DNA of 64,000 nucleotides from an uncultured Candidatus Saccharibacteria bacterium (GTDB lineage Bacteria; Patescibacteriota; Saccharimonadia; CAZBQI01). Shown one piece after another: positions 1 through 64,000 of the stretch (positions are counted from its first letter, which is position 1; the number at the start of each line of letters is the position of its first letter). The position numbers and the translations under genes are program-made. The stretch lies in contig CAZBQI010000004.1 in the NCBI GenBank assembly GCA_964494105.1, forward strand, positions 15,810-79,809, read 5' to 3'. The notes beneath the pieces were generated by a model. The model was not told the DNA's origin and made no database searches. It worked only from the letters and a program-made list of their open reading frames with translations.

Positions 1-1
1 A

Positions 2-493
2 GCTGACGGCAACCCATATATTGGTGTGCTGTACGGAGGATTATTTATTACTAAGGATGGACCAAAAGTTATTGAATATAATGCTCGCTTTGGCGACCCC
101 GAGTGCCAGCCCATGATGCAAATGGTAGATGAAGACTTTTACGAATTACTAATGCAATCTGCCGAAGGCAAGCTTAAAACGAACCAGCTAAAGACTAAAC
201 CCGGTGCTAGCGTGACAATATGTTTAGCTTCTGGTGGCTACCCGGGCTCTTACGAAAAAGGAAAAGTCATTAAAGGCTTAGATGAAGTTAACGATCCCGA
301 CGTCGTAGTTTTCCATGCTGGTACAAATAGGGAGGGCAGTGAGTTTGTAACCAATGGCGGTCGAGTACTGAATGTTACTGCTTATGGATCGGACTTAAAT
401 AGCGCTGTGGACAAAGCATATAAATCAGTCAAGAAAATATCATTCGAAGGTATGCAATACCGCACCGATATTGCTACTAAAGCTTTGGCATAG
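2..493 (+). CDS. purD: Phosphoribosylamine--glycine ligase (PurD), C-terminal part; 5' end lies outside the window
   Basis: Translation contains the PurD ATP-grasp/C-domain motifs (LFITKDGPKVIEYNARFGDPECQ, GGRVLNVTAYG). The frame is open to the window edge, so the start is upstream. Confidence 0.85.
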   Translation, partial: ADGNPYIGVLYGGLFITKDGPKVIEYNARFGDPECQPMMQMVDEDFYELLMQSAEGKLKTNQLKTKPGASVTICLASGGYPGSYEKGKVIKGLDEVNDPDVVVFHAGTNREGSEFVTNGGRVLNVTAYGSDLNSAVDKAYKSVKKISFEGMQYRTDIATKALA

Positions 494-531
494 TTTCCGC
501 GCGAGACTATAATGTAAGCCATAGAGACAAT

Positions 532-2052
532 ATGAATAATTTAACTGGCTCTATGCCGGTGTTAAATAATAATCTAGATTCACCTGCCACCCTCCGCCGG
601 CTGGCTAAGAACTTACTAAAAGGGCGGGACTTATTTGTAGTATCAAATCGCGAACCGTATATACATAACGGTCTAGATTCGAGCGGTCGACCAAAGGTAA
701 TACAGCCAGCCAGTGGTCTAGTAAGTGCATTAAACCCCATATTGCAGGCAAGCCAAGGCACCTGGATTGCACATGGTAGCGGATCCTTAGATTCACGGTT
801 TGTGGATAGCCACAATAAGCTAGAAGTACCAGTGGGACATCCACATTATACCCTCAAGCGGGTATGGCTTAGTAAGCGCCAACTCAAAGGTTATTACACC
901 GGTTTTGCTAACCAAGGGTTGTGGCCCTTGTGTCACGATACAGCAGTCAAGCCGGTTTTTACGGCTACTGATTGGAAGTATTATCGCCAAGCAAATAAGC
1001 TCTTTTGCCAAGCGGTGACCGCGGAAATAACCTCCTTGGCGCCAGTTATTTTTATACAAGATTATCATTTGGCGCTCTTGCCAAAGCTAATTAGAGCCAA
1101 GCACAAAACGGCAACTATAGAATTATTTTGGCACGTGCCTTGGGCTTCACTTGAAAAGTTTAAACAATGCAAATATGGGTCTCAGCTCTTACGCGGCCTT
1201 TTAGCTTGCGACGTAGTGGCTTTTCATCTGGCTGAGTATAGTCAAGATTTCATGCTTGCTGTGAGCGAAATAGTTGGTTGTAAGGTCGATAAAAAGCGGG
1301 GTGTTGTAAGTTTCAATGGGCACGATACTTATGTAAGGGCATATCCAATTGGTGTTGATTCGCAGTCGTTCAGCACTCATAGCCGGCATATTGCTGCCCG
1401 AGCAACAAGTTTGCGTACAAAGTTAAACTTACAAAATATCAAAGTTGCTGTTAGTCTTGAGCGCGCCGATTATATTAAGGGCATAACCGAGCGGCTAGAA
1501 GCAATAGATTGGTTTTTAGCTCATTACCCTGCTTACCACAAAAAATTTGTTTTGTTTCAGGTAATAGCACCTAGCCGTATCGACATTCCAATTTACCGGC
1601 AACTTTATCAAGACATCAGTATTCGCATTGATGCTATTAATGCCAGGTACTCATCAGGTAGTTGGCAACCAGTAATATATGACAAACAGTCACAGCCACA
1701 TAGCGTGGCGAAAGCAATTCTGGCGATGGCAGACATTTGCATTGTTAGCTCACTGCACGACGGGATGAACCTAGTTGCCAAAGAGTTTGTTGCGACCAGG
1801 TTTAACAATAAGGGGGTACTCTTGCTTAGTCGCCATGCCGGGGCGTCCAAGGATTTGCCTTCGGCGGTAATGATTAATCCGCGAAACAAAATTGCCTTTG
1901 CTAAAAGCATAAAGGCCGCAGTTGATATGCCCATGGCCGAGCAACAACGCCGAATGAGACCAATGCGCAAACAGGTAGCCGAGAACAATATTTATACCTG
2001 GATTAGTACTATTCTTAGCGAACTAATAGCTATCGAAAAGGAAAGACAATGA
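532..2052 (+). CDS. otsA: Alpha,alpha-trehalose-phosphate synthase (GT20, OtsA-like)
   Basis: 506 aa with GT20 signatures (GFANQGLWPLCH, FWHVPW, CDVVAFH, GMNLVAKEF). Overlaps the next gene by 4 nt (ATGA), consistent with translational coupling. Confidence 0.8.
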   Translation: MNNLTGSMPVLNNNLDSPATLRRLAKNLLKGRDLFVVSNREPYIHNGLDSSGRPKVIQPASGLVSALNPILQASQGTWIAHGSGSLDSRFVDSHNKLEVPVGHPHYTLKRVWLSKRQLKGYYTGFANQGLWPLCHDTAVKPVFTATDWKYYRQANKLFCQAVTAEITSLAPVIFIQDYHLALLPKLIRAKHKTATIELFWHVPWASLEKFKQCKYGSQLLRGLLACDVVAFHLAEYSQDFMLAVSEIVGCKVDKKRGVVSFNGHDTYVRAYPIGVDSQSFSTHSRHIAARATSLRTKLNLQNIKVAVSLERADYIKGITERLEAIDWFLAHYPAYHKKFVLFQVIAPSRIDIPIYRQLYQDISIRIDAINARYSSGSWQPVIYDKQSQPHSVAKAILAMADICIVSSLHDGMNLVAKEFVATRFNNKGVLLLSRHAGASKDLPSAVMINPRNKIAFAKSIKAAVDMPMAEQQRRMRPMRKQVAENNIYTWISTILSELIAIEKERQ

Positions 2053-2846
2053 AACATTTGACAGATGATTTGATTGATAAGCTGGTCACAGAAATTCATC
2101 GTAAGCATATTTATTTGTTTTTAGATTATGACGGGACTCTAACACGAATTGTTGCCCAACCCAGCCAGGCGCATTTATCTAAACCTGTTGAGTTAACATT
2201 GCAAAAACTGGCCCAACAAAATAACTGCACCCTGGTAATTGCCAGCGGGCGGGAGTTGAACGATATTAAGCGTCGCGTAGGCATTGCCGGAGTTATTTTG
2301 GTTGGCAATCATGGCCTAGAAATCGCTGGGAGGGGAATTAATTATCCGACTCGGGTGAGCAAAGACTACCTTAAGACTGTAGCCAGCATATATTCAGAGC
2401 TTAAAAAAGAGTTCTACAACAGCAGCGGTGTAATTGTGGAGAATAAAAAGTACACACTATCTGTGCATTATCGTATGGTGGACGCCGAAAACGTTAATCT
2501 GGTTCGCTCGAGGGTTAAGAATATCCTAGCTCCTTACGCGGAGTCGGGGATGGTAGTACTTAGGCGCGGTAAGAAGGTTCTAGAGATACGGCCACCGGGT
2601 GAAATTGATAAAGGCTGGGCCGTTCATTGGCTATTGGCGCACGCGACGCCAAAGTATAGAAAAAGCAGTGGAGTGATAATCTATATCGGTGATGACAGCA
2701 CTGATGAAGATGCATTTAAGGCGCTCAAGGGCAAGGGTTGGGCCGTACGAGTAGGTAATACAAACAAACATACAAATGCTGAATATTATGTAAGCAACAC
2801 CAAAGCAGTACACAAACTGCTGGAATCAATATATGGCGTAGTTTAG
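2049..2846 (+). CDS. otsB: Trehalose-6-phosphate phosphatase (HAD family, OtsB-like)
   Basis: HAD motif I in LFLDYDGTLT, GDDSTDEDAF near the C-terminus, and direct coupling to otsA. Confidence 0.8.
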   Translation: MKHLTDDLIDKLVTEIHRKHIYLFLDYDGTLTRIVAQPSQAHLSKPVELTLQKLAQQNNCTLVIASGRELNDIKRRVGIAGVILVGNHGLEIAGRGINYPTRVSKDYLKTVASIYSELKKEFYNSSGVIVENKKYTLSVHYRMVDAENVNLVRSRVKNILAPYAESGMVVLRRGKKVLEIRPPGEIDKGWAVHWLLAHATPKYRKSSGVIIYIGDDSTDEDAFKALKGKGWAVRVGNTNKHTNAEYYVSNTKAVHKLLESIYGVV

Positions 2847-2966
2847 CTATACCGATCCAACAGTTCGTATGGCTTTGCAACTGCCACATCGAGATTGTTG
2901 CCCAAGCGCCATAACTTATACCGGCACAAAACATCAGCCACTAATGGTGTGTCATAATGACACACA

Positions 2967-4046
2967 ATGAATGTGCAAATTAATAGCCCGGCATTTTTTA
3001 TTGGCCGCGAGGGAAGCGACTTAATCTCTTTCGGCTCGGGCCAGCCCGATTTGCCACCGCCCACCGAAATATTTGAACACATCAACCGGCGCCGTTTGTT
3101 TAAGTATGGCCTAATTCAGGGCGAAGCAAACTTACGCCAGGCTCTGGCCAAAGACTACCCCAAAGCCTCGGTCGATGATTTTGTTATCACCAATGGCGCT
3201 AGTGAGGCGCTTGATTTAGTCTTTCGTGCACTGTATAAGAAATTTGGCTCAGTAAAAGTATTACTTGGCCAGCCTTACTACTATTCTTACCCAGAAATCA
3301 TTCAAGCTAGCGGCCACCAACCTGTTTATACCAAACTCATCAATGGGAGAATCGACGTTAACGATTTAAAGCGCAAAGTTAAATCAGCCAAAGTGGTGCT
3401 AATTAATTCACCCTCAAACCCGACTGGTCGTGTCGAGTCCTTGAGTACACTACATTTAATCGAAGAGCTGACACACAAGTATGGTGCATACATAGTTTCC
3501 GATGAAGTGTACAAAGACTTAATTTATGTACGGTCAAATTACAATGTTAAGGGCAAAAACGTCATTACAATCAACTCATTCTCAAAAACCTACTCTATGT
3601 GCGGACTACGCATTGGCTACTTATATGCTCGTGACTCCGAAATCGTTGCAGGAGTGATTAACCTCAAAACGCACACCTCGATGAATACCAATGTCTTAGG
3701 TCAGCAAATGGCAATCAAGGCACTAGCAGTGCCACCTGCATATATAGCCAAGCAAACAAACATATGGCTTGAGCGCAGAGATTTTATTTATGAAGAGCTA
3801 AGAGCCATGGGATTTAGCTTATGGAAACCAGAAGGAGCCTTCTATGTGTTACCGAGAATTAAAAACGCCAGCCGGGTGGTAAATGATTTGTACTACGACT
3901 ACAAGGTCATTGTTTACGATGGGGCTTGGTTTGGGGAGCCAGATCGCATTCGGCTATCTTATGCACTGGACATCAATAAAATCAAAGAAGGTTTAGCTAG
4001 AATTCAAAACTACATAAGCGACAAACAGGATTGGTTAATTAGCTAA
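2967..4046 (+). CDS. Class I/II pyridoxal-phosphate-dependent aminotransferase (aspartate aminotransferase-like)
   Basis: 359 aa with the NSFSKTYSMCGLRIGY PLP-lysine region typical of fold-type I aminotransferases. Confidence 0.75.
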   Translation: MNVQINSPAFFIGREGSDLISFGSGQPDLPPPTEIFEHINRRRLFKYGLIQGEANLRQALAKDYPKASVDDFVITNGASEALDLVFRALYKKFGSVKVLLGQPYYYSYPEIIQASGHQPVYTKLINGRIDVNDLKRKVKSAKVVLINSPSNPTGRVESLSTLHLIEELTHKYGAYIVSDEVYKDLIYVRSNYNVKGKNVITINSFSKTYSMCGLRIGYLYARDSEIVAGVINLKTHTSMNTNVLGQQMAIKALAVPPAYIAKQTNIWLERRDFIYEELRAMGFSLWKPEGAFYVLPRIKNASRVVNDLYYDYKVIVYDGAWFGEPDRIRLSYALDINKIKEGLARIQNYISDKQDWLIS

Positions 4047-4079
4047 AAAAACCGCCACCACTTTGGTGACGATCTTTCA

Positions 4080-4157
4080 TGGCGGGCCCGACCGGATTCG
4101 AACCGGCGATCTCCTCCGTGACAGGGAGGCGTGATAGGCCAACTTCACTACGAGCCC
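4080..4157 (-). tRNA. tRNA-Asp (anticodon GTC)
   Basis: Reverse complement is GGGCTCGTAGTGAAGTTGGCCTATCACGCCTCCCTGTCACGGAGGAGATCGCCGGTTCGAATCCGGTCGGGCCCGCCA. It has a 7-bp acceptor stem, a TTCGAAT T-loop, and anticodon loop CTGTCAC. Confidence 0.85.
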
Positions 4158-4213
4158 TCGTAGCTACTAGCTGTTCTAGTATAATGTATCTAGTATTGAG
4201 TATAAAGCATTGT

Positions 4214-4289
4214 GCCGATGTAGCTCAGTTGGTAGAGCGACACTTTCGTAAAGTGTAGGTCAGCGGTTCGATCCCGCTCATCGGCTCCA
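4214..4289 (+). tRNA. tRNA-Thr (anticodon CGT), CCA encoded
   Basis: GCCGATGTAGCTCAGTTGGTAGAGCG...TTCGTAA...GGTTCGATCCCGCTCATCGGCTCCA folds as a canonical 76-nt cloverleaf. Anticodon loop is TTCGTAA. Confidence 0.85.
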
Positions 4290-4363
4290 GCGAGATTAGT
4301 ACAGTGGCAGTACATCTGCTTCCCAAGCAGAGGATACGGGTTCGATTCCCGTATCTCGCACCA
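4290..4363 (+). tRNA. tRNA-Gly (anticodon CCC), directly abutting tRNA-Thr
   Basis: GCGAGATTAGTACAGTGGCAGTACATCTGCTTCCCAAGCAGAGGATACGGGTTCGATTCCCGTATCTCGCACCA. Acceptor stem is GCGAGAT/ATCTCGC and the anticodon loop is TTCCCAA. Confidence 0.85.
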
Positions 4364-4413
4364 GCAAGTCGATGTATAATAGAGTAAATTATCAGAGATT
4401 ATAGTGGGAGCTC

Positions 4414-4851
4414 ATGGCCAAGAAGAAAAAAGTTAAGAATTCTCAAAAAGCCAAGAAATCAAAGCTGACTTCAAGGCAGTTGCAAAAACGGATTGATCAT
4501 TTTCGCTCACATAGGATATTTAAAGATAAACTTTTTGCCCTGTTTATCGTTGTAAGCTTTGTCTTAATGATTGCGATTATATCTACTCTAGTATTTAATA
4601 TTCGGCCGAAATCTGTCGTTGTGCCACTTCGCTATTCCACATTACAGGGGTTTGACGCTCTTGGTGGCTGGTATCGCTTGTATGTGTACGGCCTCTTCAG
4701 TCTAATCGTAACCATCGGAAATACCTTGTTGGCTACATTGCTTTACCAAAAAAGCAGAATTGCCAGCTTCTTTCTGGTAATTGGAACGCTAGTAGTGAAC
4801 TCCTTTACTCTGGTAATAATACTTAGCTTGTTTGCCCAGCTCGATATCTAG
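4414..4851 (+). CDS. Hypothetical membrane protein with a Lys-rich N-terminus and several TM helices
   Basis: ORF with basic N-terminus (MAKKKKVKNSQKAKKSK) followed by hydrophobic segments. It sits immediately upstream of, and abuts, the GT2 gene. Confidence 0.45.
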   Translation: MAKKKKVKNSQKAKKSKLTSRQLQKRIDHFRSHRIFKDKLFALFIVVSFVLMIAIISTLVFNIRPKSVVVPLRYSTLQGFDALGGWYRLYVYGLFSLIVTIGNTLLATLLYQKSRIASFFLVIGTLVVNSFTLVIILSLFAQLDI

Positions 4852-6489
4852 ATGACGAAAACGATTGATTTAGAAATTGATAACTCCACCGCAGTTGCAA
4901 GGGCATTTGAAATAATCCCTGGCGCAGCTGCTTGGTTGTTTTTAGTGTCGCCGATTTTCTTAAGCTTGGTTGAGCCGGTTTGGGTTGCTTATGTAATTAT
5001 TGCCTACGATTTGCTTTGGCTTAGCAAGTCTTTTGGACTTAGCTATCGACTGATTTGGGGGTATCGAAGGCTTAAGCAAACCACAGCCATTAATTGGAAT
5101 CATCGCTTAGACGACTTAAACAACCCGCAAGTAGCTATCGAGCGCATTGACAGGCGGTTGCAGAACGGACGAATTCCCCGCGCAACGGCACAGTCTCTTA
5201 GTAAATATCAACAACAACTAAAGCAGATAGTTGATAGTAAGGTCGATCTTATTCAGCCGAGCGATTTAATTCACGTGGTAATTGTGGCCCTTTACAACGA
5301 AGGTCTCGACATTTTGGAACCAACAATCAAGAGCCTTATAAAATCAAACTACGATCCACAAAAAATCTGGGTATTCGTGGCTTACGAAGAACGCGGTGGG
5401 AGTGACACCGAGAAGAATGCAAATTATTTAATCAAGGAATATGGCGACAAGTTCGGACATGCTCAAGCAGTCAAGCACCCGGGTGATACTAAGGGCGAAA
5501 TTAAAGGCAAGGGAAGCAATATTACTTTTACGGGGCGTAGAATTGCCGCTATTGTCAGGCAGCGAAAACTAAAGCCTGAAAACTTTATCGTTACTACGCT
5601 AGATAGTGACAACCGTCCACATCAAAATTACTTTGCATATTTGAGTTTTGTTTATGCCACTACCGCCGATAGGATTATGAATTCTTATCAACCGGTACCA
5701 ATGTTTTATAACAATATATGGGACGTGCCGGCACCCATGCGCATAATTGCTAGTAGTAATACCTTCTGGATGATAATGGAAATGATGCGCCCGCATCGAT
5801 TGCGTAACTTTTCATCTCATGCCCAGAGTTTGCAAACCCTAATCGATACTGACTTTTGGAGTACAAGAACAATTGTCGAGGATGGTCACCAGTATTGGAG
5901 AACTTACTATCGTTATAATGGCAATCACAAGGTTATCCCGCTGTATATGCCGGTTTATCAAGATGCCGTTTTGGCGAAAGGCTATATCCGAACCTTTAAA
6001 GCTCAATTTATTCAGCTAAGGCGGTGGGCTTGGGGTGTGTCGGATGTGCAATACGTCTGGCAACAAAACCGCAAACACAAAGACATTAAATGGTTGGATA
6101 AAAATATTAAGTTTCTTCGGCTATTTGAAGGCCACTTTAGTTGGGCAACAGCCCCATTAATTCTCATGTTTGCCGCCTGGTTACCGCTATTATTAAATCC
6201 GAACTTTAGCGACCAAGTGCTGGCTCACCAGCTACCGGTCATAGCTAGTCGCATCCAGTTAATCGCTATGTTTGGAGTAATCATTACCATCCTAATTAGT
6301 TTAATTTCGTTGCCACCTCGGCCCAAGCACTATAAGCCACATCGTTCACTATTTATGATTGTCCAATGGTTTCTATTGCCGATAACCAGCATTTTGTTTA
6401 CTTCGTTTGCTGCCTTAAACGCTCAAACTCGCTTAATGCTTGGCCGCTATCTAGAGGAATTTGATGTTACAGAAAAGGCTGTAAAGTAA
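4852..6489 (+). CDS. Membrane-embedded family-2 glycosyltransferase (processive, cellulose/chitin-synthase-like)
   Basis: ALYNEG motif, a DSD (DxD) motif, and QLRRW (the QxxRW processivity motif), plus N- and C-terminal hydrophobic helices. Confidence 0.7.
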   Translation: MTKTIDLEIDNSTAVARAFEIIPGAAAWLFLVSPIFLSLVEPVWVAYVIIAYDLLWLSKSFGLSYRLIWGYRRLKQTTAINWNHRLDDLNNPQVAIERIDRRLQNGRIPRATAQSLSKYQQQLKQIVDSKVDLIQPSDLIHVVIVALYNEGLDILEPTIKSLIKSNYDPQKIWVFVAYEERGGSDTEKNANYLIKEYGDKFGHAQAVKHPGDTKGEIKGKGSNITFTGRRIAAIVRQRKLKPENFIVTTLDSDNRPHQNYFAYLSFVYATTADRIMNSYQPVPMFYNNIWDVPAPMRIIASSNTFWMIMEMMRPHRLRNFSSHAQSLQTLIDTDFWSTRTIVEDGHQYWRTYYRYNGNHKVIPLYMPVYQDAVLAKGYIRTFKAQFIQLRRWAWGVSDVQYVWQQNRKHKDIKWLDKNIKFLRLFEGHFSWATAPLILMFAAWLPLLLNPNFSDQVLAHQLPVIASRIQLIAMFGVIITILISLISLPPRPKHYKPHRSLFMIVQWFLLPITSILFTSFAALNAQTRLMLGRYLEEFDVTEKAVK

Positions 6490-6494
6490 TACCA

Positions 6495-7544
6495 ATGGAA
6501 TACATTACAGCCTTGGCTCTGGCTGCAGGGATTAGTTTTATTCTCACGCCGGTCGTAAGGGCCTATGCGATCCGTAATGGTGCAGTCGACAGACCGGATG
6601 CTCGCAAGGTTCACCGCTTACCCTTACCTAGGATCGGTGGTATCGGTATAACAGTCGCCTTTGTTGTAACGTTTCTTATCTATTTTGACCTTAATCGACA
6701 GTTCTACGGCCTATTAGGTGCGTTACTTGTGCTATTTATAGTCGGTTTAATCGATGACTTGCGAGAGCTTAGTGCCTGGCAGAAACTAGTCGCCCAAATA
6801 ATATCTGCTTGTATTGCGCTCGCCGGTGGTCTAGGCATTGTTTATCTGGCAATTCCATTTGGTGGTACGATTGCGCTTGATGGTTGGCGCATACCAGTCG
6901 AGCTTGGCATGATATCGTTCAATTTACTGCCCATAGCGAACCTCGTTAGCATTATTTGGATCGTTGGGATGATTAATACTGTAAATTTCCTTGATGGCTT
7001 AGATGGATTGGCAGCCGGCGTAGCCAGCATTGGAGCATTTGTGCTATTTATCAGTGCGCTATTGCCACACATCAATAACCCGGCAGTGGCGCTTTTAGCA
7101 ATAATTTTACTTGGCTCGTTGCTAGGCTTTTTGCCCCATAATTTTTATCCATCATCAATTTTTATGGGTGACAGTGGTGCCTATGTAATCGGACTATTGC
7201 TGGCCTTGCTGTCGATTTATTCAAGTTCAAAAATCGCTGTTGGGGCAATTGTCTTCGGCATCGCCATTCTCGACGCACTTTGGACAGTACTTCGGCGGAT
7301 TGCTAGCAAGAAATCACCTTTTATGGCAGATAGGGAGCATCTGCATCACCGCTTGTTAGATTCAGGCCTACTATCCCACAGAGAGGTTGTATTAGTGCTA
7401 TATCTACTAACCTTATTGGTTGCATTTGCCGTACTGTACACCAGTGTCTTAATAGCCTCTGTGTTTGTGATTGCGTCGGTTGTTGCGACAATCATGGTAT
7501 TGCGAATAAAAGCCGGTTCACGTAATAAAAGACCGAAAGAATGA
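6495..7544 (+). CDS. MraY/WecA-family polyprenyl-phosphate N-acetylhexosamine-1-phosphate transferase (GT4)
   Basis: Polytopic membrane protein with the NTVNFLDGLDGLAAG motif diagnostic of the MraY/WecA family. Its position after the GT2 gene favours a WecA/TagO-like initiating transferase. Confidence 0.8.
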   Translation: MEYITALALAAGISFILTPVVRAYAIRNGAVDRPDARKVHRLPLPRIGGIGITVAFVVTFLIYFDLNRQFYGLLGALLVLFIVGLIDDLRELSAWQKLVAQIISACIALAGGLGIVYLAIPFGGTIALDGWRIPVELGMISFNLLPIANLVSIIWIVGMINTVNFLDGLDGLAAGVASIGAFVLFISALLPHINNPAVALLAIILLGSLLGFLPHNFYPSSIFMGDSGAYVIGLLLALLSIYSSSKIAVGAIVFGIAILDALWTVLRRIASKKSPFMADREHLHHRLLDSGLLSHREVVLVLYLLTLLVAFAVLYTSVLIASVFVIASVVATIMVLRIKAGSRNKRPKE

Positions 7545-7617
7545 TTGTCTACAGAGGCGGAGCCTGTTATAATAATTCCCTAACGTGTTAAGGAAAGCAA
7601 AGGAACCGGCAGTATAA

Positions 7618-8340
7618 ATGCAAAGTATCACTCTTAAATCTAAAGAACGAAAAGTTCGCGGTAAGAAAAACTCAGCTCTTCGAGCTCAGGGCTCTGTGCC
7701 CGGCGTTGTCTATGGCCAAGGAAAGACCACCGCAATTATAGATGTAGACAATAAGGAATTAGACAAAATATATCATGAGGCGGGTACAAGTCGACTTATC
7801 GAGCTGGTTGTCGACGATAAACCTCCAGTCAATGTTCTGTTTCATGACGTTCAGGTAAATCCGCTATCTCAGCAAATAACGCACTTTGATCTTTATACAG
7901 TTAAAATGGACGAGAAAATTAAAACAGAGGTGCCACTCCAGTTTACCGGTGAAGCACCGGCAGTCCATTCACTGAATGCGATATTAGTTAAGAATCTAGA
8001 AGAAATTGAAATCGAAACGCTTCCAGGGAATTTGCCCGAAAAAATCGAAGTCAATCTAGATTCATTAGTAGAAATAGGTCAATCAATTGCCGTCGGAGAC
8101 TTAAAAATGCCTGAAGGTGTCTCATTGGTAACGGATGCCGAAGAGATGATTGTCAAAACCGATCCGCCTCGTACCGAAGAGGAGCTTGAACAGCTAGACG
8201 AAGTAGTCGAAGAGGGAGCAGAGGCAGAAGTAGAATCAGAGCACGGTAGCGCCGACAACGATACAGAAGCGGGTAAAGACGATAGCAAAGGCGACGACAA
8301 GAACGAATCCGACTCAGTTAAGCCAGAAAAATCCGACTAG
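7618..8340 (+). CDS. rplY: Ribosomal protein L25 / general stress protein Ctc, with an acidic C-terminal extension
   Basis: N-terminal L25/Ctc beta-barrel signature (RLIELVVDDKPPVNVLFHDVQVNP...HFDLYTV). The C-terminal ~60 aa are Glu/Asp-rich. Confidence 0.85.
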   Translation: MQSITLKSKERKVRGKKNSALRAQGSVPGVVYGQGKTTAIIDVDNKELDKIYHEAGTSRLIELVVDDKPPVNVLFHDVQVNPLSQQITHFDLYTVKMDEKIKTEVPLQFTGEAPAVHSLNAILVKNLEEIEIETLPGNLPEKIEVNLDSLVEIGQSIAVGDLKMPEGVSLVTDAEEMIVKTDPPRTEEELEQLDEVVEEGAEAEVESEHGSADNDTEAGKDDSKGDDKNESDSVKPEKSD

Positions 8341-8361
8341 TCTGCTAGTCTAGAGTTGTTT

Positions 8362-8805
8362 CTAAAGGTTACTCAGGAGCTTTTTTAGATCAGATTTACT
8401 TTGAATCTTTGTCTGTTGACCGATATAGGCTAGCCACAACGAAAGGTCATACCGAGCCAAGGTAGAATTAACTGCTTGACTGAGCTGACTAATATAAATG
8501 CTAGCTTGTCCTAGCCTGATTAGCTTACTCTCAATTGTGTCTACTAGGGCGTCTAGTTGGTCTAATTTTTGTTTATCGCCATTCATAACAGACGTAATGC
8601 TGTTATACAGCCTAGTACGACTGTAGGTTTCGTGCCGATTCATCTCCTTGATGATCTTTAAATACTGCATATCAATTCTTTCGTAGGTGCTAAAGGTCTT
8701 TTTGCAGCTTAAGCAACGTCGTCGCCGCCATATTTGAGTGTATTCACGGGTTGGTCGTGAGTTGTACACCGCTAAATTATCCGAATTACAAAAAGGACAA
8801 TACAT
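8362..8805 (-). CDS. nrdR: Transcriptional repressor NrdR (zinc ribbon plus ATP-cone)
   Basis: MYCPFCNSDNLAVYNSRPT...RRRRCLSCKKTFSTYERID matches the NrdR zinc-ribbon N-terminus. Confidence 0.85.
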   Translation of the reverse strand: MYCPFCNSDNLAVYNSRPTREYTQIWRRRRCLSCKKTFSTYERIDMQYLKIIKEMNRHETYSRTRLYNSITSVMNGDKQKLDQLDALVDTIESKLIRLGQASIYISQLSQAVNSTLARYDLSLWLAYIGQQTKIQSKSDLKKLLSNL

Positions 8806-9098
8806 GACTATATGTTGTCATACTGCTGTAAAAATTGCCAGTGGATAACTAATCGCCGTTGGGGGAAAACTCGAGTAATGTGATTAGCGATTAGCAAGTA
8901 TACTAAAGCTGATGGTTCTACTCTGTTGCTTGGACTTTTTCTGCTTATTCTGCTTTTTGGTGCTGGTTTTTAGCGGTATAGGCTCGTATGAGAGCGGGTA
9001 TTTAGTTAGTTTATTCATTTGAGACTGCCTCTATTGGCTTTCAAAAAGCTATTTAACGGTGCAATTATATGAATATTTAGCTTTTTCATTGTCATGCC

Positions 9099-9446
9099 TT
9101 AGTTTTGAAATGCTTTACTGAGAAGTAGCAGAGGGCTGCCGAGCAAGATGGCAAACAATCCGACCTCCAGGGCTAAGCCAAAATTCATTAATGATACTGC
9201 CAGGTCGGTAGTTGCATGGTAACGAGTACTGCTGTTCGTTTGATGCGTCTCAGTTTCACCACTAGCCGAAACTTCCTCCAGGTTGCCATAAATAGAGCCT
9301 ATTTGGACGATAGCTTGTTCTGCCTGGACATTTAGCTGGCTGTTAGCCAGTCGATTGTAAATGTAGTTTCCGCTAATGAGCATTAGAGTTAGTACTAAAC
9401 CTATAAATAGAAGTCGTTTCACACAATTCTTTCTTAAATGTAACAC
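9099..9446 (-). CDS. Hypothetical small membrane-anchored protein
   Basis: 115-aa ORF with N- and C-terminal hydrophobic helices. No recognisable family. Confidence 0.35.
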   Translation of the reverse strand: MLHLRKNCVKRLLFIGLVLTLMLISGNYIYNRLANSQLNVQAEQAIVQIGSIYGNLEEVSASGETETHQTNSSTRYHATTDLAVSLMNFGLALEVGLFAILLGSPLLLLSKAFQN

Positions 9447-9514
9447 TATTGCATGTCCAAACTACAGATGCAAGCATAAGCAAATACCCCTTATTTATGA
9501 TAGTAAGAAGATAT

Positions 9515-12500
9515 TTAGAGTTTGTCGTGATACTCTTGGATCGTCTGCACCTGAAGGTTGTTTTTTTGGAGTGAACCAATCGCCTCGACTGTCGCATGGG
9601 CAGCTGTCATTGTAGTCGTGTAGGCGATTCGGTTGGTAACTGCCAGGTTTCTTAGGGTAACTTCATCCTGGCGAGGATTAGCGCCACTTGCGGTGTTAAT
9701 GACCAAACTAATCTTACCTTTCTGAATTAAGTCGCCTGCATTCGGGTGACCCTCTTGGATCTTCTTTAGTCTAGTTACTTTTAGACTACTTTGGTTTTCT
9801 AGAAAGTCGGCTGTACCACTGGTAGCGGTGAGCGAGAACCCTTTTTTAGCCAGCGACAGTGCAATTTTTACAAGCTTTACTTTGTCACTATCTTTAACGC
9901 TTAAAAACACCACTCCCTTCAGTGGTAATGACACATTTGCGCCCAACAGGGCCTTGGCATAAGCAGAATTCGGATTGGTGTCGATTCCCATAACTTCGCC
10001 TGTAGATTTCATTTCAGGGCCCAGCGCAATATCTATTCCGGTAAATTTTATAAACGGCATTACAGCCTCTTTTACGCTGTAGTAAGGAGGAATTATTTCC
10101 TTGGTAAAGGCTAGTGCGCGCAGTTTTTTACCGGCCATTACCTGGCTGGCTAGTTTAGCCAACGGCACTCCGATGCTTTTTGACACGAACGGAATTGTTC
10201 GAGACGCGCGCGGGTTCACTTCTAAAACGTAAATTTCGTTATCCTTGATGGCAAATTGAATGTTCATCAAGCCAACGACCGCGAGTTCCATGGCCAGGGC
10301 AGTGGCCTGTGCCCTGACTTCTTTCAAGAGGTGAGAAGCTAAATCGATTGTTGGCAGGTAGCAAGCAGAATCACCCGAGTGTATGCCGGCTTCCTCGATG
10401 TGTTGCATGATGCCTGCGATAACAGTAGTTTGACCATCCGAAATTAAATCAACATCGAGCTCAACCGCGTCTTCTAAAAAGTGATCAACAAGCACAGGTT
10501 TGTCAAAAGATATCAAATGCGATGCTCGTTCAAGGTAGTCTGTTAGCTGTTCTTCGGAGTATACAATCTCCATCGCTCGTCCACCCAGCACAAAAGAAGG
10601 GCGTAGCAACACCGGATAGCCAATTTTATTGGCGTATTCCTTCACTTTAGCTGATTCGTATTCGCTGGCACTTGGAGGTGACTGCAGGTTTAATTTTTTT
10701 AGTATTCGCGTGAATTGTTTTCGGTCTTCGGCTGCATTTATTGCCTCTGGCTGGGTACCAATTATTTTTACGCCTGCAGATTTAAGTGCGCTGGCAAGAT
10801 TTAACGGCGTTTGACCTCCAAATTGCACAATAACGCCATCCGGTTTTTCAACGTCTACAATATTTAATACGTCTTCTAAGGTGACTGGCTCGAAATACAG
10901 TCTATCCGAAGTGTCATAGTCGGTAGACACAGTCTCTGGATTCGAATTTATCATTATTGTCTCATAGCCGATTTTACTTAACGCAAAAGCCGCATGACAA
11001 CAACAATAATCAAACTCTATACCCTGACCGATTCTATTTGGACCGCCACCAATTATTAGTATTTTCTTTTTAGTTGTAGGTACTACTTCGCTTTGAGTTT
11101 CATAGCTCGAGTAATAGTAAGGGGTATATGCTTCAAATTCACCACCGCAAGTGTCAATTAGATGATAGGTGGGAATAATGTTGTGATTTTTTCGCCATGT
11201 GCGCATTTTTTGCTCACTAATCTGAAAAATTTTACCCAGCTGTATATCTGAAAATCCGTATGTTTTTGCTTGCATAATTAACTCACGTATTTTTTGATTT
11301 GATTGCCTGGATATCGTAGTTTTTCTTACAGCGAAGTTTTTGGATAGCAAGGTCATGCTTTGTTCGAGTTCAATAATTTGCAAAATTTGATCTAAGAACC
11401 ATGGGTCGACACCGGTTTTATTGTGCAACGCTTTAATGCTTGTGCCTTCGCGGAGAGCGTCGGCTATTAGAAATATTCGATCAGCGTGTGGAATTTCTAT
11501 TTGTTGCCACAGATTGCGATTGTTTTGAGGATTTTCTAAACCATGAACGCCCACCTCTAGTCCGCGCAGACCCTTTTGTAGGGCTTCTTTAAAGTTGCGC
11601 CCAATGGCCATGGTCTCACCGATTGCTTTCATCTGGGTGCCAAGTATTGGGTCTGCACCGGGGAATTTTTCGAATGCGAAACGAGGTATTTTTACCACAC
11701 AGTAATCGAGGGTTGGTTCAAAACTAGCCGGAGTTTTCTTGGTAATGTCATTTTGCAGTTCATCAAGGGTGTATCCAACCGCTAGCTTGGCGGCAATTTT
11801 TGCTATTGGGAAGCCGGTTGCTTTTGAGGCCAGAGCACTAGAGCGAGATACTCGGGGATTCATTTCAATCACTACCATACGATCGCTATTCGGGTCGGTC
11901 GCGAATTGAATATTTGAGCCACCGGTCTCGACGCCAATTTCTCGGATTACTTTAATGCTGGCATCACGCATTCGCTGGTATTCTCGGTCAGACAGAGTTT
12001 GAATTGGGGCTACGGTTATTGAGTCCCCGGTGTGAACCCCCATTGGATCAAGGTTTTCTATCGAACATACGATTACCACATTGTCGTTTTTGTCGCGCAT
12101 AACTTCCATCTCAAATTCTTTCCAGCCACTGAGGTTTTCTTCTATAAGAACTTCGTTATTTAAAGACAAGTCAAGTCCGTGAGATACGATTCTTTCCAGG
12201 TCTTTGGGGTTATTCGCAAATCCACCCCCACTACCGCCGAGCGTAAAGCCGGGTCGAATTGCCACCGGATAGCCAATTCGCTTGGCGATTTGCTTAGCCT
12301 GGGACACCGTATGGGCGATTGAACTGCGGGGGACATCCAAATTTATGCGTCTCATGGCTTGCTTAAATAGTTCTCTTTCCTCGGCTTTCTTGATGCTACT
12401 AAGGTTGGCGCCAATCATTTCGACGTTGAATTTCTTAAAAACTCCGTTTTCTGCCAGCTGAACAGCGGTGTTTAACCCGGTCTGTCCACCCAGTGTCGGT

Positions 12501-12760
12501 AGCACCGCATCCGGCCGTTCGCGCCTAATTATCTTCTCTACGGATACCGCCGTGATTGGTTCGATGTAGGTTTTGTCGGCCATTTCCGGGTCAGTCATGA
12601 TTGTGGCGGGGTTAGAGTTTACCAATATTACTTCATAGCCTTCTTCGCGCAGAGCTCGGCACGCTTGGGTACCTGAGTAGTCAAATTCACAACCCTGGCC
12701 AATGACAATTGGTCCCGAACCAATAATGAGAATCTTTTTTATATCTTTACGCTTAGGCAT
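9515..12760 (-). CDS. carB: Carbamoyl-phosphate synthase large subunit
   Basis: 1081 aa with duplicated ATP-grasp halves and an MGS-like C-terminus. Overlaps carA by 8 nt. Confidence 0.95.
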
Positions 12761-13913
12761 TTGTATTTACCTTGGCTCGTTTAATATTTTCTACAAACTG
12801 CTCAAACAGATAAAACGAATCATGTGGGCCGGGCGCAGCTTCCGGATGATACTGCACGCTAAAGGCCGGGAAGCGAGTAGAGCGGATACCTTCGCAGGTT
12901 TGATCATTCAGGTTAATGTGAGTTGGCTTAATGTCATTTGGCAGTTTCTTTTGGTTAATGGCAAAGCCGTGGTTTTGAGAAGTAATCTCAATTTTGCCAC
13001 TGGCTAAGTTTTTGACAGGGTGGTTCGCGCCGTGATGTCCAAACTTAAGTTTGTATGTCTTGGCGCCGAGTGCGGATGCCAGCATTTGATGCCCAAGGCA
13101 AATACCAAATAATTGAATGTTCATCTCGAGGAGACTTTTTGTTGTGTTGATTACATATTTAACCGCTGCCGGATCACCAGGTCCATTAGCAAGAAATATG
13201 CCATCCGGTTTTTCTGAAAGAATCTCCTTTAGGTTACTGGTGGGTGGCATGATGGTCAATTTGCATCCTAGTTTTTCGAAAGACCGAAGAATATTGTGCT
13301 TTACGCCGGTATCAAGCACAACAATGTGATACTTGCCTCGCCTGTTCCATTGGTATTTTTTAGTCACCGCTACTTCACGAACCAAATCGCTACCACTCAT
13401 AGATTGTGACTTAAGCTTGGTAATGGCCGGCTTTATGAGGCGTTTGTCTAAAACTATGGCGCCTTGGGTGGCCCCAAGCCTACGAATCTGTAAAGTCAGC
13501 GCCCTGGTGTCGATGCCCTCAATACCGGTAACCTTATTCTTACTAAGAAAACTGGCCAAATCTGTGGTGGCGCGGTAGTTCGAGATAGCTCGCGAAAGCT
13601 CCTTCACAATGAAACCGCTCAAATACACTTTGTCAGATTCGTTATCTAAATCGTTAATGCCGTAATTTCCAATTAACGGGTAGGTCATGCAGACCAATTG
13701 ACCCCTATATGATGGGTCGGTGAGCACTTCCTGGTAGCCACTCATGGCGGTATTAAAAACCACCTCGCCTGAGGTGGTTGATTTACTGGAAATGTCGCCA
13801 AATGCTTTTCCCGAAAAGCAAGTGCCGTTAGCTAGCACTAGGTAGGCTGTTTTTGTATCAGCTATCTTTGACTCCTCCCAGACTCTTGATACTTCAATGT
13901 ATGATACTCTCAC
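12753..13913 (-). CDS. carA: Carbamoyl-phosphate synthase small subunit (glutamine amidotransferase)
   Basis: 386 aa with a CPSase small-chain N-domain and the class-I GATase catalytic Cys region (GICLGHQ). Confidence 0.95.
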
Positions 13914-13944
13914 GCAAGCAGGCTCGCAATAGAAATGTTACGAT

Positions 13945-14883
13945 ATGCGCATGAAGTACACTATCAAGCCATATAATTCCGGCTTCCTAAATGTCGGCGA
14001 TGGCCATCAGCTATATTACGAGCAATGTGGCAATCCAAAGGGGTTTCCTGTGCTATATGTACATGGCGGTCCAGGGGCGGGGTTCCGTGATAAAAGCAAA
14101 GACTTCTTTTCTCTGGAGAAAATCAACTTAACTCTGTTCGATCAGCGTGGTGCTGGTAGGAGTAAGCCCTTCGCAAGCATAGAAAAAAACGAAACTAGCT
14201 ACCTCATTGCTGACATGAATAAGCTGCTAGATTACTTAAATATCAATAAAGTATTTTTATTCGGGGGGTCGTGGGGCTCAACTCTATCGCTGGTTTATGC
14301 TATTCGAAATCCAAAGCGTGTAACGGGAATGTTACTGCGAGGAATATTCTTAGGTGCCGATGCCGCTAGTGATCATTTCCTTAACGGAGGGATAAAGGAT
14401 TTTTTTCCAGAGACATGGGAACGATTCTCAGCTTTAGTACCAAAGAGTAAACAGAACAACGTTGCTAAATATTACTATGATAAGATGCGGTTTGGTACTC
14501 CGGCAGAAAAGAAAAAGTACGCTTATGAATGGGCATTTTATGAGGCGTCAATGCTTAGTCTAAAAACTGATCTAGAAAAAGCAAAGGCCAACATGAATGA
14601 ATTTCCCTATAAATCTTTGGCGCCACTGGAGGCGCACTATTTGCTCAATGGCTGTTTCTTACCGAAGGACTACATTTTAAAAAACGCAAAGAATATCAAA
14701 AACATCCCAACGACAATTGTCCACGGGCGATATGATTTCGTGTGCGAACCTATAAACGCTTATAAGCTTCATACAGTCTTGCCAAAATCTAAACTAATTT
14801 TTACTACAGCTGGCCACCATTCATCTGACCCCGAAACAAGAGACACGCTGAAAATAGAAATGGCAAGGATGTCGAAAAAATGA
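13945..14883 (+). CDS. pip: Proline iminopeptidase (alpha/beta hydrolase, S33)
   Basis: HGGPGAG oxyanion motif and GGSWGSTLSL nucleophile elbow. Confidence 0.8.
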   Translation: MRMKYTIKPYNSGFLNVGDGHQLYYEQCGNPKGFPVLYVHGGPGAGFRDKSKDFFSLEKINLTLFDQRGAGRSKPFASIEKNETSYLIADMNKLLDYLNINKVFLFGGSWGSTLSLVYAIRNPKRVTGMLLRGIFLGADAASDHFLNGGIKDFFPETWERFSALVPKSKQNNVAKYYYDKMRFGTPAEKKKYAYEWAFYEASMLSLKTDLEKAKANMNEFPYKSLAPLEAHYLLNGCFLPKDYILKNAKNIKNIPTTIVHGRYDFVCEPINAYKLHTVLPKSKLIFTTAGHHSSDPETRDTLKIEMARMSKK

Positions 14884-14884
14884 T

Positions 14885-14961
14885 TGGTGGATCCGAGAGG
14901 ACTCGAACCTCTGACCTCCTCAACGTCAATGAGGCGCTCTAGCCAACTGAGCTACGGATCC
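14885..14961 (-). tRNA. tRNA-Val (anticodon GAC)
   Basis: Reverse complement is GGATCCGTAGCTCAGTTGGCTAGAGCGCCTCATTGACGTTGAGGAGGTCAGAGGTTCGAGTCCTCTCGGATCCACCA, a 77-nt cloverleaf. Its 3' end lies 2 nt after the pip stop codon. Confidence 0.85.
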
Positions 14962-15137
14962 TCGTCGCAGCTGACTGTCGACTTTCGTTTGCTTGTGGTC
15001 TTTCGCAAACTACAGTCTTTCGCAGCGGCTCCTCTCAAAATTACAAACCAAGCAGTAGCTGTTTGTAATTTTGTAACTAGACTCCATATCTATGTTACGA
15101 AAGGCAAGGGATATCAGCAAGGGGATGGCATAGAAAA

Positions 15138-15181
15138 AGCCGCTTCAAAAATTTGTTAAAGCGGCTCCACCTATTTTTTTG
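15138..15181 (+). terminator. Rho-independent terminator-like hairpin (8-bp stem AGCCGCTT/AAGCGGCT) with T-runs on both strands
   Basis: Perfect inverted repeat followed by T8 on the plus strand and A5 upstream, so it could terminate transcripts in either direction. It lies in the 600-nt AT-rich gap between tRNA-Val and thrS. Confidence 0.45.
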
Positions 15182-15562
15182 TTTGCTTATTAAATATAGC
15201 TCAATAGAAAAACTAATGCAATACTTTTGTGTTCATTATATTTACATTTTATTCATGACCTCTGTAACTACAGATATATAAAGCTAATGTCTAAAAAGCC
15301 GGAATGGAACCGGTGTAGTGGAGTTTGGGCCGGATAAGTATAGTTGTTGTAAAAAATACTAACAGAGGTAATTCATTCAATTAGTTGTTTAATTACCTAC
15401 AAAATGTAGCGTTTCCCAAGGTAACGAACTCCCGGGCTTTGAATAATATGAAAATTGCAAAAAACAAGCTTTTTTTGTTATGTATACAATTTTTTAGGTA
15501 GTTTAATAGTCGTTGCTGTGGAGTATTTAGTTTAGGATGCAATATAAGCTATAATTTATTGA

Positions 15563-17389
15563 ATGAGTAAGAAGCAAATGGACCCTCTATATGCAATGCG
15601 CCATTCTCTGGCTCACATTATGGCTACAGCCATTCAAGGTCTCTGGCCTGAGGCTAAGTTTGGTGTAGGACCGCCAACCGACAATGGGTTCTATTACGAT
15701 ATAGACCTGGGTGATTATTCATTGACACCCGAGGATTTAAACAAACTTGATATTGAAATGCATAAAGAGATAAAAGCTAATCACGATTTTAAGCAATCAC
15801 ATAAGAAGTTAGCTGACGCTCTAAAGTGGGCAAGAGAGAGTAACCAGGACTATAAGGTCGAGCTTTTAAATGACCTTAAGTCACACGGCACTACCTCTGC
15901 CAAAGATATTGATGCCGCTACGCTCGGCATAGACACGGGCGATTCAAAAGTAGATGAGGTATCTTTTTTTACCAATGGTGATTTCACCGATCTCTGTCAG
16001 GGCCCGCACGTGGCTTCAACTGGCAAGGTGGGGGCGTTTAAACTCGAAAAACTTGCCGGTGCTTACTGGCGTGGAAACGAAAAGAATAAGATGCTACAGC
16101 GAATTTACGGTGTAGCCTTTGCAACAAAACAGGAGTTAGATGAATACCTTAGGCTTCAAGAGGAAGCTAAGAGACGAGATCACCGTAAGCTCGGGAAAGA
16201 ACTTGATTTGTTTACTTTTTCGGACTTAGTGGGAGCGGGCTTACCCCTATATACACCAAAAGGTGCAATTATTCGCAACAAACTCAAAGAGATGCTATTT
16301 ACCACACGGCGAAATTACGGGGGGCTGGAGGTGTCAATTCCGCATATTGCCAAGATAGATCTCTATCAGAAATCCGGCCATGCCGAGAAGTTCGAAGAAG
16401 AGCTTTTTACAGTAAAAGGGCACTACGGAGATTTTGCATTAAAACCAGTAAACTGTCCGCATCACATTCAAATTTACAACAGCAAACCTCGCAGTTATCG
16501 TGATTTACCATTGCCTTATGTAGAATTTACTACTCAGTACCGAGACGAAAAACCGGGGCAAATAGGTGGTTTATCTAGAGTACGTGGGTTTACGGTCGAC
16601 GATGGCCACACGTTTTGTACTGTCGATCAGATCAAGCCTGAGGTAGAAAACATCTGCAACGTTATCAGAGAATTTTATTCTAGTATTGGTATGTACGGAG
16701 ATCACTGGGTGTCGTTGTCACTACGCGACCCAGCAACACCAGAAAAGTATATTGGCAAGCCTGAAGGCTGGGATAAGGCCGAAGCTATGCTAAGGGAGAT
16801 AAGCGAAGAAATGAAGCTAGATGCGAAGCCCATGGAGGGCGAGGCTGCCCTATATGGTCCTAAGCTAGACTTCATGTTTAAAGACGCCACAGGCCACGAC
16901 ATTCAACTTTCAACCATCCAGCTAGACTTTGCCACACCCGGCAGGTTTAATCTCGCATACGTAGACGAGAAGGGCGAAGAACAGCCACCGGTAATCATCC
17001 ATTCTGCCATCGCTGGTTCGTTTGAGCGGTTCATGGTTGTTTTGATTGAAAAACTTGGCGGACACTTCCCGTTTTGGCTAGCTCCAGAGCAAGTCAGAAT
17101 TCTAACCATAAATGATGAAGTCAAGGAATATGTTGCTGATTTATGTAAGACTTTTGATAATGTTGTGCTAAATACACCTCTGAAATACAATGAATTACGC
17201 TATTCCGTGGATGATCGGAACGAATCACTCGGTAAAAAGATTCGCGAGGCCGAAACACAAAAGATACCAGCCATCATTGTAGTAGGTCCTCGTGACGTAA
17301 AAACAAATTCTGTTAATGTACGCACAAAAGCCGGTGAAAAATCTGTAAAACTATCTGAAATTGCAGACTATTTAACAACATTAACATAA
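15563..17389 (+). CDS. thrS: Threonyl-tRNA synthetase (class II), N-terminally shortened form
   Basis: MRHSLAHIMA second-additional-domain motif, class II core motifs, and a C-terminal anticodon-binding domain. At 608 aa it lacks the TGS domain. A TATAAT box lies 7 nt upstream of the ATG. Confidence 0.9.
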   Translation: MSKKQMDPLYAMRHSLAHIMATAIQGLWPEAKFGVGPPTDNGFYYDIDLGDYSLTPEDLNKLDIEMHKEIKANHDFKQSHKKLADALKWARESNQDYKVELLNDLKSHGTTSAKDIDAATLGIDTGDSKVDEVSFFTNGDFTDLCQGPHVASTGKVGAFKLEKLAGAYWRGNEKNKMLQRIYGVAFATKQELDEYLRLQEEAKRRDHRKLGKELDLFTFSDLVGAGLPLYTPKGAIIRNKLKEMLFTTRRNYGGLEVSIPHIAKIDLYQKSGHAEKFEEELFTVKGHYGDFALKPVNCPHHIQIYNSKPRSYRDLPLPYVEFTTQYRDEKPGQIGGLSRVRGFTVDDGHTFCTVDQIKPEVENICNVIREFYSSIGMYGDHWVSLSLRDPATPEKYIGKPEGWDKAEAMLREISEEMKLDAKPMEGEAALYGPKLDFMFKDATGHDIQLSTIQLDFATPGRFNLAYVDEKGEEQPPVIIHSAIAGSFERFMVVLIEKLGGHFPFWLAPEQVRILTINDEVKEYVADLCKTFDNVVLNTPLKYNELRYSVDDRNESLGKKIREAETQKIPAIIVVGPRDVKTNSVNVRTKAGEKSVKLSEIADYLTTLT

Positions 17390-17391
17390 GC

Positions 17392-17700
17392 GTGATCTCA
17401 GAAGAATTTAAGGAACGGGTTTTTGCTTTAGTAGGGAAAATACCTCAAGGTAAGGTGATGACGTACGGGCAAATAGCTGCTTTTTGCGGTGAACTACGTG
17501 CAGCCTGGGAGGTTGGGCAGATCGCACACTGTGGCCCAGATGAATTACCTTGGCAACGGGTCGTTAATAAGCAGGGCGGATTAGCTAAAGGCTACCCAGG
17601 CGGGCGAGAGGCGCAAAAACAGCAGTTAGAAGCAGATGGAGTGCAGGTGAACACAGAATTTATCGTTGATTTGAATAGATACCTGTGGAACCTGTACTAG
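17392..17700 (+). CDS. Alkyltransferase-like (ATL) protein: MGMT/Ogt DNA-binding domain with the catalytic Cys replaced by Trp
   Basis: 102 aa with the Ogt C-domain helix-turn-helix (VMTYGQIAAF). The PCHRV active-site motif reads PWQRV. It starts 2 nt after the thrS stop. Confidence 0.7.
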   Translation: MISEEFKERVFALVGKIPQGKVMTYGQIAAFCGELRAAWEVGQIAHCGPDELPWQRVVNKQGGLAKGYPGGREAQKQQLEADGVQVNTEFIVDLNRYLWNLY

Positions 17701-17799
17701 CCTCAGTAAAATAATAAGCTTATGCTATTGCGTGAACAAATAATTTAATGCTAAAATGGTATTTAAATTGTTATTCAATGCGCTTAAAGCGGGGATAAA

Positions 17800-20580
17800 A
17801 TGAATAGAAAAACAGGCTCAAAAAATTCTCCATACGTAAAATCAACGCTCTGGCCGGTGTTATTATTGCTGTTAGCATTGTTTACCGTTGTCGGGGTTAG
17901 TGCTCAGAGTGGCGTGTTGTTTACGGTTTATGACGACAGTGTTCAAGCGGTTAAACTAGTAGTAGGCCCTCGTGGACCCGCTGGAGTAGCCGGAGCTAAT
18001 GGCGCAAATGGCCTGAATGGACTAAACGGCACCATCGGTAAAGACGGTGCAAGCGGAGCTAACGGAGCTAACGGAGCTGCAGGTGCTACTGGTGCCCAAG
18101 GTGTTCCAGGTAGCAACGACTGCATCAGTGGCATTTGTGTCTCCCGCCAAGTTAATACCCCTGGCACCCAAGAAACAGGCAACATAAATATCGATGGTGC
18201 AATTCTAGCTGATAGCCTGAATGTTACTACGGTTACAGCTACAACTCTAGCTGGTAATGGCTCAGGACTAACCTCGCTTAATGCCAGCGCCCTAGGCAGT
18301 GGTACAGTTTCAGATTCCAGACTGAGCGCTAATGTGGCTTTATTAAATGCATCTAACAGCTTTAGTGTTGGTCAAACAATCTTGTCTGGTGCAGCTGGCA
18401 CAACAGGTCTTATTGTAAAAGGCGCTGCTTCACAAACAGCTAACCTGTTTGAAATTCAAAATTCGACTGGATCAGCATTAGCTTACATAAGCTCCAGTGG
18501 AGATATATTTGCCAACAGATATATTTATGCGTCGTCGCAGCTTTACACAGATAGACTTACAGGTTATTCGGCACCGTACGTAACGCTTCAAAATACTGGA
18601 GGCCAAGATACTAACTTCATCCTCGGAACTTCGACCGGTACAAAGATCGGCACTGGAACTAGCCAGAAACTAGGATTTTGGAATGCTACCCCAATAGTAC
18701 AGCCTATCGCTAGTACTTCTTTAAACGCATTATTAGAAACAACTGGGCTTAGAACTGCAGCCGCTACTACAGATCCATCAATTATTATTAAGGGCATAAG
18801 CTCTCAAACAGGTAATCTAATGGAATGGCAGAACTCAGCTGCAACAACAAAGGCATACATTGATGCATCTGGAAACCTCGGCTTCGATGCAAACCAAGTT
18901 CGGGGCATTTACTGGGACGGTCCGACGTTTGCCTCCCTAATGATGAACGGAGTGAATGGCGTTGTCGTTACCCCTTACAGTGCCGGTTATGCAGGTATGA
19001 CTATCCAAGGCCGAGCCGCACAAACCGCCAACCTCCAAGAATGGCAGAACTCAGCTGGCTCGGCGCTAATAGCTGTCAATTCGGCAGGGCGCCTTACTTG
19101 GGGGGCTGATGGGCATGCGCAATCGTTTTTTGTAGATTCCAATCACCGATTCTGGTTCAACAATGACCCAGGCTATACAGGTATGTACATCCAGGCTAGC
19201 GGTGTTCAGGGACAGATAGTTGGAAACCAAGGGCTACTATTTACAAACCAAACCCATGCCGTATCTGTTGCTGTTATGGGAGTGTTAGGACAGACTTTAG
19301 ATCTTCAGCAATGGCAGAACTCGGCTGGGACCAAACTTGCTAGCGTGACTTCAGCTGGCCGGATATATGCCGGAGATAGCTCCACAACTACCTATTCATA
19401 CATTGCACCTGATGGCTCAATTGGAATGAGAAGTGCTGGTAATGAATGGGCGTTTACCTACGCTTCTACTGGCGTAAACCTAAATACAGCCATAGGTGCG
19501 TCAGGCTTTATGCCGGGGGGTGTTGGTACAACTCCCGGAAGGCTAGATACAGGCGGCGGCGGGTTGTCATTATCTGAGAGGTTTCAAGATGTCTATATTC
19601 GGAACTTTAGCCCCGGCTTTACAGTAGCGCAGTTTGGTACGGCCAGCGGTAGTACTGTTGCACAACTACTTACACCAGTGGCCTCAGGAAAGGGATTAGT
19701 TATCAGGGCTAATGCGACAACCCCTGGGAATCTACAGGAATGGCAAAATTCGGCAGGCACAGTATTGTCGCGCATAACCGCGGCAGGCGATCTCTACACA
19801 CCAGCAGGGTCTGTAATTGCTCTTGGCTCCCAGTATCTCTGGAATTCAAATGGAATTAAATACAACGTAGACGCAGGTACCGCCCATACGTTTTTTGTTG
19901 GTGGCACCGAAGTCATGCGAGTTGACAGTACTACTAATGTTGGGATAGGTGACGACACATCTCCTGATGCAAAACTTGACGTCTCCAACACCAGCACGGC
20001 CGGGGCCGTCTTGCAGCTTACCAACAGTGCCGGTACGTGTGACCACACCCCGACTGCCGGTGCCGAAACCGTCAGCTGTAGCTCCGACGCTCGCCTCAAA
20101 TCCAACATTACCGATGCAGCCAGTGTGCTCAGCGAAATCAATGGCCTTAAAATTCACGATTACACCGTAATTGCTAGTGGACAGCAAACAACCGGACTGA
20201 TTGCGCAAGAGGTAATAAACACCAACCCCGAAATGGTCCACATGGGTGAAGATGGCTACTACAAAGTTGATAGCTACAATTCATGGAAAATACTCAAAGG
20301 TATACAGGAGCTCAGCACCAACGCCGATGACCTGCAAACCACATTTACTAGCGCTCTAGAAAAAGCTAACGGTGATATTTCAACAACTAACGACATCCTC
20401 TCTGCACTTGGCTTGCGAGTAGACGACCTGTCGGACAAGCTAGAGGAATTTGCCACAAGGTTAAGCGAACACGACGACCGGCTTAATGCGCAAGACACTA
20501 AGATTCAGTCGCTCGAAGCAGAGATCCAAGCTCTTAAACAGCAGTTCAGCACCGGTTCGGCACCGACCACTAGCAACTAA
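17800..20580 (+). CDS. Secreted collagen-triple-helix-repeat / tail-fibre-like protein with a C-terminal S74-type intramolecular chaperone (autoproteolytic) domain and coiled-coil tail
   Basis: Signal peptide (LLLLLALFTVVGVSAQS), then ~17 Gly-X-Y triplets (GPRGPAGVAGANGANGLNGLNG...). Five internal repeats of the form N/DLxEWQNSAG follow. SSDARLKSNITDA...LKIHDYT matches the S74 intramolecular-chaperone domain of phage tail spikes. The C-terminal ~100 aa are heptad-like. Confidence 0.7.
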   Translation: MNRKTGSKNSPYVKSTLWPVLLLLLALFTVVGVSAQSGVLFTVYDDSVQAVKLVVGPRGPAGVAGANGANGLNGLNGTIGKDGASGANGANGAAGATGAQGVPGSNDCISGICVSRQVNTPGTQETGNINIDGAILADSLNVTTVTATTLAGNGSGLTSLNASALGSGTVSDSRLSANVALLNASNSFSVGQTILSGAAGTTGLIVKGAASQTANLFEIQNSTGSALAYISSSGDIFANRYIYASSQLYTDRLTGYSAPYVTLQNTGGQDTNFILGTSTGTKIGTGTSQKLGFWNATPIVQPIASTSLNALLETTGLRTAAATTDPSIIIKGISSQTGNLMEWQNSAATTKAYIDASGNLGFDANQVRGIYWDGPTFASLMMNGVNGVVVTPYSAGYAGMTIQGRAAQTANLQEWQNSAGSALIAVNSAGRLTWGADGHAQSFFVDSNHRFWFNNDPGYTGMYIQASGVQGQIVGNQGLLFTNQTHAVSVAVMGVLGQTLDLQQWQNSAGTKLASVTSAGRIYAGDSSTTTYSYIAPDGSIGMRSAGNEWAFTYASTGVNLNTAIGASGFMPGGVGTTPGRLDTGGGGLSLSERFQDVYIRNFSPGFTVAQFGTASGSTVAQLLTPVASGKGLVIRANATTPGNLQEWQNSAGTVLSRITAAGDLYTPAGSVIALGSQYLWNSNGIKYNVDAGTAHTFFVGGTEVMRVDSTTNVGIGDDTSPDAKLDVSNTSTAGAVLQLTNSAGTCDHTPTAGAETVSCSSDARLKSNITDAASVLSEINGLKIHDYTVIASGQQTTGLIAQEVINTNPEMVHMGEDGYYKVDSYNSWKILKGIQELSTNADDLQTTFTSALEKANGDISTTNDILSALGLRVDDLSDKLEEFATRLSEHDDRLNAQDTKIQSLEAEIQALKQQFSTGSAPTTSN

Positions 20581-20622
20581 CCCTAACTCAGACAAGCATT
20601 CTGGGTGTGATAGGCTCTATTT

Positions 20623-21492
20623 ATGACGAAGCATGCTCCTTTAATAGCAATTGTTGGCGAAACAGCCAGCGGGAAATCTAGCCTTGCACTTGCACTAGCG
20701 AAAAAATATAGTGGTGAAATAATTGCTGCCGATTCGTGGACAATTTACCGTGAGCTAAACGTAGGTACGGCAAAGCCGAGTCAAGCCGAACAAGCTGAAA
20801 TTAAGCATCATCTGATTGATGTTGTTAACCCGGATGAAGATTTTACAGCGGCGCTTTATAAAGACCTAGCCAATAAGGCGATAACGGAGATTACTTCACG
20901 CAAGCATTTGCCAATTATGGTCGGTGGGACGGGGCTGTATGTCGATAGCGTGCTATTTGATTTTAGCTTTTTGCCGGTAGGCAGTGACAGCCTTAGGACG
21001 GAGCTAGAGGCTTTATCGCTGGATGACTTAGTAAAAAGAGCACAGCACGAAGGCTACGACCTTGCCGGGATTGACCTGCGCAATACTCGCCGGGTACGCA
21101 GGCTAATAGAAACCGGTGGGAGGCGACCGCAAAAGTCTGAGCTCCGTGGCAATACCCTGGTGATAGGCGTAAAAATACCGCGAGCGAAGCTACGAGCAAA
21201 CATTGAATCGCGGGTAGAGATTATGTTTAGAAAAGGTTTGCGCCGGGAAGTTGAAGAGCTGGTAGATAAATATGGCTGGGAAAGTGAGAGCCTAAAAGGT
21301 ATTGGTTACGCTGAGTTTAGGGGTTACTTTGACGGCCAGCAAAGTATGGCCGAAACTAAGCGAAAGATCGTGCGAAACACCCTGAACTTAGCTAAACGGC
21401 AACGCACGTGGTTTAAGCGCAACACCTCAATTCAGTGGGTAGGGAATCTTGAAGAGGCTGATAAATTAGTGTCAAAATTCTTGAACTCTTAA
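20623..21492 (+). CDS. miaA: tRNA dimethylallyltransferase
   Basis: P-loop IVGETASGKSSLALALA and the conserved MiaA core. Confidence 0.85.
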   Translation: MTKHAPLIAIVGETASGKSSLALALAKKYSGEIIAADSWTIYRELNVGTAKPSQAEQAEIKHHLIDVVNPDEDFTAALYKDLANKAITEITSRKHLPIMVGGTGLYVDSVLFDFSFLPVGSDSLRTELEALSLDDLVKRAQHEGYDLAGIDLRNTRRVRRLIETGGRRPQKSELRGNTLVIGVKIPRAKLRANIESRVEIMFRKGLRREVEELVDKYGWESESLKGIGYAEFRGYFDGQQSMAETKRKIVRNTLNLAKRQRTWFKRNTSIQWVGNLEEADKLVSKFLNS

Positions 21493-21746
21493 TGCTTTAG
21501 GATCTAATTTAATTCTTTTCCTTAAACTTCTTTGTAACCAAAGAAGCAAAGTTCCCGAATAAGACGTAATACTCGATATACATTAGTCATTCAAAGAAGC
21601 AGGAATCTGCGGAACTCTGCGCCGTAGGCGCATCGAACAATCCTCGATTCTTGCATTTTTCATTCCAGATGTAATCGGGTTCCTTTATATTCGGTGGATA
21701 AGGCTTTATACAAGCTACCACCTACTATCTACGATATACTAATGAC

Positions 21747-23048
21747 ATGTATCGCATCTTTGTAAATTTGATTGGTAAATTGCTTTTGCGCGTACTCCGC
21801 CTGAGTGGTCGCAGTGGCTCGGCATTACCGGGGCTAATAGTTGAAAAGCTTTCACCAAATTATTTGCGCAAAATGGCAAAGCGCTTACCCGGGGGGGTAG
21901 TGCTAGTAACTGGAACTAATGGAAAAACCACAACAACCAAACTGCTGGCTGGAATACTGGAAGCGCATAAAACCAAGGTGCTGGTAAATCGTAGCGGTAG
22001 CAATATGAGCCGTGGTATAGCGGCTGCGTTCATTGAACAGTCTAGCTGGTTAGCCGGTGTACGAGCGGATGTCGGTCTTTTCGAAGTAGACGAAGCGTTT
22101 GTAGGCGATGTAGCGGCTAAAACGAAGCCCAAGGTGCTGGTTGTGCTGAATCTGTTACGAGACCAGCTGGATCGCTATGGTGAGCTCGACAGAACAGCCA
22201 GCCTAATTAAAAAGGGCATTGTCCACGCCAAAACTACAGTGCTAAACGCCGACGATTCGCTGGTTCGTGATTTGGCAAAGGCAAATGATAAGATGCAGGT
22301 TAAGTATTTTGGCGCAACGCCAAAACTACAACAAGATTTACCCGACGATGCCTCGCTATTTAATAAAGCCGGCAGAAGCATTGATAGAATATTGCCTTTC
22401 GCCAGACACCTCGACCTAGTGCTAGACAAAGCAGAAGCGACAAAAACGGGACAAAGCATCGTGCTTAAACACCAAGGCAAATCATATCCGGCGCAACTGC
22501 AATTACCAGGGCTATATAATGCGTATAACGCCACCGCCGCAGCGTTAGTGGCAAATTGCGTCGGAGTTCCCTTCGAAAGCATTACTAGGTCTATGGCAAG
22601 CGTCAAGCCTGCCTTTGGGCGTAGCGAAGTAATCAATTCCCACGGAAAAAGACTGGAACTACTGCTAGTAAAGAACCCGAGTGGTTTTAATCAGATAATT
22701 ACGACTTTTTTGACTACCGAAAAGAACCTATCGCTATTATTGTGCATCAATGATAATTTTGCTGATGGTCGCGACGTATCATGGCTATGGGATGTAAATT
22801 TTGAACAGTTAAAAAACATGAAACATAGCATACTGGTTAGTGGTATGCGAGCTAATGATTTAGCTGTGCGCCTTAAGTATGCCGAAGTTGAATGTAGCGT
22901 AGAACAAAATTTGAGCCAAGCGATAAATGTCTTTAGCCGAAGCGTGGCAGAAAACCAAATAGGGTATGTCATCCCAACCTATACAGCCATGCTAAAAATT
23001 CGTAGCTTACTTGCCAAAGAAGATAGCATAGATGAGATATGGAAATGA
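21747..23048 (+). CDS. murT: Lipid II isoglutaminyl synthase subunit MurT (Mur-ligase fold plus DUF1727)
   Basis: Mur ligase P-loop VLVTGTNGKTTTTKLL and the DVSWLWD motif of the MurT C-domain. It is followed by gatD. Confidence 0.8.
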   Translation: MYRIFVNLIGKLLLRVLRLSGRSGSALPGLIVEKLSPNYLRKMAKRLPGGVVLVTGTNGKTTTTKLLAGILEAHKTKVLVNRSGSNMSRGIAAAFIEQSSWLAGVRADVGLFEVDEAFVGDVAAKTKPKVLVVLNLLRDQLDRYGELDRTASLIKKGIVHAKTTVLNADDSLVRDLAKANDKMQVKYFGATPKLQQDLPDDASLFNKAGRSIDRILPFARHLDLVLDKAEATKTGQSIVLKHQGKSYPAQLQLPGLYNAYNATAAALVANCVGVPFESITRSMASVKPAFGRSEVINSHGKRLELLLVKNPSGFNQIITTFLTTEKNLSLLLCINDNFADGRDVSWLWDVNFEQLKNMKHSILVSGMRANDLAVRLKYAEVECSVEQNLSQAINVFSRSVAENQIGYVIPTYTAMLKIRSLLAKEDSIDEIWK

Positions 23049-23121
23049 TAATTGTGAGTTATCTTGCGAGCGGGGCTTTGTTTAGACGCGAACAAGTGTG
23101 CGCAGAAAGGTCGAAAACAAT

Positions 23122-23838
23122 ATGAAACAAATCACTATTACGCATTTATATCCGCGAGAACTTAACATCTACGGAGATCGCGGTAATATTATTACCCTAA
23201 AAAAACGTCTACTTTGGCGCCACTATGAAGTAAAAGTAGACGCAGTTCACCCGGGGCACCGTTATGATTTCACAAAAAGCGACATTATTTTTGGCGGTGG
23301 CGGGCAAGATAAAGGTCAAGAAATTGTGGCTGATGACTTACAGGCAAAAAAGAACGAACTAATGGCCGCCACGAACGACGGCGTAGTGATGCTTGGAATT
23401 TGTGGGACGTATCAATTATTTGGCCATCGATTCGTGACCCTCGAAGCTAAGGAAATTCCCGGCATCGGCATTTTTCAGGCTGAGACTATCGGATCGAAAA
23501 AACGGATGATTGGAAATGCTGTTATCACTTCAGATTTTGGAACGCTGGTTGGTTTTGAGAACCATAGTGGCAAAACTAATTTATTCAAAGGCCAAGAGTC
23601 ACTTGGCAAGGTGCTAAAAGGATATGGCAATAATGGTTCATCCGGGTTTGAAGGTGCAATCATGAACAACTCATTTGGTACATACCTACATGGACCGCTA
23701 TTACCAAAGAACCCACGTTTTGCAGATGAGTTATTGCATCGAGCTTTGTCGCGAAAGTATGGCAAAGTTGAACTTGAGCCACTTAATGACTCACTAGAAC
23801 ATCACGCAGCCCGGGTTGCTCGGTCTCGACCACGGTAG
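23122..23838 (+). CDS. gatD: Lipid II isoglutaminyl synthase glutaminase subunit GatD (CobB/CobQ-like GATase)
   Basis: ITHLYPRELNIYGDRGN and GICGTYQLFG (catalytic Cys) motifs. The start is moved to the MKQ ATG at 23122, because the ORF-track start at 23098 adds a non-conserved extension. Confidence 0.8.
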   Translation: MKQITITHLYPRELNIYGDRGNIITLKKRLLWRHYEVKVDAVHPGHRYDFTKSDIIFGGGGQDKGQEIVADDLQAKKNELMAATNDGVVMLGICGTYQLFGHRFVTLEAKEIPGIGIFQAETIGSKKRMIGNAVITSDFGTLVGFENHSGKTNLFKGQESLGKVLKGYGNNGSSGFEGAIMNNSFGTYLHGPLLPKNPRFADELLHRALSRKYGKVELEPLNDSLEHHAARVARSRPR

Positions 23839-23962
23839 TATTACTCAAAGTACCGAACTGTATACTATATTTATTGCTTTTTGCTACAATAAACATAGTG
23901 ATTAACCCAAGGTAAAATTCCTGATACACAAATTTAAAGTTGGGTAATAAGGAGATAAGAAG

Positions 23963-24595
23963 TTGATTGAACAGTTGTTTGGCTCAAAAACTCGCGTTAA
24001 GTTACTTCATTTGTTCTATGCTAATCCGAATAGATCGTTCTATGTTCGCGAAATAACACGAAAAATTGATGAACAAATAAATTCAGTTCGTCGTGAGTTA
24101 TCCAATCTATTAACTATCGGCATTATTAAGTCAGATACTAGCGGTAATCGACTTTACTACGAAGTGAACCAGCGATATCAACACTACAATTCCCTGCGGT
24201 CGATGTTTACCGAGATGAACACCAAAAAAGACAAGGTAGTAGCAAAAAGTGGCGGTGATATTGCTAGTAGATTAAAAGAAACTGGTTCTATCGATTTGGC
24301 AATTTTAAGCGGATTTTTCGTTAAAAACCCCAGTATGCCGGTTGATTTGCTGATTGTTGGGGATGTTAATCGATCACGTTTAGCTAAAGTGGTTCGTGAG
24401 CTCGAAACCGAAGAGAATCACGAAGTTCGCTATGCGGTGTTTAACAAAGAAGAGTTTGACTACCGCTATGACCTTAGCGATCGATTTCTATCGATTATAC
24501 TTGAAGCCAAGCACACTGTTTTGGTTGGTGATCTACCAAAAAACCCGAATGCCAATATTGAAGCGTCAGAAGTGAAACAAACCAAAGAAGACTAA
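23963..24595 (+). CDS. Hypothetical winged-helix DNA-binding protein
   Basis: N-terminal ~70 aa resemble an ArsR/MarR-type wHTH (SFYVREITRKIDEQINSVRRELSNL). The C-terminal domain is uncharacterised. Confidence 0.4.
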   Translation: MIEQLFGSKTRVKLLHLFYANPNRSFYVREITRKIDEQINSVRRELSNLLTIGIIKSDTSGNRLYYEVNQRYQHYNSLRSMFTEMNTKKDKVVAKSGGDIASRLKETGSIDLAILSGFFVKNPSMPVDLLIVGDVNRSRLAKVVRELETEENHEVRYAVFNKEEFDYRYDLSDRFLSIILEAKHTVLVGDLPKNPNANIEASEVKQTKED

Positions 24596-24671
24596 TCTGA
24601 CAAAACGATTTATGGATTGTGTATACTGTACGAATAGTCTAGATAAAGAAATAAGAAGGTCAGGAGGGTAA

Positions 24672-25307
24672 ATGGAATTTAGTTATTACGGTGCCGGCTG
24701 TGTGTGTATTTCAACAAAAGATCTCTCGATTCTGGTTGATCCACCAACCAGTGATAGCGGTTTGAAGTTGCCAAAGGTAAAGGCAGACGTGGTGCTATAT
24801 AGTAATCAGTCAGCCAGCACAGAGACAGTTCATGGTGAAAGTTTTGTCACAAATTTACCGGGGGAGTACGAGCTAAAGGGTGTTTCGATTCAAGGTATAG
24901 CGGCTCAGCAACACATTGATAAACCAAGTGACCCCAAGGCTGCTGTTATATATGCAATTCAGAACAGTGAAGTCAGGGCGCTTGTAACGGGGAATATTGA
25001 TCCACAGCTCTCAGATAGTCAAGTTGAGGCAATTGGTGAGGTTAATGTATTGATTATTCCGGTAGGTGGCAAAGGCCTTACCCTGGATGCAAACGCTGCT
25101 TGTAAGCTGGTTACCCAGTTTGAGCCGCAGTACATTATACCGGTGCACTACGATGACGGCGATACCAAATACCCTGTACCCCAGGATAAGCTCGAGACTT
25201 TCTTACAAGAGGTGGGAGTAGAATCCCCGGAGAAAAAAGTAAAACTCAAAGTGACAGCTAAAAACCTCGAGCAAGAAGCCGAGGTAGTAGTACTAGAGCG
25301 TCAATAG
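24672..25307 (+). CDS. COG2220-like MBL-fold hydrolase homologue with a degenerate metal-binding motif
   Basis: Overall pattern (MEFSYYGAGCVCIS...ILVDPP ... IIPVHYDD) resembles the UPF0173/beta-lactamase-fold hydrolases. The HxHxDH motif is not recognisable. Confidence 0.4.
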   Translation: MEFSYYGAGCVCISTKDLSILVDPPTSDSGLKLPKVKADVVLYSNQSASTETVHGESFVTNLPGEYELKGVSIQGIAAQQHIDKPSDPKAAVIYAIQNSEVRALVTGNIDPQLSDSQVEAIGEVNVLIIPVGGKGLTLDANAACKLVTQFEPQYIIPVHYDDGDTKYPVPQDKLETFLQEVGVESPEKKVKLKVTAKNLEQEAEVVVLERQ

Positions 25308-25308
25308 C

Positions 25309-25533
25309 CTAAGCTGTTTCTTTTGTTTTCTCTAACTTGGCTTCGGAATCTGCAGTTTTCTTGATTGTGCGTAAACATTGAGCGCACACTTTTAGTTTAA
25401 GTTTTTCACCGCCGATATCTAGGCGCTTTATCTGCAGATTTGGCTTCCAGGTGCGTTTAGTTTTGCGCTGAGAAAAACTCACGTTGTGTCCGAATTGCTT
25501 GGCTTTGCCACAAATATCGCAACGATAGGCCAT
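25309..25533 (-). CDS. rpmB: Ribosomal protein L28
   Basis: MAYRCDICGKAKQFGHNVSFSQRKTKRTWKPNLQ is the bL28 signature. Confidence 0.85.
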   Translation of the reverse strand: MAYRCDICGKAKQFGHNVSFSQRKTKRTWKPNLQIKRLDIGGEKLKLKVCAQCLRTIKKTADSEAKLEKTKETA

Positions 25534-25623
25534 AATTAACTCCTGTTAGTGTTGAACTCAAATATCACCATATCCTAGCCAATAACAGAGAAGAAGTCAA
25601 ATTTCTGGTATACTTGTACAACA

Positions 25624-26256
25624 ATGGGAACAATAATCGGGGTTGTATTTCTTGTCATAATTTTAGTCATTTCGATAACGTGCCATGAATTTATGCACGC
25701 ATATGTGGCGAATCGATTAGGCGATGACACGGCAAAATCTAGCGGTAGACTTAGTCTTAATCCAATCGCACACATTGATTTATTTGGAACAATACTACTG
25801 CCATTCATTTTATTTTTAGCTAATTTACCGGTGTTTGGTGCAGCTAAACCTGTACCTTTTAATCCCAGCCGTTTGCGTAATGGCGATATGGGTATGGCAA
25901 TGGTTGCCCTTGTCGGACCGTTTACAAATTTGCTACTGGCAGTTTTTATATCACTGTGGTTACGTTTTTTGCCGGTAAGCGGGTTAGCTATGGATTTCTT
26001 CGAAATGTTTGTAATGGTAAACGTTGGGTTCTTTGTTTTTAATATGATTCCATTTCCACCACTTGATGGATCCAGACTTTTCTATGCACTCGCGCCCGAT
26101 CCACTGCGGGCAGTGATGCGTCAGATAGAAGGATTTGGCCTTATAGGAATTATGGCGTTCATTTTTTTGCTTTTTCCGTTTATAAGTCCGATTGTAGGGC
26201 GAGCGATTAATGCCATATTAACAGTGCTGATTCCAGGCTACAGCTTAACAATTTAG
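25624..26256 (+). CDS. Site-2 protease family (M50) membrane metalloprotease, short form
   Basis: HEFMHA (HExxH) in the first TM helix and an LDGSR motif (M50 hallmark) later. Polytopic. Confidence 0.75.
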   Translation: MGTIIGVVFLVIILVISITCHEFMHAYVANRLGDDTAKSSGRLSLNPIAHIDLFGTILLPFILFLANLPVFGAAKPVPFNPSRLRNGDMGMAMVALVGPFTNLLLAVFISLWLRFLPVSGLAMDFFEMFVMVNVGFFVFNMIPFPPLDGSRLFYALAPDPLRAVMRQIEGFGLIGIMAFIFLLFPFISPIVGRAINAILTVLIPGYSLTI

Positions 26257-26560
26257 CTCGACTTAACATAAGCGTACTTCGGTGTATAATATAGGTGTCT
26301 CTGCGTCAGCAAGAGGTACCTTGAGTTGTTTTTCCACAATAAATTTTGCTTCGGGAGCTCAATATTATCTTGGCCCCTGGGCTTCGTATTGCGGGCACCC
26401 ACCTATTTTTAGGTAGGAAAAGCAATCAAGGTACCGTGACGTGGAGTTTTGGAGTAAAGCCTCAGGGATATTCTTTGAGGCTTCTTTTATCCCGACGTTC
26501 GCTAGAGCGAAGTAGGGACTCCGACCAAGGCGTCGGAGTTGTCTTGATAGAATTATTTGT
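26257..26560 (+). ncRNA. Candidate structured noncoding region (multiple strong hairpins) upstream of GIY-YIG gene 1; identity unknown
   Basis: No credible ORF here; 26346..26615 has no family match and overlaps the GIY-YIG start. Three hairpins are present: GCCTCA...TGAGGC, TTCGCT-AGA-AGCGAA and CTCCGAC-CAAGGC-GTCGGAG. A TATAAT box lies at about 26285. CCCGAC/CCAAG motifs are shared with the tRNA-Pro-fragment insert. Confidence 0.3.
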
Positions 26561-26827
26561 ATGGAAGGGTGTGTGTATATTCTGCAAAATAGGCAAACGA
26601 GCAGATATTACGTAGGTAGTACGAGAAATTTAGAAAGACGCCTAAGACAACACAAATCAGGAAGCACAAAAACGACAAAATCGGGTGATTGGGAATTGGT
26701 GTTTAGTCAGACAACAGAAACTATTAATCAAGCCCGAGAAGCTGAGAAGAAAATTAAGTCATGGAAAAGGCGAGATTTTATAGATAGAATAGTGCATGAG
26801 GGAAGAGTAACTTTCTTAGATAAGTAA
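26561..26827 (+). CDS. Small GIY-YIG nuclease family protein (copy 1)
   Basis: 88 aa with the GIY-YIG core: VYILQN...YYVGSTRNLERRLRQH ... conserved Glu ... KSWKR. It is about 50% identical to the ORF at 46687..46950. Confidence 0.8.
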   Translation: MEGCVYILQNRQTSRYYVGSTRNLERRLRQHKSGSTKTTKSGDWELVFSQTTETINQAREAEKKIKSWKRRDFIDRIVHEGRVTFLDK

Positions 26828-26830
26828 CCA

Positions 26831-27010
26831 CCGGGTGTGGCGCCCCGACGCCAAGTGTCGGGGCAGGCAGCTTGGTCCGGCTTTACGTTGGACGTGGTAG
26901 CGCGTACGTCTGGGGTGAGCAATGCCGGTGGCATTGAGCAAGGTAATCTCCACTTTGCAAGCTTGCTTCGCAAAGCAGAAGTTGCGGGCCCGCCGGAGGT
27001 GGGCGTGAGG
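26831..27010 (+). repeat. tRNA-Pro 5'-region pseudo-copy with a 51-nt structured D-loop insert (copy 1, extended tRNA-like tail)
   Basis: CCGGGTGTGGCGC-[CCCGACGCCAAGTGTCGGGG CAGGCAGCTTG GTCCGGCTTTACGTTGGAC]-GTGGTAGCGC-GTACGTCTGGGGTGAGC... The flanks match positions 1-13 and 16-25 of the tRNA-Pro at 27057, and the next ~17 nt resemble its anticodon arm with a 4-nt deletion. The core 26831-26903 is repeated at 46610-46683. Confidence 0.5.
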
Positions 27011-27056
27011 TTCCTCACGGCCCGTTAAAATATGAGATATAATGACATATTAGAGA

Positions 27057-27132
27057 CGGGGTGTGGCGCAGGTGGTAGCGCGTACGGCTGGGGGCCGTGA
27101 GGTCGCTGGTTCGAGTCCAGTCACCCCGACCA
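27057..27132 (+). tRNA. tRNA-Pro (anticodon GGG), CCA encoded
   Basis: CGGGGTGTGGCGCAGGTGGTAGCGCGTACGGCTGGGGGCCGTGAGGTCGCTGGTTCGAGTCCAGTCACCCCGACCA. It has a C1:G72 pair typical of bacterial tRNA-Pro and anticodon loop CTGGGGG. A TATAAT box lies at 27039-27044. Confidence 0.85.
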
Positions 27133-27167
27133 AAATGATGTAGCCCTAATAAAATAATGGAGAAGCA

Positions 27168-27623
27168 ATGACATTAGTAGAATGCATTAAAGATAATTTA
27201 GATAAAGTTAGGTTAATGCAATTAGCGACTGTCGCAGATAATAAGCCATGGGTTTGCACAGTTCATTATTATAGCGATGATCACCTGAATATATATTGGA
27301 TGTCGCATCCCGAGCGACGGCATTCCCTCGAAGTTGCCAAGAACAAAAATGTATCTGCAACGATTATGGTTCACGAGGACAGTCCAAGCGAAAACTATGT
27401 AATTGGTGTATCAGTTGAAGGAACTGCTGAACCTATTTCCATAAAGGAATACGAGTCTGTTGCTAGGAAGTATGTATCTAAACTAGGTAAGGATGCTAAC
27501 TCAATAGACGAAATTATAAGTGGGAAAAAACCAAGTCAATTTTACTGTCTAAAACCAAGTAAAATTGTGTTATTCGACAATAAGAATTTTCCAGATGACC
27601 CACGTCAAGAACTTGAGTTATAA
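27168..27623 (+). CDS. Pyridoxamine 5'-phosphate oxidase-like FMN-binding split-barrel protein
   Basis: 151 aa with the PNPOx-like fold pattern (LMQLATVADNKPWVCTVHY). Confidence 0.55.
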   Translation: MTLVECIKDNLDKVRLMQLATVADNKPWVCTVHYYSDDHLNIYWMSHPERRHSLEVAKNKNVSATIMVHEDSPSENYVIGVSVEGTAEPISIKEYESVARKYVSKLGKDANSIDEIISGKKPSQFYCLKPSKIVLFDNKNFPDDPRQELEL

Positions 27624-27635
27624 TAGTATAAAGTT

Positions 27636-28379
27636 ATGACTGAGCTTAAAGATAAAGTTGTTCTAATCACCGGTTCATCAAGTGGAATAGGCCGAGCTAC
27701 CGCTATTAGTTTTGCTAAACAGGGCGCGAGTGTTGGTGTCAATTACCGCGAGAATAAGCAAGGTGCCGAAGCAGTTGCAAAAGAAATTAACAAACTGGGA
27801 GCGAAAGCTCTTATTATTAAAGCAGACGTGTCAAAACCAGATGAAGTAAAGATGATGTTTGATCAAGTAATTTCAGAATTTAGGCAGCTAGATATATTAA
27901 TCAACAATGCAGCCATACCTACCGATAAAGTGCCATTTTTAGATGCTTCATTTGATGATCTTCGCGAGATGATCGACACAGATTTAATTGGGCCTATGGT
28001 TTGCTCGCAACAAGCAGTTCGGATTATGCGTAAGCAAGGTCATGGGAAAATACTTAATACTGGCTCGGTTCGTGGCTGGGAGTACGGTGGTAGGGCAGAA
28101 GTATATGCTGCATCAAAAGCTGGTCTCCATAGTCTTACGCGAACTCTTGCTAAAGAAGTGGCACCCGAGATTCAAGTAAACGCGGTAGCTCCAGGTTTCG
28201 TAAAAACTCGTGTATACGATACAGCCCCCCCCGAGAGGATCGATAGCTTTATGGGACAAACTTACTTAAAGCGCTTTATTGAACCTGACGAAATAGCAGA
28301 TGCGTTTATATTTCTAGCAAAGAACGATGCAGTAACAGGCCAGGTTATCTATGTTGAAGCTGGCTTTATGCTTACGTAA
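27636..28379 (+). CDS. SDR-family oxidoreductase (FabG-like)
   Basis: TGSSSGIG Rossmann motif, NNAA, and YAASKAG (the YxxxK catalytic motif). Confidence 0.8.
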   Translation: MTELKDKVVLITGSSSGIGRATAISFAKQGASVGVNYRENKQGAEAVAKEINKLGAKALIIKADVSKPDEVKMMFDQVISEFRQLDILINNAAIPTDKVPFLDASFDDLREMIDTDLIGPMVCSQQAVRIMRKQGHGKILNTGSVRGWEYGGRAEVYAASKAGLHSLTRTLAKEVAPEIQVNAVAPGFVKTRVYDTAPPERIDSFMGQTYLKRFIEPDEIADAFIFLAKNDAVTGQVIYVEAGFMLT

Positions 28380-28382
28380 GGG

Positions 28383-28808
28383 ATGCATAAAACAATAAAA
28401 ATCTTTACAGACGGCGGGAGTCGCGGCAATCCGGGTCCGGCCGCTAGCGGCTACGTGATATTAGACGAGCACGATAAAGTTCTAGAAGAGGGCGGAGAGT
28501 ACTTGGGGATTACAACGAACAATCAGGCAGAATATCGCGCAATGAAACTTGCTCTCGAGCGTGCAGCAAAGTATAAGCCAGATACAATAGAATGCTTCCT
28601 AGACAGCCAGCTGCTTGCTCATCAGCTAAATGGCATTTATAAAATGAAGAACGCAGCCCTGCGACCAATATTTGAAGCAATTCAACGGCTCGCTACTCAA
28701 TACGCTAAGGTAACCTTCCAGCATGTCTACCGCGAAAACAACAAGCTCGCAGATGCGCAAGTAAATATAATTTTAGACAGAGAAACTGGTAGAAAAAAAT
28801 CCGCCTAA
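28383..28808 (+). CDS. rnhA: Ribonuclease HI
   Basis: IFTDGGSRGNPGPAASGYV N-terminal catalytic Asp region and conserved RNase H1 acidic residues. Confidence 0.85.
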   Translation: MHKTIKIFTDGGSRGNPGPAASGYVILDEHDKVLEEGGEYLGITTNNQAEYRAMKLALERAAKYKPDTIECFLDSQLLAHQLNGIYKMKNAALRPIFEAIQRLATQYAKVTFQHVYRENNKLADAQVNIILDRETGRKKSA

Positions 28809-28818
28809 GAGCGGATTT
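28790..28818 (-). terminator. Bidirectional intrinsic terminator hairpin (AAATCCGC-ctaaga-GCGGATTT)
   Basis: 8-bp perfect stem. On the minus strand it is followed by T7 (plus-strand agaaaaaaat), so it terminates rnpB. On the plus strand it sits at the rnhA stop codon, which lies in the loop. Confidence 0.6.
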
Positions 28819-28823
28819 AAATT

Positions 28824-29187
28824 GCAAGACTACCTGTAAGCCGGATTCTGTCATTGAAGATGATCATCTATCTTGGCGTATTGTTGCCAATACGCTCATG
28901 CGGCTCTAAATCGTTAGTTCATAGCGGGCCACTAGTCCCAAAATTACTTTCGAGTCGAAGAACTAACTACCTTGCAGCGGATGGGGTTTACCACCACACA
29001 GTGTCACCACTGCGGGATTCGCGCTGATCGCGAAACTTTTCACCTTTGGCCAGCTCGAAGAGCTGACTAGTATTGTCTCTGCGGCACTTTCCCTAAGGTC
29101 ACCCTCGGTTGCCGTTAACAACCATCCTTGCCCTACGCTGTCCGGACTTTCCTCTCTTGTAAAAGAGCGACCACCTAGTAGTCTTGC
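28824..29187 (-). ncRNA. rnpB: RNase P RNA (bacterial type A)
   Basis: Minus-strand sequence begins GCAAGACTAC... (P1). It contains AGAGGAAAGTCCGGAC (P4 5' strand) and GGGAAAGTGCCGCAGAGA (P10/P11-like), and ends ...ACAGAATCCGGCTTACAGGTAGTCTTGC (P4 3' strand plus P1 3' strand). Length is about 364 nt with no ORF in the gap. Confidence 0.85.
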
Positions 29188-29219
29188 TGAACTATCTTAG
29201 CAAAGGGGAGTGGGGGTGT

Positions 29220-29570
29220 CTACTTGCTGGCTTGAGCAGTCTTGGCCACAGAGGCGAAAGCATCTGGGTGGTTAGAGGCGAGTTCGCTTAAAATCTTTCG
29301 ATCTAATTTAACTTCAGACTTCTTAAGCCCGCTCATTAGGGTGCTGTATGTAAGACCATGCAATCTGGCGCCGGCGTTGATGCGGGTAATCCAAAGGCCA
29401 CGGAAATCTCGTTTGCGGTTGCGTCGGTCGCGGTAGGCGTAAGAAAGTGATTTGAATATAGCCTGGCGAGCCATGCGTGGGCTAGCTTGACGCATGTGCG
29501 TCATACCCTTGGTTTGCTGTCTGAGTCTCTTATGTCGCTTATGGGCGGTTACGCCACGTTTAATTCTCAT
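29220..29570 (-). CDS. rplT: Ribosomal protein L20
   Basis: MRIKRGVTAHKRHKRL... is the bL20 signature. Confidence 0.9.
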   Translation of the reverse strand: MRIKRGVTAHKRHKRLRQQTKGMTHMRQASPRMARQAIFKSLSYAYRDRRNRKRDFRGLWITRINAGARLHGLTYSTLMSGLKKSEVKLDRKILSELASNHPDAFASVAKTAQASK

Positions 29571-29574
29571 ATGA

Positions 29575-29766
29575 CTAGCCTACCATTTGCCTTACGTTCT
29601 TGCTATCACTTTTGCTAAATGCAGTATCAATAGCGTAGGTTCTTTTTCGACTTGCTCGTTTCTTTGTCAAAAAATGATTACGAAATGCATGGTTACGCAA
29701 TAACTTACCGCTACCGGTTGCTTTTACTCGCTTAGCTGCGCCTTTGTGACTCTTTAGCTTTGGCAT
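29575..29766 (-). CDS. rpmI: Ribosomal protein L35
   Basis: MPKLKSHKGAAKRVK... is the bL35 signature. Confidence 0.85.
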   Translation of the reverse strand: MPKLKSHKGAAKRVKATGSGKLLRNHAFRNHFLTKKRASRKRTYAIDTAFSKSDSKNVRQMVG

Positions 29767-30227
29767 TATTTTTTCCTTACTACAGTTATTAAATGTTTAC
29801 CAGTTTGTTGAGGAGACTGATCTACCGCTACATCATCGCCTAATTCTAAAACGATGCGATCTAATAAGTCTCTTCCTAGGTCTTGATGAGCCATTTCCCG
29901 TCCGCGAAAGAATACACTCATTTTAACCTTATTTCCGCTTTCTAAAAAGGCGCGGATTTTACGTTTCTTAACCTCAAGGTCATGTGTGCCGATTTTTAAA
30001 CCAAAGCGAACCTGTTTTAAGCCAATTGTCTTCTGCTTTTTTTTGGCTTTCTGTTGTTGCTTGGTTTTCTCGTAAAGAAACTTTCCCCAGTTTACGATTT
30101 TTGCCACTGGGGGAGAGGCATCGGGAGCAATTTCTACCAAATCTAAACCGGCCTCTTCGGCCATCTTTAGTGCGTCGGCAAGTTTGACAACTCCGGCCTG
30201 CTTGCCTTCGGCATCGATTAGTCTCAA
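29766..30227 (-). CDS. infC: Translation initiation factor IF-3 (true start probably a non-AUG codon up to ~30 nt upstream)
   Basis: IF3 N- and C-domain motifs. The in-frame upstream sequence NQRVRLNQEIRMRLID matches the conserved IF3 N-terminus (INxEIRAxEVRLI). This indicates the atypical near-cognate start characteristic of infC. Confidence 0.85.
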   Translation of the reverse strand: MRLIDAEGKQAGVVKLADALKMAEEAGLDLVEIAPDASPPVAKIVNWGKFLYEKTKQQQKAKKKQKTIGLKQVRFGLKIGTHDLEVKKRKIRAFLESGNKVKMSVFFRGREMAHQDLGRDLLDRIVLELGDDVAVDQSPQQTGKHLITVVRKK

Positions 30228-30385
30228 TTCAGAAGCACGTATCTCCTGATTAAGACGGACTCGTTGGTTTATATGCTCTCCTTTATATCGGCCATCAGTT
30301 GTTGATGACTACGCTCACCACTGTATCAGAATCTTTCTACCCCTGTCAATCACAGATTCTTAGATTAATTAATTTCTTGTTTGCT

Positions 30386-31261
30386 TTATGATTTCGATTT
30401 GCCGGTGCTTTGGTTTTCTCGATTGGTTATTAGCTGTACTGAGTCTCGGGCAATGTGAATGGCAAATTTCGTTCCACCCAATCGCTGGCCGTCAATAATT
30501 GCTTCGACCGGGGATTTACATTCGATGGTTATGCTTTTACCGTGCAACTGACTTGCATTGGCGGTTTCCTGGCCTGCTTTGTTGAATAGGCGGGAGAGCA
30601 CCGATGGTTTTTCGGCCTTAGATTGTGGAATATAGAGGTGTACAATTAATTCATTAGCCAGAGCCGTATCGAGGAATTTCTGATTAGAAATTGTAATTTG
30701 GTTGGCTGTACCGCGCACCTTGTAGTTGCCATCTATGTCTAATAAGTAATCGAATGGTTTTTGCTTGGTAGGGCCGGAGGCTTTGTCTAAAAGGTTTTGC
30801 CAAACAGGAATTGGGTGGTTACTTACTTCCGGTTGCCAGGTACCCTCGCTGAGAAACGTGCAATCGTAGATGAAAGTTTTGTTGTTGACCTTCATCAATT
30901 GATAGGTTTGTAAGCGCCTAGTAGCTAATACATCGCAAGCGTGTTGCCAATCACCAATCCCCAGGTGGCGTGCCATTAAATTCTGCTTGCCGGTAGGAAT
31001 AATACCGACGGCTACATTGGGGTTTTTTGTTGCATGAACAGCTGTAATTACTTCATTTACTGTTTCATCTCCGCCAATGGCAACAATGGTCTTATAATTA
31101 TCCTCGATTGCTTGTTTGACTATTTTTGTGGCGTCGCCGGATCCTATGGTCTTGTTAAATTCACCATCGATGCCCAGCCCATGAAGATTCGCTTTTAGTT
31201 TTTCTTGAATTCCATCTATGGCACCATTGCCTGCGGCAGGGTTAACAATGTAGTAATACAT
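30386..31261 (-). CDS. Diacylglycerol/lipid kinase catalytic-domain protein (DagK/YegS family)
   Basis: N-terminal YYIVNPAAGNG ... IVAIGGDETVNEV (DAGK_cat GGDG motif). Confidence 0.75.
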   Translation of the reverse strand: MYYYIVNPAAGNGAIDGIQEKLKANLHGLGIDGEFNKTIGSGDATKIVKQAIEDNYKTIVAIGGDETVNEVITAVHATKNPNVAVGIIPTGKQNLMARHLGIGDWQHACDVLATRRLQTYQLMKVNNKTFIYDCTFLSEGTWQPEVSNHPIPVWQNLLDKASGPTKQKPFDYLLDIDGNYKVRGTANQITISNQKFLDTALANELIVHLYIPQSKAEKPSVLSRLFNKAGQETANASQLHGKSITIECKSPVEAIIDGQRLGGTKFAIHIARDSVQLITNRENQSTGKSKS

Positions 31262-31266
31262 AAGGC

Positions 31267-31653
31267 TTACTCCGACTTTGCGCTTTCACTTGACTCCTCG
31301 GGCGGAGGTGCTGGCATTTTTACCTGACCGATGATCATTCCACCATCCTCTACGGCCAAACCGGCCGTATCGACGTCTCCAAGTACTCTGCCACCGGCTA
31401 ATATTATCAGCTTTTCACCGGCTTTTATGTTGCCTCGAATAATACCCCCAACCATAATAATCGAACCAGTAACATTGCCATTGATCCTGCCATTTGCCCC
31501 CAAGCTAACTTCGCCCTTGGTATTAACACTGCCTTCAACAATCCCATCAAGCCAGATGTTGGCTTCGACGGATATATTGCCACGCACTCTAACGCCATCA
31601 GTAATGACTGTTTCTTTAATGTCTACCTGGTCTGCTTTGTTGTGAAATTTCAT
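31267..31653 (-). CDS. Bactofilin (DUF583 beta-helical cytoskeletal protein) with a Pro/Glu-rich tail
   Basis: Repeating G-x-V/I-x-G-N/D-I/V pattern across ~100 aa is typical of the bactofilin beta-helix. Confidence 0.7.
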   Translation of the reverse strand: MKFHNKADQVDIKETVITDGVRVRGNISVEANIWLDGIVEGSVNTKGEVSLGANGRINGNVTGSIIMVGGIIRGNIKAGEKLIILAGGRVLGDVDTAGLAVEDGGMIIGQVKMPAPPPEESSESAKSE

Positions 31654-32144
31654 TTCTTTGTATCCTCCATTGGTTGTCGGGCTTTATTTAGTGCCTGAAT
31701 TTCTTCTTTTGATAAATTATGCTCACTATTGCCATAGTTTATTGCCTTGACGTACACCCTAGTGCCATCGCGACTATGAATACTTGTAATTAAGAAGCCC
31801 GAATCGCTGTTATCAAGCAATGCGAGCACAAAACTCTGATCTCCACCGGTGTTGCGAAATGGGTTGAATCTTACAACTGCTGTTTTTTGAATCGACTTCG
31901 AGCCAATAGCTGCTAGGTGCTTGTAACTTGTTTCGATGTTGTCTAGTTTTTTCTCTGTTAATCCGAGTTTATCGAAGTAAGTTATGATGGTCTCGGCTAG
32001 ATTTTGTTTGCTATCTAAATTGGCAAAAGCAGCTTCAAATCGACGAGCTAGCTTAGTTGTGAGGTTAAATAAGTATATCCAGGCAACGCCAAGCAAAATA
32101 ACAGCCACAATTAGAATAATTACAATCCCATCCATTACATCCAT
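31650..32144 (-). CDS. Hypothetical membrane-anchored protein (DUF4446-like), co-oriented with bactofilin
   Basis: N-terminal TM helix then a soluble domain. Overlaps the bactofilin gene start by 4 nt. Confidence 0.4.
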   Translation of the reverse strand: MDVMDGIVIILIVAVILLGVAWIYLFNLTTKLARRFEAAFANLDSKQNLAETIITYFDKLGLTEKKLDNIETSYKHLAAIGSKSIQKTAVVRFNPFRNTGGDQSFVLALLDNSDSGFLITSIHSRDGTRVYVKAINYGNSEHNLSKEEIQALNKARQPMEDTKK

Positions 32145-32221
32145 ATTACTAAAACGCCGGGACGATTAATACCAGGCAAGCAAGGTTTTATGCATGCGCC
32201 TGACCCTGCTAGTATAGAGTT

Positions 32222-32497
32222 ATGCCCAGAAAGCGAAAAACTAAATCTCAAAAAGTGAAAATGCTATCACGTCGCGATGCTTTGCCTAAATCGATCAACA
32301 AATCCAAGTCAACGCATGTCACTATAGAGAAAGATGTGGTGACGGCAAGCAGTAACACGAAACATCGGACAAACCGAGACGATCTGGTTCGAAGCCTCAA
32401 AATAGTCGGTGCGTTAATCGTAGCCCAACTGATGATATGGGCCATATTACACTTCACGCATTTAGATAATCGGATTTATGAGCTTATTAACGTATAG
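32222..32497 (+). CDS. Hypothetical small basic protein with a C-terminal TM helix
   Basis: ORF only; Lys/Arg-rich N-terminus and a hydrophobic C-terminus. Confidence 0.3.
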   Translation: MPRKRKTKSQKVKMLSRRDALPKSINKSKSTHVTIEKDVVTASSNTKHRTNRDDLVRSLKIVGALIVAQLMIWAILHFTHLDNRIYELINV

Positions 32498-34013
32498 GTT
32501 GTGACGGTTTTGAACGATACTGAAGCGCCTCGCTTAAATGAGTAGGCTTCAACTCTGTGCTGTTTTCTAGATCTGCGATTGTCCGAGCTACTTTCAGGGT
32601 GCGCATGAATGCCCTGGCCGATAAGTCTAAGGCCGTCATTGCTTGAGAAGCCAGTTGTTTAGTTGGATTGTCTAGCTGAATGTATTTCTTAATTTCACTA
32701 TTATTCATATCCGCGTTAGTACGGCTGTTATTGCTAAAACGTTGTATTTGTAAACGGCGCGCAGATGAAACTCTGTTACGTACATGGTCGGTTTGCTTAC
32801 TGGTTGATTGACGAAGTAGTTTTTCATGCTCGACTCGCTTAACGTTTACAACCAGGTCGATTCGATCCAATAGAGGGCCGGAAATTTTTTTTCCGTAGCG
32901 GGCAATTTGTGCGGGGCTACAGCTACAATCACGAATTGGGTCGCCATAATACCCGCAAGGACATGGATTCTGAGTGGCAATTAGAATAAAGCTAGCGGGG
33001 TATGTCACGCTACGGGAGGCGCGACTAACCGTTACGTGACGATCTTCAAGTGGCTGGCGCAAAACTTCAAGCACGCTACGTTTAAATTCTGGAAGCTCGT
33101 CAAGAAATAAAACCCCATTATTTGACAAGCTAATTTCACCGGGACGAGGATTCTGACCACCACCAATTAGCGATACGTCACTGGCCGTGTGGTGAGGCGA
33201 ACGGAATGGGCGAGTAGTTATTATTTTCCCGTCAGTGTATCCCGCCAGACTGTGAATTTTTGTGATTTCAATTATTTCATCCATACTTGGTTCCGGCAAA
33301 ATCGATACCAGCGCTCGCCCTAGCATTGTTTTACCAGCACCTGGCGGACCGGTAAACAGAATGTTATGACCACCAGCCGCAGCTATTTCAAGCGCGCGCT
33401 TTGCTTGTTCTTGGCCATATATGTTTTCGAAGTTATTCTCAGTGTCTTGCTGGTTTATCAAGATTTTTGTTTGTGGCTGGCTATTTATTGGCGCCTCGCC
33501 AATGAGATGTCGGTACAAACCGGAAAGTGTGGTAATTGGCACAACTTTAATCCCGTCGATTAATGCTGCTTCTTCGGCATTTGCGGCTGGCACATATATT
33601 TCCTCTACATTTTCATACTTTGCCAGCTGGGCATAGCTCAGGACGCCGGGCACAGAGCGAATTGCTCCGTCAAGTGCCAGTTCGCCAATAAATAGCTTAC
33701 CCGTCAACGATTTAGCGTCGATTTGGGAACTCGCTGCTAATATGGCGATAGCCATACCAACATCATAGGCAGTACCGTCTTTTGGTATATCGGCAGGTGC
33801 TAAGTTAAGGGTAATACGCTTCTGCGGGGTCTTTAGATAAGAATTTTTAATTGCACCTCTGACCCTTTCTTTCGCTTCATCAATTGCCTTGTTGGCCAAA
33901 CCTACGATTATAAGTGAGGGGAGTCCATTTGTAATATCACATTCAATTTCAATAATACGACTGTCAAAGCCCGTGTGTGCAGCTGCTAGTACTTTAGCCA
34001 GCATGACGGTCAA
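32487..34013 (-). CDS. comM: YifB/ComM-family Mg-chelatase-like AAA+ ATPase
   Basis: N-terminal Lon-like domain (IIEIECDITNGLPSLIIVGL), Walker A (FTGPPGAGKTML) and a C-terminal ChlI-like domain. Confidence 0.85.
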   Translation of the reverse strand: MTVMLAKVLAAAHTGFDSRIIEIECDITNGLPSLIIVGLANKAIDEAKERVRGAIKNSYLKTPQKRITLNLAPADIPKDGTAYDVGMAIAILAASSQIDAKSLTGKLFIGELALDGAIRSVPGVLSYAQLAKYENVEEIYVPAANAEEAALIDGIKVVPITTLSGLYRHLIGEAPINSQPQTKILINQQDTENNFENIYGQEQAKRALEIAAAGGHNILFTGPPGAGKTMLGRALVSILPEPSMDEIIEITKIHSLAGYTDGKIITTRPFRSPHHTASDVSLIGGGQNPRPGEISLSNNGVLFLDELPEFKRSVLEVLRQPLEDRHVTVSRASRSVTYPASFILIATQNPCPCGYYGDPIRDCSCSPAQIARYGKKISGPLLDRIDLVVNVKRVEHEKLLRQSTSKQTDHVRNRVSSARRLQIQRFSNNSRTNADMNNSEIKKYIQLDNPTKQLASQAMTALDLSARAFMRTLKVARTIADLENSTELKPTHLSEALQYRSKPSQPIR

Positions 34014-34956
34014 GGTAGCTTCGATACCAGCTAGCTGCTCGTTCTGGCGAAACAGGGTTAATTACAAGTGAGCCCTTTGTGCTAAGCTCAAAACCTGCCC
34101 AGATATTGGGACGCGGGGTTATCTGAATCATGAAATGGTTTGCGCGCGAATCGATCTTTTCATGGAGAAAGAAATTAAAACTTAGGTTCTTGCTTCCAAT
34201 AGCCCCGGTTATGCCCTTAAGTAGGACGGCGAAATCATGTATCTCATTGGCCGTAGCATCGGTAATTGAGCTGAAATAGCGATTTGGTATTAGCCAAACC
34301 TCTAGTGGCCTTTGGGAGGCGTAAGGGGCCAGTGCGGTGACGTACCAATTAGCTTGAATAATTCTTAGTTGTTGTTCACGTTCCCACTCTAGGGCTGCGC
34401 CCAGGGGAGATGCGCCGAATTGTTGTTTTAGCTTTGTAAATACTTTTTCTTCATTTTCAATACCGGGCGGAATAATCTGTGTTGCGATAATCTGGGAATG
34501 TGTATGGGCCATGCTGGCGCCAGCTTCAATCCCGTGATTTTTAAAAATACTGACGTAGTTTACCTTAGGATCTCGGCGTAGCTCGAGAGCTCGGTTTTGG
34601 TAGGCATTAAGTACGAGCTCTATTTGCTTTATGGGCAGATCATAAAAAGGCGTTCCTTCGTGACTAGTTTCCAGTACAATTTCTTGATGCCCATAGGCCT
34701 GTCTGGAAGCAGTTGATAACGCCGGGTATTTATTCTTTACGACTTTTACTAGCCAATCTCCATTGCGATCTTTTATCTCGAATAGGCTTTTTTCGTTCTC
34801 GATTGGTAAGTTTTTTTGTTTTACGCTAACAGCGTCTTGGCCAGAAGATTTGCGTACAGTAAAGGGCCGATTTTCTCGTTTAGGTGCAATTACTACGTAC
34901 TCATCAAGATAGTAGTGTTTGCGTACCTGAGACCTAGAATAAGGGTTTTTTGCCAT
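33994..34956 (-). CDS. Galactose-1-phosphate uridylyltransferase-like HIT-superfamily nucleotidyltransferase
   Basis: Histidine-triad region AHTHSQIIATQ (HxHxQ, the GalT catalytic motif) and the GalT-like two-half architecture. Overlaps the comM start by 20 nt. Confidence 0.6.
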   Translation of the reverse strand: MAKNPYSRSQVRKHYYLDEYVVIAPKRENRPFTVRKSSGQDAVSVKQKNLPIENEKSLFEIKDRNGDWLVKVVKNKYPALSTASRQAYGHQEIVLETSHEGTPFYDLPIKQIELVLNAYQNRALELRRDPKVNYVSIFKNHGIEAGASMAHTHSQIIATQIIPPGIENEEKVFTKLKQQFGASPLGAALEWEREQQLRIIQANWYVTALAPYASQRPLEVWLIPNRYFSSITDATANEIHDFAVLLKGITGAIGSKNLSFNFFLHEKIDSRANHFMIQITPRPNIWAGFELSTKGSLVINPVSPERAASWYRSYLDRHAG

Positions 34957-35118
34957 GATATTTTGTTATAACGTTTGTGCTTATTGTACCCCGTAGTGCG
35001 CGAGCGAGGCAATTTTATAAACTACAATGCAATTCTGACTTGCTACTACGGGATTGTGACATTCACTGACATTTGATGTCTTGATTTTTCTACCTAACAG
35101 GGGTAGAATAATGCATAT

Positions 35119-35523
35119 GGGGCTGCCATAGCTTCGACGTGAGAACCTTTACAACTTATCTTGCAGGCCGTTCTGACCTTGGCGTTACCGGGGTCAAACA
35201 CTATAGATGCAAAAACATCTGTTTTTAGTCAGGCTCGTGAGTTTGTAGCTAGTCTATTTACTCCGAAAATGACGCCAGCTTTCGCTAGTTTAGCTTAAGC
35301 CGTTCAACTTCTTGATGCCGAATAGAGAAGACGAACGCCAATTATTCGGCTGGACGGAATAACCCGCTTCGCTAATCCGTCGAGATTTTACAGAAGCTAG
35401 CCATTTACATTTTTTGGTCCGTTTTAATGTGTAATTGGCGAATCAACAACTAAGCGGTCTAAGCCTGTAGATGGATAAGATGTGAACTTGCGGACGCGGG
35501 TGCAATACCCGCCAGCTCCACCA
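35119..35523 (+). ncRNA. ssrA: tmRNA (transfer-messenger RNA)
   Basis: 5' end GGGGCTGCCATAGCTTCGACG... parallels E. coli GGGGCUGAUUCUGGAUUCGACG. 3' end GGACGCGGGTGCAATACCCGCCAGCTCCACCA is the tRNA-Ala-like T-arm plus acceptor with CCA. A candidate tag reading frame resumes at GCA (about 35210) and ends ...PAFASLA-TAA at 35296-35298. An intrinsic terminator follows at 35532-35556. Confidence 0.85.
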
Positions 35524-35531
35524 TTAAAAGC

Positions 35532-35556
35532 GCTCAACTTTTTGTTGAGCTTTTTT
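35532..35556 (+). terminator. Intrinsic terminator of ssrA (GCTCAAC-ttttt-GTTGAGC then T6)
   Basis: 7-bp perfect stem immediately after the tmRNA CCA, followed by TTTTTT. Confidence 0.65.
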
Positions 35557-35674
35557 AATTTATGAATCGGTATTGCACCCGAGAGGGCAGAAACTGCCAG
35601 TGGCAGTTTCTGTTATCCTTGCTTGGTCGAGCGACATGAGCGAAGAGAATCAGGAGCGAGCATTAAATGTAACG

Positions 35675-35695
35675 ATACCCGCCAACTCCACCATT
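35675..35695 (+). repeat. 21-nt direct repeat of the tmRNA 3' end (ATACCCGCCAaCTCCACCATT), 170 nt downstream of ssrA
   Basis: Matches 35505-35525 with one mismatch. An 11-bp perfect hairpin (35588-35612) lies between the two copies. Confidence 0.6.
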
Positions 35696-35773
35696 CTACT
35701 TCGCTAAAGCTTCATAGAATTTAGCAAAGCAGAATGCCCTCCATAGCCTTTTGGCGACGTAGGGATTCTTCGT

Positions 35774-36466
35774 TTGATTTGGTATTATCAACTGATGAAG
35801 ACAATTCTAATTACAGGTGCAAGTGACGGAATCGGTAGAAGTATAGCAATAAAGTTAGCTAAAGAAGGACACAAACTGATTCTTTGCGGGCGAGAGAAAC
35901 AAAAGCTACTGGCAGTAGCTAAAGAGTGCAATACACAGTCAAAAATACTAACCTTTGATATAAACGACGCTGGCAAGAGGAAAGAAGCAGTCTCTAAAAT
36001 TAGCGAACTTGATGTACTTATAAATAATGCTGGGATTTGGCATAAGGTTGGAGAGCTTGAAGCAATTGATGATAAAACGATTGAAGAGGTTATTAATACA
36101 AACTTGACCTCGCAGATATTACTCACGAAGGCTTTGCTACCGTTACTAAAAGATAAAGAAGGCTCGGCAGTCATAAACGTAATTTCAAAATCCGGTATTA
36201 CTGCTCAAGAGGGCCAATCTGTATATTCTGCAAGCAAGTGGGGTATGCGTGGTTTCACCGATGTTTTGAGGAATGACACCAAAGATAATGCTGTTCGAAT
36301 CGGATCTGTGTTTCAGTCTGGTACAAACACGAAGTTATTTGAGAAAGCAGGTGATGATTTTCCGGTTGAAACATTCACTGAGCCCGATGACCTAGCAGAT
36401 GTAGTTGTGTTTATGTTAAGTCGTCCTAGGAAGCTTTGGATTAACGAAGTTAGGGTTGATAAATAG
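35774..36466 (+). CDS. SDR-family oxidoreductase
   Basis: TGASDGIG Rossmann motif, NNAG, and YSASKWG (YxxxK). Confidence 0.8.
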   Translation: MIWYYQLMKTILITGASDGIGRSIAIKLAKEGHKLILCGREKQKLLAVAKECNTQSKILTFDINDAGKRKEAVSKISELDVLINNAGIWHKVGELEAIDDKTIEEVINTNLTSQILLTKALLPLLKDKEGSAVINVISKSGITAQEGQSVYSASKWGMRGFTDVLRNDTKDNAVRIGSVFQSGTNTKLFEKAGDDFPVETFTEPDDLADVVVFMLSRPRKLWINEVRVDK

Positions 36467-36577
36467 GCTTAATCAACCCCGAGGGTGTCAGTTAAGAGCT
36501 ATTGATTTTTTATACTACTTATGCTAATGTATGTTTATTGAGTAATTCAATAAAACAAAAAATAACAGAGGAAAAAT

Positions 36578-36838
36578 ATGGATAATATGCATGTTCAACC
36601 ACCTAGTCATCAAACGCGCTCGACGCAACCGGCATCAAGCCCCGCTCCTGACCCAATTGCCACCACAACCCAGTCTGATCAGGCTAATCAGGCTGTAAAT
36701 CTGAACGCAACAATCAGTGATGGTATTGCTATGACACCGGAAAACGTTGCTGCCGCTGTAATTAATGCTCAAAATGACCCTTCGAAGCCCCACTTTGAAA
36801 AGGGCGAACTTATTGCTCCTGATGACAAGCTTATGTAG
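36578..36838 (+). CDS. Hypothetical small protein (Thr/Pro/Ala-rich N-terminus)
   Basis: 86-aa ORF with a plausible SD (AGGAAAAAT) upstream. No family recognised. Confidence 0.35.
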   Translation: MDNMHVQPPSHQTRSTQPASSPAPDPIATTTQSDQANQAVNLNATISDGIAMTPENVAAAVINAQNDPSKPHFEKGELIAPDDKLM

Positions 36839-36874
36839 TTGAGCTACTGAGATCCGCCTTTAGAAAAGGAAGTG

Positions 36875-38449
36875 TTACTCTTCGAGCACGCGATATACTT
36901 CTTGGAGGGAAGTAATTCCCTTAATGACTTTCAGTACTGCTTCTTGAAAAATCGTAACCATACCTTCGCTAACAGCTAGTTCATGAATCCTTTCGGTAGT
37001 AGTTTCCGCGGTTCCACCGCCAATAAATTTCTCCATAGCTTGAGTCATAAGCAATTGTTCGGCAACCATGGTGCGTCCTTTGTAGCCGATATCGTTGCAA
37101 GTTTTACAACCTTTAGCTCTGTAAAGTTCAATATCTGTAACATTTATTTGTTCATCTTTTGCTAAGTTGGCCAGAGTCGTTTGTATTTTCTGAACCTCTT
37201 CGGTCGTTGGTTTATAAGCCTCTTTGCAGGTTTCGCACAGCTTGCGTAGCAGACGTTGCGCCATAATTAAGCGTACCGACGAGGCCAATAGTGGATTCTG
37301 TCCAATCATATCCATCATTCGGCTAACAGCGGCGGCGGCTGATGAGGCATGGAAAGTCGAAAGCACCAGGTGGCCGGTAAGCGCCGCCTGCAAGGCTGTT
37401 TTCGCAGTATCCGCATCACGAATTTCTCCAAGCATTATGATGTCAGGGTCTTCGCGTAATACGCTTCTAAATTTATCAGCAAAAGACTCGCCGTCAATTG
37501 AATAGACAGGTATCTGGGCGACCCCCTTTAGCTCGTATTCGACCGGATCTTCAAGCGTAATAATCTTTACATCAGGACCGTTTAGGCGGTTTAGGATGGC
37601 GTATTGTGTAGAAGTTTTGCCTGAACCAGTTGGACCAACCATCAGCACCATGCCATGCGGGTGAGTAATGAGATCAATAATCACCTCAGACTGTTTCTTG
37701 GATAATCCGGCTTGATCTAAATTCAAATACTGAACGTCCAGGTTGAAAATTCTGACTACAATATCGGTACCGTGAAGTGTTGGTATTGTCTCTAGTCGCA
37801 TATCTACTTTTTCCAGTTTGCCGTCTTTTCCTTCGAGGACCTCCGAAATACGACCAGTTTGAGCGTAGCCGGCGTTCCATTTGATCCCGCCTCGCGTTTG
37901 TATATCTGTAAGTAGGACTTGGTATTTATCGTAATCGATTGTTGTTATTGGCTGAAGGACGCCATCAATTCGATAACGAATCACAACGTTCATATCGCCG
38001 GGTTCGATATGAATATCTGAAGCAGCGTGGCTAAAGGCTTGTTGAGCCATCGTTGCAAACAAGTCTTTTTGAGCAGCAGTTGCGATTTGGTCTTGTTCGG
38101 ATAAACGTTTGAAAGCAAATGGATCTTCAGGGTGAGTGCGCTCGAAAAATTCCTCGTAAAGCAGTTGGTAGCCACTCTCGGAAATTAACACGGTCTTTAT
38201 ATTGACTTGTGGCAGTGTCTCTTTTAGCTTGTCTAACGAAGAGCGCTTGGTGTTTTGGGTGAAACCAAAAGTCATGCTGATAGGATCATGAAGAAGGGGT
38301 ATGACGTGCAGTTTATCGAGCAGAGTTGAGTCGATTTGCACGCCCCCGTAATCGGGATGGGCGTTGCGAGTATCGAGATATCCGCACTTTAATATCTTTG
38401 CCCTGGTTGATGTTCTTTGTTCTTCTTTTTCGCGAACTCTAGGATCCAT
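36875..38449 (-). CDS. pilB: Type IV pilus assembly / type II secretion ATPase (GspE/PilB family)
   Basis: Walker A in LMVGPTGSGKTST, Asp and His boxes, and the C-terminal tetracysteine motif (CETC...CKTC). Confidence 0.85.
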   Translation of the reverse strand: MDPRVREKEEQRTSTRAKILKCGYLDTRNAHPDYGGVQIDSTLLDKLHVIPLLHDPISMTFGFTQNTKRSSLDKLKETLPQVNIKTVLISESGYQLLYEEFFERTHPEDPFAFKRLSEQDQIATAAQKDLFATMAQQAFSHAASDIHIEPGDMNVVIRYRIDGVLQPITTIDYDKYQVLLTDIQTRGGIKWNAGYAQTGRISEVLEGKDGKLEKVDMRLETIPTLHGTDIVVRIFNLDVQYLNLDQAGLSKKQSEVIIDLITHPHGMVLMVGPTGSGKTSTQYAILNRLNGPDVKIITLEDPVEYELKGVAQIPVYSIDGESFADKFRSVLREDPDIIMLGEIRDADTAKTALQAALTGHLVLSTFHASSAAAAVSRMMDMIGQNPLLASSVRLIMAQRLLRKLCETCKEAYKPTTEEVQKIQTTLANLAKDEQINVTDIELYRAKGCKTCNDIGYKGRTMVAEQLLMTQAMEKFIGGGTAETTTERIHELAVSEGMVTIFQEAVLKVIKGITSLQEVYRVLEE

Positions 38450-38509
38450 ATTTTAACTATAGCTTATGGTTATCGACTTGGGCTAGTAACAAAGTGCTAT
38501 TATTAGAAA

Positions 38510-40342
38510 ATGTGCGGAATTGTTGGATACGTTGGTGGTCGCAAAGCAGTGCCCATTCTTGTAGAGGGGATGAAGCGACTGGAGTATAGAGGTTACGATT
38601 CTGCTGGGATTGCGATTATTGAAAATGATCAACTTAATATTGAAAAAGAAGTTGGAAAAGTCGAAAAATTGGTTAGTAAGTTAAGTGCTCAAACGCACAC
38701 AGCTAAAATCGGCATTGGTCATACGCGCTGGGCAACTCACGGTGAGCCGTCAGAGCTAAATGCGCATCCTCACGTATCACACGATCGAATAGCACTTGTT
38801 CATAACGGGATAATCGAGAATCATCTTGAGCTAAAGGCTGAGTTAATCAAGAAGCACCAGGTATTTAAGACAGAAACCGACAGCGAGGTATTGGTGCACC
38901 TAATTTATTCTGTGATGAGCGAGAATAATTCCTCACTCAAAGATGCCACTCTAGGTGCTCTGGGGCGTGTAGAGGGCACTTTTGGCATTTTAGTGATAGA
39001 TAGACATAACCCCGATGAAATTATTGTTAGTCGGCGCGGGAGCCCTTTATTGATGGGTGTAGCCAAGGGTGGCATGGTGTTAGCCAGTGATGCCACCGCA
39101 ATGCTTGGCCACACCAACTCCATTGTGTATTTGCAAGATAATGAACTAGCTGTCTGTAAGGCCGAGGGATACCAGATATACGGACTGGATAACCAAATAC
39201 ATACTCGTAATCCCGAGAAAGTGACCCTTGAGAGAAAATCCATTGAGAAAAGTGGCTATGAGCATTTTCTGCTAAAAGAAATCATGGAGCAACCAGATGC
39301 CGCCGCCAATGCAATCAGAGGTAGGATTGATAAGCAAAATGTAACAAGTCATTTAGGTGGTTTGAATATAAGTGATCAAGTGTGGCGCTCAGCCTCACGA
39401 CTTATTAATGTAGGCTGTGGTACGGCCTCTTATGCCGGCATGCTAGGTAAATATCAGCTAGAGAAGCTACTTAATATACCGGTACAAGTGGAATTTGCCT
39501 CGGAGTTTCGTTACCGTGATCCGGCACTTAGCAGTGGCGATATTGCGATTTTGTTATCACAATCGGGGGAGACGGCCGATACTATAGCATCTCTAAAAGA
39601 GCTAAAACGTAGGGGCATTCCAACCCTTGGGTTGGTAAATGTTGTTGGTTCAACGATAGCGCGCGAAGTTGATGGTGGGGTTTATTTACATTCAGGGCCA
39701 GAAATATCCGTTGCGTCGACCAAAGCTTTTACCAATATGGTGATTGCTCAGCTACTAGTCGGGCTGTATATGGGTAGGTTACGTGGGCTCGGAACAGAGG
39801 AAGGTCAAGAAATAATTGACGCCCTATTAGAGCTACCTCTTCAGATTGCCGCAGTCTTGAAGATGGCTCCCCAGATAAAGCAAATCGCCAGTAAACTCTA
39901 CAAGCATGATAATGCACTATATTTAGGCCGAGACAGCTACTTCCCGGTGGCCCTCGAAGCCTCTCACAAACTGAAGGAGATTTCATATATACACGCCGAG
40001 GCTTACCCAACAGGGGAGATGAAGCATGGTGCAAACGCTTTAATAGATAAAAATCTTTTGGTTGTGATGCTTTGTCCGCACGATCATGTATACGAAAAGT
40101 CACTTAGTAATCTTCAGGAAGTAAATGCACGGCATGGGCGAGTTCTTTTATTGGCAAACGAAGGCGATGACGATATTAAAAATCAAGCCGAGCATGTTAT
40201 AAAAGTACCAAAAACCAACCCATGGACAAGCCCGTTGCTTATGAATACGGCCCTACAATTATTCGCATATTACGTTGCCGTAGCCCGTGGAACCGACGTC
40301 GACCAGCCACGAAATTTGGCGAAGAGTGTAACCGTCGAATAA
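38510..40342 (+). CDS. glmS: Glutamine--fructose-6-phosphate aminotransferase
   Basis: N-terminal MCGIVGY (Ntn Cys), two SIS domains, and C-terminal ...KSVTVE. Confidence 0.95.
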   Translation: MCGIVGYVGGRKAVPILVEGMKRLEYRGYDSAGIAIIENDQLNIEKEVGKVEKLVSKLSAQTHTAKIGIGHTRWATHGEPSELNAHPHVSHDRIALVHNGIIENHLELKAELIKKHQVFKTETDSEVLVHLIYSVMSENNSSLKDATLGALGRVEGTFGILVIDRHNPDEIIVSRRGSPLLMGVAKGGMVLASDATAMLGHTNSIVYLQDNELAVCKAEGYQIYGLDNQIHTRNPEKVTLERKSIEKSGYEHFLLKEIMEQPDAAANAIRGRIDKQNVTSHLGGLNISDQVWRSASRLINVGCGTASYAGMLGKYQLEKLLNIPVQVEFASEFRYRDPALSSGDIAILLSQSGETADTIASLKELKRRGIPTLGLVNVVGSTIAREVDGGVYLHSGPEISVASTKAFTNMVIAQLLVGLYMGRLRGLGTEEGQEIIDALLELPLQIAAVLKMAPQIKQIASKLYKHDNALYLGRDSYFPVALEASHKLKEISYIHAEAYPTGEMKHGANALIDKNLLVVMLCPHDHVYEKSLSNLQEVNARHGRVLLLANEGDDDIKNQAEHVIKVPKTNPWTSPLLMNTALQLFAYYVAVARGTDVDQPRNLAKSVTVE

Positions 40343-40458
40343 GCAAAATCTTTTAGAATTAAAAAGTTTTTTTTAAAAAAACAGCCGTTGCCACAAAGGC
40401 ATGATCCGTAGCATTCGATGCAGGGCAGTGTCAGTAGAGAAATCTGTATTAAATGCAA

Positions 40459-40482
40459 GAAACGGCTTCGGGAAGCCGTTTC
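40459..40482 (+). terminator. Intergenic hairpin terminator between convergent glmS and smpB (10-bp stem GAAACGGCTT/AAGCCGTTTC)
   Basis: Perfect 10-bp stem with a 4-nt loop in the 260-nt convergent gap. T-rich tracts on both sides. Confidence 0.5.
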
Positions 40483-40606
40483 TTAGGGAGCTTTATTTTA
40501 CGTTTTTATTTTTGAGCACTTAATTTGTTCAAGTGCATATTTACAGATTAGTACAAGCATAAGTATCATGTCAACACTTTTATTAACTTTTTTTCAAAAT
40601 ATGGAA

Positions 40607-41062
40607 TTAGCGTTTCGCGCGTTCGATATTTCGTGCTGCTTCGCGTTGCTTAATTAGCCCGCGTTTATCAACTTTTTTTCGTCCGCGCCCAATGCCAATT
40701 TCGATTTTTATTAGCCCGCGTTCAATGCCAGCTTTTAATGGCACAATGGCTAAGCCATTTTGCTTTGCTTGGACCAGTTTTGCCAATTCCTTTTTGTGTA
40801 CAAGTAGCTTACGCGTGCGCGTTTCATCTCTTTCTTGCACGCCTGCTTGCTTGTAGTGGCTGATGTGAGCGTTAAGTACGTATAGTTCGCCCCCGTTAAT
40901 GGTAACGTGGCTACCTTTAAGGCTAATCGCGCCTTGTTTGACACTCTTTACTTCTGCACCATGCAGAACCACCCCAGTTACCAGAGTGTCGGTAATGTCG
41001 TAATCAAATTTTGCTCGTCGGTTGGTTGCTACTACTTTCATTGCTAGCTCATTATATCTCAT
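40607..41062 (-). CDS. smpB: SsrA-binding protein SmpB
   Basis: Conserved SmpB core (NRRAKFDY...GAEVKS...). It lies 5 kb from ssrA. Confidence 0.9.
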   Translation of the reverse strand: MRYNELAMKVVATNRRAKFDYDITDTLVTGVVLHGAEVKSVKQGAISLKGSHVTINGGELYVLNAHISHYKQAGVQERDETRTRKLLVHKKELAKLVQAKQNGLAIVPLKAGIERGLIKIEIGIGRGRKKVDKRGLIKQREAARNIERAKR

Positions 41063-41097
41063 ATACAGTAGCTGGCGCTCTAGGCTATAATTTACTT

Positions 41098-42720
41098 ATG
41101 ATTGTGGAAAGTATCCAAAAAAGCGTAGCCGACGCCATAAAAAGGGCATATGGGGTAAAAATTACCCCTGAAATCATGTACCCGGAGGCTGAGTTTGGTG
41201 ATTTAGCTACCAATGTTGCATTTCAGCTAGCTAAGGAACTAAAGCAAAGCCCAAAAGTCATAGCTGAAACAATTGCAGAAAATCACAAAACTTCAGAGGT
41301 AGAGAGGGCAGTAGCTGTTAATGGCTTCATAAATTTCACCATGACTGATGCCTTCTGGGTGCAAGAAACTAATAAAATTGATGCCAACTTCCTAAAGAAC
41401 ACCTCCGGTAAAGGGGAAAAAGTTCAAGTTGAATTTATATCGGCTAATCCTACTGGCCCTCTAACGCTCGGCAATGCCAGGGGTGGCTATCTGGGTGATG
41501 TGTTAGCAAATGTGCTCAGCGCATCCTCATATAAGGTAGAGCGTGAATACTACTTTAATGATGCTGGCACACAAATAACAAAATTGTTACATTCACTCGA
41601 TATACAGAGGCAAATTAAGCAATACTTAAAAGATACCGATAAGCGGCTTGCCGATCTGAATCCCGAGGAAATTAGCAGGTGGCCTGACCCCGAATATAAA
41701 GGTGAGTATCTTGATGTAGTTCTCGATGAATTCAGTGCCGAGCTAAAAAATAAAGATCCGGCTTTGTCATCTCTGGTGACGAAAGCGATATTTGAACGAT
41801 TTATTGAGGGTGCTATTAATAAGATGGGCATCCACTTCGATACATTCTTTAACGAGGCCAGTTTAAGCGGTACTTATCAGAAGACTATAAAAAAATTAAA
41901 ACAAATGGGATTAACAGAGGAAAAAGATGGCGCACTTTGGCTCAAGAGCCAGCTTTTTGGTGATGATCGAGACAGGGTACTTGAGAAGTCAAACGGGGAC
42001 GTGACGTATTTGGGTAACGACTTGGCGTACCATGCCAATATTTTTGAAGACAGAAAATTCCAGAAAGCCATTAAGATATGGGGTGCCGACCATGCAGGAC
42101 AAGTCCCTTCGCTAAAACTAACAGTTGGTAAGCTATTCCCAGATAAAGAACTGGACTTCATTATTATGCAGTTCGTTCGCCTTATAAAAGACGGCAAAGA
42201 GGTGAAGATGAGTAAGAGGGCAGGCGATTTTGTAACTATCGACGAACTCATAGCCGAGATTCCCTCTGATGTGGCTCGTTTCTTCTTTGTAATGCGCGAG
42301 GTAAACATGCGTATTGATTTTGATTTGAATTTAGCTAAGGAAGAATCTAAGAATAACCCCTATTATTACGTTATGTATACCTATGCGCGTACCTGTTCGA
42401 TTTTACAAAAAGCCAAGGGCAAAAGAATGAAGATAGCTACAGAGGTAACCAACTTATCTGAGCGAGAAGAGGCAATAATTCGAAGTTTGCACAAAATTCC
42501 AATGTTAATAGAGGAAATAAGCACTTCATATGAGGTGTATAAACTAGTTTATTACGGCTTAGAGACTGCTAAGTTGTTTAATGAATATTACGAGAATGAA
42601 AAGGTGCTGGACTTGCCCGAATTAGAGAGATCAAATAGCTTACTGTTTTTAGAGAAATACAGAACAGTTATGGAGCAGTATTTTGGTATTTTAGGTGTTT
42701 CACCTAGAGAATCTATGTAA
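41098..42720 (+). CDS. argS: Arginyl-tRNA synthetase, short form
   Basis: Class I HIGH-equivalent region (SANPTGPLTLGNARGG), KMSKR motif, and a DALR anticodon-binding C-domain. The start is set at the ATG at 41098 (MIVESIQK...), preceded by TATAAT at about 41084. The ORF-track start at 41011 is an N-terminal over-extension. Confidence 0.9.
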   Translation: MIVESIQKSVADAIKRAYGVKITPEIMYPEAEFGDLATNVAFQLAKELKQSPKVIAETIAENHKTSEVERAVAVNGFINFTMTDAFWVQETNKIDANFLKNTSGKGEKVQVEFISANPTGPLTLGNARGGYLGDVLANVLSASSYKVEREYYFNDAGTQITKLLHSLDIQRQIKQYLKDTDKRLADLNPEEISRWPDPEYKGEYLDVVLDEFSAELKNKDPALSSLVTKAIFERFIEGAINKMGIHFDTFFNEASLSGTYQKTIKKLKQMGLTEEKDGALWLKSQLFGDDRDRVLEKSNGDVTYLGNDLAYHANIFEDRKFQKAIKIWGADHAGQVPSLKLTVGKLFPDKELDFIIMQFVRLIKDGKEVKMSKRAGDFVTIDELIAEIPSDVARFFFVMREVNMRIDFDLNLAKEESKNNPYYYVMYTYARTCSILQKAKGKRMKIATEVTNLSEREEAIIRSLHKIPMLIEEISTSYEVYKLVYYGLETAKLFNEYYENEKVLDLPELERSNSLLFLEKYRTVMEQYFGILGVSPRESM

Positions 42721-45578
42721 TGAGTCAGTTTAAGTTAAATAGCGAGCAACAGAAAGCTGTTGAACATGTGAGCGGACCCATGCTGGTTGTGGCTGGCGCC
42801 GGTACGGGCAAGACTCAAGTTGTTACTCAGCGAATCGCTCGACTAATTAGTGAACACAATGTTTCGCCAGCCGAAATTCTAGCAATTACGTTTACAGAAA
42901 AGGCCGCCAATGAAATGCAAGTACGGGTGAGTGAGATACTAGGTCAGTATATGCTTGATGTAAAAATTACTACATTTAATTCATATGGGTACGAATTACT
43001 AAAACGGTTTGCCTATGATATTGGGATCACTCCTGATGCAAATGTGTTGAGTGAAACACAACAGTTGATTTTTTTAAAGCAAAATCTAGATAAATTAAAA
43101 CTAAAATACTATGCTCCACTGACCGGCCCAGAGAGTCTACTGGGTGACTTAGCTCGATATTTCTCTAAGCTAAAGTGCCAGCTAATCTTGCCGCAATCGT
43201 ATAATTCGTATGCAAAAAAACTACTAAGTAGGGCTAATGAAAAGCCGGAAATAGTAACTGCTAATAAGCACCTGGAGCTGGCCGGTGCCTATGATGCTTA
43301 CGAAAAACTAAGCCGAGAACAAAATGTGATCGACTTTGATGACCAGGTGTATTTGGCGGTAAGGCTCCTTCAAGATAACCCCGATATACTGAAGAAACTT
43401 CAAGCCGAGATTAAATTTGTTCTGGTGGATGAGTTTCAAGATACAAATAAGGCGCAAGGTGAGCTAATTGATCTGCTGGTATCGAAGGAAAAAAACCTAA
43501 TGGTGGTTGGCGATGACGACCAGTGTATTTATAGATTCAGGGGAGCGCAAATTGAGAACATTTTAGAGTTTGAGCAAAGATACCCTAATTCAACCGGGGT
43601 ATCCTTGAGGCAAAACTATCGTTCTTCGCAGGCAATATTAGATGCGGCCCATAAGCTGATTGAGCACAATAACCCCGATAGACTTGAATCGCTATATGAG
43701 ATTGATAAGAATTTAGTTGCCCAGTTTAAGGGCAAAAAACCACAATTAAAAACATTTAGTGGTATTGAGGAAGAGGCAGCCTGGATAGCCGACGATATTG
43801 CTAAAAAGGTGCACACAGGTGTGCCCTTAACAGATATAGCTATTTTACTGCGTAAAAATTCGCAGGCAAAGATTTTGGAAAAGTACCTGAGCACAAACGG
43901 AATTGAAAGTTACTTTGTTGGACAGAATCAAGATCTGTATCAGCAGCCAGCCGTCAAGGTAATGTTAAATTTCTTGCGTTGTATTGTTGACCCTCGCGAC
44001 GATATAAGTCTGTATCATCTGCTGACCAGCCCTGTTTACGGGTTTAGCCCGGGTGCATTGAGACATTTTAGTTCTACTGCGCAGCGTTTAGGGATGAGCT
44101 TAAGTGAAGCGATCAAACAAAACGAATCACCGGGCAGTGACCTTGTTGGTATTCTTGAACAAATAGAAAACTGGCGGGAACAGCTTAATCAAGAAAATGT
44201 CGGGCGACTGGCTTATAGTTTTCTTGAAAAAACAGATTACTTAAAAACATTATTGCGTTCAGCCAGTGAAGACGTGCTGGCGGATCAAAATATTCTGAGC
44301 TTGAACCAATTTTTTACTACATTACTAGAGTACGAACGTGTTGCGGAAGATACAACAGCTGTGGGCTACGCGCATGCACTGCCAATTTTACTAGGCGCGG
44401 GTGAACGCTTGAACATAGATGAATTACCTGAGCTTTTTACAGATAAGGTGCGCTTGATTAGTGTTCACCGAGCCAAGGGGCTTGAGTTTGAGCATGTGTA
44501 TTTATTCGATATGACGCAAGGGACATTTCCGAGCATTAATCGTCATGACTCATTGGAGGTGCCGGCAGATCTAACAGGTAGTGAGGTTGTAAATTCGTCA
44601 AAACTACACATTCAAGAAGAGCGTCGGCTTATGTATGTGGCTATGACTCGTGCCAAGCGGGAACTTACCATGACCTACTCCGTAGATCATGGCGGTAAAC
44701 GAGCCTGGCGGCCATCCAGCTTTTTAAGCGAAGCTTTTGGTGGGGTAATTTTGGAGGGCGGAGGTATGCGACCTAAGCGTCAAACTGATCAGATTGAACT
44801 ATTTGCCGCGCCATCTGACGTTGAGAAAATAGAGTTACCCTGGCGACAAGGTAACAAATTAACGCTTTCGGCAGCTCAAATAGAAACCTACCTCCGTTGC
44901 CCAGCAGAATTCAAGCTGCGTTTTATTTTAAACCCACCCCAAATGCCAAGCTTCAACTTAAGCTACGGTAGCTTAATGCATGCATGTTTTCAGCTATATA
45001 ACCAAAGCAAGCGCGATAACAAGACTATTAGCCTAGGCCTTCTACGAGCCCATATAAAGCGCAACTGGCCCAAAGAAGGGTATGTTTACGCTGAGCACAG
45101 TAAACGTGGTTTAGAGCAAGCCATAAGCACGATAGAGCGCTTTTACAAACGCGAGGAAGCTGCCAAAAAGCATCCGATTCAAGTTGAGCGGGCTTTCGAA
45201 GTGGCGCTTAGTGAGATGGATGTAGTGCTAGTTGGTCGGTTTGATGCTGTTTATGACGAAAACGATGGTGTGGAAATCCGTGATTACAAAACCGGAGCCA
45301 GTACTATTACCGACGAAAAAAGTGCCAATACACGGGCAGCCACTAGCCAGCAGTTGGCTTTGTACGCGTTGGCTTGGGAGAAAATGAACAGCCAAGCACC
45401 AGAGCTAGTTACCCTAGATTTTGTCGACGTTGGTTTTATCGGTGCAGCTAAGAAAACCGAGCGGCAATTAAAAACCATCGAGGAAAAAATAAAAACTGTC
45501 GCTGATGGTATTCGAGCAAATAACTATACCCCCGGTAGTTCGCACCAGTTTTGTACACATCAGGAGTATGGGTTTTAA
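42720..45578 (+). CDS. UvrD/PcrA-family SF1 helicase fused to a C-terminal PD-(D/E)xK (RecB/Cas4-like) nuclease domain
   Basis: Motif I AGAGTGKT, motif II VDEFQDT, and motif VI VAMTRAK. The C-terminal ~250 aa carry nuclease-like D...DYK motifs (EIRDYKTG) and Cys residues. Confidence 0.8.
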   Translation: MSQFKLNSEQQKAVEHVSGPMLVVAGAGTGKTQVVTQRIARLISEHNVSPAEILAITFTEKAANEMQVRVSEILGQYMLDVKITTFNSYGYELLKRFAYDIGITPDANVLSETQQLIFLKQNLDKLKLKYYAPLTGPESLLGDLARYFSKLKCQLILPQSYNSYAKKLLSRANEKPEIVTANKHLELAGAYDAYEKLSREQNVIDFDDQVYLAVRLLQDNPDILKKLQAEIKFVLVDEFQDTNKAQGELIDLLVSKEKNLMVVGDDDQCIYRFRGAQIENILEFEQRYPNSTGVSLRQNYRSSQAILDAAHKLIEHNNPDRLESLYEIDKNLVAQFKGKKPQLKTFSGIEEEAAWIADDIAKKVHTGVPLTDIAILLRKNSQAKILEKYLSTNGIESYFVGQNQDLYQQPAVKVMLNFLRCIVDPRDDISLYHLLTSPVYGFSPGALRHFSSTAQRLGMSLSEAIKQNESPGSDLVGILEQIENWREQLNQENVGRLAYSFLEKTDYLKTLLRSASEDVLADQNILSLNQFFTTLLEYERVAEDTTAVGYAHALPILLGAGERLNIDELPELFTDKVRLISVHRAKGLEFEHVYLFDMTQGTFPSINRHDSLEVPADLTGSEVVNSSKLHIQEERRLMYVAMTRAKRELTMTYSVDHGGKRAWRPSSFLSEAFGGVILEGGGMRPKRQTDQIELFAAPSDVEKIELPWRQGNKLTLSAAQIETYLRCPAEFKLRFILNPPQMPSFNLSYGSLMHACFQLYNQSKRDNKTISLGLLRAHIKRNWPKEGYVYAEHSKRGLEQAISTIERFYKREEAAKKHPIQVERAFEVALSEMDVVLVGRFDAVYDENDGVEIRDYKTGASTITDEKSANTRAATSQQLALYALAWEKMNSQAPELVTLDFVDVGFIGAAKKTERQLKTIEEKIKTVADGIRANNYTPGSSHQFCTHQEYGF

Positions 45579-45665
45579 TATGCGCCGACGTTCGACAGAG
45601 TCGAAGTACGAGGCTTTCGCCCGCGCCTATCAAAACGTCGACGAAGCGTCGGAGGAGAATGGGTT

Positions 45666-46124
45666 ATGAAGCGGGACAATATTTGGCTTGAGCGACTCTT
45701 GCGTGCAATATGGGACGATCATTTTCATGACATCGAGCGCAAAGCCCCAATAAAGATTGTTTTTGGGAAGCGGGCGCGCAATCGACTGGGTTCTATTAGT
45801 TTCGATAACGTGACAGGCTATGCAGTAATAAGAATTACGCGACTATTCGCTGATTTGGATGTGCCGGAACTGGTAGTAAAGGGGACAATTGTGCATGAGC
45901 TTTGTCATTACGCCCATGGGTTCCATTCCGGACTAAAACAAAAACACAAGCATCCTCATGCTGGTGGGGTTATTCAAAAAGAATATGCCGAGCGCGGTCT
46001 TGAGGATTTATATATTGCTCAGGAGCAATGGTTAAAAGATGAGTGGCCGAAATTTGTTCGCAAGCAGTACCCGAATTTAAAGTTTCGAACTCGCCGTCGG
46101 TCGTCACGTTTTCGTTTGATCTAG
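45666..46124 (+). CDS. SprT-like/DUF45-like zinc metallopeptidase
   Basis: HELCHYAHGFH (HExxH plus a downstream His) in a ~150-aa protein. Confidence 0.5.
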   Translation: MKRDNIWLERLLRAIWDDHFHDIERKAPIKIVFGKRARNRLGSISFDNVTGYAVIRITRLFADLDVPELVVKGTIVHELCHYAHGFHSGLKQKHKHPHAGGVIQKEYAERGLEDLYIAQEQWLKDEWPKFVRKQYPNLKFRTRRRSSRFRLI

Positions 46125-46136
46125 TATGATAACGAC

Positions 46137-46574
46137 ATGCCTAAATTACTCAATGTTGGGGTGAAAGCGGCCGTAGTTAATAACGGCAAGGTGTTGTTAT
46201 TGCGAAGAACAAGCAATATGGAGCCCGGCACTGAATTTTGGGATTTGCCTGGAGGGAGAATTGAGCAAAATGAATCAATCACAGAAACTCTTGGTCGCGA
46301 GCTAAAGGAAGAGATACTAAATATGAATGATTACACGGTGGGAGAGTTGTTGCACGTTTGGCGACATGATACTGATTTTCCAGAGGGTCACGGATTGCTT
46401 TTGGTTTGCTACCGAGTAGAAGCAAATTTAGAACAAGTTGAACTAAGCGATGAACATAGCGACTACGTCTGGGTAAGTAGTGCTGATGCAGAAGTTTTGC
46501 GTCGTCCAAAGCACGCACAAGTGCAACGGTTGCGTGAGCATCAAATAAAGGTAATTAAGGCAGCTTTAAGCTAG
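46137..46574 (+). CDS. NUDIX hydrolase
   Basis: Nudix box GGRIEQNESITETLGRELKEEI (Gx5Ex7REuxEExGu). Confidence 0.8.
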   Translation: MPKLLNVGVKAAVVNNGKVLLLRRTSNMEPGTEFWDLPGGRIEQNESITETLGRELKEEILNMNDYTVGELLHVWRHDTDFPEGHGLLLVCYRVEANLEQVELSDEHSDYVWVSSADAEVLRRPKHAQVQRLREHQIKVIKAALS

Positions 46575-46609
46575 ACTCCTCTAATTTGCTACAATTAGCG
46601 GTGAATCGT

Positions 46610-46683
46610 CGGGGTGTGGCGCCCCGACGCCAAAGTGTCGGGGCAGGCAGCTTGGTCCGACTTTACGTCGGACGTGGTAGCGC
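46610..46683 (+). repeat. tRNA-Pro 5'-region pseudo-copy with a 51-nt structured D-loop insert (copy 2), ending 3 nt before the GIY-YIG start
   Basis: CGGGGTGTGGCGC-[CCCGACGCCAAAGTGTCGGGG CAGGCAGCTTG GTCCGACTTTACGTCGGAC]-GTGGTAGCGC. The flanks match positions 1-13 and 16-25 of the tRNA-Pro at 46957. Relative to copy 1, hairpin 2 changes GTCCGGC/GTTGGAC to GTCCGAC/GTCGGAC, which preserves pairing. Confidence 0.5.
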
Positions 46684-46686
46684 AAA

Positions 46687-46950
46687 ATGGCATACATATA
46701 TATGCTTCAAAGCAAAACCGGGCAATTTTACGTGGGTAGTACGACTAATTTGAGGCGTCGCCTGAGTCAATATCGAAAAGCGCATACTTTTACAACTAAG
46801 AACTGGCAAAGCTTTAAGCTAGTATTTTCGACAGAGGTGAGAACAATTGCGATTGCCAGAAATGCCGAAAAGCGCATAAAATCTTGGAAGAGAAAGGATT
46901 ATATTCAAAAGATCATTACGGATGGACGTATAAATTTCCTAGAAGCATGA
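46687..46950 (+). CDS. Small GIY-YIG nuclease family protein (copy 2)
   Basis: 87 aa with YIYMLQ...FYVGSTTNLRRRLSQY ... KSWKRKD. It is a paralogue of 26561..26827. No SD; the ATG lies 3 nt after the pseudo-tRNA fragment. Confidence 0.8.
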   Translation: MAYIYMLQSKTGQFYVGSTTNLRRRLSQYRKAHTFTTKNWQSFKLVFSTEVRTIAIARNAEKRIKSWKRKDYIQKIITDGRINFLEA

Positions 46951-46956
46951 TCATTT

Positions 46957-47032
46957 CGGGGTGTGGCGCAGGTGGTAGCGCGCAGCGTTCGGGACGCTGA
47001 GGTCGGAGGTTCAAGTCCTCTCACCCCGACCA
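46957..47032 (+). tRNA. tRNA-Pro (anticodon CGG), CCA encoded
   Basis: CGGGGTGTGGCGCAGGTGGTAGCGCGCAGCGTTCGGGACGCTGAGGTCGGAGGTTCAAGTCCTCTCACCCCGACCA. It has a C1:G72 pair and anticodon loop TTCGGGA, and starts 6 nt after the GIY-YIG stop. Confidence 0.85.
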
Positions 47033-47086
47033 TTTTTGGTTGAGTACATATGGGTGTGACGCAAAGTCTTCTGATATGATTGGCGT

Positions 47087-48298
47087 ATGATTATGAGAGG
47101 CTCAGTAGGTCTAGACAGGCATTTTATACGTTGGAATTGGATGAGAGCCGTTCTCCACAGAGGTTGGTGGTTAGTTACGAGCATATATCTGGTTGTAAAT
47201 GCGAATCTATCACCCTCCCAGCTGCTGCTGATAGGTGTTGCGCAAGGAATTATTGCGTTAATCTTTGAGGTTCCTGCAGGCGTAATGGCAGATACAATTA
47301 GTAGAAAATGGTCTATCATTGTTTCTCATTTATTGATGGGAACTGCGATGATACTCACAGCTTTAACGAAAGACTTCGGACTTATAGTTGCTACCCAAAT
47401 GTTGTGGGGTATTTCATGGACGTTCTCTAGTGGTGCTGACGTCGCTTGGATTACAGATGAGTTAAATGAGCCACAGCTGACATCAAGGGTATTGGTTCGC
47501 TCTGGCAAAGCTCAACTGACAGGTACGGCAGTCGGGCTTATGGGTCTGGGTGTACTGGCTGCTTTAACACAAAACACTGTAGCGATGATAACTGCGGGCG
47601 TAATGATGATAGTTTTAGGATTCTACGTATTTACGCACTTTCGTGAAAACCGATTTATGCCTACACGCACAAAACGATGGTCTGCCTCTTGGTCAATTTT
47701 TACGAAAGGGTTGGGCTTAGTGCGAAGAAGTCGCGCAATATTAGTAATATTTGTCGCCACTTTACTGGTAAGCGGGGCTGCGGAGGTAGGACGACTTTAC
47801 CAAAGGCGACTCGTAGATATAGGTTTAACCACTGACCCTGTTATATGGTTTACAGTCCTGGCAGTGATGGCAGTGCTAGTTGGCGCAGTAGCTTTTCATT
47901 TTGTAGAGAAACATATTGAAGGTGCGCAAACTGCGCGTCGGGGATATATTTTTGCAAGTGCTGTAGGCGCATTTGGATTATTAATCTTAGCAATCACACC
48001 TGAGAAAATTACTGCAAGTTTCGCGATTTTATTTGTCGCTGGGATTGCCACGCCACTTACTGGGACTATTAGTGCGATTTGGGTAAACAGGCAAACAAGC
48101 GACAATGTTAGAGCTACCGTACATTCATTTTTGGCTCAAGCCGAGTACTTAGGTGAGATTCTGCTTGGTATAGTTATTGCGCTAACTGCTTCACAAGCCG
48201 GAATATCGTCGGCACTTATTACGGGCAGTGCTTTATTTGCAGTAACTGGCTTGCTTATTTGGCGTCACGGCTCACTGAAACACACAGCCAAAATTTAG
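47087..48298 (+). CDS. MFS transporter
   Basis: 12 predicted TM helices and an MFS loop motif (GVMADTISRKWS). Confidence 0.75.
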   Translation: MIMRGSVGLDRHFIRWNWMRAVLHRGWWLVTSIYLVVNANLSPSQLLLIGVAQGIIALIFEVPAGVMADTISRKWSIIVSHLLMGTAMILTALTKDFGLIVATQMLWGISWTFSSGADVAWITDELNEPQLTSRVLVRSGKAQLTGTAVGLMGLGVLAALTQNTVAMITAGVMMIVLGFYVFTHFRENRFMPTRTKRWSASWSIFTKGLGLVRRSRAILVIFVATLLVSGAAEVGRLYQRRLVDIGLTTDPVIWFTVLAVMAVLVGAVAFHFVEKHIEGAQTARRGYIFASAVGAFGLLILAITPEKITASFAILFVAGIATPLTGTISAIWVNRQTSDNVRATVHSFLAQAEYLGEILLGIVIALTASQAGISSALITGSALFAVTGLLIWRHGSLKHTAKI

Positions 48299-48422
48299 GT
48301 CAGTAAGCGAAGCGGCCTGGAAAGGGAATCGAGATACATTAAATATAAATTACTAGTAAAGTTATACTAGTAAAATAGAAAGTCCTAGAGTTTCTTAGCT
48401 TTTTACAGTGGCGTGGTAGAAT

Positions 48423-48800
48423 ATGCTTATGTTATTTTTTGCCTGGCTTAGCTGGTGGTATACCGCTGGCTGGCTCGAGTGTTTAAAGCGAGTCGAGAAC
48501 GCAGTAAGAGGTGTACTGAAATCATTTTCGGTAAATACACTCCTGCGTACTTTGTTCGCGCCGTGGAAACAAATTGTCGCTATCAAGGATCCAAACGAGA
48601 ATATACAGATGAAGATTAGAGGGTTTTTCGACACCTTGGTCTCAAGAACGGTTGGTTTCTTTGTCAGAATAATAACTCTGGTGACGGCCAGTGTCATGAT
48701 TCTGCTCTACACTGCTTTAGGAATTGCGCTGCTGGTCATTTGGCCTCTACTCCCAGTTAGTGTACCTGCGCTTATCGCGAAAGGCTTTGGGCTATGGTAG
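48423..48800 (+). CDS. Hypothetical membrane protein
   Basis: 125 aa with several hydrophobic helices and a -10-like TGGTAGAAT upstream. Confidence 0.45.
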   Translation: MLMLFFAWLSWWYTAGWLECLKRVENAVRGVLKSFSVNTLLRTLFAPWKQIVAIKDPNENIQMKIRGFFDTLVSRTVGFFVRIITLVTASVMILLYTALGIALLVIWPLLPVSVPALIAKGFGLW

Positions 48801-48857
48801 GTGCCAGTCTTGATTATCAAATGAAGTTACATAATTCGTTATACAGAGGCAAAGAAC

Positions 48858-51341
48858 ATGTCTAGTGGGGTAAATCCAGTGGGGCAGCTAAGTTTCAATA
48901 CTGCAAGCGTACAGGTAAAGAAGGCCCGTTTAGCCAAACTTCTAAGTGCATGGTTGGGTTCAGCAATTCTACTTATGGCAGCTTTGTTTATCGCAGGCGG
49001 TATCGGACTGGTTGTTACTCAGGTTTCATCGGGGTATTGGTTGATTAGCGTTGGCGTAGTTCTATTGATGATAGGAATTTGGAATAAATGGGCACTTCAA
49101 ACATTGCAGGGTGATATTTCAAAAAGTGATACGGGTAAACTAGAGCTGATATTGGCTCCAGACGCTTTAACAATTCTTGAGTGGCCAGATAACCCCAGGC
49201 AAATGTGGATAAAATTACAACAGGATTGGCAGTCATTATTCTTTTTGGTGCGTTTTGGGTTGGATCCAAACTTTTTTGAGCAGAATTTAAGTAATAAGCC
49301 AGAAGACATGCAACCGATATTGGCTCAAGCAGTTCAAATTAGTAAAGATCTTAACCAGCCACAGGTTGGTACGGGTGCGATAGTAGCCGCCCTTATGGCA
49401 AACACACCACAACTAGATCAATACTTAGCCCAAATTCATCTTGGTCGTGAAGATATTATTAGTGGTTTGCGTTGGCTCTTTAGGGTTATTCGTATTATTG
49501 ATAACTCAAAAAAGAAAAAATATTTCGGAGGACTTGCTCGAGATTGGACGGCAGGTTACACGCCCACCCTAAATAATGTTGGTCGTAATCTAACTGCCGA
49601 AGTTCAGTCAGGGGCTGCTTATCACGGCGAAACTAATATTCGCGAAAATATTATCGATGAAATGATCAACGTACTGGGCCAGCCCGGGCGCAGCAGTGTT
49701 GCTTTGATAGGCGAAGATGGCATAGGCAAGACACTCACGGTTTTTTCTCTAGCTGAACGATTACTTAAAGGGGAAAGTAAGCGTTTGCAGTATCAACAGG
49801 TCGTCATGCTCGATGCTTCAGCTTTGCTGGCTAGCGCCCAAGGACAGGGCCAACTTGAACAGTTATTGTTGCAGGTTATTAGCGAGGCGATACATGCCAA
49901 GAATATTATTCTGTTTCTTGACGAGGCACAGTTGTTTTTCTCAGAGGGGACTGGTGCGCTAGACCTATCAAATGTATTGCTGCCGGTATTACAATCCAAC
50001 TCACTGCGCATGATTTTAGCCATGAACCCACAGCACTGGCAAAAGATTACGGCCAACAGTTCGTCACTAACCAATCTAATCGCTTACCAGGCTATTAAAG
50101 AGCCCTCAGAATCTGAAACTATTCAAATGCTTCAAGATGAAACACTACTGCTAGAGTATCGAGCTAATCAAACAGATAAAGTTCGCATTACATATCAAGC
50201 ACTGCAGGCTGCTTATAAGTTATCCGGTCGCTATGTTCAGGACCTCGCGTACCCGGGGCGGGCAATTGAGCTAGTAAAGAGCTCATTGAGCCATGCCACT
50301 ATGGGCTTGGTAACAGCCGATTCTGTCGCCAAGGCAGTTGAGGCGACATACGGAGTAAAAGTTGGCCAAGCAGAAGGCGAAGAGAGCGAAAAACTTCTTA
50401 ATCTTGAAGAAGAGCTACACAGACGCATGATAAACCAAACACGGGCGGTCAAGGTGGTTTCAGATGCCTTGCGACGGGCGCGGGCAGGAGTATCTAACCA
50501 GAATCGTCCGGTTGGTACATTCCTATTCCTGGGGCCAACTGGTGTCGGAAAAACCGAACTCACAAAAGCGTTGGCAGATGTCTATTTTGGCGGTAGAGAC
50601 AGGATGGTTCGAGTTGATATGAGCGAATACTCTCAAGACAGCGATGTTACCAGGCTTCTAGATGGCGGGAGTAGAAATACTAATTCAACTTTCTTAGGCG
50701 AAGTGCGTTTACAGCCGTTTTCGGTTGTTTTGTTCGATGAAATCGAAAAAGCGCACCCGGACGTACTGAACCTTTTTTTGCAGTTGCTTGACGAAGGTCA
50801 GCTAACAGATACTCAGGGCCGAAAAGTCTCCTTTAAAGATAGTATTATTATTTCAACCTCCAATGCGGGAGCGGACTCGATTCGTGCACAAATAGAAGCC
50901 GGTAGGCAGCTAGAGCAGTTTGAAAAGCCATTTATTGATGAATTGATAAATTCTGGTCAATTCCGACCGGAATTCTTAAACCGCTTTGATGAAATTGTTT
51001 TGTTTCGACCATTAACACCAGAAGAATTACGAGAAGTTGTCAAGCTACTATTGGCAGATGTTAACAAAACGATTTCAGATAAGCGAGTTGTATTAGAGCT
51101 GACACCGGCTGCTGTAGATATTCTCGTGAACAAGGGCTACGATCCGCGGCTAGGTGCAAGACCAATGCGCCGGATGATGCAGCAAAGCGTAGAGAATGTA
51201 GTAGCTAGACGCTTGCTTACCGGTGCAATTACACCGGGCGAGAAGGTTTTACTTGATGTTGCTGATCTAGAGGTAGAGCAAACAGCGCCTGATGCACCAC
51301 CGCCACCGATACCAAATGTTCCGACTAGTAATAAACCGTAA
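48858..51341 (+). CDS. Membrane-anchored double-AAA+ Clp/Hsp100-family ATPase (ClpC-like)
   Basis: Two N-terminal TM helices, a Clp_N-like repeat (LNQPQVGTGAIVAALMAN), AAA-1 (GEDGIGKT), AAA-2 (FLGPTGVGKTELTKALA, sensor-2 GARP), and a Pro-rich tail. No middle-domain coiled coil is evident. Confidence 0.75.
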   Translation: MSSGVNPVGQLSFNTASVQVKKARLAKLLSAWLGSAILLMAALFIAGGIGLVVTQVSSGYWLISVGVVLLMIGIWNKWALQTLQGDISKSDTGKLELILAPDALTILEWPDNPRQMWIKLQQDWQSLFFLVRFGLDPNFFEQNLSNKPEDMQPILAQAVQISKDLNQPQVGTGAIVAALMANTPQLDQYLAQIHLGREDIISGLRWLFRVIRIIDNSKKKKYFGGLARDWTAGYTPTLNNVGRNLTAEVQSGAAYHGETNIRENIIDEMINVLGQPGRSSVALIGEDGIGKTLTVFSLAERLLKGESKRLQYQQVVMLDASALLASAQGQGQLEQLLLQVISEAIHAKNIILFLDEAQLFFSEGTGALDLSNVLLPVLQSNSLRMILAMNPQHWQKITANSSSLTNLIAYQAIKEPSESETIQMLQDETLLLEYRANQTDKVRITYQALQAAYKLSGRYVQDLAYPGRAIELVKSSLSHATMGLVTADSVAKAVEATYGVKVGQAEGEESEKLLNLEEELHRRMINQTRAVKVVSDALRRARAGVSNQNRPVGTFLFLGPTGVGKTELTKALADVYFGGRDRMVRVDMSEYSQDSDVTRLLDGGSRNTNSTFLGEVRLQPFSVVLFDEIEKAHPDVLNLFLQLLDEGQLTDTQGRKVSFKDSIIISTSNAGADSIRAQIEAGRQLEQFEKPFIDELINSGQFRPEFLNRFDEIVLFRPLTPEELREVVKLLLADVNKTISDKRVVLELTPAAVDILVNKGYDPRLGARPMRRMMQQSVENVVARRLLTGAITPGEKVLLDVADLEVEQTAPDAPPPPIPNVPTSNKP

Positions 51342-51363
51342 TGTTACTTAGACTTTAAAGACA

Positions 51364-52434
51364 ATGGATGTAGCCCTAATAATAATTATAGTTTTTCTGC
51401 TTGCAGCGTTAATATTTATCGCGACGCGCCAAAATCAAAAACCCGAACTAGACAAAGCCCTGAACCAGCTATTAGAAAAAAGCGAAGAGCAGCGCCTAAA
51501 GAATAAAGATGAGGTAAATGGCTCGGTTAAAGACATGCTAGAGAATAATCAGAAACAAGTTGATCTAATTGTACGACAATTGCGAGAACAGTTGAAAGAT
51601 AGCCAAGGAGACGTAAAGTCACTTAAAGAGCAGGGCGCAGCATTGCACCAGGCGGTTGCTGATACTCATAAAGTAACTGAAGATTTACGCACTTCAACCG
51701 AAGGTTTGCGGAGCTTACTTTCAAATAATCGCCTTCGAGGCGAATGGGGTGAGCAAGTGGCTGAGGAGTTGTTAGTTTCCTCAGGGTTTGTGCTTAACAA
51801 AACATACACTAAACAAAGCAATACAAAAGAAGGCCGACCGGATTACACAGTACTTATGCCGGATGGGACCAAGCTTAATGTTGATGTAAAATTTCCTTAC
51901 GATGGTTTAGTCGAGTACCAAGAGGCCAAAACAAATACCGAGAAAAAGACAGCCCTCAAAAAATTTGAGAATGCCATTAAGAACAAGGTTAAGGAGATTA
52001 CCACTAAGGACTACATTAACCCAGAGGACCAGACTATGGATTTCGTGGTGATGTTTATTCCTAACGAGATGATATTTAGTTTTATTTACGAAAAACTGCC
52101 GGTAATAAATGATTACTGCTCACAGAGGAAAGTGGTGATGGCTGGACCATTCGGCTTTACGGCACTACTGCGAATTATATTTGCCGCCTATAAGAACTTT
52201 CAGTACGAGAGGGGCTTACAGGATATTTTGGGTCTAATTGAGAAGTTTCAGAGTGAGTATGAGAAATTTGGCGATAGCATGACTCGCTTAGGTGCTCAAA
52301 TTGAAACCACGCGTAAAACGTTTGGCGAAGTTGAAACAACTCGCCATCGCCAATTGACCAGAGTTGTTGATAAAATAGGTGAGTATTCAAAGAACGAACA
52401 GCAGTTACTCGACAAACCTAAGGAGGATAGGTAA
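51364..52434 (+). CDS. rmuC: DNA recombination protein RmuC
   Basis: N-terminal TM helix, a long coiled coil, and the C-terminal RmuC nuclease-like domain (NVDVKFPYD...FVVMFIPNE). Confidence 0.8.
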   Translation: MDVALIIIIVFLLAALIFIATRQNQKPELDKALNQLLEKSEEQRLKNKDEVNGSVKDMLENNQKQVDLIVRQLREQLKDSQGDVKSLKEQGAALHQAVADTHKVTEDLRTSTEGLRSLLSNNRLRGEWGEQVAEELLVSSGFVLNKTYTKQSNTKEGRPDYTVLMPDGTKLNVDVKFPYDGLVEYQEAKTNTEKKTALKKFENAIKNKVKEITTKDYINPEDQTMDFVVMFIPNEMIFSFIYEKLPVINDYCSQRKVVMAGPFGFTALLRIIFAAYKNFQYERGLQDILGLIEKFQSEYEKFGDSMTRLGAQIETTRKTFGEVETTRHRQLTRVVDKIGEYSKNEQQLLDKPKEDR

Positions 52435-53423
52435 TGGCAAAAAGACGCGTCGTATCAGGTATTCAGCCGAGTGGCGATATTCATCTTGGGAATTATTTAG
52501 GGGCAATTAAGCGCTGGGTGGCAGAACAAGATGAAAAAGAGAACTTCTATTTTATCGCCAACCTGCATGCACTTACTACGAAAAGCAATATTCGTGACCT
52601 GCGAGATAACACTCACAAAACTCTTTCGTGGCTACTTGCGACAGGACTTAAGACCAGTAAATCAACCTTATACGTTCAATCTCAAATACCTGAGCACTCT
52701 GAACTTTGCTGGATATTAAACAACTTTGTCACTATGGGGGAGTTGTCAAGAATGACTCAATTCAAGGACAAGAACAAACGCCTTGGTGCAGATGGTCAGC
52801 TAGTGGGATTGTTTGATTACCCGGTTTTGCAAGTTGCCGATGTGCTTCTTTATGATGCAGATGAGGTACCTGTTGGTAGAGATCAAAAACAACATGTAGA
52901 ACTAATGAGAAATATTGCTGCGCGATTCAATAAGCAGTACGGTGAGGTCTTTAAGCTACCAAAACCCGATATTCAAGAAGTTAGTGCATCAATAATGAAC
53001 CTCAAGGATCCCGCCAAGAAGATGAGCAAGAGCGATTTTGATCAGGGCGGAGTAGTATCTCTTGCCGATGACGAAGAGGCGATAAGAACGAAGATTCGCA
53101 AAGCAGTTACCGATACGGGAAACACTATAAAAGTTGCAGAGGATAAGCCTGCCATTTCAAATCTTATGAGGATTTTCGCGCTCTTAGGTAACTACAGTGT
53201 GTCCGAGGTAGAGTCTCGGTATGCGGGCAAAAGCTATGCAGAATTTAAAAATGATTTGGCTGAACTCACAGTAGAAGTGATAAGACCTATAAGGGCAAGG
53301 TATAACGAGTACATGACTAATACGGCTGCACTAGACAAAGAAATTGTAACGACACAAAAAGCTGCTCAAGGCATCGCCACTAAGAAGATGACGCAAGTAA
53401 AGGCAGTGCTCGGCCTAGCCTAA
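52434..53423 (+). CDS. trpS: Tryptophanyl-tRNA synthetase
   Basis: Class I motifs (GIQPSGDIHLGNYLG, KMSKS). Confidence 0.9.
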   Translation: MAKRRVVSGIQPSGDIHLGNYLGAIKRWVAEQDEKENFYFIANLHALTTKSNIRDLRDNTHKTLSWLLATGLKTSKSTLYVQSQIPEHSELCWILNNFVTMGELSRMTQFKDKNKRLGADGQLVGLFDYPVLQVADVLLYDADEVPVGRDQKQHVELMRNIAARFNKQYGEVFKLPKPDIQEVSASIMNLKDPAKKMSKSDFDQGGVVSLADDEEAIRTKIRKAVTDTGNTIKVAEDKPAISNLMRIFALLGNYSVSEVESRYAGKSYAEFKNDLAELTVEVIRPIRARYNEYMTNTAALDKEIVTTQKAAQGIATKKMTQVKAVLGLA

Positions 53424-53539
53424 CACCTTAAGTGTTGTAATATTTATAACATAAGCGTATTGACTTACGTTAAAGCTTATGCTAAGTTAGAACTTGTAAG
53501 CATAAGTTATTACAACTTACAAAAACAAAAATCTTATCT

Positions 53540-53806
53540 TACATTTTTGGGGTGTGGCAGACTTGAGCTGAACTATTTACCTGCATGTGTAGTAGGCGAG
53601 GTTCAACTTTGGTTTGCCTTACCGCAAGGTAAGGTACTCGATAAGAATCCACGTGGTCGTTTTGCTGCTGCCGCGCGGAGTCTTCAGCGGTGAAACGACA
53701 AGCGCTATTCAATTGATTATTTGGGCGGATTTGTCGTTTTGCCACCTAGTACTTAAACTAACTCTCCCAAGGAAAAGCTATTGCTCTATTCTTGGGAGAG
53801 TTTTTA
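53540..53806 (+). ncRNA. Candidate structured leader or small RNA ending in an intrinsic terminator (CTCTCCCAAG...CTTGGGAGAG + T5)
   Basis: No ORF. It contains a GNRA-capped hairpin (CCTTACC-GCAA-GGTAAGG), a long-range pairing AAACGACAA/TTGTCGTTT, and a 10-bp terminator stem at 53763-53801. It shares the 10-mer GGGGTGTGGC with the tRNA-Pro loci. It lies upstream of a membrane-protein ORF and pheST. Confidence 0.3.
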
Positions 53807-53839
53807 TTTGGTCATGGTATTTATGGCATACTAGTTTAT

Positions 53840-54217
53840 ATGAGAAAATTCTCTGAATTCACAATACATAGCATAGTTGGGCTGACGGTATTGATAGGCG
53901 CTTTGTTAGGGGTAAGCCTGTTTATTTCTAATCCTGATCGCCTAGGTCCATTCGGTATAACTCTATGGCTTGTGGGATTCTGGTTGTTTTTGAGCGGACT
54001 TTTTGGTTTGATTCGTTTGGGTTTGGGGTATGTTTTACGTTTCAAGCAAAAGGGCTCACGTGCGACAAGTTTTCGTCAGGGGGCATTAGTTGCTGCTTGG
54101 GCAGTCTCTTTACTGGCCTTTCAGAGCTTAGGACAGCTGGGAGCAAAAGACGTTGTACTGGTGAGTATACTGGTGTTGCTCGTAGAGTTCTATGTACGCC
54201 GAACTTCGGCAAGCTAG
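53840..54217 (+). CDS. Hypothetical small membrane protein
   Basis: Start set at the in-frame ATG at 53840 (MRKFSEF...). The ORF-track start at 53792 is a TTG inside the terminator stem. Three to four TM helices. Confidence 0.45.
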   Translation: MRKFSEFTIHSIVGLTVLIGALLGVSLFISNPDRLGPFGITLWLVGFWLFLSGLFGLIRLGLGYVLRFKQKGSRATSFRQGALVAAWAVSLLAFQSLGQLGAKDVVLVSILVLLVEFYVRRTSAS

Positions 54218-54248
54218 GCGGTCTCTCTCGTGTATAATGTCAATAAAT

Positions 54249-55280
54249 ATGAGTTACAGCCACAAGATAATCGCCGACACCTTTAGCAAACTTAAAATAC
54301 AGCTGGAAAGAAACCCGGGAGCTAACCCCTTGCGTGCTCCAGAATTCAAGGCTCTAGCGGCCATGATCCCAAAACTACCATCTGATCAGCGAGCGAGCTT
54401 CGGCAAAGAGCTCAATCAGTTAAAGGCCGAAATTGAAGAAATTGTCTTGGTTAACGATAATAGTCAAGAAGATCTTGAACCCATCGATATTACAGCTCCT
54501 TTTGACGTAAATACACCAATAAATAAGCGTCCCGGTTTGCTAAATAGCGCCACAGGTAGTAGGCATCCGCTGATGAGCGAAATTGAATTAATATCTGATA
54601 TCTTTGCGCGGATGGGATTTGTGTCTGAGGAGTCTCGCTGGCTGGATGACGAGCATCATATGTTTGATACGCTCAATTTTCCCACAGGACACCCCGCTAG
54701 GTATGAATACGATACCTTCACTACCATAGATGGCCTGCTAGCGCCGGCACACACCAGTACTATGCAGAACCGCATGCTTAAGAAGTATAAACCTAATCTG
54801 GTGGACGGTAAGCCAATAGCCGTACTTATACCAGACCGCGTATATCGCAATGAGGATGTTGATGCTCGGCACGATCACACCTTCTATCAGTACGAGGGGA
54901 TTTATGTAGACAAAGGGGTAAATGCCGGCATGCTGATTGCCACACTTAAAGCGTTTTTTCAGGAATATTATGGCAAAGAGCTAAACGTTCGAATTCAACC
55001 GTTTTATTTTCCTTTTACTGAGCCGAGTTTCGAATTTATTAGTAGTTGTGTTTTCTGTAATCAAAAAGGCTGTAGCATCTGTAGTCACACTGGCTGGATT
55101 GAGCTTGGGGGCTGCGGGATGATTCACCCGAACGTTCTTAAAATGGGTGGTATTGATCCGGAAAAATATACTGGCTTTGCTTGGGGCTTTGGGGTAGATA
55201 GAACTGTAATGTTGAAACACGGCATAGAAGATGTCAGGCATTTTGAGAGTGGTAGACTAGATTTCCTGAGGCAGTTTTAA
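54249..55280 (+). CDS. pheS: Phenylalanyl-tRNA synthetase alpha subunit
   Basis: Class II motifs (FRNEDVDARH, GFAWGFGVDR). The start is taken at the ATG at 54249, preceded by TATAAT at 54232-54237. Confidence 0.9.
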   Translation: MSYSHKIIADTFSKLKIQLERNPGANPLRAPEFKALAAMIPKLPSDQRASFGKELNQLKAEIEEIVLVNDNSQEDLEPIDITAPFDVNTPINKRPGLLNSATGSRHPLMSEIELISDIFARMGFVSEESRWLDDEHHMFDTLNFPTGHPARYEYDTFTTIDGLLAPAHTSTMQNRMLKKYKPNLVDGKPIAVLIPDRVYRNEDVDARHDHTFYQYEGIYVDKGVNAGMLIATLKAFFQEYYGKELNVRIQPFYFPFTEPSFEFISSCVFCNQKGCSICSHTGWIELGGCGMIHPNVLKMGGIDPEKYTGFAWGFGVDRTVMLKHGIEDVRHFESGRLDFLRQF

Positions 55281-57778
55281 TGAAGATCTCGGTTAATTGG
55301 ATAAAACAATTCACAGATATTAATGGTACGGTTGATGAGCTTGTTGAAAGAATTGGCAAACAGCTTGGTGAGGTTGAACGGGTAATAGATCTTGGTGAGC
55401 GCTATCAGGGAGTAGTGGTTGCCAAAGTTGTGACGTGCGAGAAACATCCGGATGCCGATAAGCTGAGTATATGTATGATTGACGATGGTGGTGCAACAAA
55501 GACAGTGGAGCGCAACCAGCAAGGTTTGGTGCAGGTTGTCTGCGGGGCGCCAAATGTTAAAGCAGGCCTACTGGTTGCTTGGATTCCGCCCGGAGCAATT
55601 GTACCAAGCAGCTATGATGAAGAGCAGTTTAAATTAGAGGTACGCCCACTGCGCGGTGTTAATAGTAACGGCATGCTAGCTAGTAGTAGTGAGTTAGCTA
55701 TAAGCGATGATCACGACGGTATATTGGAGATTGATAAACCGGCAAAACCCGGGGATTCATTTGCAAAACTGTACGAGCTAGACGACTACATTATAGAGAT
55801 AGAGAACAAAATGTTCACCCATAGACCGGATTGCTTTGGTATCTTGGGTGTTGCGCGTGAGATTGCCGGGATAGAAAACATTTCATTTACATCTCCTGAT
55901 TGGTACCAAGAGGCATTGCCAGTAAAGATATCCACTGAACATACTTTGAGTGTAAATGTTGTGAATGAAATTCCTGACTTGGTTAGGCGGTTTATGGTTG
56001 TCCCGATGAGTAACATTGCTATTAAGAATTCACCCATTATTATGCAGAGCTATCTGCGTCGGCTTGGTATGAAATCTGTAAATAATGTTGTAGATATTAC
56101 AAACTTTGTGATGCTACTAACTGGTCAGCCGCTTCATGCGTTTGATTATGACAAGGCAGCTGCTCTAGATGGCTCCGCATCAGCCACCTTAGTGGTTCGT
56201 CATCCTAAAAAAGCCGAAAAAATTAGTTTGTTGAACGGCAAAACCATAGAGCCGCATGAAGACGCCATTATGATAGCCACGAAAACACACTTGGTTGGTG
56301 TGGGTGGTGTTATGGGCGGAACCGACATAGAGATTGATACCAGCACTAAGAACATTATCCTCGAGGTAGCTAATTTTGATATGTATTCTGTGCGCAAGAG
56401 TAGTATGGTGCATGGCTTATTTACCGATGCGGTAACTCGCTTTAGCAAAGGACAATCACCATTGCAGAACGAACAGGTCTTAGCCTATTCAGCCAAGATG
56501 CTGGGTGAATTAGGCGGGGCACAAGTAGCCGGCGATATTATTGATAACCATAAAAATCTACCACTGCCTGCGACAGTACAGGTGAGAGTGGAATTTATAA
56601 ATAGCCGACTAGGACTTAAGCTAACTGAATTAGAAATCAAGAAGCTGCTTGAGAATGTTGAGTTTAAGGTTGCCGTTGATGACGACCTTCTAAAAATTGC
56701 CGTGCCATTTTGGCGAATGGATATTGAGATACCCGAAGATGTAGTCGAAGAGGTAGGGCGTCTATATGGCTATGACAAGTTAGCGCCGTGGCTTCCAATG
56801 CGCGATTTAACACCGGCGCCACGGGGTCAGCTACTCGAACTTAAGAGCAGAGTTCGTAGTATCTTAGCGCAGTCAGGGGCTAATGAATTGTTAACCCATA
56901 GTTTTGTGCATGGTGATTTGTTTGAGAAGACCGGTCAAAATAAAGATGAAGCCTATCAGTTAAACAATGCTCTTAGCCCGGATCTGCAATATTATCGATT
57001 AACTTTGACTCCCAGTCTTCTAAGCAAAGTGCACCTAAATATTAAGGCTAATTTTGATGAATTCGCGTTATTTGAAATTAGCAAAACTCACGATAAAACC
57101 CATCTTGAAAAGTCTGGAAAGTTGCCAGAGGAAATGCAAAAGGTGGCATTTGTTTATTCGAGTAATGGTAAAGAATTCAACGGCGCACCATACTACCAGG
57201 CAAAGGCAATACTAGATTTTTTGGGCAAGAAGCTAGGACTTGAATTAGAATATACTGCAGTTACTGATGAAACAACAAACAACTTAACTGCTCCGTTTAA
57301 CATTGATCGATCGGCCTACGTAACTGACAAAAAAAGCGGGACTTTTTTGGGTATTATTGGCGAGTACAGGGCTAGCGTCAGGAAGGCTTTAAAACTACCG
57401 CGCCAGATTGCTGGATTTGAGATCGGTACAGAAGGCTTGATGAGTGCAATAGATGGCTCCAGTAGGTATCGCGTATTATCACGCTTCCCAAGCACTCACC
57501 AGGACATTAGTTTTAAATTGGCGTCGTCGGTTACTTACAAAGAGTTAGCAGACGTTATTTTAGCAACTCTTAATACAGCCAGGGAGAGCAAGCAGTATGA
57601 CTTTAGGCTATCAGCGCTAGATATTTACAGAAACGAAAGCAACCAAAGCCATAAACATATAGCTTTCCATGTTGAGCTTTCGCATCCAGAAAGGACGCTG
57701 GTTACTGACGAGATGAATGAGTTGCTAGCGACGATTGCTCATAATGCTAGTCAAGTGCTCAAAGCAGAGCGCCTATAA
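55280..57778 (+). CDS. pheT: Phenylalanyl-tRNA synthetase beta subunit
   Basis: tRNA-binding (EMAP-like) N-domain, B3/B4, B5 and C-terminal domains. Overlaps pheS by 1 nt. Confidence 0.9.
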   Translation: MKISVNWIKQFTDINGTVDELVERIGKQLGEVERVIDLGERYQGVVVAKVVTCEKHPDADKLSICMIDDGGATKTVERNQQGLVQVVCGAPNVKAGLLVAWIPPGAIVPSSYDEEQFKLEVRPLRGVNSNGMLASSSELAISDDHDGILEIDKPAKPGDSFAKLYELDDYIIEIENKMFTHRPDCFGILGVAREIAGIENISFTSPDWYQEALPVKISTEHTLSVNVVNEIPDLVRRFMVVPMSNIAIKNSPIIMQSYLRRLGMKSVNNVVDITNFVMLLTGQPLHAFDYDKAAALDGSASATLVVRHPKKAEKISLLNGKTIEPHEDAIMIATKTHLVGVGGVMGGTDIEIDTSTKNIILEVANFDMYSVRKSSMVHGLFTDAVTRFSKGQSPLQNEQVLAYSAKMLGELGGAQVAGDIIDNHKNLPLPATVQVRVEFINSRLGLKLTELEIKKLLENVEFKVAVDDDLLKIAVPFWRMDIEIPEDVVEEVGRLYGYDKLAPWLPMRDLTPAPRGQLLELKSRVRSILAQSGANELLTHSFVHGDLFEKTGQNKDEAYQLNNALSPDLQYYRLTLTPSLLSKVHLNIKANFDEFALFEISKTHDKTHLEKSGKLPEEMQKVAFVYSSNGKEFNGAPYYQAKAILDFLGKKLGLELEYTAVTDETTNNLTAPFNIDRSAYVTDKKSGTFLGIIGEYRASVRKALKLPRQIAGFEIGTEGLMSAIDGSSRYRVLSRFPSTHQDISFKLASSVTYKELADVILATLNTARESKQYDFRLSALDIYRNESNQSHKHIAFHVELSHPERTLVTDEMNELLATIAHNASQVLKAERL

Positions 57779-57831
57779 TCAGATATAAAACAGCGTACAA
57801 ACCGCAACCACTTTGGTATACTAAATAGCAG

Positions 57832-58281
57832 ATGGATCAACCAGAAGGCAGTCCCAATTTCATTCCTGTACCTGCTCCTGTGGAGAGTGCTGAACCCACG
57901 TCGGAACAATCAATTCCCAATCAGGCAGAGGCTGCTAGTGCCCCAGAGGTATCCGCCAATAAGCAAGTAGAGAAGTCCCCCGAGCGGGGAGCGAATATCA
58001 ATCAGAAACAGGCGGGCGTCGGTAGTGGAGTCAGTCTACCGGCGGTTCAGGCACCTGTAGTGCAGCCAACATCTCAACAAGCAGATGATGATAACGACGA
58101 CACCCCATTAATAGCTGACGATGTAGATGTTATTGAAATGGAATGGGTTAATAAAGCTAAGGAGATAATCAAGAACACCCGTAAGGACCCCCATGCTCAA
58201 GAACAAGCTGTTGAAAAACTCCAGATAGATTACTTGAAAAAGCGATATGGCAAAGACGTAAAAAGCTCGCGCGGAAGCTAA
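57832..58281 (+). CDS. Hypothetical acidic protein (disordered N-half, helical C-half)
   Basis: ORF only. It sits immediately upstream of the T4CP-like ATPase, with an 8-nt gap. Confidence 0.35.
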   Translation: MDQPEGSPNFIPVPAPVESAEPTSEQSIPNQAEAASAPEVSANKQVEKSPERGANINQKQAGVGSGVSLPAVQAPVVQPTSQQADDDNDDTPLIADDVDVIEMEWVNKAKEIIKNTRKDPHAQEQAVEKLQIDYLKKRYGKDVKSSRGS

Positions 58282-58289
58282 ATCGTAAT

Positions 58290-61200
58290 ATGGGTGGCTT
58301 AATCACAATAATCATTTTCTTTCTTGTTTTAGCATCAGCTTTTTTGGTAGTGGGGTTTTTCGTCTGGCGCAATATACTGCGTTTTGCAAAAGGGGTAGAG
58401 CGAGGAATAAAAATGGTTCCACTCTTAATTCATCTGCCTCCACCAAGCGATGATGTTGAGGTTGGCACAAGAGATGTGCGTGATGTTATACAAGAGAAAA
58501 TATCACAAGCGGAGGTTTTGTATAATCTTATAGCGGGAACTGCGAAAAAAGGCTTTAAAAGCCGTTTCTATGGTCAGCGTCATATCTCGTTTGAAATTGT
58601 CGCAACGGGCGGGGTAATACGCTTCTATGTAGCAGTCCCGGTCGCCCTTGAGTCAGTAGTAAATCAGGCCGTGTTAACTGCATACCCGGGTGCCCAATTA
58701 GAACAGGTAGAAGATCATAATATCTTTAGTCCAACAGGCAAGATTAGTGGCACAATAGGTGGCGAGATTGTGCTTAAGCACGACTACTCGTATCCGATAG
58801 CGACATTTACAGAGCTAAAGCGGGATGCAATGCAAGCTATGATTACTGCGCTAACTTCGCTGGGTCAGGGTGATGGAGCTGCTATTCAAATACTGATTAG
58901 GCCGGCCTTTAGCGGATGGACAAAAGCCAGTGAATCTTTAGTCGAAAAAAAGAAGAAGCATAAAGGCAAAAAAGGCAGCGTTTTACAGTGGAAAGGATTA
59001 GCTGAGGCGTTATGGAAGCCACCGGAAGTAAATGAAAAATCCCATGAAGAAAAACCACTTGGCTCGCTTGAACAATCTGTAGTAGAGGCAATTGAGCAGA
59101 AGACTAAGCACCCTGGATATGAAACAATGATTCGAATAGTCGCGTCATCTTCTACGGCCGCACAGTCTCAGGCGATTCAGCGAAATATTGCGTCTGCCTT
59201 CTCGTTGTTTGACTCACCTGGCCTGAACGGATTTAAATTTGAAGAAGCCAAAGATATCGAAAGTTTTGTTACTGCGTTCATTTTTCGATTCTTCCCGCCT
59301 GAGGCACGATCGTCAATATTAAATAGTATTGAACTGGCGACATTATTACACTTACCGGATGACCAATTCACACATACATCACAATTGCAGAGGCAGTACT
59401 CCAAACAGGTAGATGGTCCGAGTAATCTCCCCGACAAAGGTAGCTTAATCGGATGGAATAGTTACAGGGGCGTAAAAAAAGAGATTCGTTTGACTGAGGA
59501 TGATCGGCGTCGTCACCTTTATATCCTGGGTCAGACTGGTACGGGTAAATCAACCGTTCTAACTAATCTAATCTATCAGGACATGCTCGAGGGTAAAGGC
59601 TTGGCATTTATTGATCCTCACGGGGATGAGGCCGAGAAGTTAATGAGTATGATTCCTAAAGAGCGCACTGAAGATGTTATCTATTTTAACCCAGGGGATA
59701 TGCAATTTCCCTTAGGTTTAAACATGTTCGAGTATGACTTACCAGAGCAAAAAGACTTCCTTATTCAGGAAGCAATCAATATGTTATATCGCCTATATGA
59801 CCCTCAACACCAAGGGATTATTGGTCCTCGGTATGAGCATTGGTTTAGAAACGCAGCACTTACCCTGATGAGCGATCCCGCCGGCGCAACGTTTATTGAG
59901 ATTCCAAAAATATTTACCGATAAGCAGTATCAGCGTGACAAGATGAAATTCGTAACTGATCCGACTGTCCTGGACTTCTGGAACAAAGAAATGGCCCAAA
60001 CGAGCGATTATCACAAGAGCGAAATTCTTGGTTGGTTTGTATCCAAATTCGGCGCCTTTATGTCGAATGAAATGATGCGAAATATCATTGGTCAAACGAA
60101 AAGCTCGCTTGATCTGAGAGATATCATGGATAGCGGAAAAATACTGATAGTTAACTTAAGCAAAGGTAGGGTTGGGGAGCTCAACTCGATGTTGCTCGGA
60201 ATGATCTTTGTCATGAAGTTTGGTGCGGCCGCAATGAGTAGAGCTAATGTACCGGAAGCGGAACGAAAAGACTTCACACTCTACGTAGACGAATTCCAAA
60301 ACTTCTCAACTGATACTTTTGCAGATATATTATCTGAGGCACGTAAGTACCGACTAAGCTTAGTGGTTGCGAATCAGTTTATTGGCCAGCTCAGTGAGGA
60401 AATTCGAGATGCGGTTTTTGGAAACGTCGGTACTATGATGATTTCGCGCTGTGGTGCCAGCGACGCAGATTTCTTGGTTAAGCAATTTTCTCCAACTTTC
60501 GATACCCGTGATCTAGTGAACTTACCGAACGGGGAGTGGGTAACTCGTCTGTTGATTGGTGGTCTGCCCAGTCAGCCATTCACACTAAGAGGCATTCCGC
60601 CCGTTCAGGTTTCGAACCCAAAGCTTGGTATCGCATTAAAGCAGTTGTCGGCAGCAAAATATGGCCGACCACAAGCACAAGTTCAGGCTGAAATATTTAA
60701 GCGACTTGAAACAAAGCCCGCTCCGTCACCTTTTGGTCAGCCACCAAATATTGGGGCACAAAATCGGACGATGCCCAACGCGATGGCCAGCAGGCCTCAA
60801 TTGCCAGCTAGGCCTCCCCAATTAACGACAGGATCCGGCGGCCTACCCACGGCCACACCCACTCAGAGCGGATCATCATTTCTTGATGAGTGGCTAGCGA
60901 AAAGGCGCCAGACTACCCCCGGAGCGCCACAACAAGGCGCATTAGGGGTGCCTAGAGTGCCTCAACCCATGCCGGGTAATTCACTTCCTGCTGCTCAGGC
61001 GGCGCCTTCTCCTTTCCAGGCACCACCGCTACCGGTGAAACCTATAAATCCCCAAATAGCACCTAATCCAGCAATAAAGGGCCAGTCAAGTGAACAAACC
61101 AATGTAAATGCTAAGGCTGTTGTTGAGGAGGTGGGCGCACATAAATTACTCGATCCCCACCAGGAAAGTCGCATTCGAACAAAGCCAACTAGCCTAAAGA

Positions 61201-61712
61201 CAGTCGATGGCAGTCAAAAAGTAGCCGGAAAGCCTTCTGCGTCAGTTTTGCCCAAGCAACAAAAAGGTATACATACGCCTCGTCCTGGCGAGAGCATACT
61301 CCCTGATAAGAGCATTGATTATGAAGAGAGCTCATCAGCCATTCCAAGTAAAAATGTAGATTTAGAACAAGCTCATCACGAACTACCTAAAATAATTAAA
61401 GAGTCGTCAAAGAGATTTGAATATCAAAATACTGCAGGCGATAACGGTGGTGATTCCCAGGCTACCGTCGAAGAGATCGTGCCTGGCAAATCGAGTACTA
61501 ACCTAAATCAAGAAATCAACCGAAAGGTAGTAGATTTAAAAAAGGAAAGTGCAAAGGCTGCCAAATTATCCGAAGCCAATAGTAGGAAGGAAAAGAAAAT
61601 AAGCTCGGCTTCCGAAGGTAAGTCGAATATCCCACATCTTATGCCAGGTGAAATCTATATTGACGAGGATGGCATTATTCACCAGGCAACAGAGCAGATA
61701 AGGAAGAGCTAG
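58290..61712 (+). CDS. Membrane-anchored FtsK/HerA/VirD4-superfamily P-loop ATPase (type IV coupling-protein-like) with a ~450-aa Pro/Gln/Ala-rich disordered C-terminal tail
   Basis: N-terminal TM helix, Walker A (ILGQTGTGKST), Walker B-like VDEFQNF, and a TraG/TraD C-terminal-like motif (VVANQFIGQL). Residues ~700-1140 are low-complexity. Confidence 0.65.
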   Translation: MGGLITIIIFFLVLASAFLVVGFFVWRNILRFAKGVERGIKMVPLLIHLPPPSDDVEVGTRDVRDVIQEKISQAEVLYNLIAGTAKKGFKSRFYGQRHISFEIVATGGVIRFYVAVPVALESVVNQAVLTAYPGAQLEQVEDHNIFSPTGKISGTIGGEIVLKHDYSYPIATFTELKRDAMQAMITALTSLGQGDGAAIQILIRPAFSGWTKASESLVEKKKKHKGKKGSVLQWKGLAEALWKPPEVNEKSHEEKPLGSLEQSVVEAIEQKTKHPGYETMIRIVASSSTAAQSQAIQRNIASAFSLFDSPGLNGFKFEEAKDIESFVTAFIFRFFPPEARSSILNSIELATLLHLPDDQFTHTSQLQRQYSKQVDGPSNLPDKGSLIGWNSYRGVKKEIRLTEDDRRRHLYILGQTGTGKSTVLTNLIYQDMLEGKGLAFIDPHGDEAEKLMSMIPKERTEDVIYFNPGDMQFPLGLNMFEYDLPEQKDFLIQEAINMLYRLYDPQHQGIIGPRYEHWFRNAALTLMSDPAGATFIEIPKIFTDKQYQRDKMKFVTDPTVLDFWNKEMAQTSDYHKSEILGWFVSKFGAFMSNEMMRNIIGQTKSSLDLRDIMDSGKILIVNLSKGRVGELNSMLLGMIFVMKFGAAAMSRANVPEAERKDFTLYVDEFQNFSTDTFADILSEARKYRLSLVVANQFIGQLSEEIRDAVFGNVGTMMISRCGASDADFLVKQFSPTFDTRDLVNLPNGEWVTRLLIGGLPSQPFTLRGIPPVQVSNPKLGIALKQLSAAKYGRPQAQVQAEIFKRLETKPAPSPFGQPPNIGAQNRTMPNAMASRPQLPARPPQLTTGSGGLPTATPTQSGSSFLDEWLAKRRQTTPGAPQQGALGVPRVPQPMPGNSLPAAQAAPSPFQAPPLPVKPINPQIAPNPAIKGQSSEQTNVNAKAVVEEVGAHKLLDPHQESRIRTKPTSLKTVDGSQKVAGKPSASVLPKQQKGIHTPRPGESILPDKSIDYEESSSAIPSKNVDLEQAHHELPKIIKESSKRFEYQNTAGDNGGDSQATVEEIVPGKSSTNLNQEINRKVVDLKKESAKAAKLSEANSRKEKKISSASEGKSNIPHLMPGEIYIDEDGIIHQATEQIRKS

Positions 61713-61716
61713 GGTT

Positions 61717-62325
61717 CTAGCGAGCAACTAACTTGCGGGCAATAAATCCGGCGAATTCCCACACCAAACCGATAACTGCACCGATAACTGCACATACTAG
61801 AAATTCACTGCCTGAAAGATCGAATCCGTAAAAGCGAGCAAAGCCATAGAAAATGGCACCACCGATTAGTGCGCCCAGGGCAGCACCAAGGGTGACAGAT
61901 GGCCGAAATAGCGTTTTAGCTGAAATGTCACTGACTTTTTCGATAACAGGCTGATGAATTACCTTACTAAATACTCGGTCAGTTGGCTTTAGCTTTGCCT
62001 GGGTGTGTTTCATGGTTTGCTTGAAAGCTAGTTTTTTTTGCCTACCTTTGGTCGCCGGACTAAAGGTGTGCTGTTCCTTCTCGGCGCTATTGTGGTGTTT
62101 ATTCTCTTGGTGTTGAGCATAACGTTCTACTTGCTCCCGTGCTTCTTTAAGCTGTTCAGGTTGCTTATTTGCCTCACGCTCACCTTCTTTCTCTAACGAC
62201 TTAATTCGATCGCGTCCTTCTGGAGATTGAGTTGTTTCTTTGGGTTTAAATGATTCGTTATGTTGTGCCGGCAGTTTTTCACTCATCTTAGGCTCCTCCT
62301 GTATATTCGCGCTTAATAATGCCAA
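61717..62325 (-). CDS. Hypothetical protein with a Lys/Glu-rich N-half and two C-terminal TM helices
   Basis: ORF only. Overlaps the upstream LPXTG-protein gene by 38 nt. Confidence 0.35.
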   Translation of the reverse strand: MALLSANIQEEPKMSEKLPAQHNESFKPKETTQSPEGRDRIKSLEKEGEREANKQPEQLKEAREQVERYAQHQENKHHNSAEKEQHTFSPATKGRQKKLAFKQTMKHTQAKLKPTDRVFSKVIHQPVIEKVSDISAKTLFRPSVTLGAALGALIGGAIFYGFARFYGFDLSGSEFLVCAVIGAVIGLVWEFAGFIARKLVAR

Positions 62326-63583
62326 TTTCCTTAACTAACTGGCGGTTGCGCAAGAAAAAGTAAGATACTAATATTACGAAACCAGTTGTCAGTGCAATAT
62401 TCATACTAACCCCCGTATTTGGTAGTTCCGCTGAAGTTTCTTCGATAACCTTTGGAACGGGCTTATTTATGCAGACTTTTGTTCGTGATTCACCATAAGC
62501 ATTTTCTAAGCAGCCATCAAACGAGAACGGCATAGATGAGGATGCCGGGGTAGTTGGCATAGGGTTCTTTATGTTTACCTTAAAGGTTTTTGCGACAGTT
62601 TCGCCTTGCTTGACGCTTATTGCAGGCCAGGTAATTTCGTTGCCTGTTAACTTGCCCCCAGATAAGTCGCTGATATCGGCGTACTCTAAAATATCTGTGA
62701 CGTTCTCTTTCACTATGAAGTTGCGTATTACAACGTTACTTGGGTTCCTTACGAACAGTGTGTATTGAAGTGTTTCACCTGCTTGAACTGTTGAATTATT
62801 TGCCTCTAAATATAGGGGATCATCCTTGGCTTTACTTAGGTTAGCTACTTTCTTAGATAGAATGATACATTCCGGTCCACCCGAGCCTGTGCCGTCACAC
62901 ACCGGGGGCGGGGGCGTAGTCGTAGGTGGAGGAGTGGGCGGAGGAGTGGGCGGAGGCGGTGTATTTGTGCATGACTTATTGCCCCCAAGTCGGTAGTTGG
63001 CTAGAGCGTCTTGTGGCCATTGGTAGTTTGCATCGCCGTATATGGATTTAGCCCGTAGTTGACCAAGTAAATCAACTTGCCAATAGCAATCCGGCAGACC
63101 TACAGAAATCTTGTGCCTGCCAGGACCATACATCCCGCCGGCAGAGCCAAAAAACTTTTGTGCCGACAAGGGCTGTCCCGAGGCATTGGGCAGTTTCCAT
63201 ACGGCCAATGTGACGGGCTTACTGCAGTTAGGATGATTAGTAACAACTACTGTTGCCGACGCAGTGGTGCCGGTGGCATTGACCTTAATGCCGTTGTTTC
63301 CGGGTCCGTTAACGATTGAAATTTCACATCCAGGAGTAGATGCGCTTTCAGGATCAAGCTGATTTGACTGAGTTGCGTTCGTGCGTTCAGCCGGAACGAT
63401 AATTGAAAAGAACTGTAAACCCATTGCTAGGACTGCAAATACTACTACTAGTTTTCTGGTGGCATTTTCTCGACTTAGTCGTTTGCCATAAAAACTCAGT
63501 TGGTTTAGTAACTGAGGACTAAAAGGCAGATTAGATACTATCTTTCGAAACATTTTTATTTGTACTTGTTTATGCTTTTTCAT
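62288..63583 (-). CDS. LPXTG-motif cell-wall-anchored surface protein (sortase substrate) with a Pro/Thr-rich linker
   Basis: N-terminal signal/TM segment, a TPPPPTPPPTPPPTTTPPPP linker, and a C-terminal LPNTG followed by a hydrophobic helix and a basic tail (RNRQ). Confidence 0.7.
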   Translation of the reverse strand: MKKHKQVQIKMFRKIVSNLPFSPQLLNQLSFYGKRLSRENATRKLVVVFAVLAMGLQFFSIIVPAERTNATQSNQLDPESASTPGCEISIVNGPGNNGIKVNATGTTASATVVVTNHPNCSKPVTLAVWKLPNASGQPLSAQKFFGSAGGMYGPGRHKISVGLPDCYWQVDLLGQLRAKSIYGDANYQWPQDALANYRLGGNKSCTNTPPPPTPPPTPPPTTTPPPPVCDGTGSGGPECIILSKKVANLSKAKDDPLYLEANNSTVQAGETLQYTLFVRNPSNVVIRNFIVKENVTDILEYADISDLSGGKLTGNEITWPAISVKQGETVAKTFKVNIKNPMPTTPASSSMPFSFDGCLENAYGESRTKVCINKPVPKVIEETSAELPNTGVSMNIALTTGFVILVSYFFLRNRQLVKEIGIIKREYTGGA

Positions 63584-63675
63584 TTAAGCACAAACGCTAT
63601 GGTAAGACAATAGTTGCGTGTCTGTCGTCAAGCTTGGTATAATAAGTGTAGATTTGAGAGGTGAAAGAGAAACCT

Positions 63676-64000
63676 ATGGCAAAAAAAGATCAGTATAGCG
63701 CTGGTCAAATTCAAGTATTAGAGGGCCTCGAACCGGTACGCAAGCGGCCAGGTATGTATATTGGTGGCACGGGAATTGATGGTCTTCACCACTTAATCTG
63801 GGAAGTCGTAGACAACGGTATTGATGAGGCGCTCGCAGGTCACGCAACTGCCGTAACTGTGGTACTTCAGGCAGATGGCGGTGTGTCAGTTGAAGACAAT
63901 GGGCGAGGAATACCAGTTGATAAAGTTAGTAAAACCGGCAAAAGTGGTTTAGAGACCGTATTAACTGTTTTGCACGCGGGTGGTAAGTTTGGCGGAGCTG
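63676..64000 (+). CDS. gyrB: DNA gyrase subunit B, N-terminal part; continues beyond the window
   Basis: [33 protein letters not shown]...[16 protein letters not shown] is the GyrB GHKL ATPase N-terminus. TGGTATAAT lies at about 63635. The frame is open to the window end. Confidence 0.9.

Follow-up and report, generated by a model that had tools for sequence, protein, structure and literature searches.

The gene at positions 17,800 to 20,580 of the 64-kb stretch of DNA that we analyzed (the window) is probably a chromosomal gene for a homotrimeric cell-surface fiber, built from phage tail-fiber modules, matured by a C-terminal S74 intramolecular chaperone and used in recognizing a host bacterium. 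The architecture of the fiber is well supported, whereas its function as an adhesin is inferred. The gene and the elements of its product, all on the forward (+) strand, are as follows:

17791-17795, +: Shine-Dalgarno-like GGGGA, 4 nt 5' of the ATG, read from the sequence
17800-20580, +: fiber gene, 926 codons plus stop, the ORF being exact at these coordinates
17800-17904, +: N-terminal export/anchor segment, with K/R-rich residues 1-16 and the sole hydrophobic helix (LWPVLLLLLALFTVVGVSA) at residues 17-35
17965-18117, +: collagen-like stalk of 17 G-X-Y triplets (aa 56-106), from the triplet count and the Pfam Collagen match
18118-18210, +: Cys-neck 'DCISGICVSRQ..TPGTQETGNINIDG' (aa 107-137), in which C108 and C113 are invariant; forms the 5' junction of the cassette
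18199-20082, +: exchangeable shaft and tip cassette (aa 134-761), the predicted mature fiber beyond the neck, delimited by DNA and protein identity blocks
18388-18513, +: repeat copy 1 (aa 197-238), with the degenerate core NLFEIQNSTG (repeat HMM, i-E 2e-21)
18583-18747, +: shortened internal module 'TGTKIGT..SQKLGFWNATPIVQP...LNALLETTGL' (aa 262-316), which is always C-terminal in phage fiber proteins
18763-18882, +: repeat copy 2 (aa 322-361), from the repeat HMM; model core with pLDDT 84-93 and three short strands
18973-19098, +: repeat copy 3 (aa 392-433), from the repeat HMM and AF2 model
19243-19371, +: repeat copy 4 (aa 482-524), from the repeat HMM and AF2 model
19681-19800, +: repeat copy 5 (aa 628-667), from the repeat HMM
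19801-20082, +: tip region (aa 668-761), with the capping-loop-like VGIGDDTSPDAKL (714-726), a half-repeat and invariant C747 and C760
20083-20313, +: S74 intramolecular-chaperone core (aa 762-838), from Pfam, PHROG and PDB matches
20083-20100, +: predicted autocleavage site and dyad S762-D-A-R-L-K767 (SDxxxK), with the cut predicted N-terminal to Ser762
20314-20577, +: helical, heptad-patterned tail (aa 839-926), from structure prediction, heptad register and coiled-coil profile matches

The fiber gene is separated from the gene upstream by an AT-rich spacer of 99 nt, which holds the GGGGA element. Scans for consensus promoters and terminators around the gene did no better than on shuffled sequence, and an Rfam search gave no match near it. 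Its GC content (0.48) is only slightly higher than that of its neighbors (0.44-0.47), and it is present as a single copy per locus rather than as part of a large paralogue repertoire. In each of the 15 family members a Kyte-Doolittle scan detected one hydrophobic segment, located after a stretch of 15-115 residues with K/R at its end, and no second transmembrane segment; neither a lipobox nor an LPXTG motif is present in the fiber protein. The sequence-only reading had taken the N-terminus for a signal peptide, and the hydrophobic segment does have a possible signal-peptidase site (VSA|Q). However, as up to ~115 residues precede the same segment in homologues, residues 17-35 fit an uncleaved signal-anchor better, and a signal peptide as such is not established. 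Were cleavage to occur at VSA|Q the fiber would have no recognizable anchor; the better-fitting alternative is that the fiber is probably anchored via its N-terminal helix.

Beyond this helix the collagen-like region begins after 20-30 residues in the family and after a 20-residue linker in the fiber protein itself. The 17 Gly-X-Y triplets counted in the sequence-only reading run without interruption, score 32.0 bits against the Pfam Collagen model (PF01391; cut-off 27.2), and belong to a segment that is above this cut-off in 13 of the 15 family members and whose glycines are invariant throughout the family alignment. A protein search with the neck alone, which gave 20 candidates with one weak match, is uninformative on relatives lacking S74.

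The region spanning residues 110-760 is rich in Gly (13%), Thr (12%), Ala (11%) and Ser (10%) and is beta-rich in structure predictions, in line with its initial description. Its distinguishing element is a ~42-residue "QTANLQEWQNSAGT" repeat, five copies of which were recovered, each with an i-E of 1e-16 to 1e-21 and hence far beyond chance, by an HMM rebuilt with 1,135 units of other proteins. The strict motif [ND]LxEWQNSA occurs at residues 339, 411, 501 and 644, with the degenerate form at 215. There are indeed five units, but they are not regularly spaced as had been claimed, with start-to-start distances of 125, 70, 90 and 146 residues. A further degenerate half-repeat, LQLTNSAGT, lies in the tip at residues 731-746, and no lectin or other binding domain was recognized in the tip by Pfam or NCBIfam. 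The internal module at residues 262-316 is covered by no Pfam or PHROG model. An AF2 model of residues 317-530 shows confident repeat cores without global packing (pTM 0.33); it had no Foldseek match in the PDB at E<=1e-3, and the trimeric beta-fibers that head the list at a TM of ~0.2 are not significant and serve as a qualitative indication only. A profile of the repeat alone likewise matched no PDB entry, the structures of the MAT fibers considered below included. At the DNA level the copies resemble each other only in 27-nt cores (78-81%). Diversity-generating retroelement (DGR)-type hypervariation and recent DNA-level duplication of the repeats were considered and set aside, there being neither a template/variable repeat pair nor a reverse transcriptase in the window.

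The C-terminal S74 module proposed at the outset is recovered as a match of residues 762-813 to positions 1-57 of the 58 in the Peptidase_S74 model (PF13884; 35.3 bits, cut-off 22), and all 15 family members score above the Pfam curated cut-off. The SDxxxK motif, by which the S74 dyad is defined (PMC10769870), shows no variation at S, D, R, L or K among the 15 sequences, which establishes the conservation of the Ser-Lys dyad (S762/K767), and the four cysteines C108, C113, C747 and C760 are likewise invariant across the family. SDARLK aligns to SSDRRIKKDI of 6F45 and to SDERLKREI of 8JOV, and the S74 core matches PDB sequences weakly (E 1e-3); the S74 part also matches tail fibers of cultured phages. 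As the AF2 monomer of residues 691-926 is poor (mean pLDDT 50.9, pTM 0.22), the S74 fold is assigned from sequence. Helices are predicted, with low to moderate confidence, at residues 828-855, 860-869 and 874-918, and a single heptad register is kept from 842 to 920. The tail is predicted to be helical, as its earlier description as a coiled coil implied, and it probably belongs to the released chaperone as its C-terminal portion. Cleavage would yield a fragment of 165 residues from Ser762, against 141 in Bdellovibrio Bd3182 (S782 to residue 922); the position of S74 downstream of a beta-rich region and the size of this fragment are typical of released chaperones.

The window consists of housekeeping genes throughout, and no phage structural, integrase or lysis genes were found in its 64 kb. 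The carrier is an ultrasmall bacterium of the Saccharimonadales (Saccharibacteria, CPR), the named relatives of the window's ThrRS being all Candidatus Saccharimonadales, and it is probably episymbiotic; murT and gatD genes in the window suggest a Gram-positive-type wall. The 15 full-architecture homologues come only from Saccharibacteria MAGs or metagenomic contigs and always lie in cellular contexts, with no phage genes around them on contigs of 120-700 kb; all GTDB matches for the fiber are Saccharibacteria MAGs, and the lineages in which the family was seen are few and all belong to uncultured Saccharimonadales. The initial observation that flanking phage genes are lacking thus extends to the family. 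Homologues in clear prophage contexts, which would have counted against a host fiber, were not encountered, since what phages hold are relatives of individual modules and not full-architecture homologues. Synteny with the window was detected at one locus of a related strain (L087), and the fiber gene sits between thrS/ATL and miaA in both strains; none was detected with seven other homologue loci from GTDB or Logan (L001-L007). In our literature search we found no paper tying Saccharibacteria or Patescibacteria to S74 or an intramolecular chaperone.

That the fiber is built from phage-fiber parts, as had been suggested, is borne out by uncultured phages. Copies of the repeat are carried by 7,895 representative proteins, which correspond to about 7,900 clusters at 50% identity. 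Both the repeat and a 'KLGFWNATP' module, shared by the phage fibers and the one described here, occur in IMG/VR contigs carrying portal, protease and virion genes. Fiber proteins of uncultured phages (P0013, P0016, P0121; IMG/VR contigs L071 and L015) have the same ~42-residue repeat in up to 26 copies per protein, but they possess Mtd_N-type or other N-termini, mostly lack the S74 module and membrane anchor, and are encoded among virion genes, unlike the Saccharibacteria fiber. The 14-repeat P0013 matches cultured phages via its Mtd_N N-terminus only, and the repeat itself was therefore undetected in 50,697 records. An origin of the modules from actinophages, which infect the hosts of the episymbiont, was unsupported, the repeat-bearing contig L071 being related to T4-like cyanophages. 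The ~42-residue QEWQNS repeat and the C-terminal KLGFWNATP module represent two large phage-fiber modules that no model in the libraries searched describes.

Comparison with the syntenic locus suggests that the shaft and tip of the mature fiber are exchanged as a unit, in the manner of a cassette. DNA identity to L087 is 82-85% through the anchor, collagen and Cys-neck, ends at nt 18197 (codon ~133), and returns at nt 20083, which is the codon for Ser762. Between these points identity is only 28-34% to the syntenic allele (P0004), but 84-95% in blocks to P0002 from another lineage, whose anchor is divergent; it is this recurrence of the same blocks behind a divergent anchor that identifies the shaft and tip as a cassette. 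P0004 and P0002 show reciprocal block identities, and conserved ends with a replaced center were seen in four pairs.

The closest known system is the mosaic adhesive trimer (MAT) fibers of Bdellovibrio bacteriovorus, in particular those of the S74 subgroup such as Bd3182 (PMC10769870; 8ONC, 8OND, 8OML, 8OJN), which are likewise cell-encoded phage-like fibers of ~900-1000 residues. Their S74 subgroup self-cleaves at SDxxxK, and they are surface-exposed, bind prey glycans and undergo tip swapping (PMC10769870). Bdellovibrio lives on other bacteria, as the Saccharimonadales carrier probably does, and the S74 terminus (with SDxxxK) and mosaic exchange of distal parts by which MAT fibers are recognized are both found in the Saccharibacteria fiber. 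The beta-rich MAT shaft has a 'VGIG..P...L' capping-loop motif, of which the fiber protein has a single possible counterpart (VGIGDDTSPDAKL), two residues longer than the MAT consensus V-G-G/N-pi-x-x-P-x-x-x-L. A profile of the C-terminal 330 residues of the family retrieved Bdellovibrio Bd2133 (8OND, E 2.3e-10) and also 8OJN, 8OML and 8OL4 from the PDB; this match stems from the tip/capping-loop region and not from the QEWQNS core, as the repeat-only profile matches no structure. The two are set apart by architecture: in MAT fibers a signal peptide leads directly into a conserved ~130-residue beta-rich N-domain, whereas here a helix, a 20-residue linker, collagen and the Cys-neck precede a shaft of QEWQNS repeats. 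Moreover, Bdellovibrio has 21 MAT paralogues as against one copy per locus in the Saccharibacteria, which are CPR bacteria and absent from the list of MAT-bearing lineages (PMC10769870). Phage fibers and tailspikes with a C-terminal chaperone (endosialidase K1F, T5 pb1, S16 T4-like gp37, 6F45) match in the S74 module and dyad position, commonly contain collagen-like segments (PHROG matches), and likewise place a conserved N-terminus and chaperone around an exchangeable receptor-binding part. However, their N-terminus docks on the virion and their genes belong to phage genomes, whereas the Saccharibacteria fiber has a membrane anchor and its cassette would pass from one bacterial chromosome to another at a fixed housekeeping locus; neither in the window nor at L087 or the homologue loci is the gene part of a phage structural module. 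Streptococcal Scl1/Scl2 and Bacillus BclA similarly present a distal domain at the surface on a short Pro-poor collagen stalk. Unlike them the Saccharibacteria fiber has neither a C-terminal LPXTG nor a C1q-like head, is predicted to trimerize by a cleaved S74 chaperone, and runs in the orientation opposite to that of the C-terminally anchored Scl; NCBIfam profiles match the collagen part only and stay below threshold, at 27 and 24 bits where the cut-offs are 325 and 400.

These observations can be combined into a model in which trimerization, cleavage, surface exposure and binding are all predicted. The N-terminal hydrophobic helix would drive Sec export and most likely stay behind as an N-in/C-out membrane anchor. 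By analogy to the known S74 mechanism, the chaperone (residues 762-926, helical tail included) would trimerize first and serve as a template on which the beta-rich tip and shaft fold and, nearer the base, the 17-triplet collagen helix, which the Cys-neck may lock. The Ser762/Lys767 dyad would then cut before Ser762, releasing the 165-residue chaperone and exposing the distal tip. The mature fiber, ending at residue 761, would project from the cell and bind a surface structure of the host bacterium. Recombination between strains and lineages, with its junctions in the neck and the S74 module, both of which are conserved, would swap residues 134-761 and so retarget the fiber, as in phage receptor-binding proteins and MAT fibers. 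The proposal of a host surface fiber in the sequence-only reading accords with the cellular context and the phage-fiber parts, and the exchange of shaft and tip as a cassette strengthens the case for an adhesin, a role that we still infer.

A general coat ('nap') of the cell surface, much like the collagen-like hairs that BclA forms on Bacillus exosporia and devoid of specific host recognition, would also account for a collagen stalk, a beta-rich fiber and a single anchor, for one copy per locus without a large paralogue repertoire, and for a tip in which no binding domain is recognizable. Such a coat would govern the properties of the surface or its spacing, or protect the cell, for instance from phages or host defenses, and variation of its shaft would reflect antigenic or phage-escape diversification. 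We regard it as unlikely, in that S74 here would mature the tip and characterized S74 modules serve receptor-binding or glycan-processing fibers (PMC10769870), and in that the limits of the cassette fall exactly on the neck and on the predicted cleavage site, much as they do in receptor-binding proteins. Neither Pfam nor a PDB sequence search, moreover, found the C1q-like head of BclA.

Many S74 proteins are glycanases, endosialidase being an example, and PF13884 itself is named 'Chaperone of endosialidase'. It is hence conceivable, albeit quite improbable, that the protein is a secreted or surface-held tailspike-like depolymerase that degrades host-cell polysaccharide, with S74 maturing a catalytic beta-helix. 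The allelic centers of relatives do bear beta-helix-like 'GTITNNYGLYI.DQS' repeats, Pel9A-like beta-helix proteins adjoin their fiber genes, and cleavage at VSA|Q would permit release; but no catalytic family was found by Pfam, NCBIfam, PHROGs or PDB sequence searches, and the shaft consists of the QEWQNS repeat rather than a canonical right-handed beta-helix. That the gene instead encodes a virion, tailocin or eCIS tail fiber of a prophage-like element is very improbable. All its modules have phage relatives, and fibers combining collagen and S74 occur in phages and eCIS (PMC12923769); against this stand the 64 kb free of phage genes, the position between thrS/ATL and miaA in two strains, the membrane helix in the place expected of a virion-attachment domain, and a GC content barely above that of the neighbors.

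A host-recognizing cell-surface fiber would add to the few candidates described for host recognition by CPR/Patescibacteria episymbionts, namely type IV pili and a few lectin-like proteins (PMC10633639, PMC12206443); known adhesion factors of Saccharibacteria are type IV pili and proteins with VCBS, dockerin or FN3 domains, not fibers of this kind (PMC10633639). We tentatively raise the possibility that some Saccharibacteria choose their host by means of a phage-captured, membrane-anchored, collagen-stalked and S74-matured trimeric 'cellular receptor-binding protein', whose cassette is swapped horizontally at a fixed locus. A phage-type fiber with an exchangeable tip at a stable locus would be a concrete determinant of specificity, and in that role it would carry the MAT-fiber principle of Bdellovibrio into an unrelated ultrasmall lineage. 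If this is true, the host range of an episymbiont evolves by the same modular mechanism as that of a phage.

Sequence analysis establishes in the product (P0001) of the window ORF 17800..20580 (+) a predicted export/anchor helix, a collagen run, repeats and an S74 domain (a C-terminal intramolecular chaperone) with an intact Ser-Lys dyad, in a gene with a cellular context and a record of cassette exchange. The ORF encodes 926 aa and has exactly the coordinates proposed in the sequence-only reading. Its features are as follows (P0001 residues unless stated):

1-16: K/R-rich segment
17-35: sole hydrophobic segment, export/anchor
56-106: collagen run
Directly after the collagen: invariant neck, 'DCISGICVSRQ..TPGTQETGNINIDG', with C108 and C113
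197-238, 322-361, 392-433, 482-524, 628-667: repeat units (HMM)
262-316 (window 18583-18747): second module, 'TGTKIGT..SQKLGFWNATPIVQP...LNALLETTGL', a shortened, internal copy

As had been stated from the sequence, phage genes are absent from the flanks, none being found across the 64-kb window. All of the ORFs examined are housekeeping genes, among them otsAB, carAB, thrS, an alkyltransferase-like gene, miaA, murT/gatD, comM, a PilB-type ATPase, glmS, argS, addA-like, clp, rmuC and more aminoacyl-tRNA synthetases, alongside RNase P RNA, tmRNA and tRNAs. All three named relatives of the ThrRS are from 'Candidatus Saccharimonadales bacterium' (61-63% identity), and the three GTDB loci with fibre relatives are all from 'uncultured Candidatus Saccharibacteria' MAGs. 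Full-architecture homologues, one fibre gene per locus, lie on 120-700 kb contigs beside ABC transporter, Dus, HxlR, large surface-protein, DivIC and signal-peptidase genes, with no phage genes adjacent to them. At loci L001, L002 and L004 of other Saccharibacteria (about 7000-21000 in each) the gene is inside a conserved island of giant proteins mostly without annotation, possibly a surface-protein island, which is bounded by Dus/HxlR and DivIC/signal peptidase genes and encodes a ~980-aa LamG/Big_7/Pel9A-like beta-helix protein and proteins of 170, 1544-1744 and ~800 aa.

Several other elements of the window deserve mention. The ORF at 17392-17700 (+), starting 3 nt past the thrS stop, encodes a protein of 102 aa whose sole domain is the MGMT DNA-binding one (PF01035), reading PWQRV at the position of the methyltransferase active-site PCHRV; such a Cys-to-Trp change marks alkyltransferase-like (ATL) proteins. 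The otsAB (trehalose-6-phosphate synthase/phosphatase) and carAB (carbamoyl-phosphate synthase) genes, at 532-2846 and 9515-13913, presumably point to a metabolism less reduced than in usual descriptions of host-associated Saccharibacteria. The tag peptide predicted for the tmRNA (35119-35523, +) is, at 29 aa (AKTSVFSQAREFVASLFTPKMTPAFASLA), unusually long, and the RNase P RNA (28821-29186, -) is of class A. Pfam gives no match at E<=1e-5 for ORFs 4852-6489 (+; 545 aa) and 23963-24595 (+; 210 aa); the position of the latter is conserved in the syntenic locus L087. The PilB/T2SSE-type ATPase (36875-38449, -; PF00437, E 1e-99) fits the type IV pilus machinery by which Saccharibacteria are known to attach to their hosts.

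Exactly one hydrophobic segment occurs in all 15 full-architecture family members, preceded by a K/R-ended stretch of 15-115 residues, and the collagen run begins 20-30 residues past it across the family (n=15). The claimed signal peptide is possible, as signal peptidase might cut at a VSA|Q site; however, an uncleaved N-in/C-out anchor is the likelier reading, since homologues carry long N-terminal extensions and no other domain for anchoring is present. The sequence has neither a lipobox nor LPXTG. The 17 Gly-X-Y triplets are indeed present and uninterrupted (Pfam Collagen, 32.0 bits; cut-off 27.2). The only cysteines of P0001 (C108, C113, C747 and C760) are all invariant, the last two being located just ahead of the predicted cleavage site.

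Residues 110-760 are rich in Gly/Thr/Ala/Ser and contain four copies of [ND]LxEWQNSA plus a degenerate one. The five-fold repeat is real: an HMM built anew on 1,135 copies in other proteins finds five ~42-aa units (i-E 1e-16 to 1e-21 each), but their spacing is irregular rather than regular as supposed, with unit starts 125, 70, 90 and 146 residues apart. As DNA likeness among them is confined to 27-nt cores (78-81%), the duplications are old. Judged by profile matches, the ~42-aa 'QTANLQEWQNSAGT' repeat (window 18388-19800; also P0013, P0016 and P0121 of uncultured phages, and others) defines a very large family: at E<=1e-3, a profile of the five window copies recovers 7,895 representative proteins (clusters at 50% identity), a number that falls to 948 at E<=1e-30, and a single protein can have as many as 26 copies. 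The repeat lacks a model in Pfam, NCBIfam and PHROGs; the PF18392 (CSN7a_helixI) labels that some of these proteins carry in precomputed annotation are 17-residue matches falling on the repeat, without a significant stretch of their own, and we read them as spurious. The IMG/VR contigs bearing the repeat are genuine phages encoding portal, head protease and virion structural proteins. When 50,697 records of cultured phages were queried with the 14-repeat P0013, the repeat went undetected, P0013 matching them via its Mtd_N N-terminus only; the fibre itself matches cultured-phage deposits through its S74 part only.

The second module, 'TGTKIGT..TQKLGFWNATP.VQP ...25-35 aa... LR..G(I/L)LA', recurs in many proteins of uncultured phages, 215-1661 aa in length, and in these invariably forms the extreme C-terminus (loci L023, L029, L037, L050, L062 and L072, besides the window), and is covered by no Pfam or PHROG model. 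It may be a module for joining or terminating fibre segments, and its internal position here suggests that the fibre protein arose via end-to-end fusion of such segments.

The proposed C-terminal Peptidase_S74 domain is matched from residue 762, model position 1 (35.3 bits; cut-off 22). The dyad is present as S762-D-A-R-L-K767, an SDxxxK motif invariant in 15/15 sequences, and aligns with SSDRRIKKDI of the phage S16 fibre (6F45) and SDERLKREI (8JOV). Within the 165 residues after the predicted cleavage site a predicted helical segment keeps a single heptad register; we read this claimed coiled-coil tail as part of the chaperone rather than as a separate feature, since the released S74 chaperone of Bd3182 has 141 residues (PMC10769870). 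Monomer structure models were of little help: that of 691-926 reached pLDDT 50.9; in that of 317-530 the three-strand repeat cores are confident, but the overall pTM is 0.33, and Foldseek gave no significant structural neighbour for it.

The Logan contig L087 and the window are syntenic over the stretch that runs from GT4 to the M50 peptidase, and L087 encodes an 802-aa allele, P0004. DNA identity is 82-85% over thrS, the ATL gene and the first 133 fibre codons, breaks at nt 18197, and returns at nt 20083 (the Ser762 codon) on into miaA.

Table. Protein identity of P0001 to two homologues
Segment; P0004 (syntenic allele); P0002 (different locus and lineage)
Anchor; 98%; 37%
Collagen; 90%; 44%
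Neck; 57%; 86%
Shaft/tip blocks; 28-34%; 95% (531-627), 84% (628-761)
S74 core; 95%; 79%
Tail; 88%; 51%

Conserved ends with a replaced centre recur in four pairs (P0001/P0004, P0002/P0017, P0005/P0009, P0007/P0008). On these breakpoints, block identities and pairs, the predicted mature shaft and tip (134-761) are an exchangeable cassette, with the neck on one side and the S74 module on the other.

Searched as a profile, the last 330 residues of the family match Bdellovibrio Bd2133 (8OND; E 2.3e-10) and further fibres of the 'cell wall surface anchor family', namely 8OJN, 8OML, 8OL4 and 8ON4. All of these belong to the mosaic adhesive trimer (MAT) fibres described by Caulton et al. (2024), trimeric, surface-exposed proteins of ~1000 aa, 13/21 of which terminate in S74 with SDxxxK; Bd3182 was demonstrated to cleave itself, an activity that S782A abolishes, prey glycans are bound by one member, and tip swapping is discussed (PMC10769870). 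Their supplementary list of MAT-like proteins elsewhere includes Micavibrio, Ca. Uabimicrobium, Ca. Omnitrophica and a Saprospiraceae, and Saccharibacteria are absent from it (PMC10769870). MATs are defined by a conserved ~130-aa beta-rich domain straight after the signal peptide, whereas the Saccharibacteria family has a membrane helix, collagen stalk and Cys-neck in its place. Because of this difference we do not file the fibre as a MAT member, although by analogy it probably works like a MAT or S74 fibre. Our literature search gave no paper connecting Saccharibacteria or Patescibacteria with S74 fibres; the adhesion factors described for Saccharibacteria are type IV pili and VCBS-, dockerin- or FN3-domain proteins (PMC10633639).

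From S74 chaperone behaviour and the MAT precedent, trimerisation would nucleate at the C-terminus, the chain would be cut before Ser762, and the fibre would project from the membrane and bind a host bacterium. Alternatively, it might be a non-specific collagen 'nap', a tailspike-like depolymerase, or a remnant of a phage or eCIS fibre, the last of which has both the genomic context and the N-terminus strongly against it. The original observation stands, and its reading as a probable host surface fibre built from phage-fibre parts gains support and precision. The principle of cell-encoded, S74-matured, phage-like fibres is a known one; the fibre of this CPR episymbiont lineage stands apart by its distinct anchor and its clearly delimited exchangeable cassette.

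Follow-up and report, generated by a model that had tools for sequence, protein, structure and literature searches.

A chromosomal coupling-protein-like ATPase of the DUF8128 family and its small partner gene in Saccharimonadia

INTRODUCTION

Canonical T4SS coupling proteins (T4CPs), among them TrwB of R388, VirD4, TraD, DotL and Cag-beta, have a Walker A/B domain into which an all-alpha domain is inserted, an N-terminal anchor, usually of two transmembrane (TM) helices, and a partner-binding C-terminal extension, and a small accessory gene adjoins theirs (trwA; cagZ). In canonical VirD4, the anchor runs straight into the nucleotide-binding domain. VirB4/TrwK proteins have a two-domain layout, with an N-terminal domain followed by a C-terminal ATPase. 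In Bacillus, the Tcp "DUF87 domain-containing proteins" occupy the coupling-protein position in transfer modules on mobile elements.

In Patescibacteria, a survey detected T4CP homologues in 2,918 of 3,035 genomes (96%) and VirB4 in 2,417 of 3,035 (80%), with 148 of the 5,713 T4CP homologues located near virB4 (Quinonero-Coronel et al. 2025, PMC12102498). Its authors reported that the patescibacterial T4SS derives from monoderm conjugation machinery, raised exaptation themselves, and called the T4CP homologue of strain ML1 non-essential (PMC12102498). The T4SS cluster of Southlakia epibionticum (SEML1_0006 to SEML1_0019) is essential and was described as being without recognizable coupling and relaxase proteins.

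Here, we analyzed a gene block at the end of a 64-kb stretch of Saccharimonadia DNA (the window), in which an earlier note had described a membrane-anchored ATPase that resembles coupling proteins, stands alone and has no clear role. This ATPase resembles the canonical T4CPs in its Walker A/B domain with the all-alpha insertion, its N-terminal anchor, its C-terminal extension and its small adjoining gene. It differs from them in having one TM helix, in an extra 320-aa folded domain similar to the VirB4 N-terminal domain, which lies between anchor and nucleotide-binding domain, and in lacking linkage to a T4SS or a relaxase. With VirB4/TrwK it shares the two-domain layout and the fold, without similarity at the sequence level; with HerA it shares DUF87 and a fold match, but its N-domain matches that of VirB4 and not the N-terminal region of HerA, a HAS barrel. 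Unlike the genes of the Bacillus Tcp proteins, the window gene stands alone on a chromosome and has no relaxase gene beside it. The T4CP homologues of the survey, most of them encoded far from virB4, belong to the same superfamily (PMC12102498); unlike them, the window ATPase is of a long-tailed, SEML1_0142-like type with a weak TrwB_AAD_bind score, and that survey gives no description of the VirB4-like N-domain or of the partner gene.

RESULTS

The ATPase gene has a fixed chromosomal position

The window belongs to the housekeeping chromosome of a Saccharimonadia bacterium. The ORF coordinates, the short gap between the small upstream gene and the ATPase gene, the acidic character of the small protein (pI 4.6) and the convergent membrane and LPXTG genes were all found as described previously (Table 1). 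The TAA of the small ORF (58279-58281) is separated from the ATPase ATG (58290) by exactly 8 nt, and the stops of the membrane and ATPase genes are 4 nt apart. Promoter and terminator scans of positions 57500-64000 yielded sites no more numerous than in shuffled sequence.

Table 1. Features of the ATPase locus (positions counted from the first nucleotide of the window)
Feature	Position	Strand	Description
Small acidic partner ORF	57832-58281	+	149 aa, pI 4.6, no TM helix (ORF call, hydropathy)
DUF8128-family ATPase of VirD4/VirB4 superfamily	58290-61712	+	1140 aa (ORF call)
N-terminal membrane anchor, aa 1-30	58290-58379	+	hydrophobic helix, followed by basic R27, R31, K34, R38, K41
DUF8128 N-domain, aa 41-362	58410-59375	+	alpha/beta fold resembling VirB4 N-terminal domain
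T4CP-like nucleotide-binding domain, ~aa 380-810	59427-60719	+	all-alpha insertion ~aa 486-600
Walker A GQTGTGKS, aa 414-421	59529-59552	+	inside nucleotide-binding domain
Walker B LYVDEFQ, aa 664-670	60279-60299	+	inside nucleotide-binding domain
VVANQFIGQL, aa 692-701	60363-60392	+	inside nucleotide-binding domain
Low-complexity basic tail, aa 811-1140	60720-61709	+	P/S/A/K/Q-rich, pI 9.4
Tail motif 1 SSFLDEWLAKRR	60873-60908	+	conserved short motif (homologue alignment)
Tail motif 2 GEIYIDEDGIIH, C-terminal	61647-61682	+	conserved short motif (homologue alignment)
Convergent membrane protein	61717-62325	-	202 aa, two C-terminal TM helices (ORF call, hydropathy)
LPXTG-type surface protein	62288-63583	-	431 aa (ORF call)
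gyrB start	63676-64000	+	translation; conserved chromosomal boundary of block

Among the 39 other window ORFs scanned against Pfam, none was recognized as a gene of a T4SS, a relaxase or an integrase, and the sole secretion-type ATPase elsewhere in the window is a PilB-like T2SSE protein (36875-38449). Nor was a T4SS found next door: the 57 kb upstream of the block are housekeeping, gyrB begins at 63676, and in the relatives read, S. epibionticum included, the block is followed by gyrB, gyrA and DUF212. In the relatives whose flanking genes were read, the position is kept between pheST or housekeeping genes and gyrBA. A relaxase was absent from the 64-kb window and from the neighboring genes read in relatives, and T4SS genes were absent from the vicinity of the ATPase gene in 80 Saccharimonadia loci and in 3 loci of other Patescibacteria lineages. 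Furthermore, the GC content of the ATPase gene matches its surroundings. We conclude that the gene is a vertically inherited part of the chromosome and keeps a fixed position there.

These data bear on the idea that the ATPase is simply the coupling protein of an integrated conjugative or mobilizable element, or what remains of such an element in decay. Its T4CP-type profile matches and the homologues on Bacillus plasmids and phages described below would fit such an origin. Against it stand the same chromosomal position in the relatives read, the 54 to 76% identity among the homologues listed, a window without relaxase, integrase or VirB gene, and the essential syntenic counterpart. A mobile-element remnant is effectively refuted by the fixed synteny, the invariant catalytic motifs, the uniform GC content and the essentiality, and we assign the idea as a whole a negligible probability.

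The ATPase combines a membrane anchor, an N-domain, a motor domain and a long tail

The deposited identical protein (P0001) has 1099 aa and is 41 residues shorter, which fits a start at Met42 and would drop the TM helix. Since aa 27-41 are largely invariant among the homologues, the start at 58290 is preferred. In the predicted model, aa 2-40 form a single continuous helix. The single N-terminal TM helix, the Walker A and B motifs and the VVANQFIGQL motif are present where they had been noted, as is the LPNTG motif of the surface protein. The catalytic residues of the ATPase are intact and invariant across 120 homologues.

According to the structural model, the stretch of 320 aa that separates the TM helix from the ATPase is a folded domain and not a linker; modeled separately, this N-domain reached a pLDDT of 84 and a pTM of 0.83. 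Within the nucleotide-binding domain, the model contains a purely helical block (~aa 486-600) between strands 463-466 and 618-622. The confident fold ends at ~aa 806 (AlphaFold2, mean pLDDT 87), and the tail therefore comprises aa 811-1140, that is, ~330 aa or 29% of the protein, not the 450 aa and 40% given in the earlier note. It contains 12% P, 10% S, 9% A, 8% K and 7% Q. Loose patterns of its two short motifs were found in 65 and 62 of the 77 complete orthologues, respectively. The whole-protein length of the orthologues ranges from 941 to 1967 aa, and five homologues of 1,706 to 2,006 aa showed no Pfam domain outside the ATPase region. In locus L090, a separate downstream 517-aa ORF was considered as a detached tail, and no similarity was found.

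The ATPase belongs to a Patescibacteria-wide family related to VirD4 and VirB4

Pfam family PF26449 (DUF8128) is precomputed on P0001, which is 100% identical, and on nearly all homologues listed. In our own Pfam scan of the ATPase, PF02534 (T4SS-DNA_transf; 27.4 bits, cutoff 20.1) and DUF87 (31.2 bits, cutoff 23.2) passed their cutoffs. The matches to TrwB_AAD_bind (PF10412; 19.6, cutoff 20.5) and TraG-D_C (PF12696; 19.6, cutoff 22) were weaker and remained just under their cutoffs. The NCBIfam models for TraD, VirD4 and TrbC all scored far under their cutoffs (for example, 39.8 versus 366). Among solved structures, the best sequence matches were TrwB (1.5e-7) and DotL (3.8e-7). Membership in VirB4 profiles was not supported by Pfam (AAA_10, E 0.015, under cutoff; CagE_TrbE_VirB, no match). 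In a defense-system scan, the ATPase gave domain-level matches only, to mad8 (E 6e-14) and HerA, and the three neighboring proteins matched none of the models. Among the neighboring genes scanned, no Pfam match to NurA was detected.

The structural modeling proposed for the ATPase core led to matches of the TrwB/VirB4/HerA type. With the full model, Foldseek ranked TrwK/VirB4 at the top, with HerA, TrwB, Cag-beta and DotL among the matches; the alignment with TrwK extended over ~900 columns and that with TrwB over ~440 columns (TM-score on target, 0.60 to 0.66). When the N-domain alone was compared to the PDB, the best 14 matches were all TrwK/VirB4 (probability 1.0; E 2e-6 to 3e-3; TM-score on query, 0.44 to 0.53), and no other P-loop ATPase was listed.

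An alternative is that the ATPase is the equivalent of FtsK/SpoIIIE, a housekeeping DNA translocase that segregates chromosomes at division. The membrane anchor, the FtsK-HerA superfamily membership, the Pro/Gln-rich region, the nearby gyrBA and the essentiality of the counterpart are in line with it, and the structure-based annotation of S. epibionticum placed SEML1_0142 on the FtsK P-loop template e2iutB2 (PMC10633639). However, the FtsK/SpoIIIE profile PF01580 matched the P-loop only (21 residues, E 0.023, under cutoff), alpha and gamma domains were not detected in the ATPase, sequence and structure searches placed VirB4, TrwB and HerA at the top, and the best 50 Foldseek matches of the full model included no FtsK chain. 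Moreover, S. epibionticum already has a canonical essential FtsK, SEML1_0096, with 4TM, alpha, motor and gamma domains. A replacement of FtsK is ruled out by the P-loop-only profile match together with this canonical FtsK, and an FtsK-like role is altogether very improbable.

More than 7,900 ATPase homologues were found at E ≤ 1e-5, and the N-domain family comprised 1,337 cluster representatives at E ≤ 1e-3. In species-representative genomes, there were at least 585 confirmed matches, from which 80 loci, nearly all labeled Saccharibacteria or Saccharimonadia, were kept for study. Other Patescibacteria classes encode ATPases of ~850 aa with the TM helix, DUF8128 and the ATPase core, which are 41 to 45% identical over aa 1-820. 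In summary, the ATPase is the Saccharimonadia orthologue of the Patescibacteria-wide family DUF8128, in the VirD4/VirB4 branch of the FtsK-HerA superfamily.

The small upstream gene is the near-constant partner

The neighborhood comparison suggested in the earlier note revealed a conserved partner: a homologue of the small upstream gene lies at most 115 nt upstream of the ATPase gene in 76 of 77 species loci. The N-terminal part of its product is Pro-rich and disordered-looking, and the conserved C-terminal region of ~55 aa starts at aa 96 (nt 58117): DDVDVIEMEWVNKAKEIIKNTRKDPHAQEQAVEKLQIDYLKKRYGK. The protein has no TM helix by hydropathy and no Pfam family. Its JGI name suggests a Txe/YoeB toxin-antitoxin protein, which we rejected (TIGR02116, 17 bits versus a cutoff of 51.8). 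The pairing with the ATPase persists in a lineage with 45% identity (partner profile E 1.2e-17). Upstream of the ~850-aa ATPases of other classes, there is a gene of similar build; homology between its product and the Saccharimonadia partner was undetectable.

The membrane protein has a charged N-terminal part in front of its two C-terminal TM helices. Judged from the orthologues, the true start of its ORF (61717-62325) is most likely the ATG at 62286, giving 189 aa. In the 431-aa surface protein, an N-terminal hydrophobic segment (aa 41-66) is followed by a Cys-containing region, a Pro/Thr linker, a borderline DUF11/CLIPPER match (24.5 bits; gathering cutoff 24.6), LPNTG (aa 387-391; 62411-62425), a TM helix (~aa 392-411) and a basic tail (RNRQ...K-rich end). 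With its motif, hydrophobic helix, basic tail and N-terminal export signal, it has the layout of an LPXTG sortase substrate, and TIGR01167 scored just under its cutoff (14.5 versus 15.9). Of the 67 orthologues, 53 carry an LPXTG-like motif, and variants of the IPNTG or MPATG type are visible in most others. In the 63 loci with enough downstream sequence, the membrane gene was present in 58, always on the opposite strand, the LPXTG gene in 62 and both in 58. The membrane gene is missing from L001, L037 and L090. Across the class, the two convergent genes keep their synteny, apart from losses or replacements in some lineages.

Do the four genes form one unit, in which the ATPase powers export, assembly or anchoring of the LPXTG/DUF11 protein via or together with the convergent membrane protein? 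The frequent presence of both genes behind the ATPase gene points in this direction, as does the published S. epibionticum genome annotation, in which the DUF11 protein is likened to isopeptide-forming fimbrial proteins. However, in L001, L037, L090/L091 and other classes, the convergent genes are missing or replaced and the ATPase-partner pair is kept, and in S. epibionticum the convergent genes are non-essential and the ATPase is essential. Because of their convergent orientation, they are not cotranscribed with the ATPase gene, and since gyrBA is equally syntenic, the adjacency may merely reflect a conservative genome. In addition, LPXTG proteins use the Sec and sortase route. We therefore consider a four-gene unit improbable. 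Among the flanking genes, only the small upstream gene is a near-constant, co-essential partner of the ATPase.

Full-length homologues outside Patescibacteria lie in conjugation-type modules

Bacillus plasmids and phages encode homologues collinear over the N-domain and the ATPase (profile E 1e-51 to 1e-55). They are 20 to 25% identical and have no TM helix and acidic tails. On the B. licheniformis plasmid NZ_CP035190, the early genes encode the homologue (E 3e-49; 25% identity over aa 86-771), followed in turn by the relaxase-family protein Replic_Relax, TcpC, TcpE and a VirB4-like ATPase of the AAA_10 type; the arrangement on the B. subtilis plasmid NZ_OX419581 is the same, with TcpD and TcpE. 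In Bacillus phage G, the homologue is gp156, adjoining gp153 (TrbL_4, VirB6-like) and gp155 (VirB4-like), and in phage CP-51 it is gp91, with Replic_Relax as gp90. PHROG 5156 matches aa 67-805 of the window ATPase (E 4e-85). The ATPase family profile did not match the VirB4-like gp155 or TcpF (E > 0.05). For the ATPase domain alone, the closest relatives outside Patescibacteria (32 to 38% identity) are encoded on proteobacterial plasmids as orphans, outside T4SS clusters. A scan of IMG/VR viral contigs found no relatives.

The syntenic ATPase and partner of S. epibionticum are called essential by Tn-seq

The gene order in S. epibionticum agrees: a Mg-chelatase-like gene and a small membrane gene are followed by the partner, the ATPase and a convergent gene of ~190 aa, and then by a convergent DUF11 gene, gyrB, gyrA and DUF212 (PMC10633639, Tables S1 and S2). 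By gene order, length and annotation, the probable orthologue of the ATPase is SEML1_0142, whose P-loop domain spans ~aa 381-800 and whose family was flagged as core and Patescibacteria-enriched (PMC10633639). In the Tn-seq data, SEML1_0142 was classified ES/ES/ES, and the partner SEML1_0141, with 0 insertions at every time point, GD/ES/ES; the convergent genes SEML1_0143 and SEML1_0144 and the paralogue SEML1_0293 were NE (PMC10633639, Table S1). These calls come from one dataset, obtained in coculture, and the process behind essentiality is not readable from them. At the first time point, SEML1_0142 was already ES, and most T4SS genes, as well as dnaA, were GD. SEML1_0141 and SEML1_0142 were listed as essential without being discussed (PMC10633639). 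The organism also has a separate genuine VirB4, SEML1_0008, within its T4SS cluster. The ML1 homologue that the survey called non-essential matches SEML1_0293, not SEML1_0142.

DISCUSSION

The description of the window protein as a stand-alone, membrane-anchored, coupling-protein-like ATPase is supported by our analysis, in which neither a best profile of the FtsK/SpoIIIE type nor a neighboring T4SS was found. The family itself is already catalogued, and the protein is a variant of a familiar coupling-type ATPase. Its role is less open than the earlier note assumed, since the counterpart is called essential in a cultivated relative and distant full-length homologues lie in conjugation modules.

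We tentatively favor, at a little under even weight, the view that a coupling-type ATPase has been exapted here and probably serves the essential T4SS of Patescibacteria. It may assemble into a ring on the cytoplasmic side of the membrane and, like a coupling protein, use the energy of ATP for recruiting or driving a macromolecular substrate. By analogy with CagZ, TrwA and IcmSW, which serve their respective coupling proteins, the small partner could be an adaptor or regulator, and the tail motifs might be docking sites. The ATPase, encoded apart from the T4SS cluster, would then take the place of the coupling ATPase that the essential, relaxase-less T4SS otherwise lacks.

Alternatively, the ATPase and its partner may constitute an exapted, T4SS-independent essential machine, acting without VirB-type components in another membrane-associated translocation or remodeling process, such as nucleic acid or protein uptake or export, or envelope biogenesis. 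The ATPase gene is never near T4SS genes in the loci studied, T4CP homologues occur in more Patescibacteria genomes than VirB4 and few of them near virB4, which fits such a role at least as well, and the survey authors considered exaptation (PMC12102498). The orphan state of the ATPase-domain relatives on proteobacterial plasmids and the earlier ES call of SEML1_0142 relative to most T4SS genes agree with it. On the other hand, full-length homologues outside Patescibacteria lie in conjugation-type modules, and the same organisms have an essential T4SS without a recognized coupling protein. Furthermore, the first time point separates the classes imperfectly, dnaA also being GD, and the apparent absence of VirB4 is inflated by the incompleteness of metagenome-assembled genomes. 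We regard this alternative as possible, with a probability well below even.

As to the locus in general, a physical or genetic link to a T4SS was found in no Patescibacteria locus examined, which speaks against T4SS service. So do the orphan plasmid relatives of the ATPase domain, the mad8 match and the distance of the Bacillus and phage homologues.

A bolder reading is that the DUF8128 ATPases are an unrecognized third lineage of T4SS-type motors, with a VirB4-like N-domain and a VirD4-like motor, common to Bacillus conjugative plasmids and phages and to Patescibacteria. In the latter, they would be chromosomal, essential and equipped with a dedicated partner, and would supply the missing coupling ATPase with which the relaxase-less T4SS functions in epibiotic life, in the import or export of host-derived macromolecules. 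In its entirety, we consider this proposal unlikely.

Patescibacteria are host dependent, and their chromosomal T4SS is essential and was reported without a recognizable coupling protein or relaxase. The DUF8128 family offers a concrete candidate for this missing T4SS motor or receptor, on the grounds of its class-wide conservation, an essential counterpart and partner (in one Tn-seq dataset), and homologues at the coupling-protein position of monoderm systems. In the published survey (PMC12102498), the coupling-protein homologue of S. epibionticum was taken to be dispensable, which fits SEML1_0293 and not the counterpart of the window gene. Since S. epibionticum is genetically tractable, the hypothesis is directly testable there. 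If the ATPase is T4SS-independent, it would show how an ATPase of conjugation can be recruited to an essential housekeeping function. Finally, the combination of a VirB4-like N-domain with a VirD4-like motor bears on the divergence of the two T4SS ATPase families.

Gene models at the ATPase locus

The four ORFs are located exactly where the earlier note had placed them, and its 8-nt gap between the small acidic gene and the ATPase gene, the single N-terminal hydrophobic helix, the Walker and VVANQFIGQL motifs and the LPXTG surface protein were all confirmed. The tail had been overestimated: rather than 450 aa (40%), the low-complexity tail comprises 330 aa (29%), since confident folding in the AlphaFold2 model (mean pLDDT 87) extends to approximately aa 806.

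In the public annotation, the identical protein has 1099 aa, 41 residues fewer, which fits a start at Met42 (window 58290-58412); such a start would remove the conserved TM helix. Since residues 27-41 are largely invariant among homologues, 58290 is the better start. When started at TTG 62325 as listed, the membrane ORF shares 38 nt with the LPXTG gene. Its real start is probably ATG 62286 (189 aa), just past the stop codon of the LPXTG gene, because orthologues begin with "MSE...".

Positions and properties of features in the window
Feature	Position	Strand	Properties
PurD, C-terminal part	26-493		
Trehalose-6-phosphate synthase/phosphatase	532-2846		
ORF without Pfam match	4852-6489	+	545 aa
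CarAB	9515-13913		
Collagen-repeat protein	17800-20580	+	926 aa; collagen triple-helix repeats; C-terminal Peptidase_S74 (endosialidase-chaperone) domain
Small partner ORF	57832-58281	+	149 aa; pI 4.6; no TM helix; stop TAA 58279-58281
IEMEWVNKAK in the partner	58132-58158	+	
ATPase (DUF8128)	58290-61712	+	1140 aa; ATG at 58290; hydrophobic helix inside aa 1-30; Walker A GQTGTGKS aa 414-421; Walker B LYVDEFQ aa 664-670; VVANQFIGQL aa 692-701
LDEWLAKRR in the ATPase tail	60882-60908	+	
Convergent membrane ORF	61717-62325	-	202 aa as listed; two C-terminal TM helices
LPXTG/DUF11 ORF	62288-63583	-	431 aa; N-terminal hydrophobic segment; borderline DUF11/CLIPPER domain; LPNTG aa 387-391, then TM helix and basic tail
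gyrB	63676 (start)		

Architecture of the ATPase

T4SS-DNA_transf and DUF87 matched the ATPase above the Pfam cutoffs, with TrwB_AAD_bind and TraG-D_C just under them, while the matches of the NCBIfam TraD/VirD4 models were confined to the P-loop surroundings and far under the cutoffs. The best sequence matches among solved structures were, in this order, TrwB (1.5e-7), DotL (3.8e-7) and HerA. These comparisons support the view of a coupling protein-like ATPase, whose motor is T4CP-like at the sequence level. FtsK identity was ruled out, because FtsK_SpoIIIE covers only 21 residues (E 0.023) and Southlakia epibionticum has a separate canonical and essential FtsK, SEML1_0096 (PMC10633639).

In a Foldseek search with the whole ATPase model, the top matches were full-length TrwK/VirB4 proteins (E 1.9e-15, approximately 900 aligned columns), followed by HerA, TrwB (TM-score on target 0.60-0.66), Cag-beta and DotL. 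Within its nucleotide-binding domain, the model contains a purely helical block at approximately aa 486-600, an insert that coupling proteins also have. When the N-domain (aa 41-362) was modelled separately (pLDDT 84, pTM 0.83), all of its top 14 structure matches were VirB4/TrwK (E 2e-6 to 3e-3), the only P-loop ATPases among the matches listed. The modelled domain thus resembles the VirB4-specific N-terminal domain and not the motor. A sequence-level link to VirB4 was not detected with the family profile, which missed the VirB4-like proteins of phage G and of a Bacillus plasmid. In the ATPase, a VirB4-like N-domain is thus combined with a VirD4-like motor, and a single TM anchor precedes both.

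Tails differ widely in how long they are and in their composition, but two short motifs are retained: a SSFLDEWLAKRK-like motif at approximately aa 850 (65 of 77 complete orthologues) and a terminal h-x-I-D-x-x-G-x-h (62 of 77), both counted with loose patterns. Tail expansion alone accounts for the spread of orthologue lengths, 941 to 1967 aa (loci L027, L033, L040 and L062 of relatives, and others), and no extra Pfam domains were found outside the ATPase region in five homologues of 1,706-2,006 aa. An EW[VL]xK[AR]K-like motif is present in both the partner and the ATPase tail; this might be a shared docking helix or coincidence.

Family and genomic setting

More than 7,900 homologues were found at E <= 1e-5, and those listed share 54-76% identity with the ATPase across the first approximately 810 residues or more. 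PF26449 (DUF8128) is assigned to the identical protein and to nearly all homologues listed. When one genome per species was scanned, at least 585 matches were confirmed; 80 loci were kept, nearly all of them labelled as Saccharibacteria or Saccharimonadia. The N-domain alone retrieved 1,337 cluster representatives at E <= 1e-3, which fall into two tiers: orthologues of 941 to approximately 2,000 aa with variable tails, and proteins of approximately 800-940 aa. In a direct comparison, two proteins from the shorter tier lacked the tail and showed 41-45% identity to the ATPase over aa 1-820; one of the two has relatives that carry the labels Parcubacteria, Kuenenbacteria, Buchananbacteria and Kerfeldbacteria.

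The window consists of housekeeping chromosome with uniform GC content; its genes include those for CarAB, ThrRS, ArgRS, an AddA-like helicase-nuclease, a ClpB-like ATPase, RmuC, TrpRS, PheST, tmRNA, SmpB, IF3, MurT and GatD. The only secretion-type ATPase in it is a PilB-like protein. As the earlier note had stated for T4SS genes, none is in view, and relaxase and integrase genes are also absent from the window. In relatives, gyrA and a DUF212 gene continue beyond the window's end, which argues against a complete T4SS next door that would make the protein an ordinary T4CP. The ATPase is vertically inherited and catalytically intact, with catalytic residues that are invariant across 120 homologues, and it is not a mobile-element remnant.

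Elsewhere in the window, PurD, the trehalose-6-phosphate enzymes and CarAB represent biosynthesis beyond that expected of host-dependent Saccharibacteria, which suggests a less reduced environmental lineage. The 926-aa protein, surrounded by housekeeping genes, also matches several PHROG tail-fibre families and might be a surface fibre of phage origin or of phage-like type.

Conservation of the neighboring genes

Window proteins were searched against the 80 species loci. A small acidic gene is located at most 115 nt upstream of the ATPase gene in 76 of the 77 loci with enough upstream sequence. In the 63 loci that offered 2.5 kb or more of downstream sequence, the membrane and DUF11/LPXTG genes are both present in 58 and the DUF11 gene in 62, and one has neither convergent gene. 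Since the upstream PheST-TrpRS-RmuC block is found in only about one-fifth of the loci, gene order within the module is better preserved than that around it; downstream gyrBA appears equally fixed wherever flanking genes were read.

A lineage with only 45% ATPase identity retains the partner (profile E 1.2e-17) and has two unrelated soluble proteins in place of the convergent pair. The ATPase is independent of the convergent surface-protein genes. In three loci from other Patescibacteria lineages, which have different downstream genes, a 167-182-aa protein is encoded upstream of an ATPase of approximately 850 aa. Its build is that of the Saccharimonadia partner, with a disordered Pro/Glu-rich N terminus and a helical C terminus, although sequence homology between the two is undetectable. 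For the small partner, no Pfam family, TM helix or fusion was found, and its JGI label "Txe/YoeB toxin" is spurious. At one Patescibacteria locus (L089, 10594-14844), a 1416-aa FG-GAP/PT-HINT (polymorphic-toxin-like) gene is found between the ATPase gene and two downstream genes, which directly adjoin the ATPase gene at two related loci.

Essentiality in S. epibionticum

Gene order in S. epibionticum ML1 is identical to that of the window block, and Tn-seq calls (ES, GD or NE) are available for three time points (PMC10633639, Tables S1 and S2). The partner counterpart SEML1_0141 (139 aa) was GD/ES/ES with zero insertions at every time point, and Table S1 contains two ATPase homologues: SEML1_0142, the syntenic counterpart, was called ES/ES/ES, with 9-11 transposon insertions tolerated, whereas the paralogue SEML1_0293 (921 aa, TrwB_AAD_bind E 3e-15) is non-essential. 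The ATPase has a dedicated small protein as its partner, and in this one dataset the syntenic counterparts of the two were called essential. Among the neighbors, Mg-chelatase-like SEML1_0138 was NE at all three time points, the small membrane protein SEML1_0140 was NE/GD/GD, and the convergent SEML1_0143 (193 aa) and SEML1_0144 (DUF11) were NE; GyrB (SEML1_0145) was ES/ES/ES, and both GyrA (SEML1_0146) and the divergent PAP2 (DUF212-type) gene SEML1_0147 were GD/ES/ES. VirB4 (SEML1_0008) belongs to an essential T4SS cluster, for which the authors reported that recognizable coupling and relaxase proteins are missing; SEML1_0141 and SEML1_0142 are not discussed in the main text (PMC10633639).

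A 2025 survey found "T4CP homologues", 5,713 in total, in 2,918 of 3,035 genomes of Patescibacteria; just 148 of these homologues are near virB4, and VirB4 itself occurs in 2,417 of the 3,035 genomes. The survey described the ML1 homologue as non-essential and possibly exapted (PMC12102498). This description fits SEML1_0293, not SEML1_0142. The main rival to a role in the T4SS is an exapted, essential function independent of it. In none of the Patescibacteria loci that were read is the ATPase linked to T4SS genes, and the T4CP homologues are more widely distributed than VirB4. Both observations favour such a function, which we consider somewhat less likely than the role in the T4SS.

Relatives in phages and plasmids

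PHROG 5156 matches aa 67-805 of the ATPase (E 4e-85), and collinear homologues with 20-24% identity occur in 28 phage records (26 Bacillus phages), the longest alignments (15 records) including the N-domain. In phage G, gp153 (TrbL_4, VirB6-like) and gp155 (P-loop_TraG/AAA_10, VirB4-like) precede the homologue gp156. In Bacillus phage CP-51, gp90, a relaxase-family protein (Replic_Relax), comes after the homologue gp91. The CP-51 block (locus L094, 3368-9343) also contains the actin-like segregation protein gp96 and the weakly T4SS-pilin-like gp97, and resembles a module for maintenance and transfer, as on plasmids, in a lytic-type myophage genome.

Bacillus plasmid homologues are annotated as "DUF87 domain-containing protein" and, unlike the window ATPase, have no TM helix and carry acidic tails. 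On NZ_CP035190, a Tcp-type conjugation operon opens with the gene for the homologue (25% identity over aa 86-771, E 3e-49); Replic_Relax, TcpC, TcpE and a VirB4-like ATPase (AAA_10) come next, with other small genes interspersed. The homologue thus occupies the coupling-protein position. Transfer was shown for pGIAK1, a Bacillaceae plasmid of similar gene set with a VirD4-like gene (PMC3756968). A caveat is that, for the motor domain alone, the closest relatives outside Patescibacteria (32-38% identity) are orphans on proteobacterial plasmids, outside T4SS clusters; the defence-system model mad8 also matches the ATPase.

Discussion

The ATPase is a membrane-anchored protein of the VirD4/VirB4 branch with a distinctive architecture. 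Its family is on record in four places: a Pfam DUF entry, NCBI product names, the count of the 2025 survey and a row in the Tn-seq table. Apparently undescribed so far are the N-domain that resembles VirB4, the co-essential partner gene that is nearly always present, the contrast between an essential orthologue and a dispensable paralogue, and the finding that full-length homologues occupy the coupling-protein position in conjugation modules and phages of Bacillus.

Our tentative proposal, to which we give slightly less than an even chance, is that the ATPase would work as a coupling protein does, as a ring-shaped motor or receptor at the membrane. The small partner would be its adaptor or regulator, the tail motifs could be docking sites, and the ATPase would serve the essential T4SS that otherwise has no coupling component. 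The ATPase offers a specific and testable approach to this question of patescibacterial biology.
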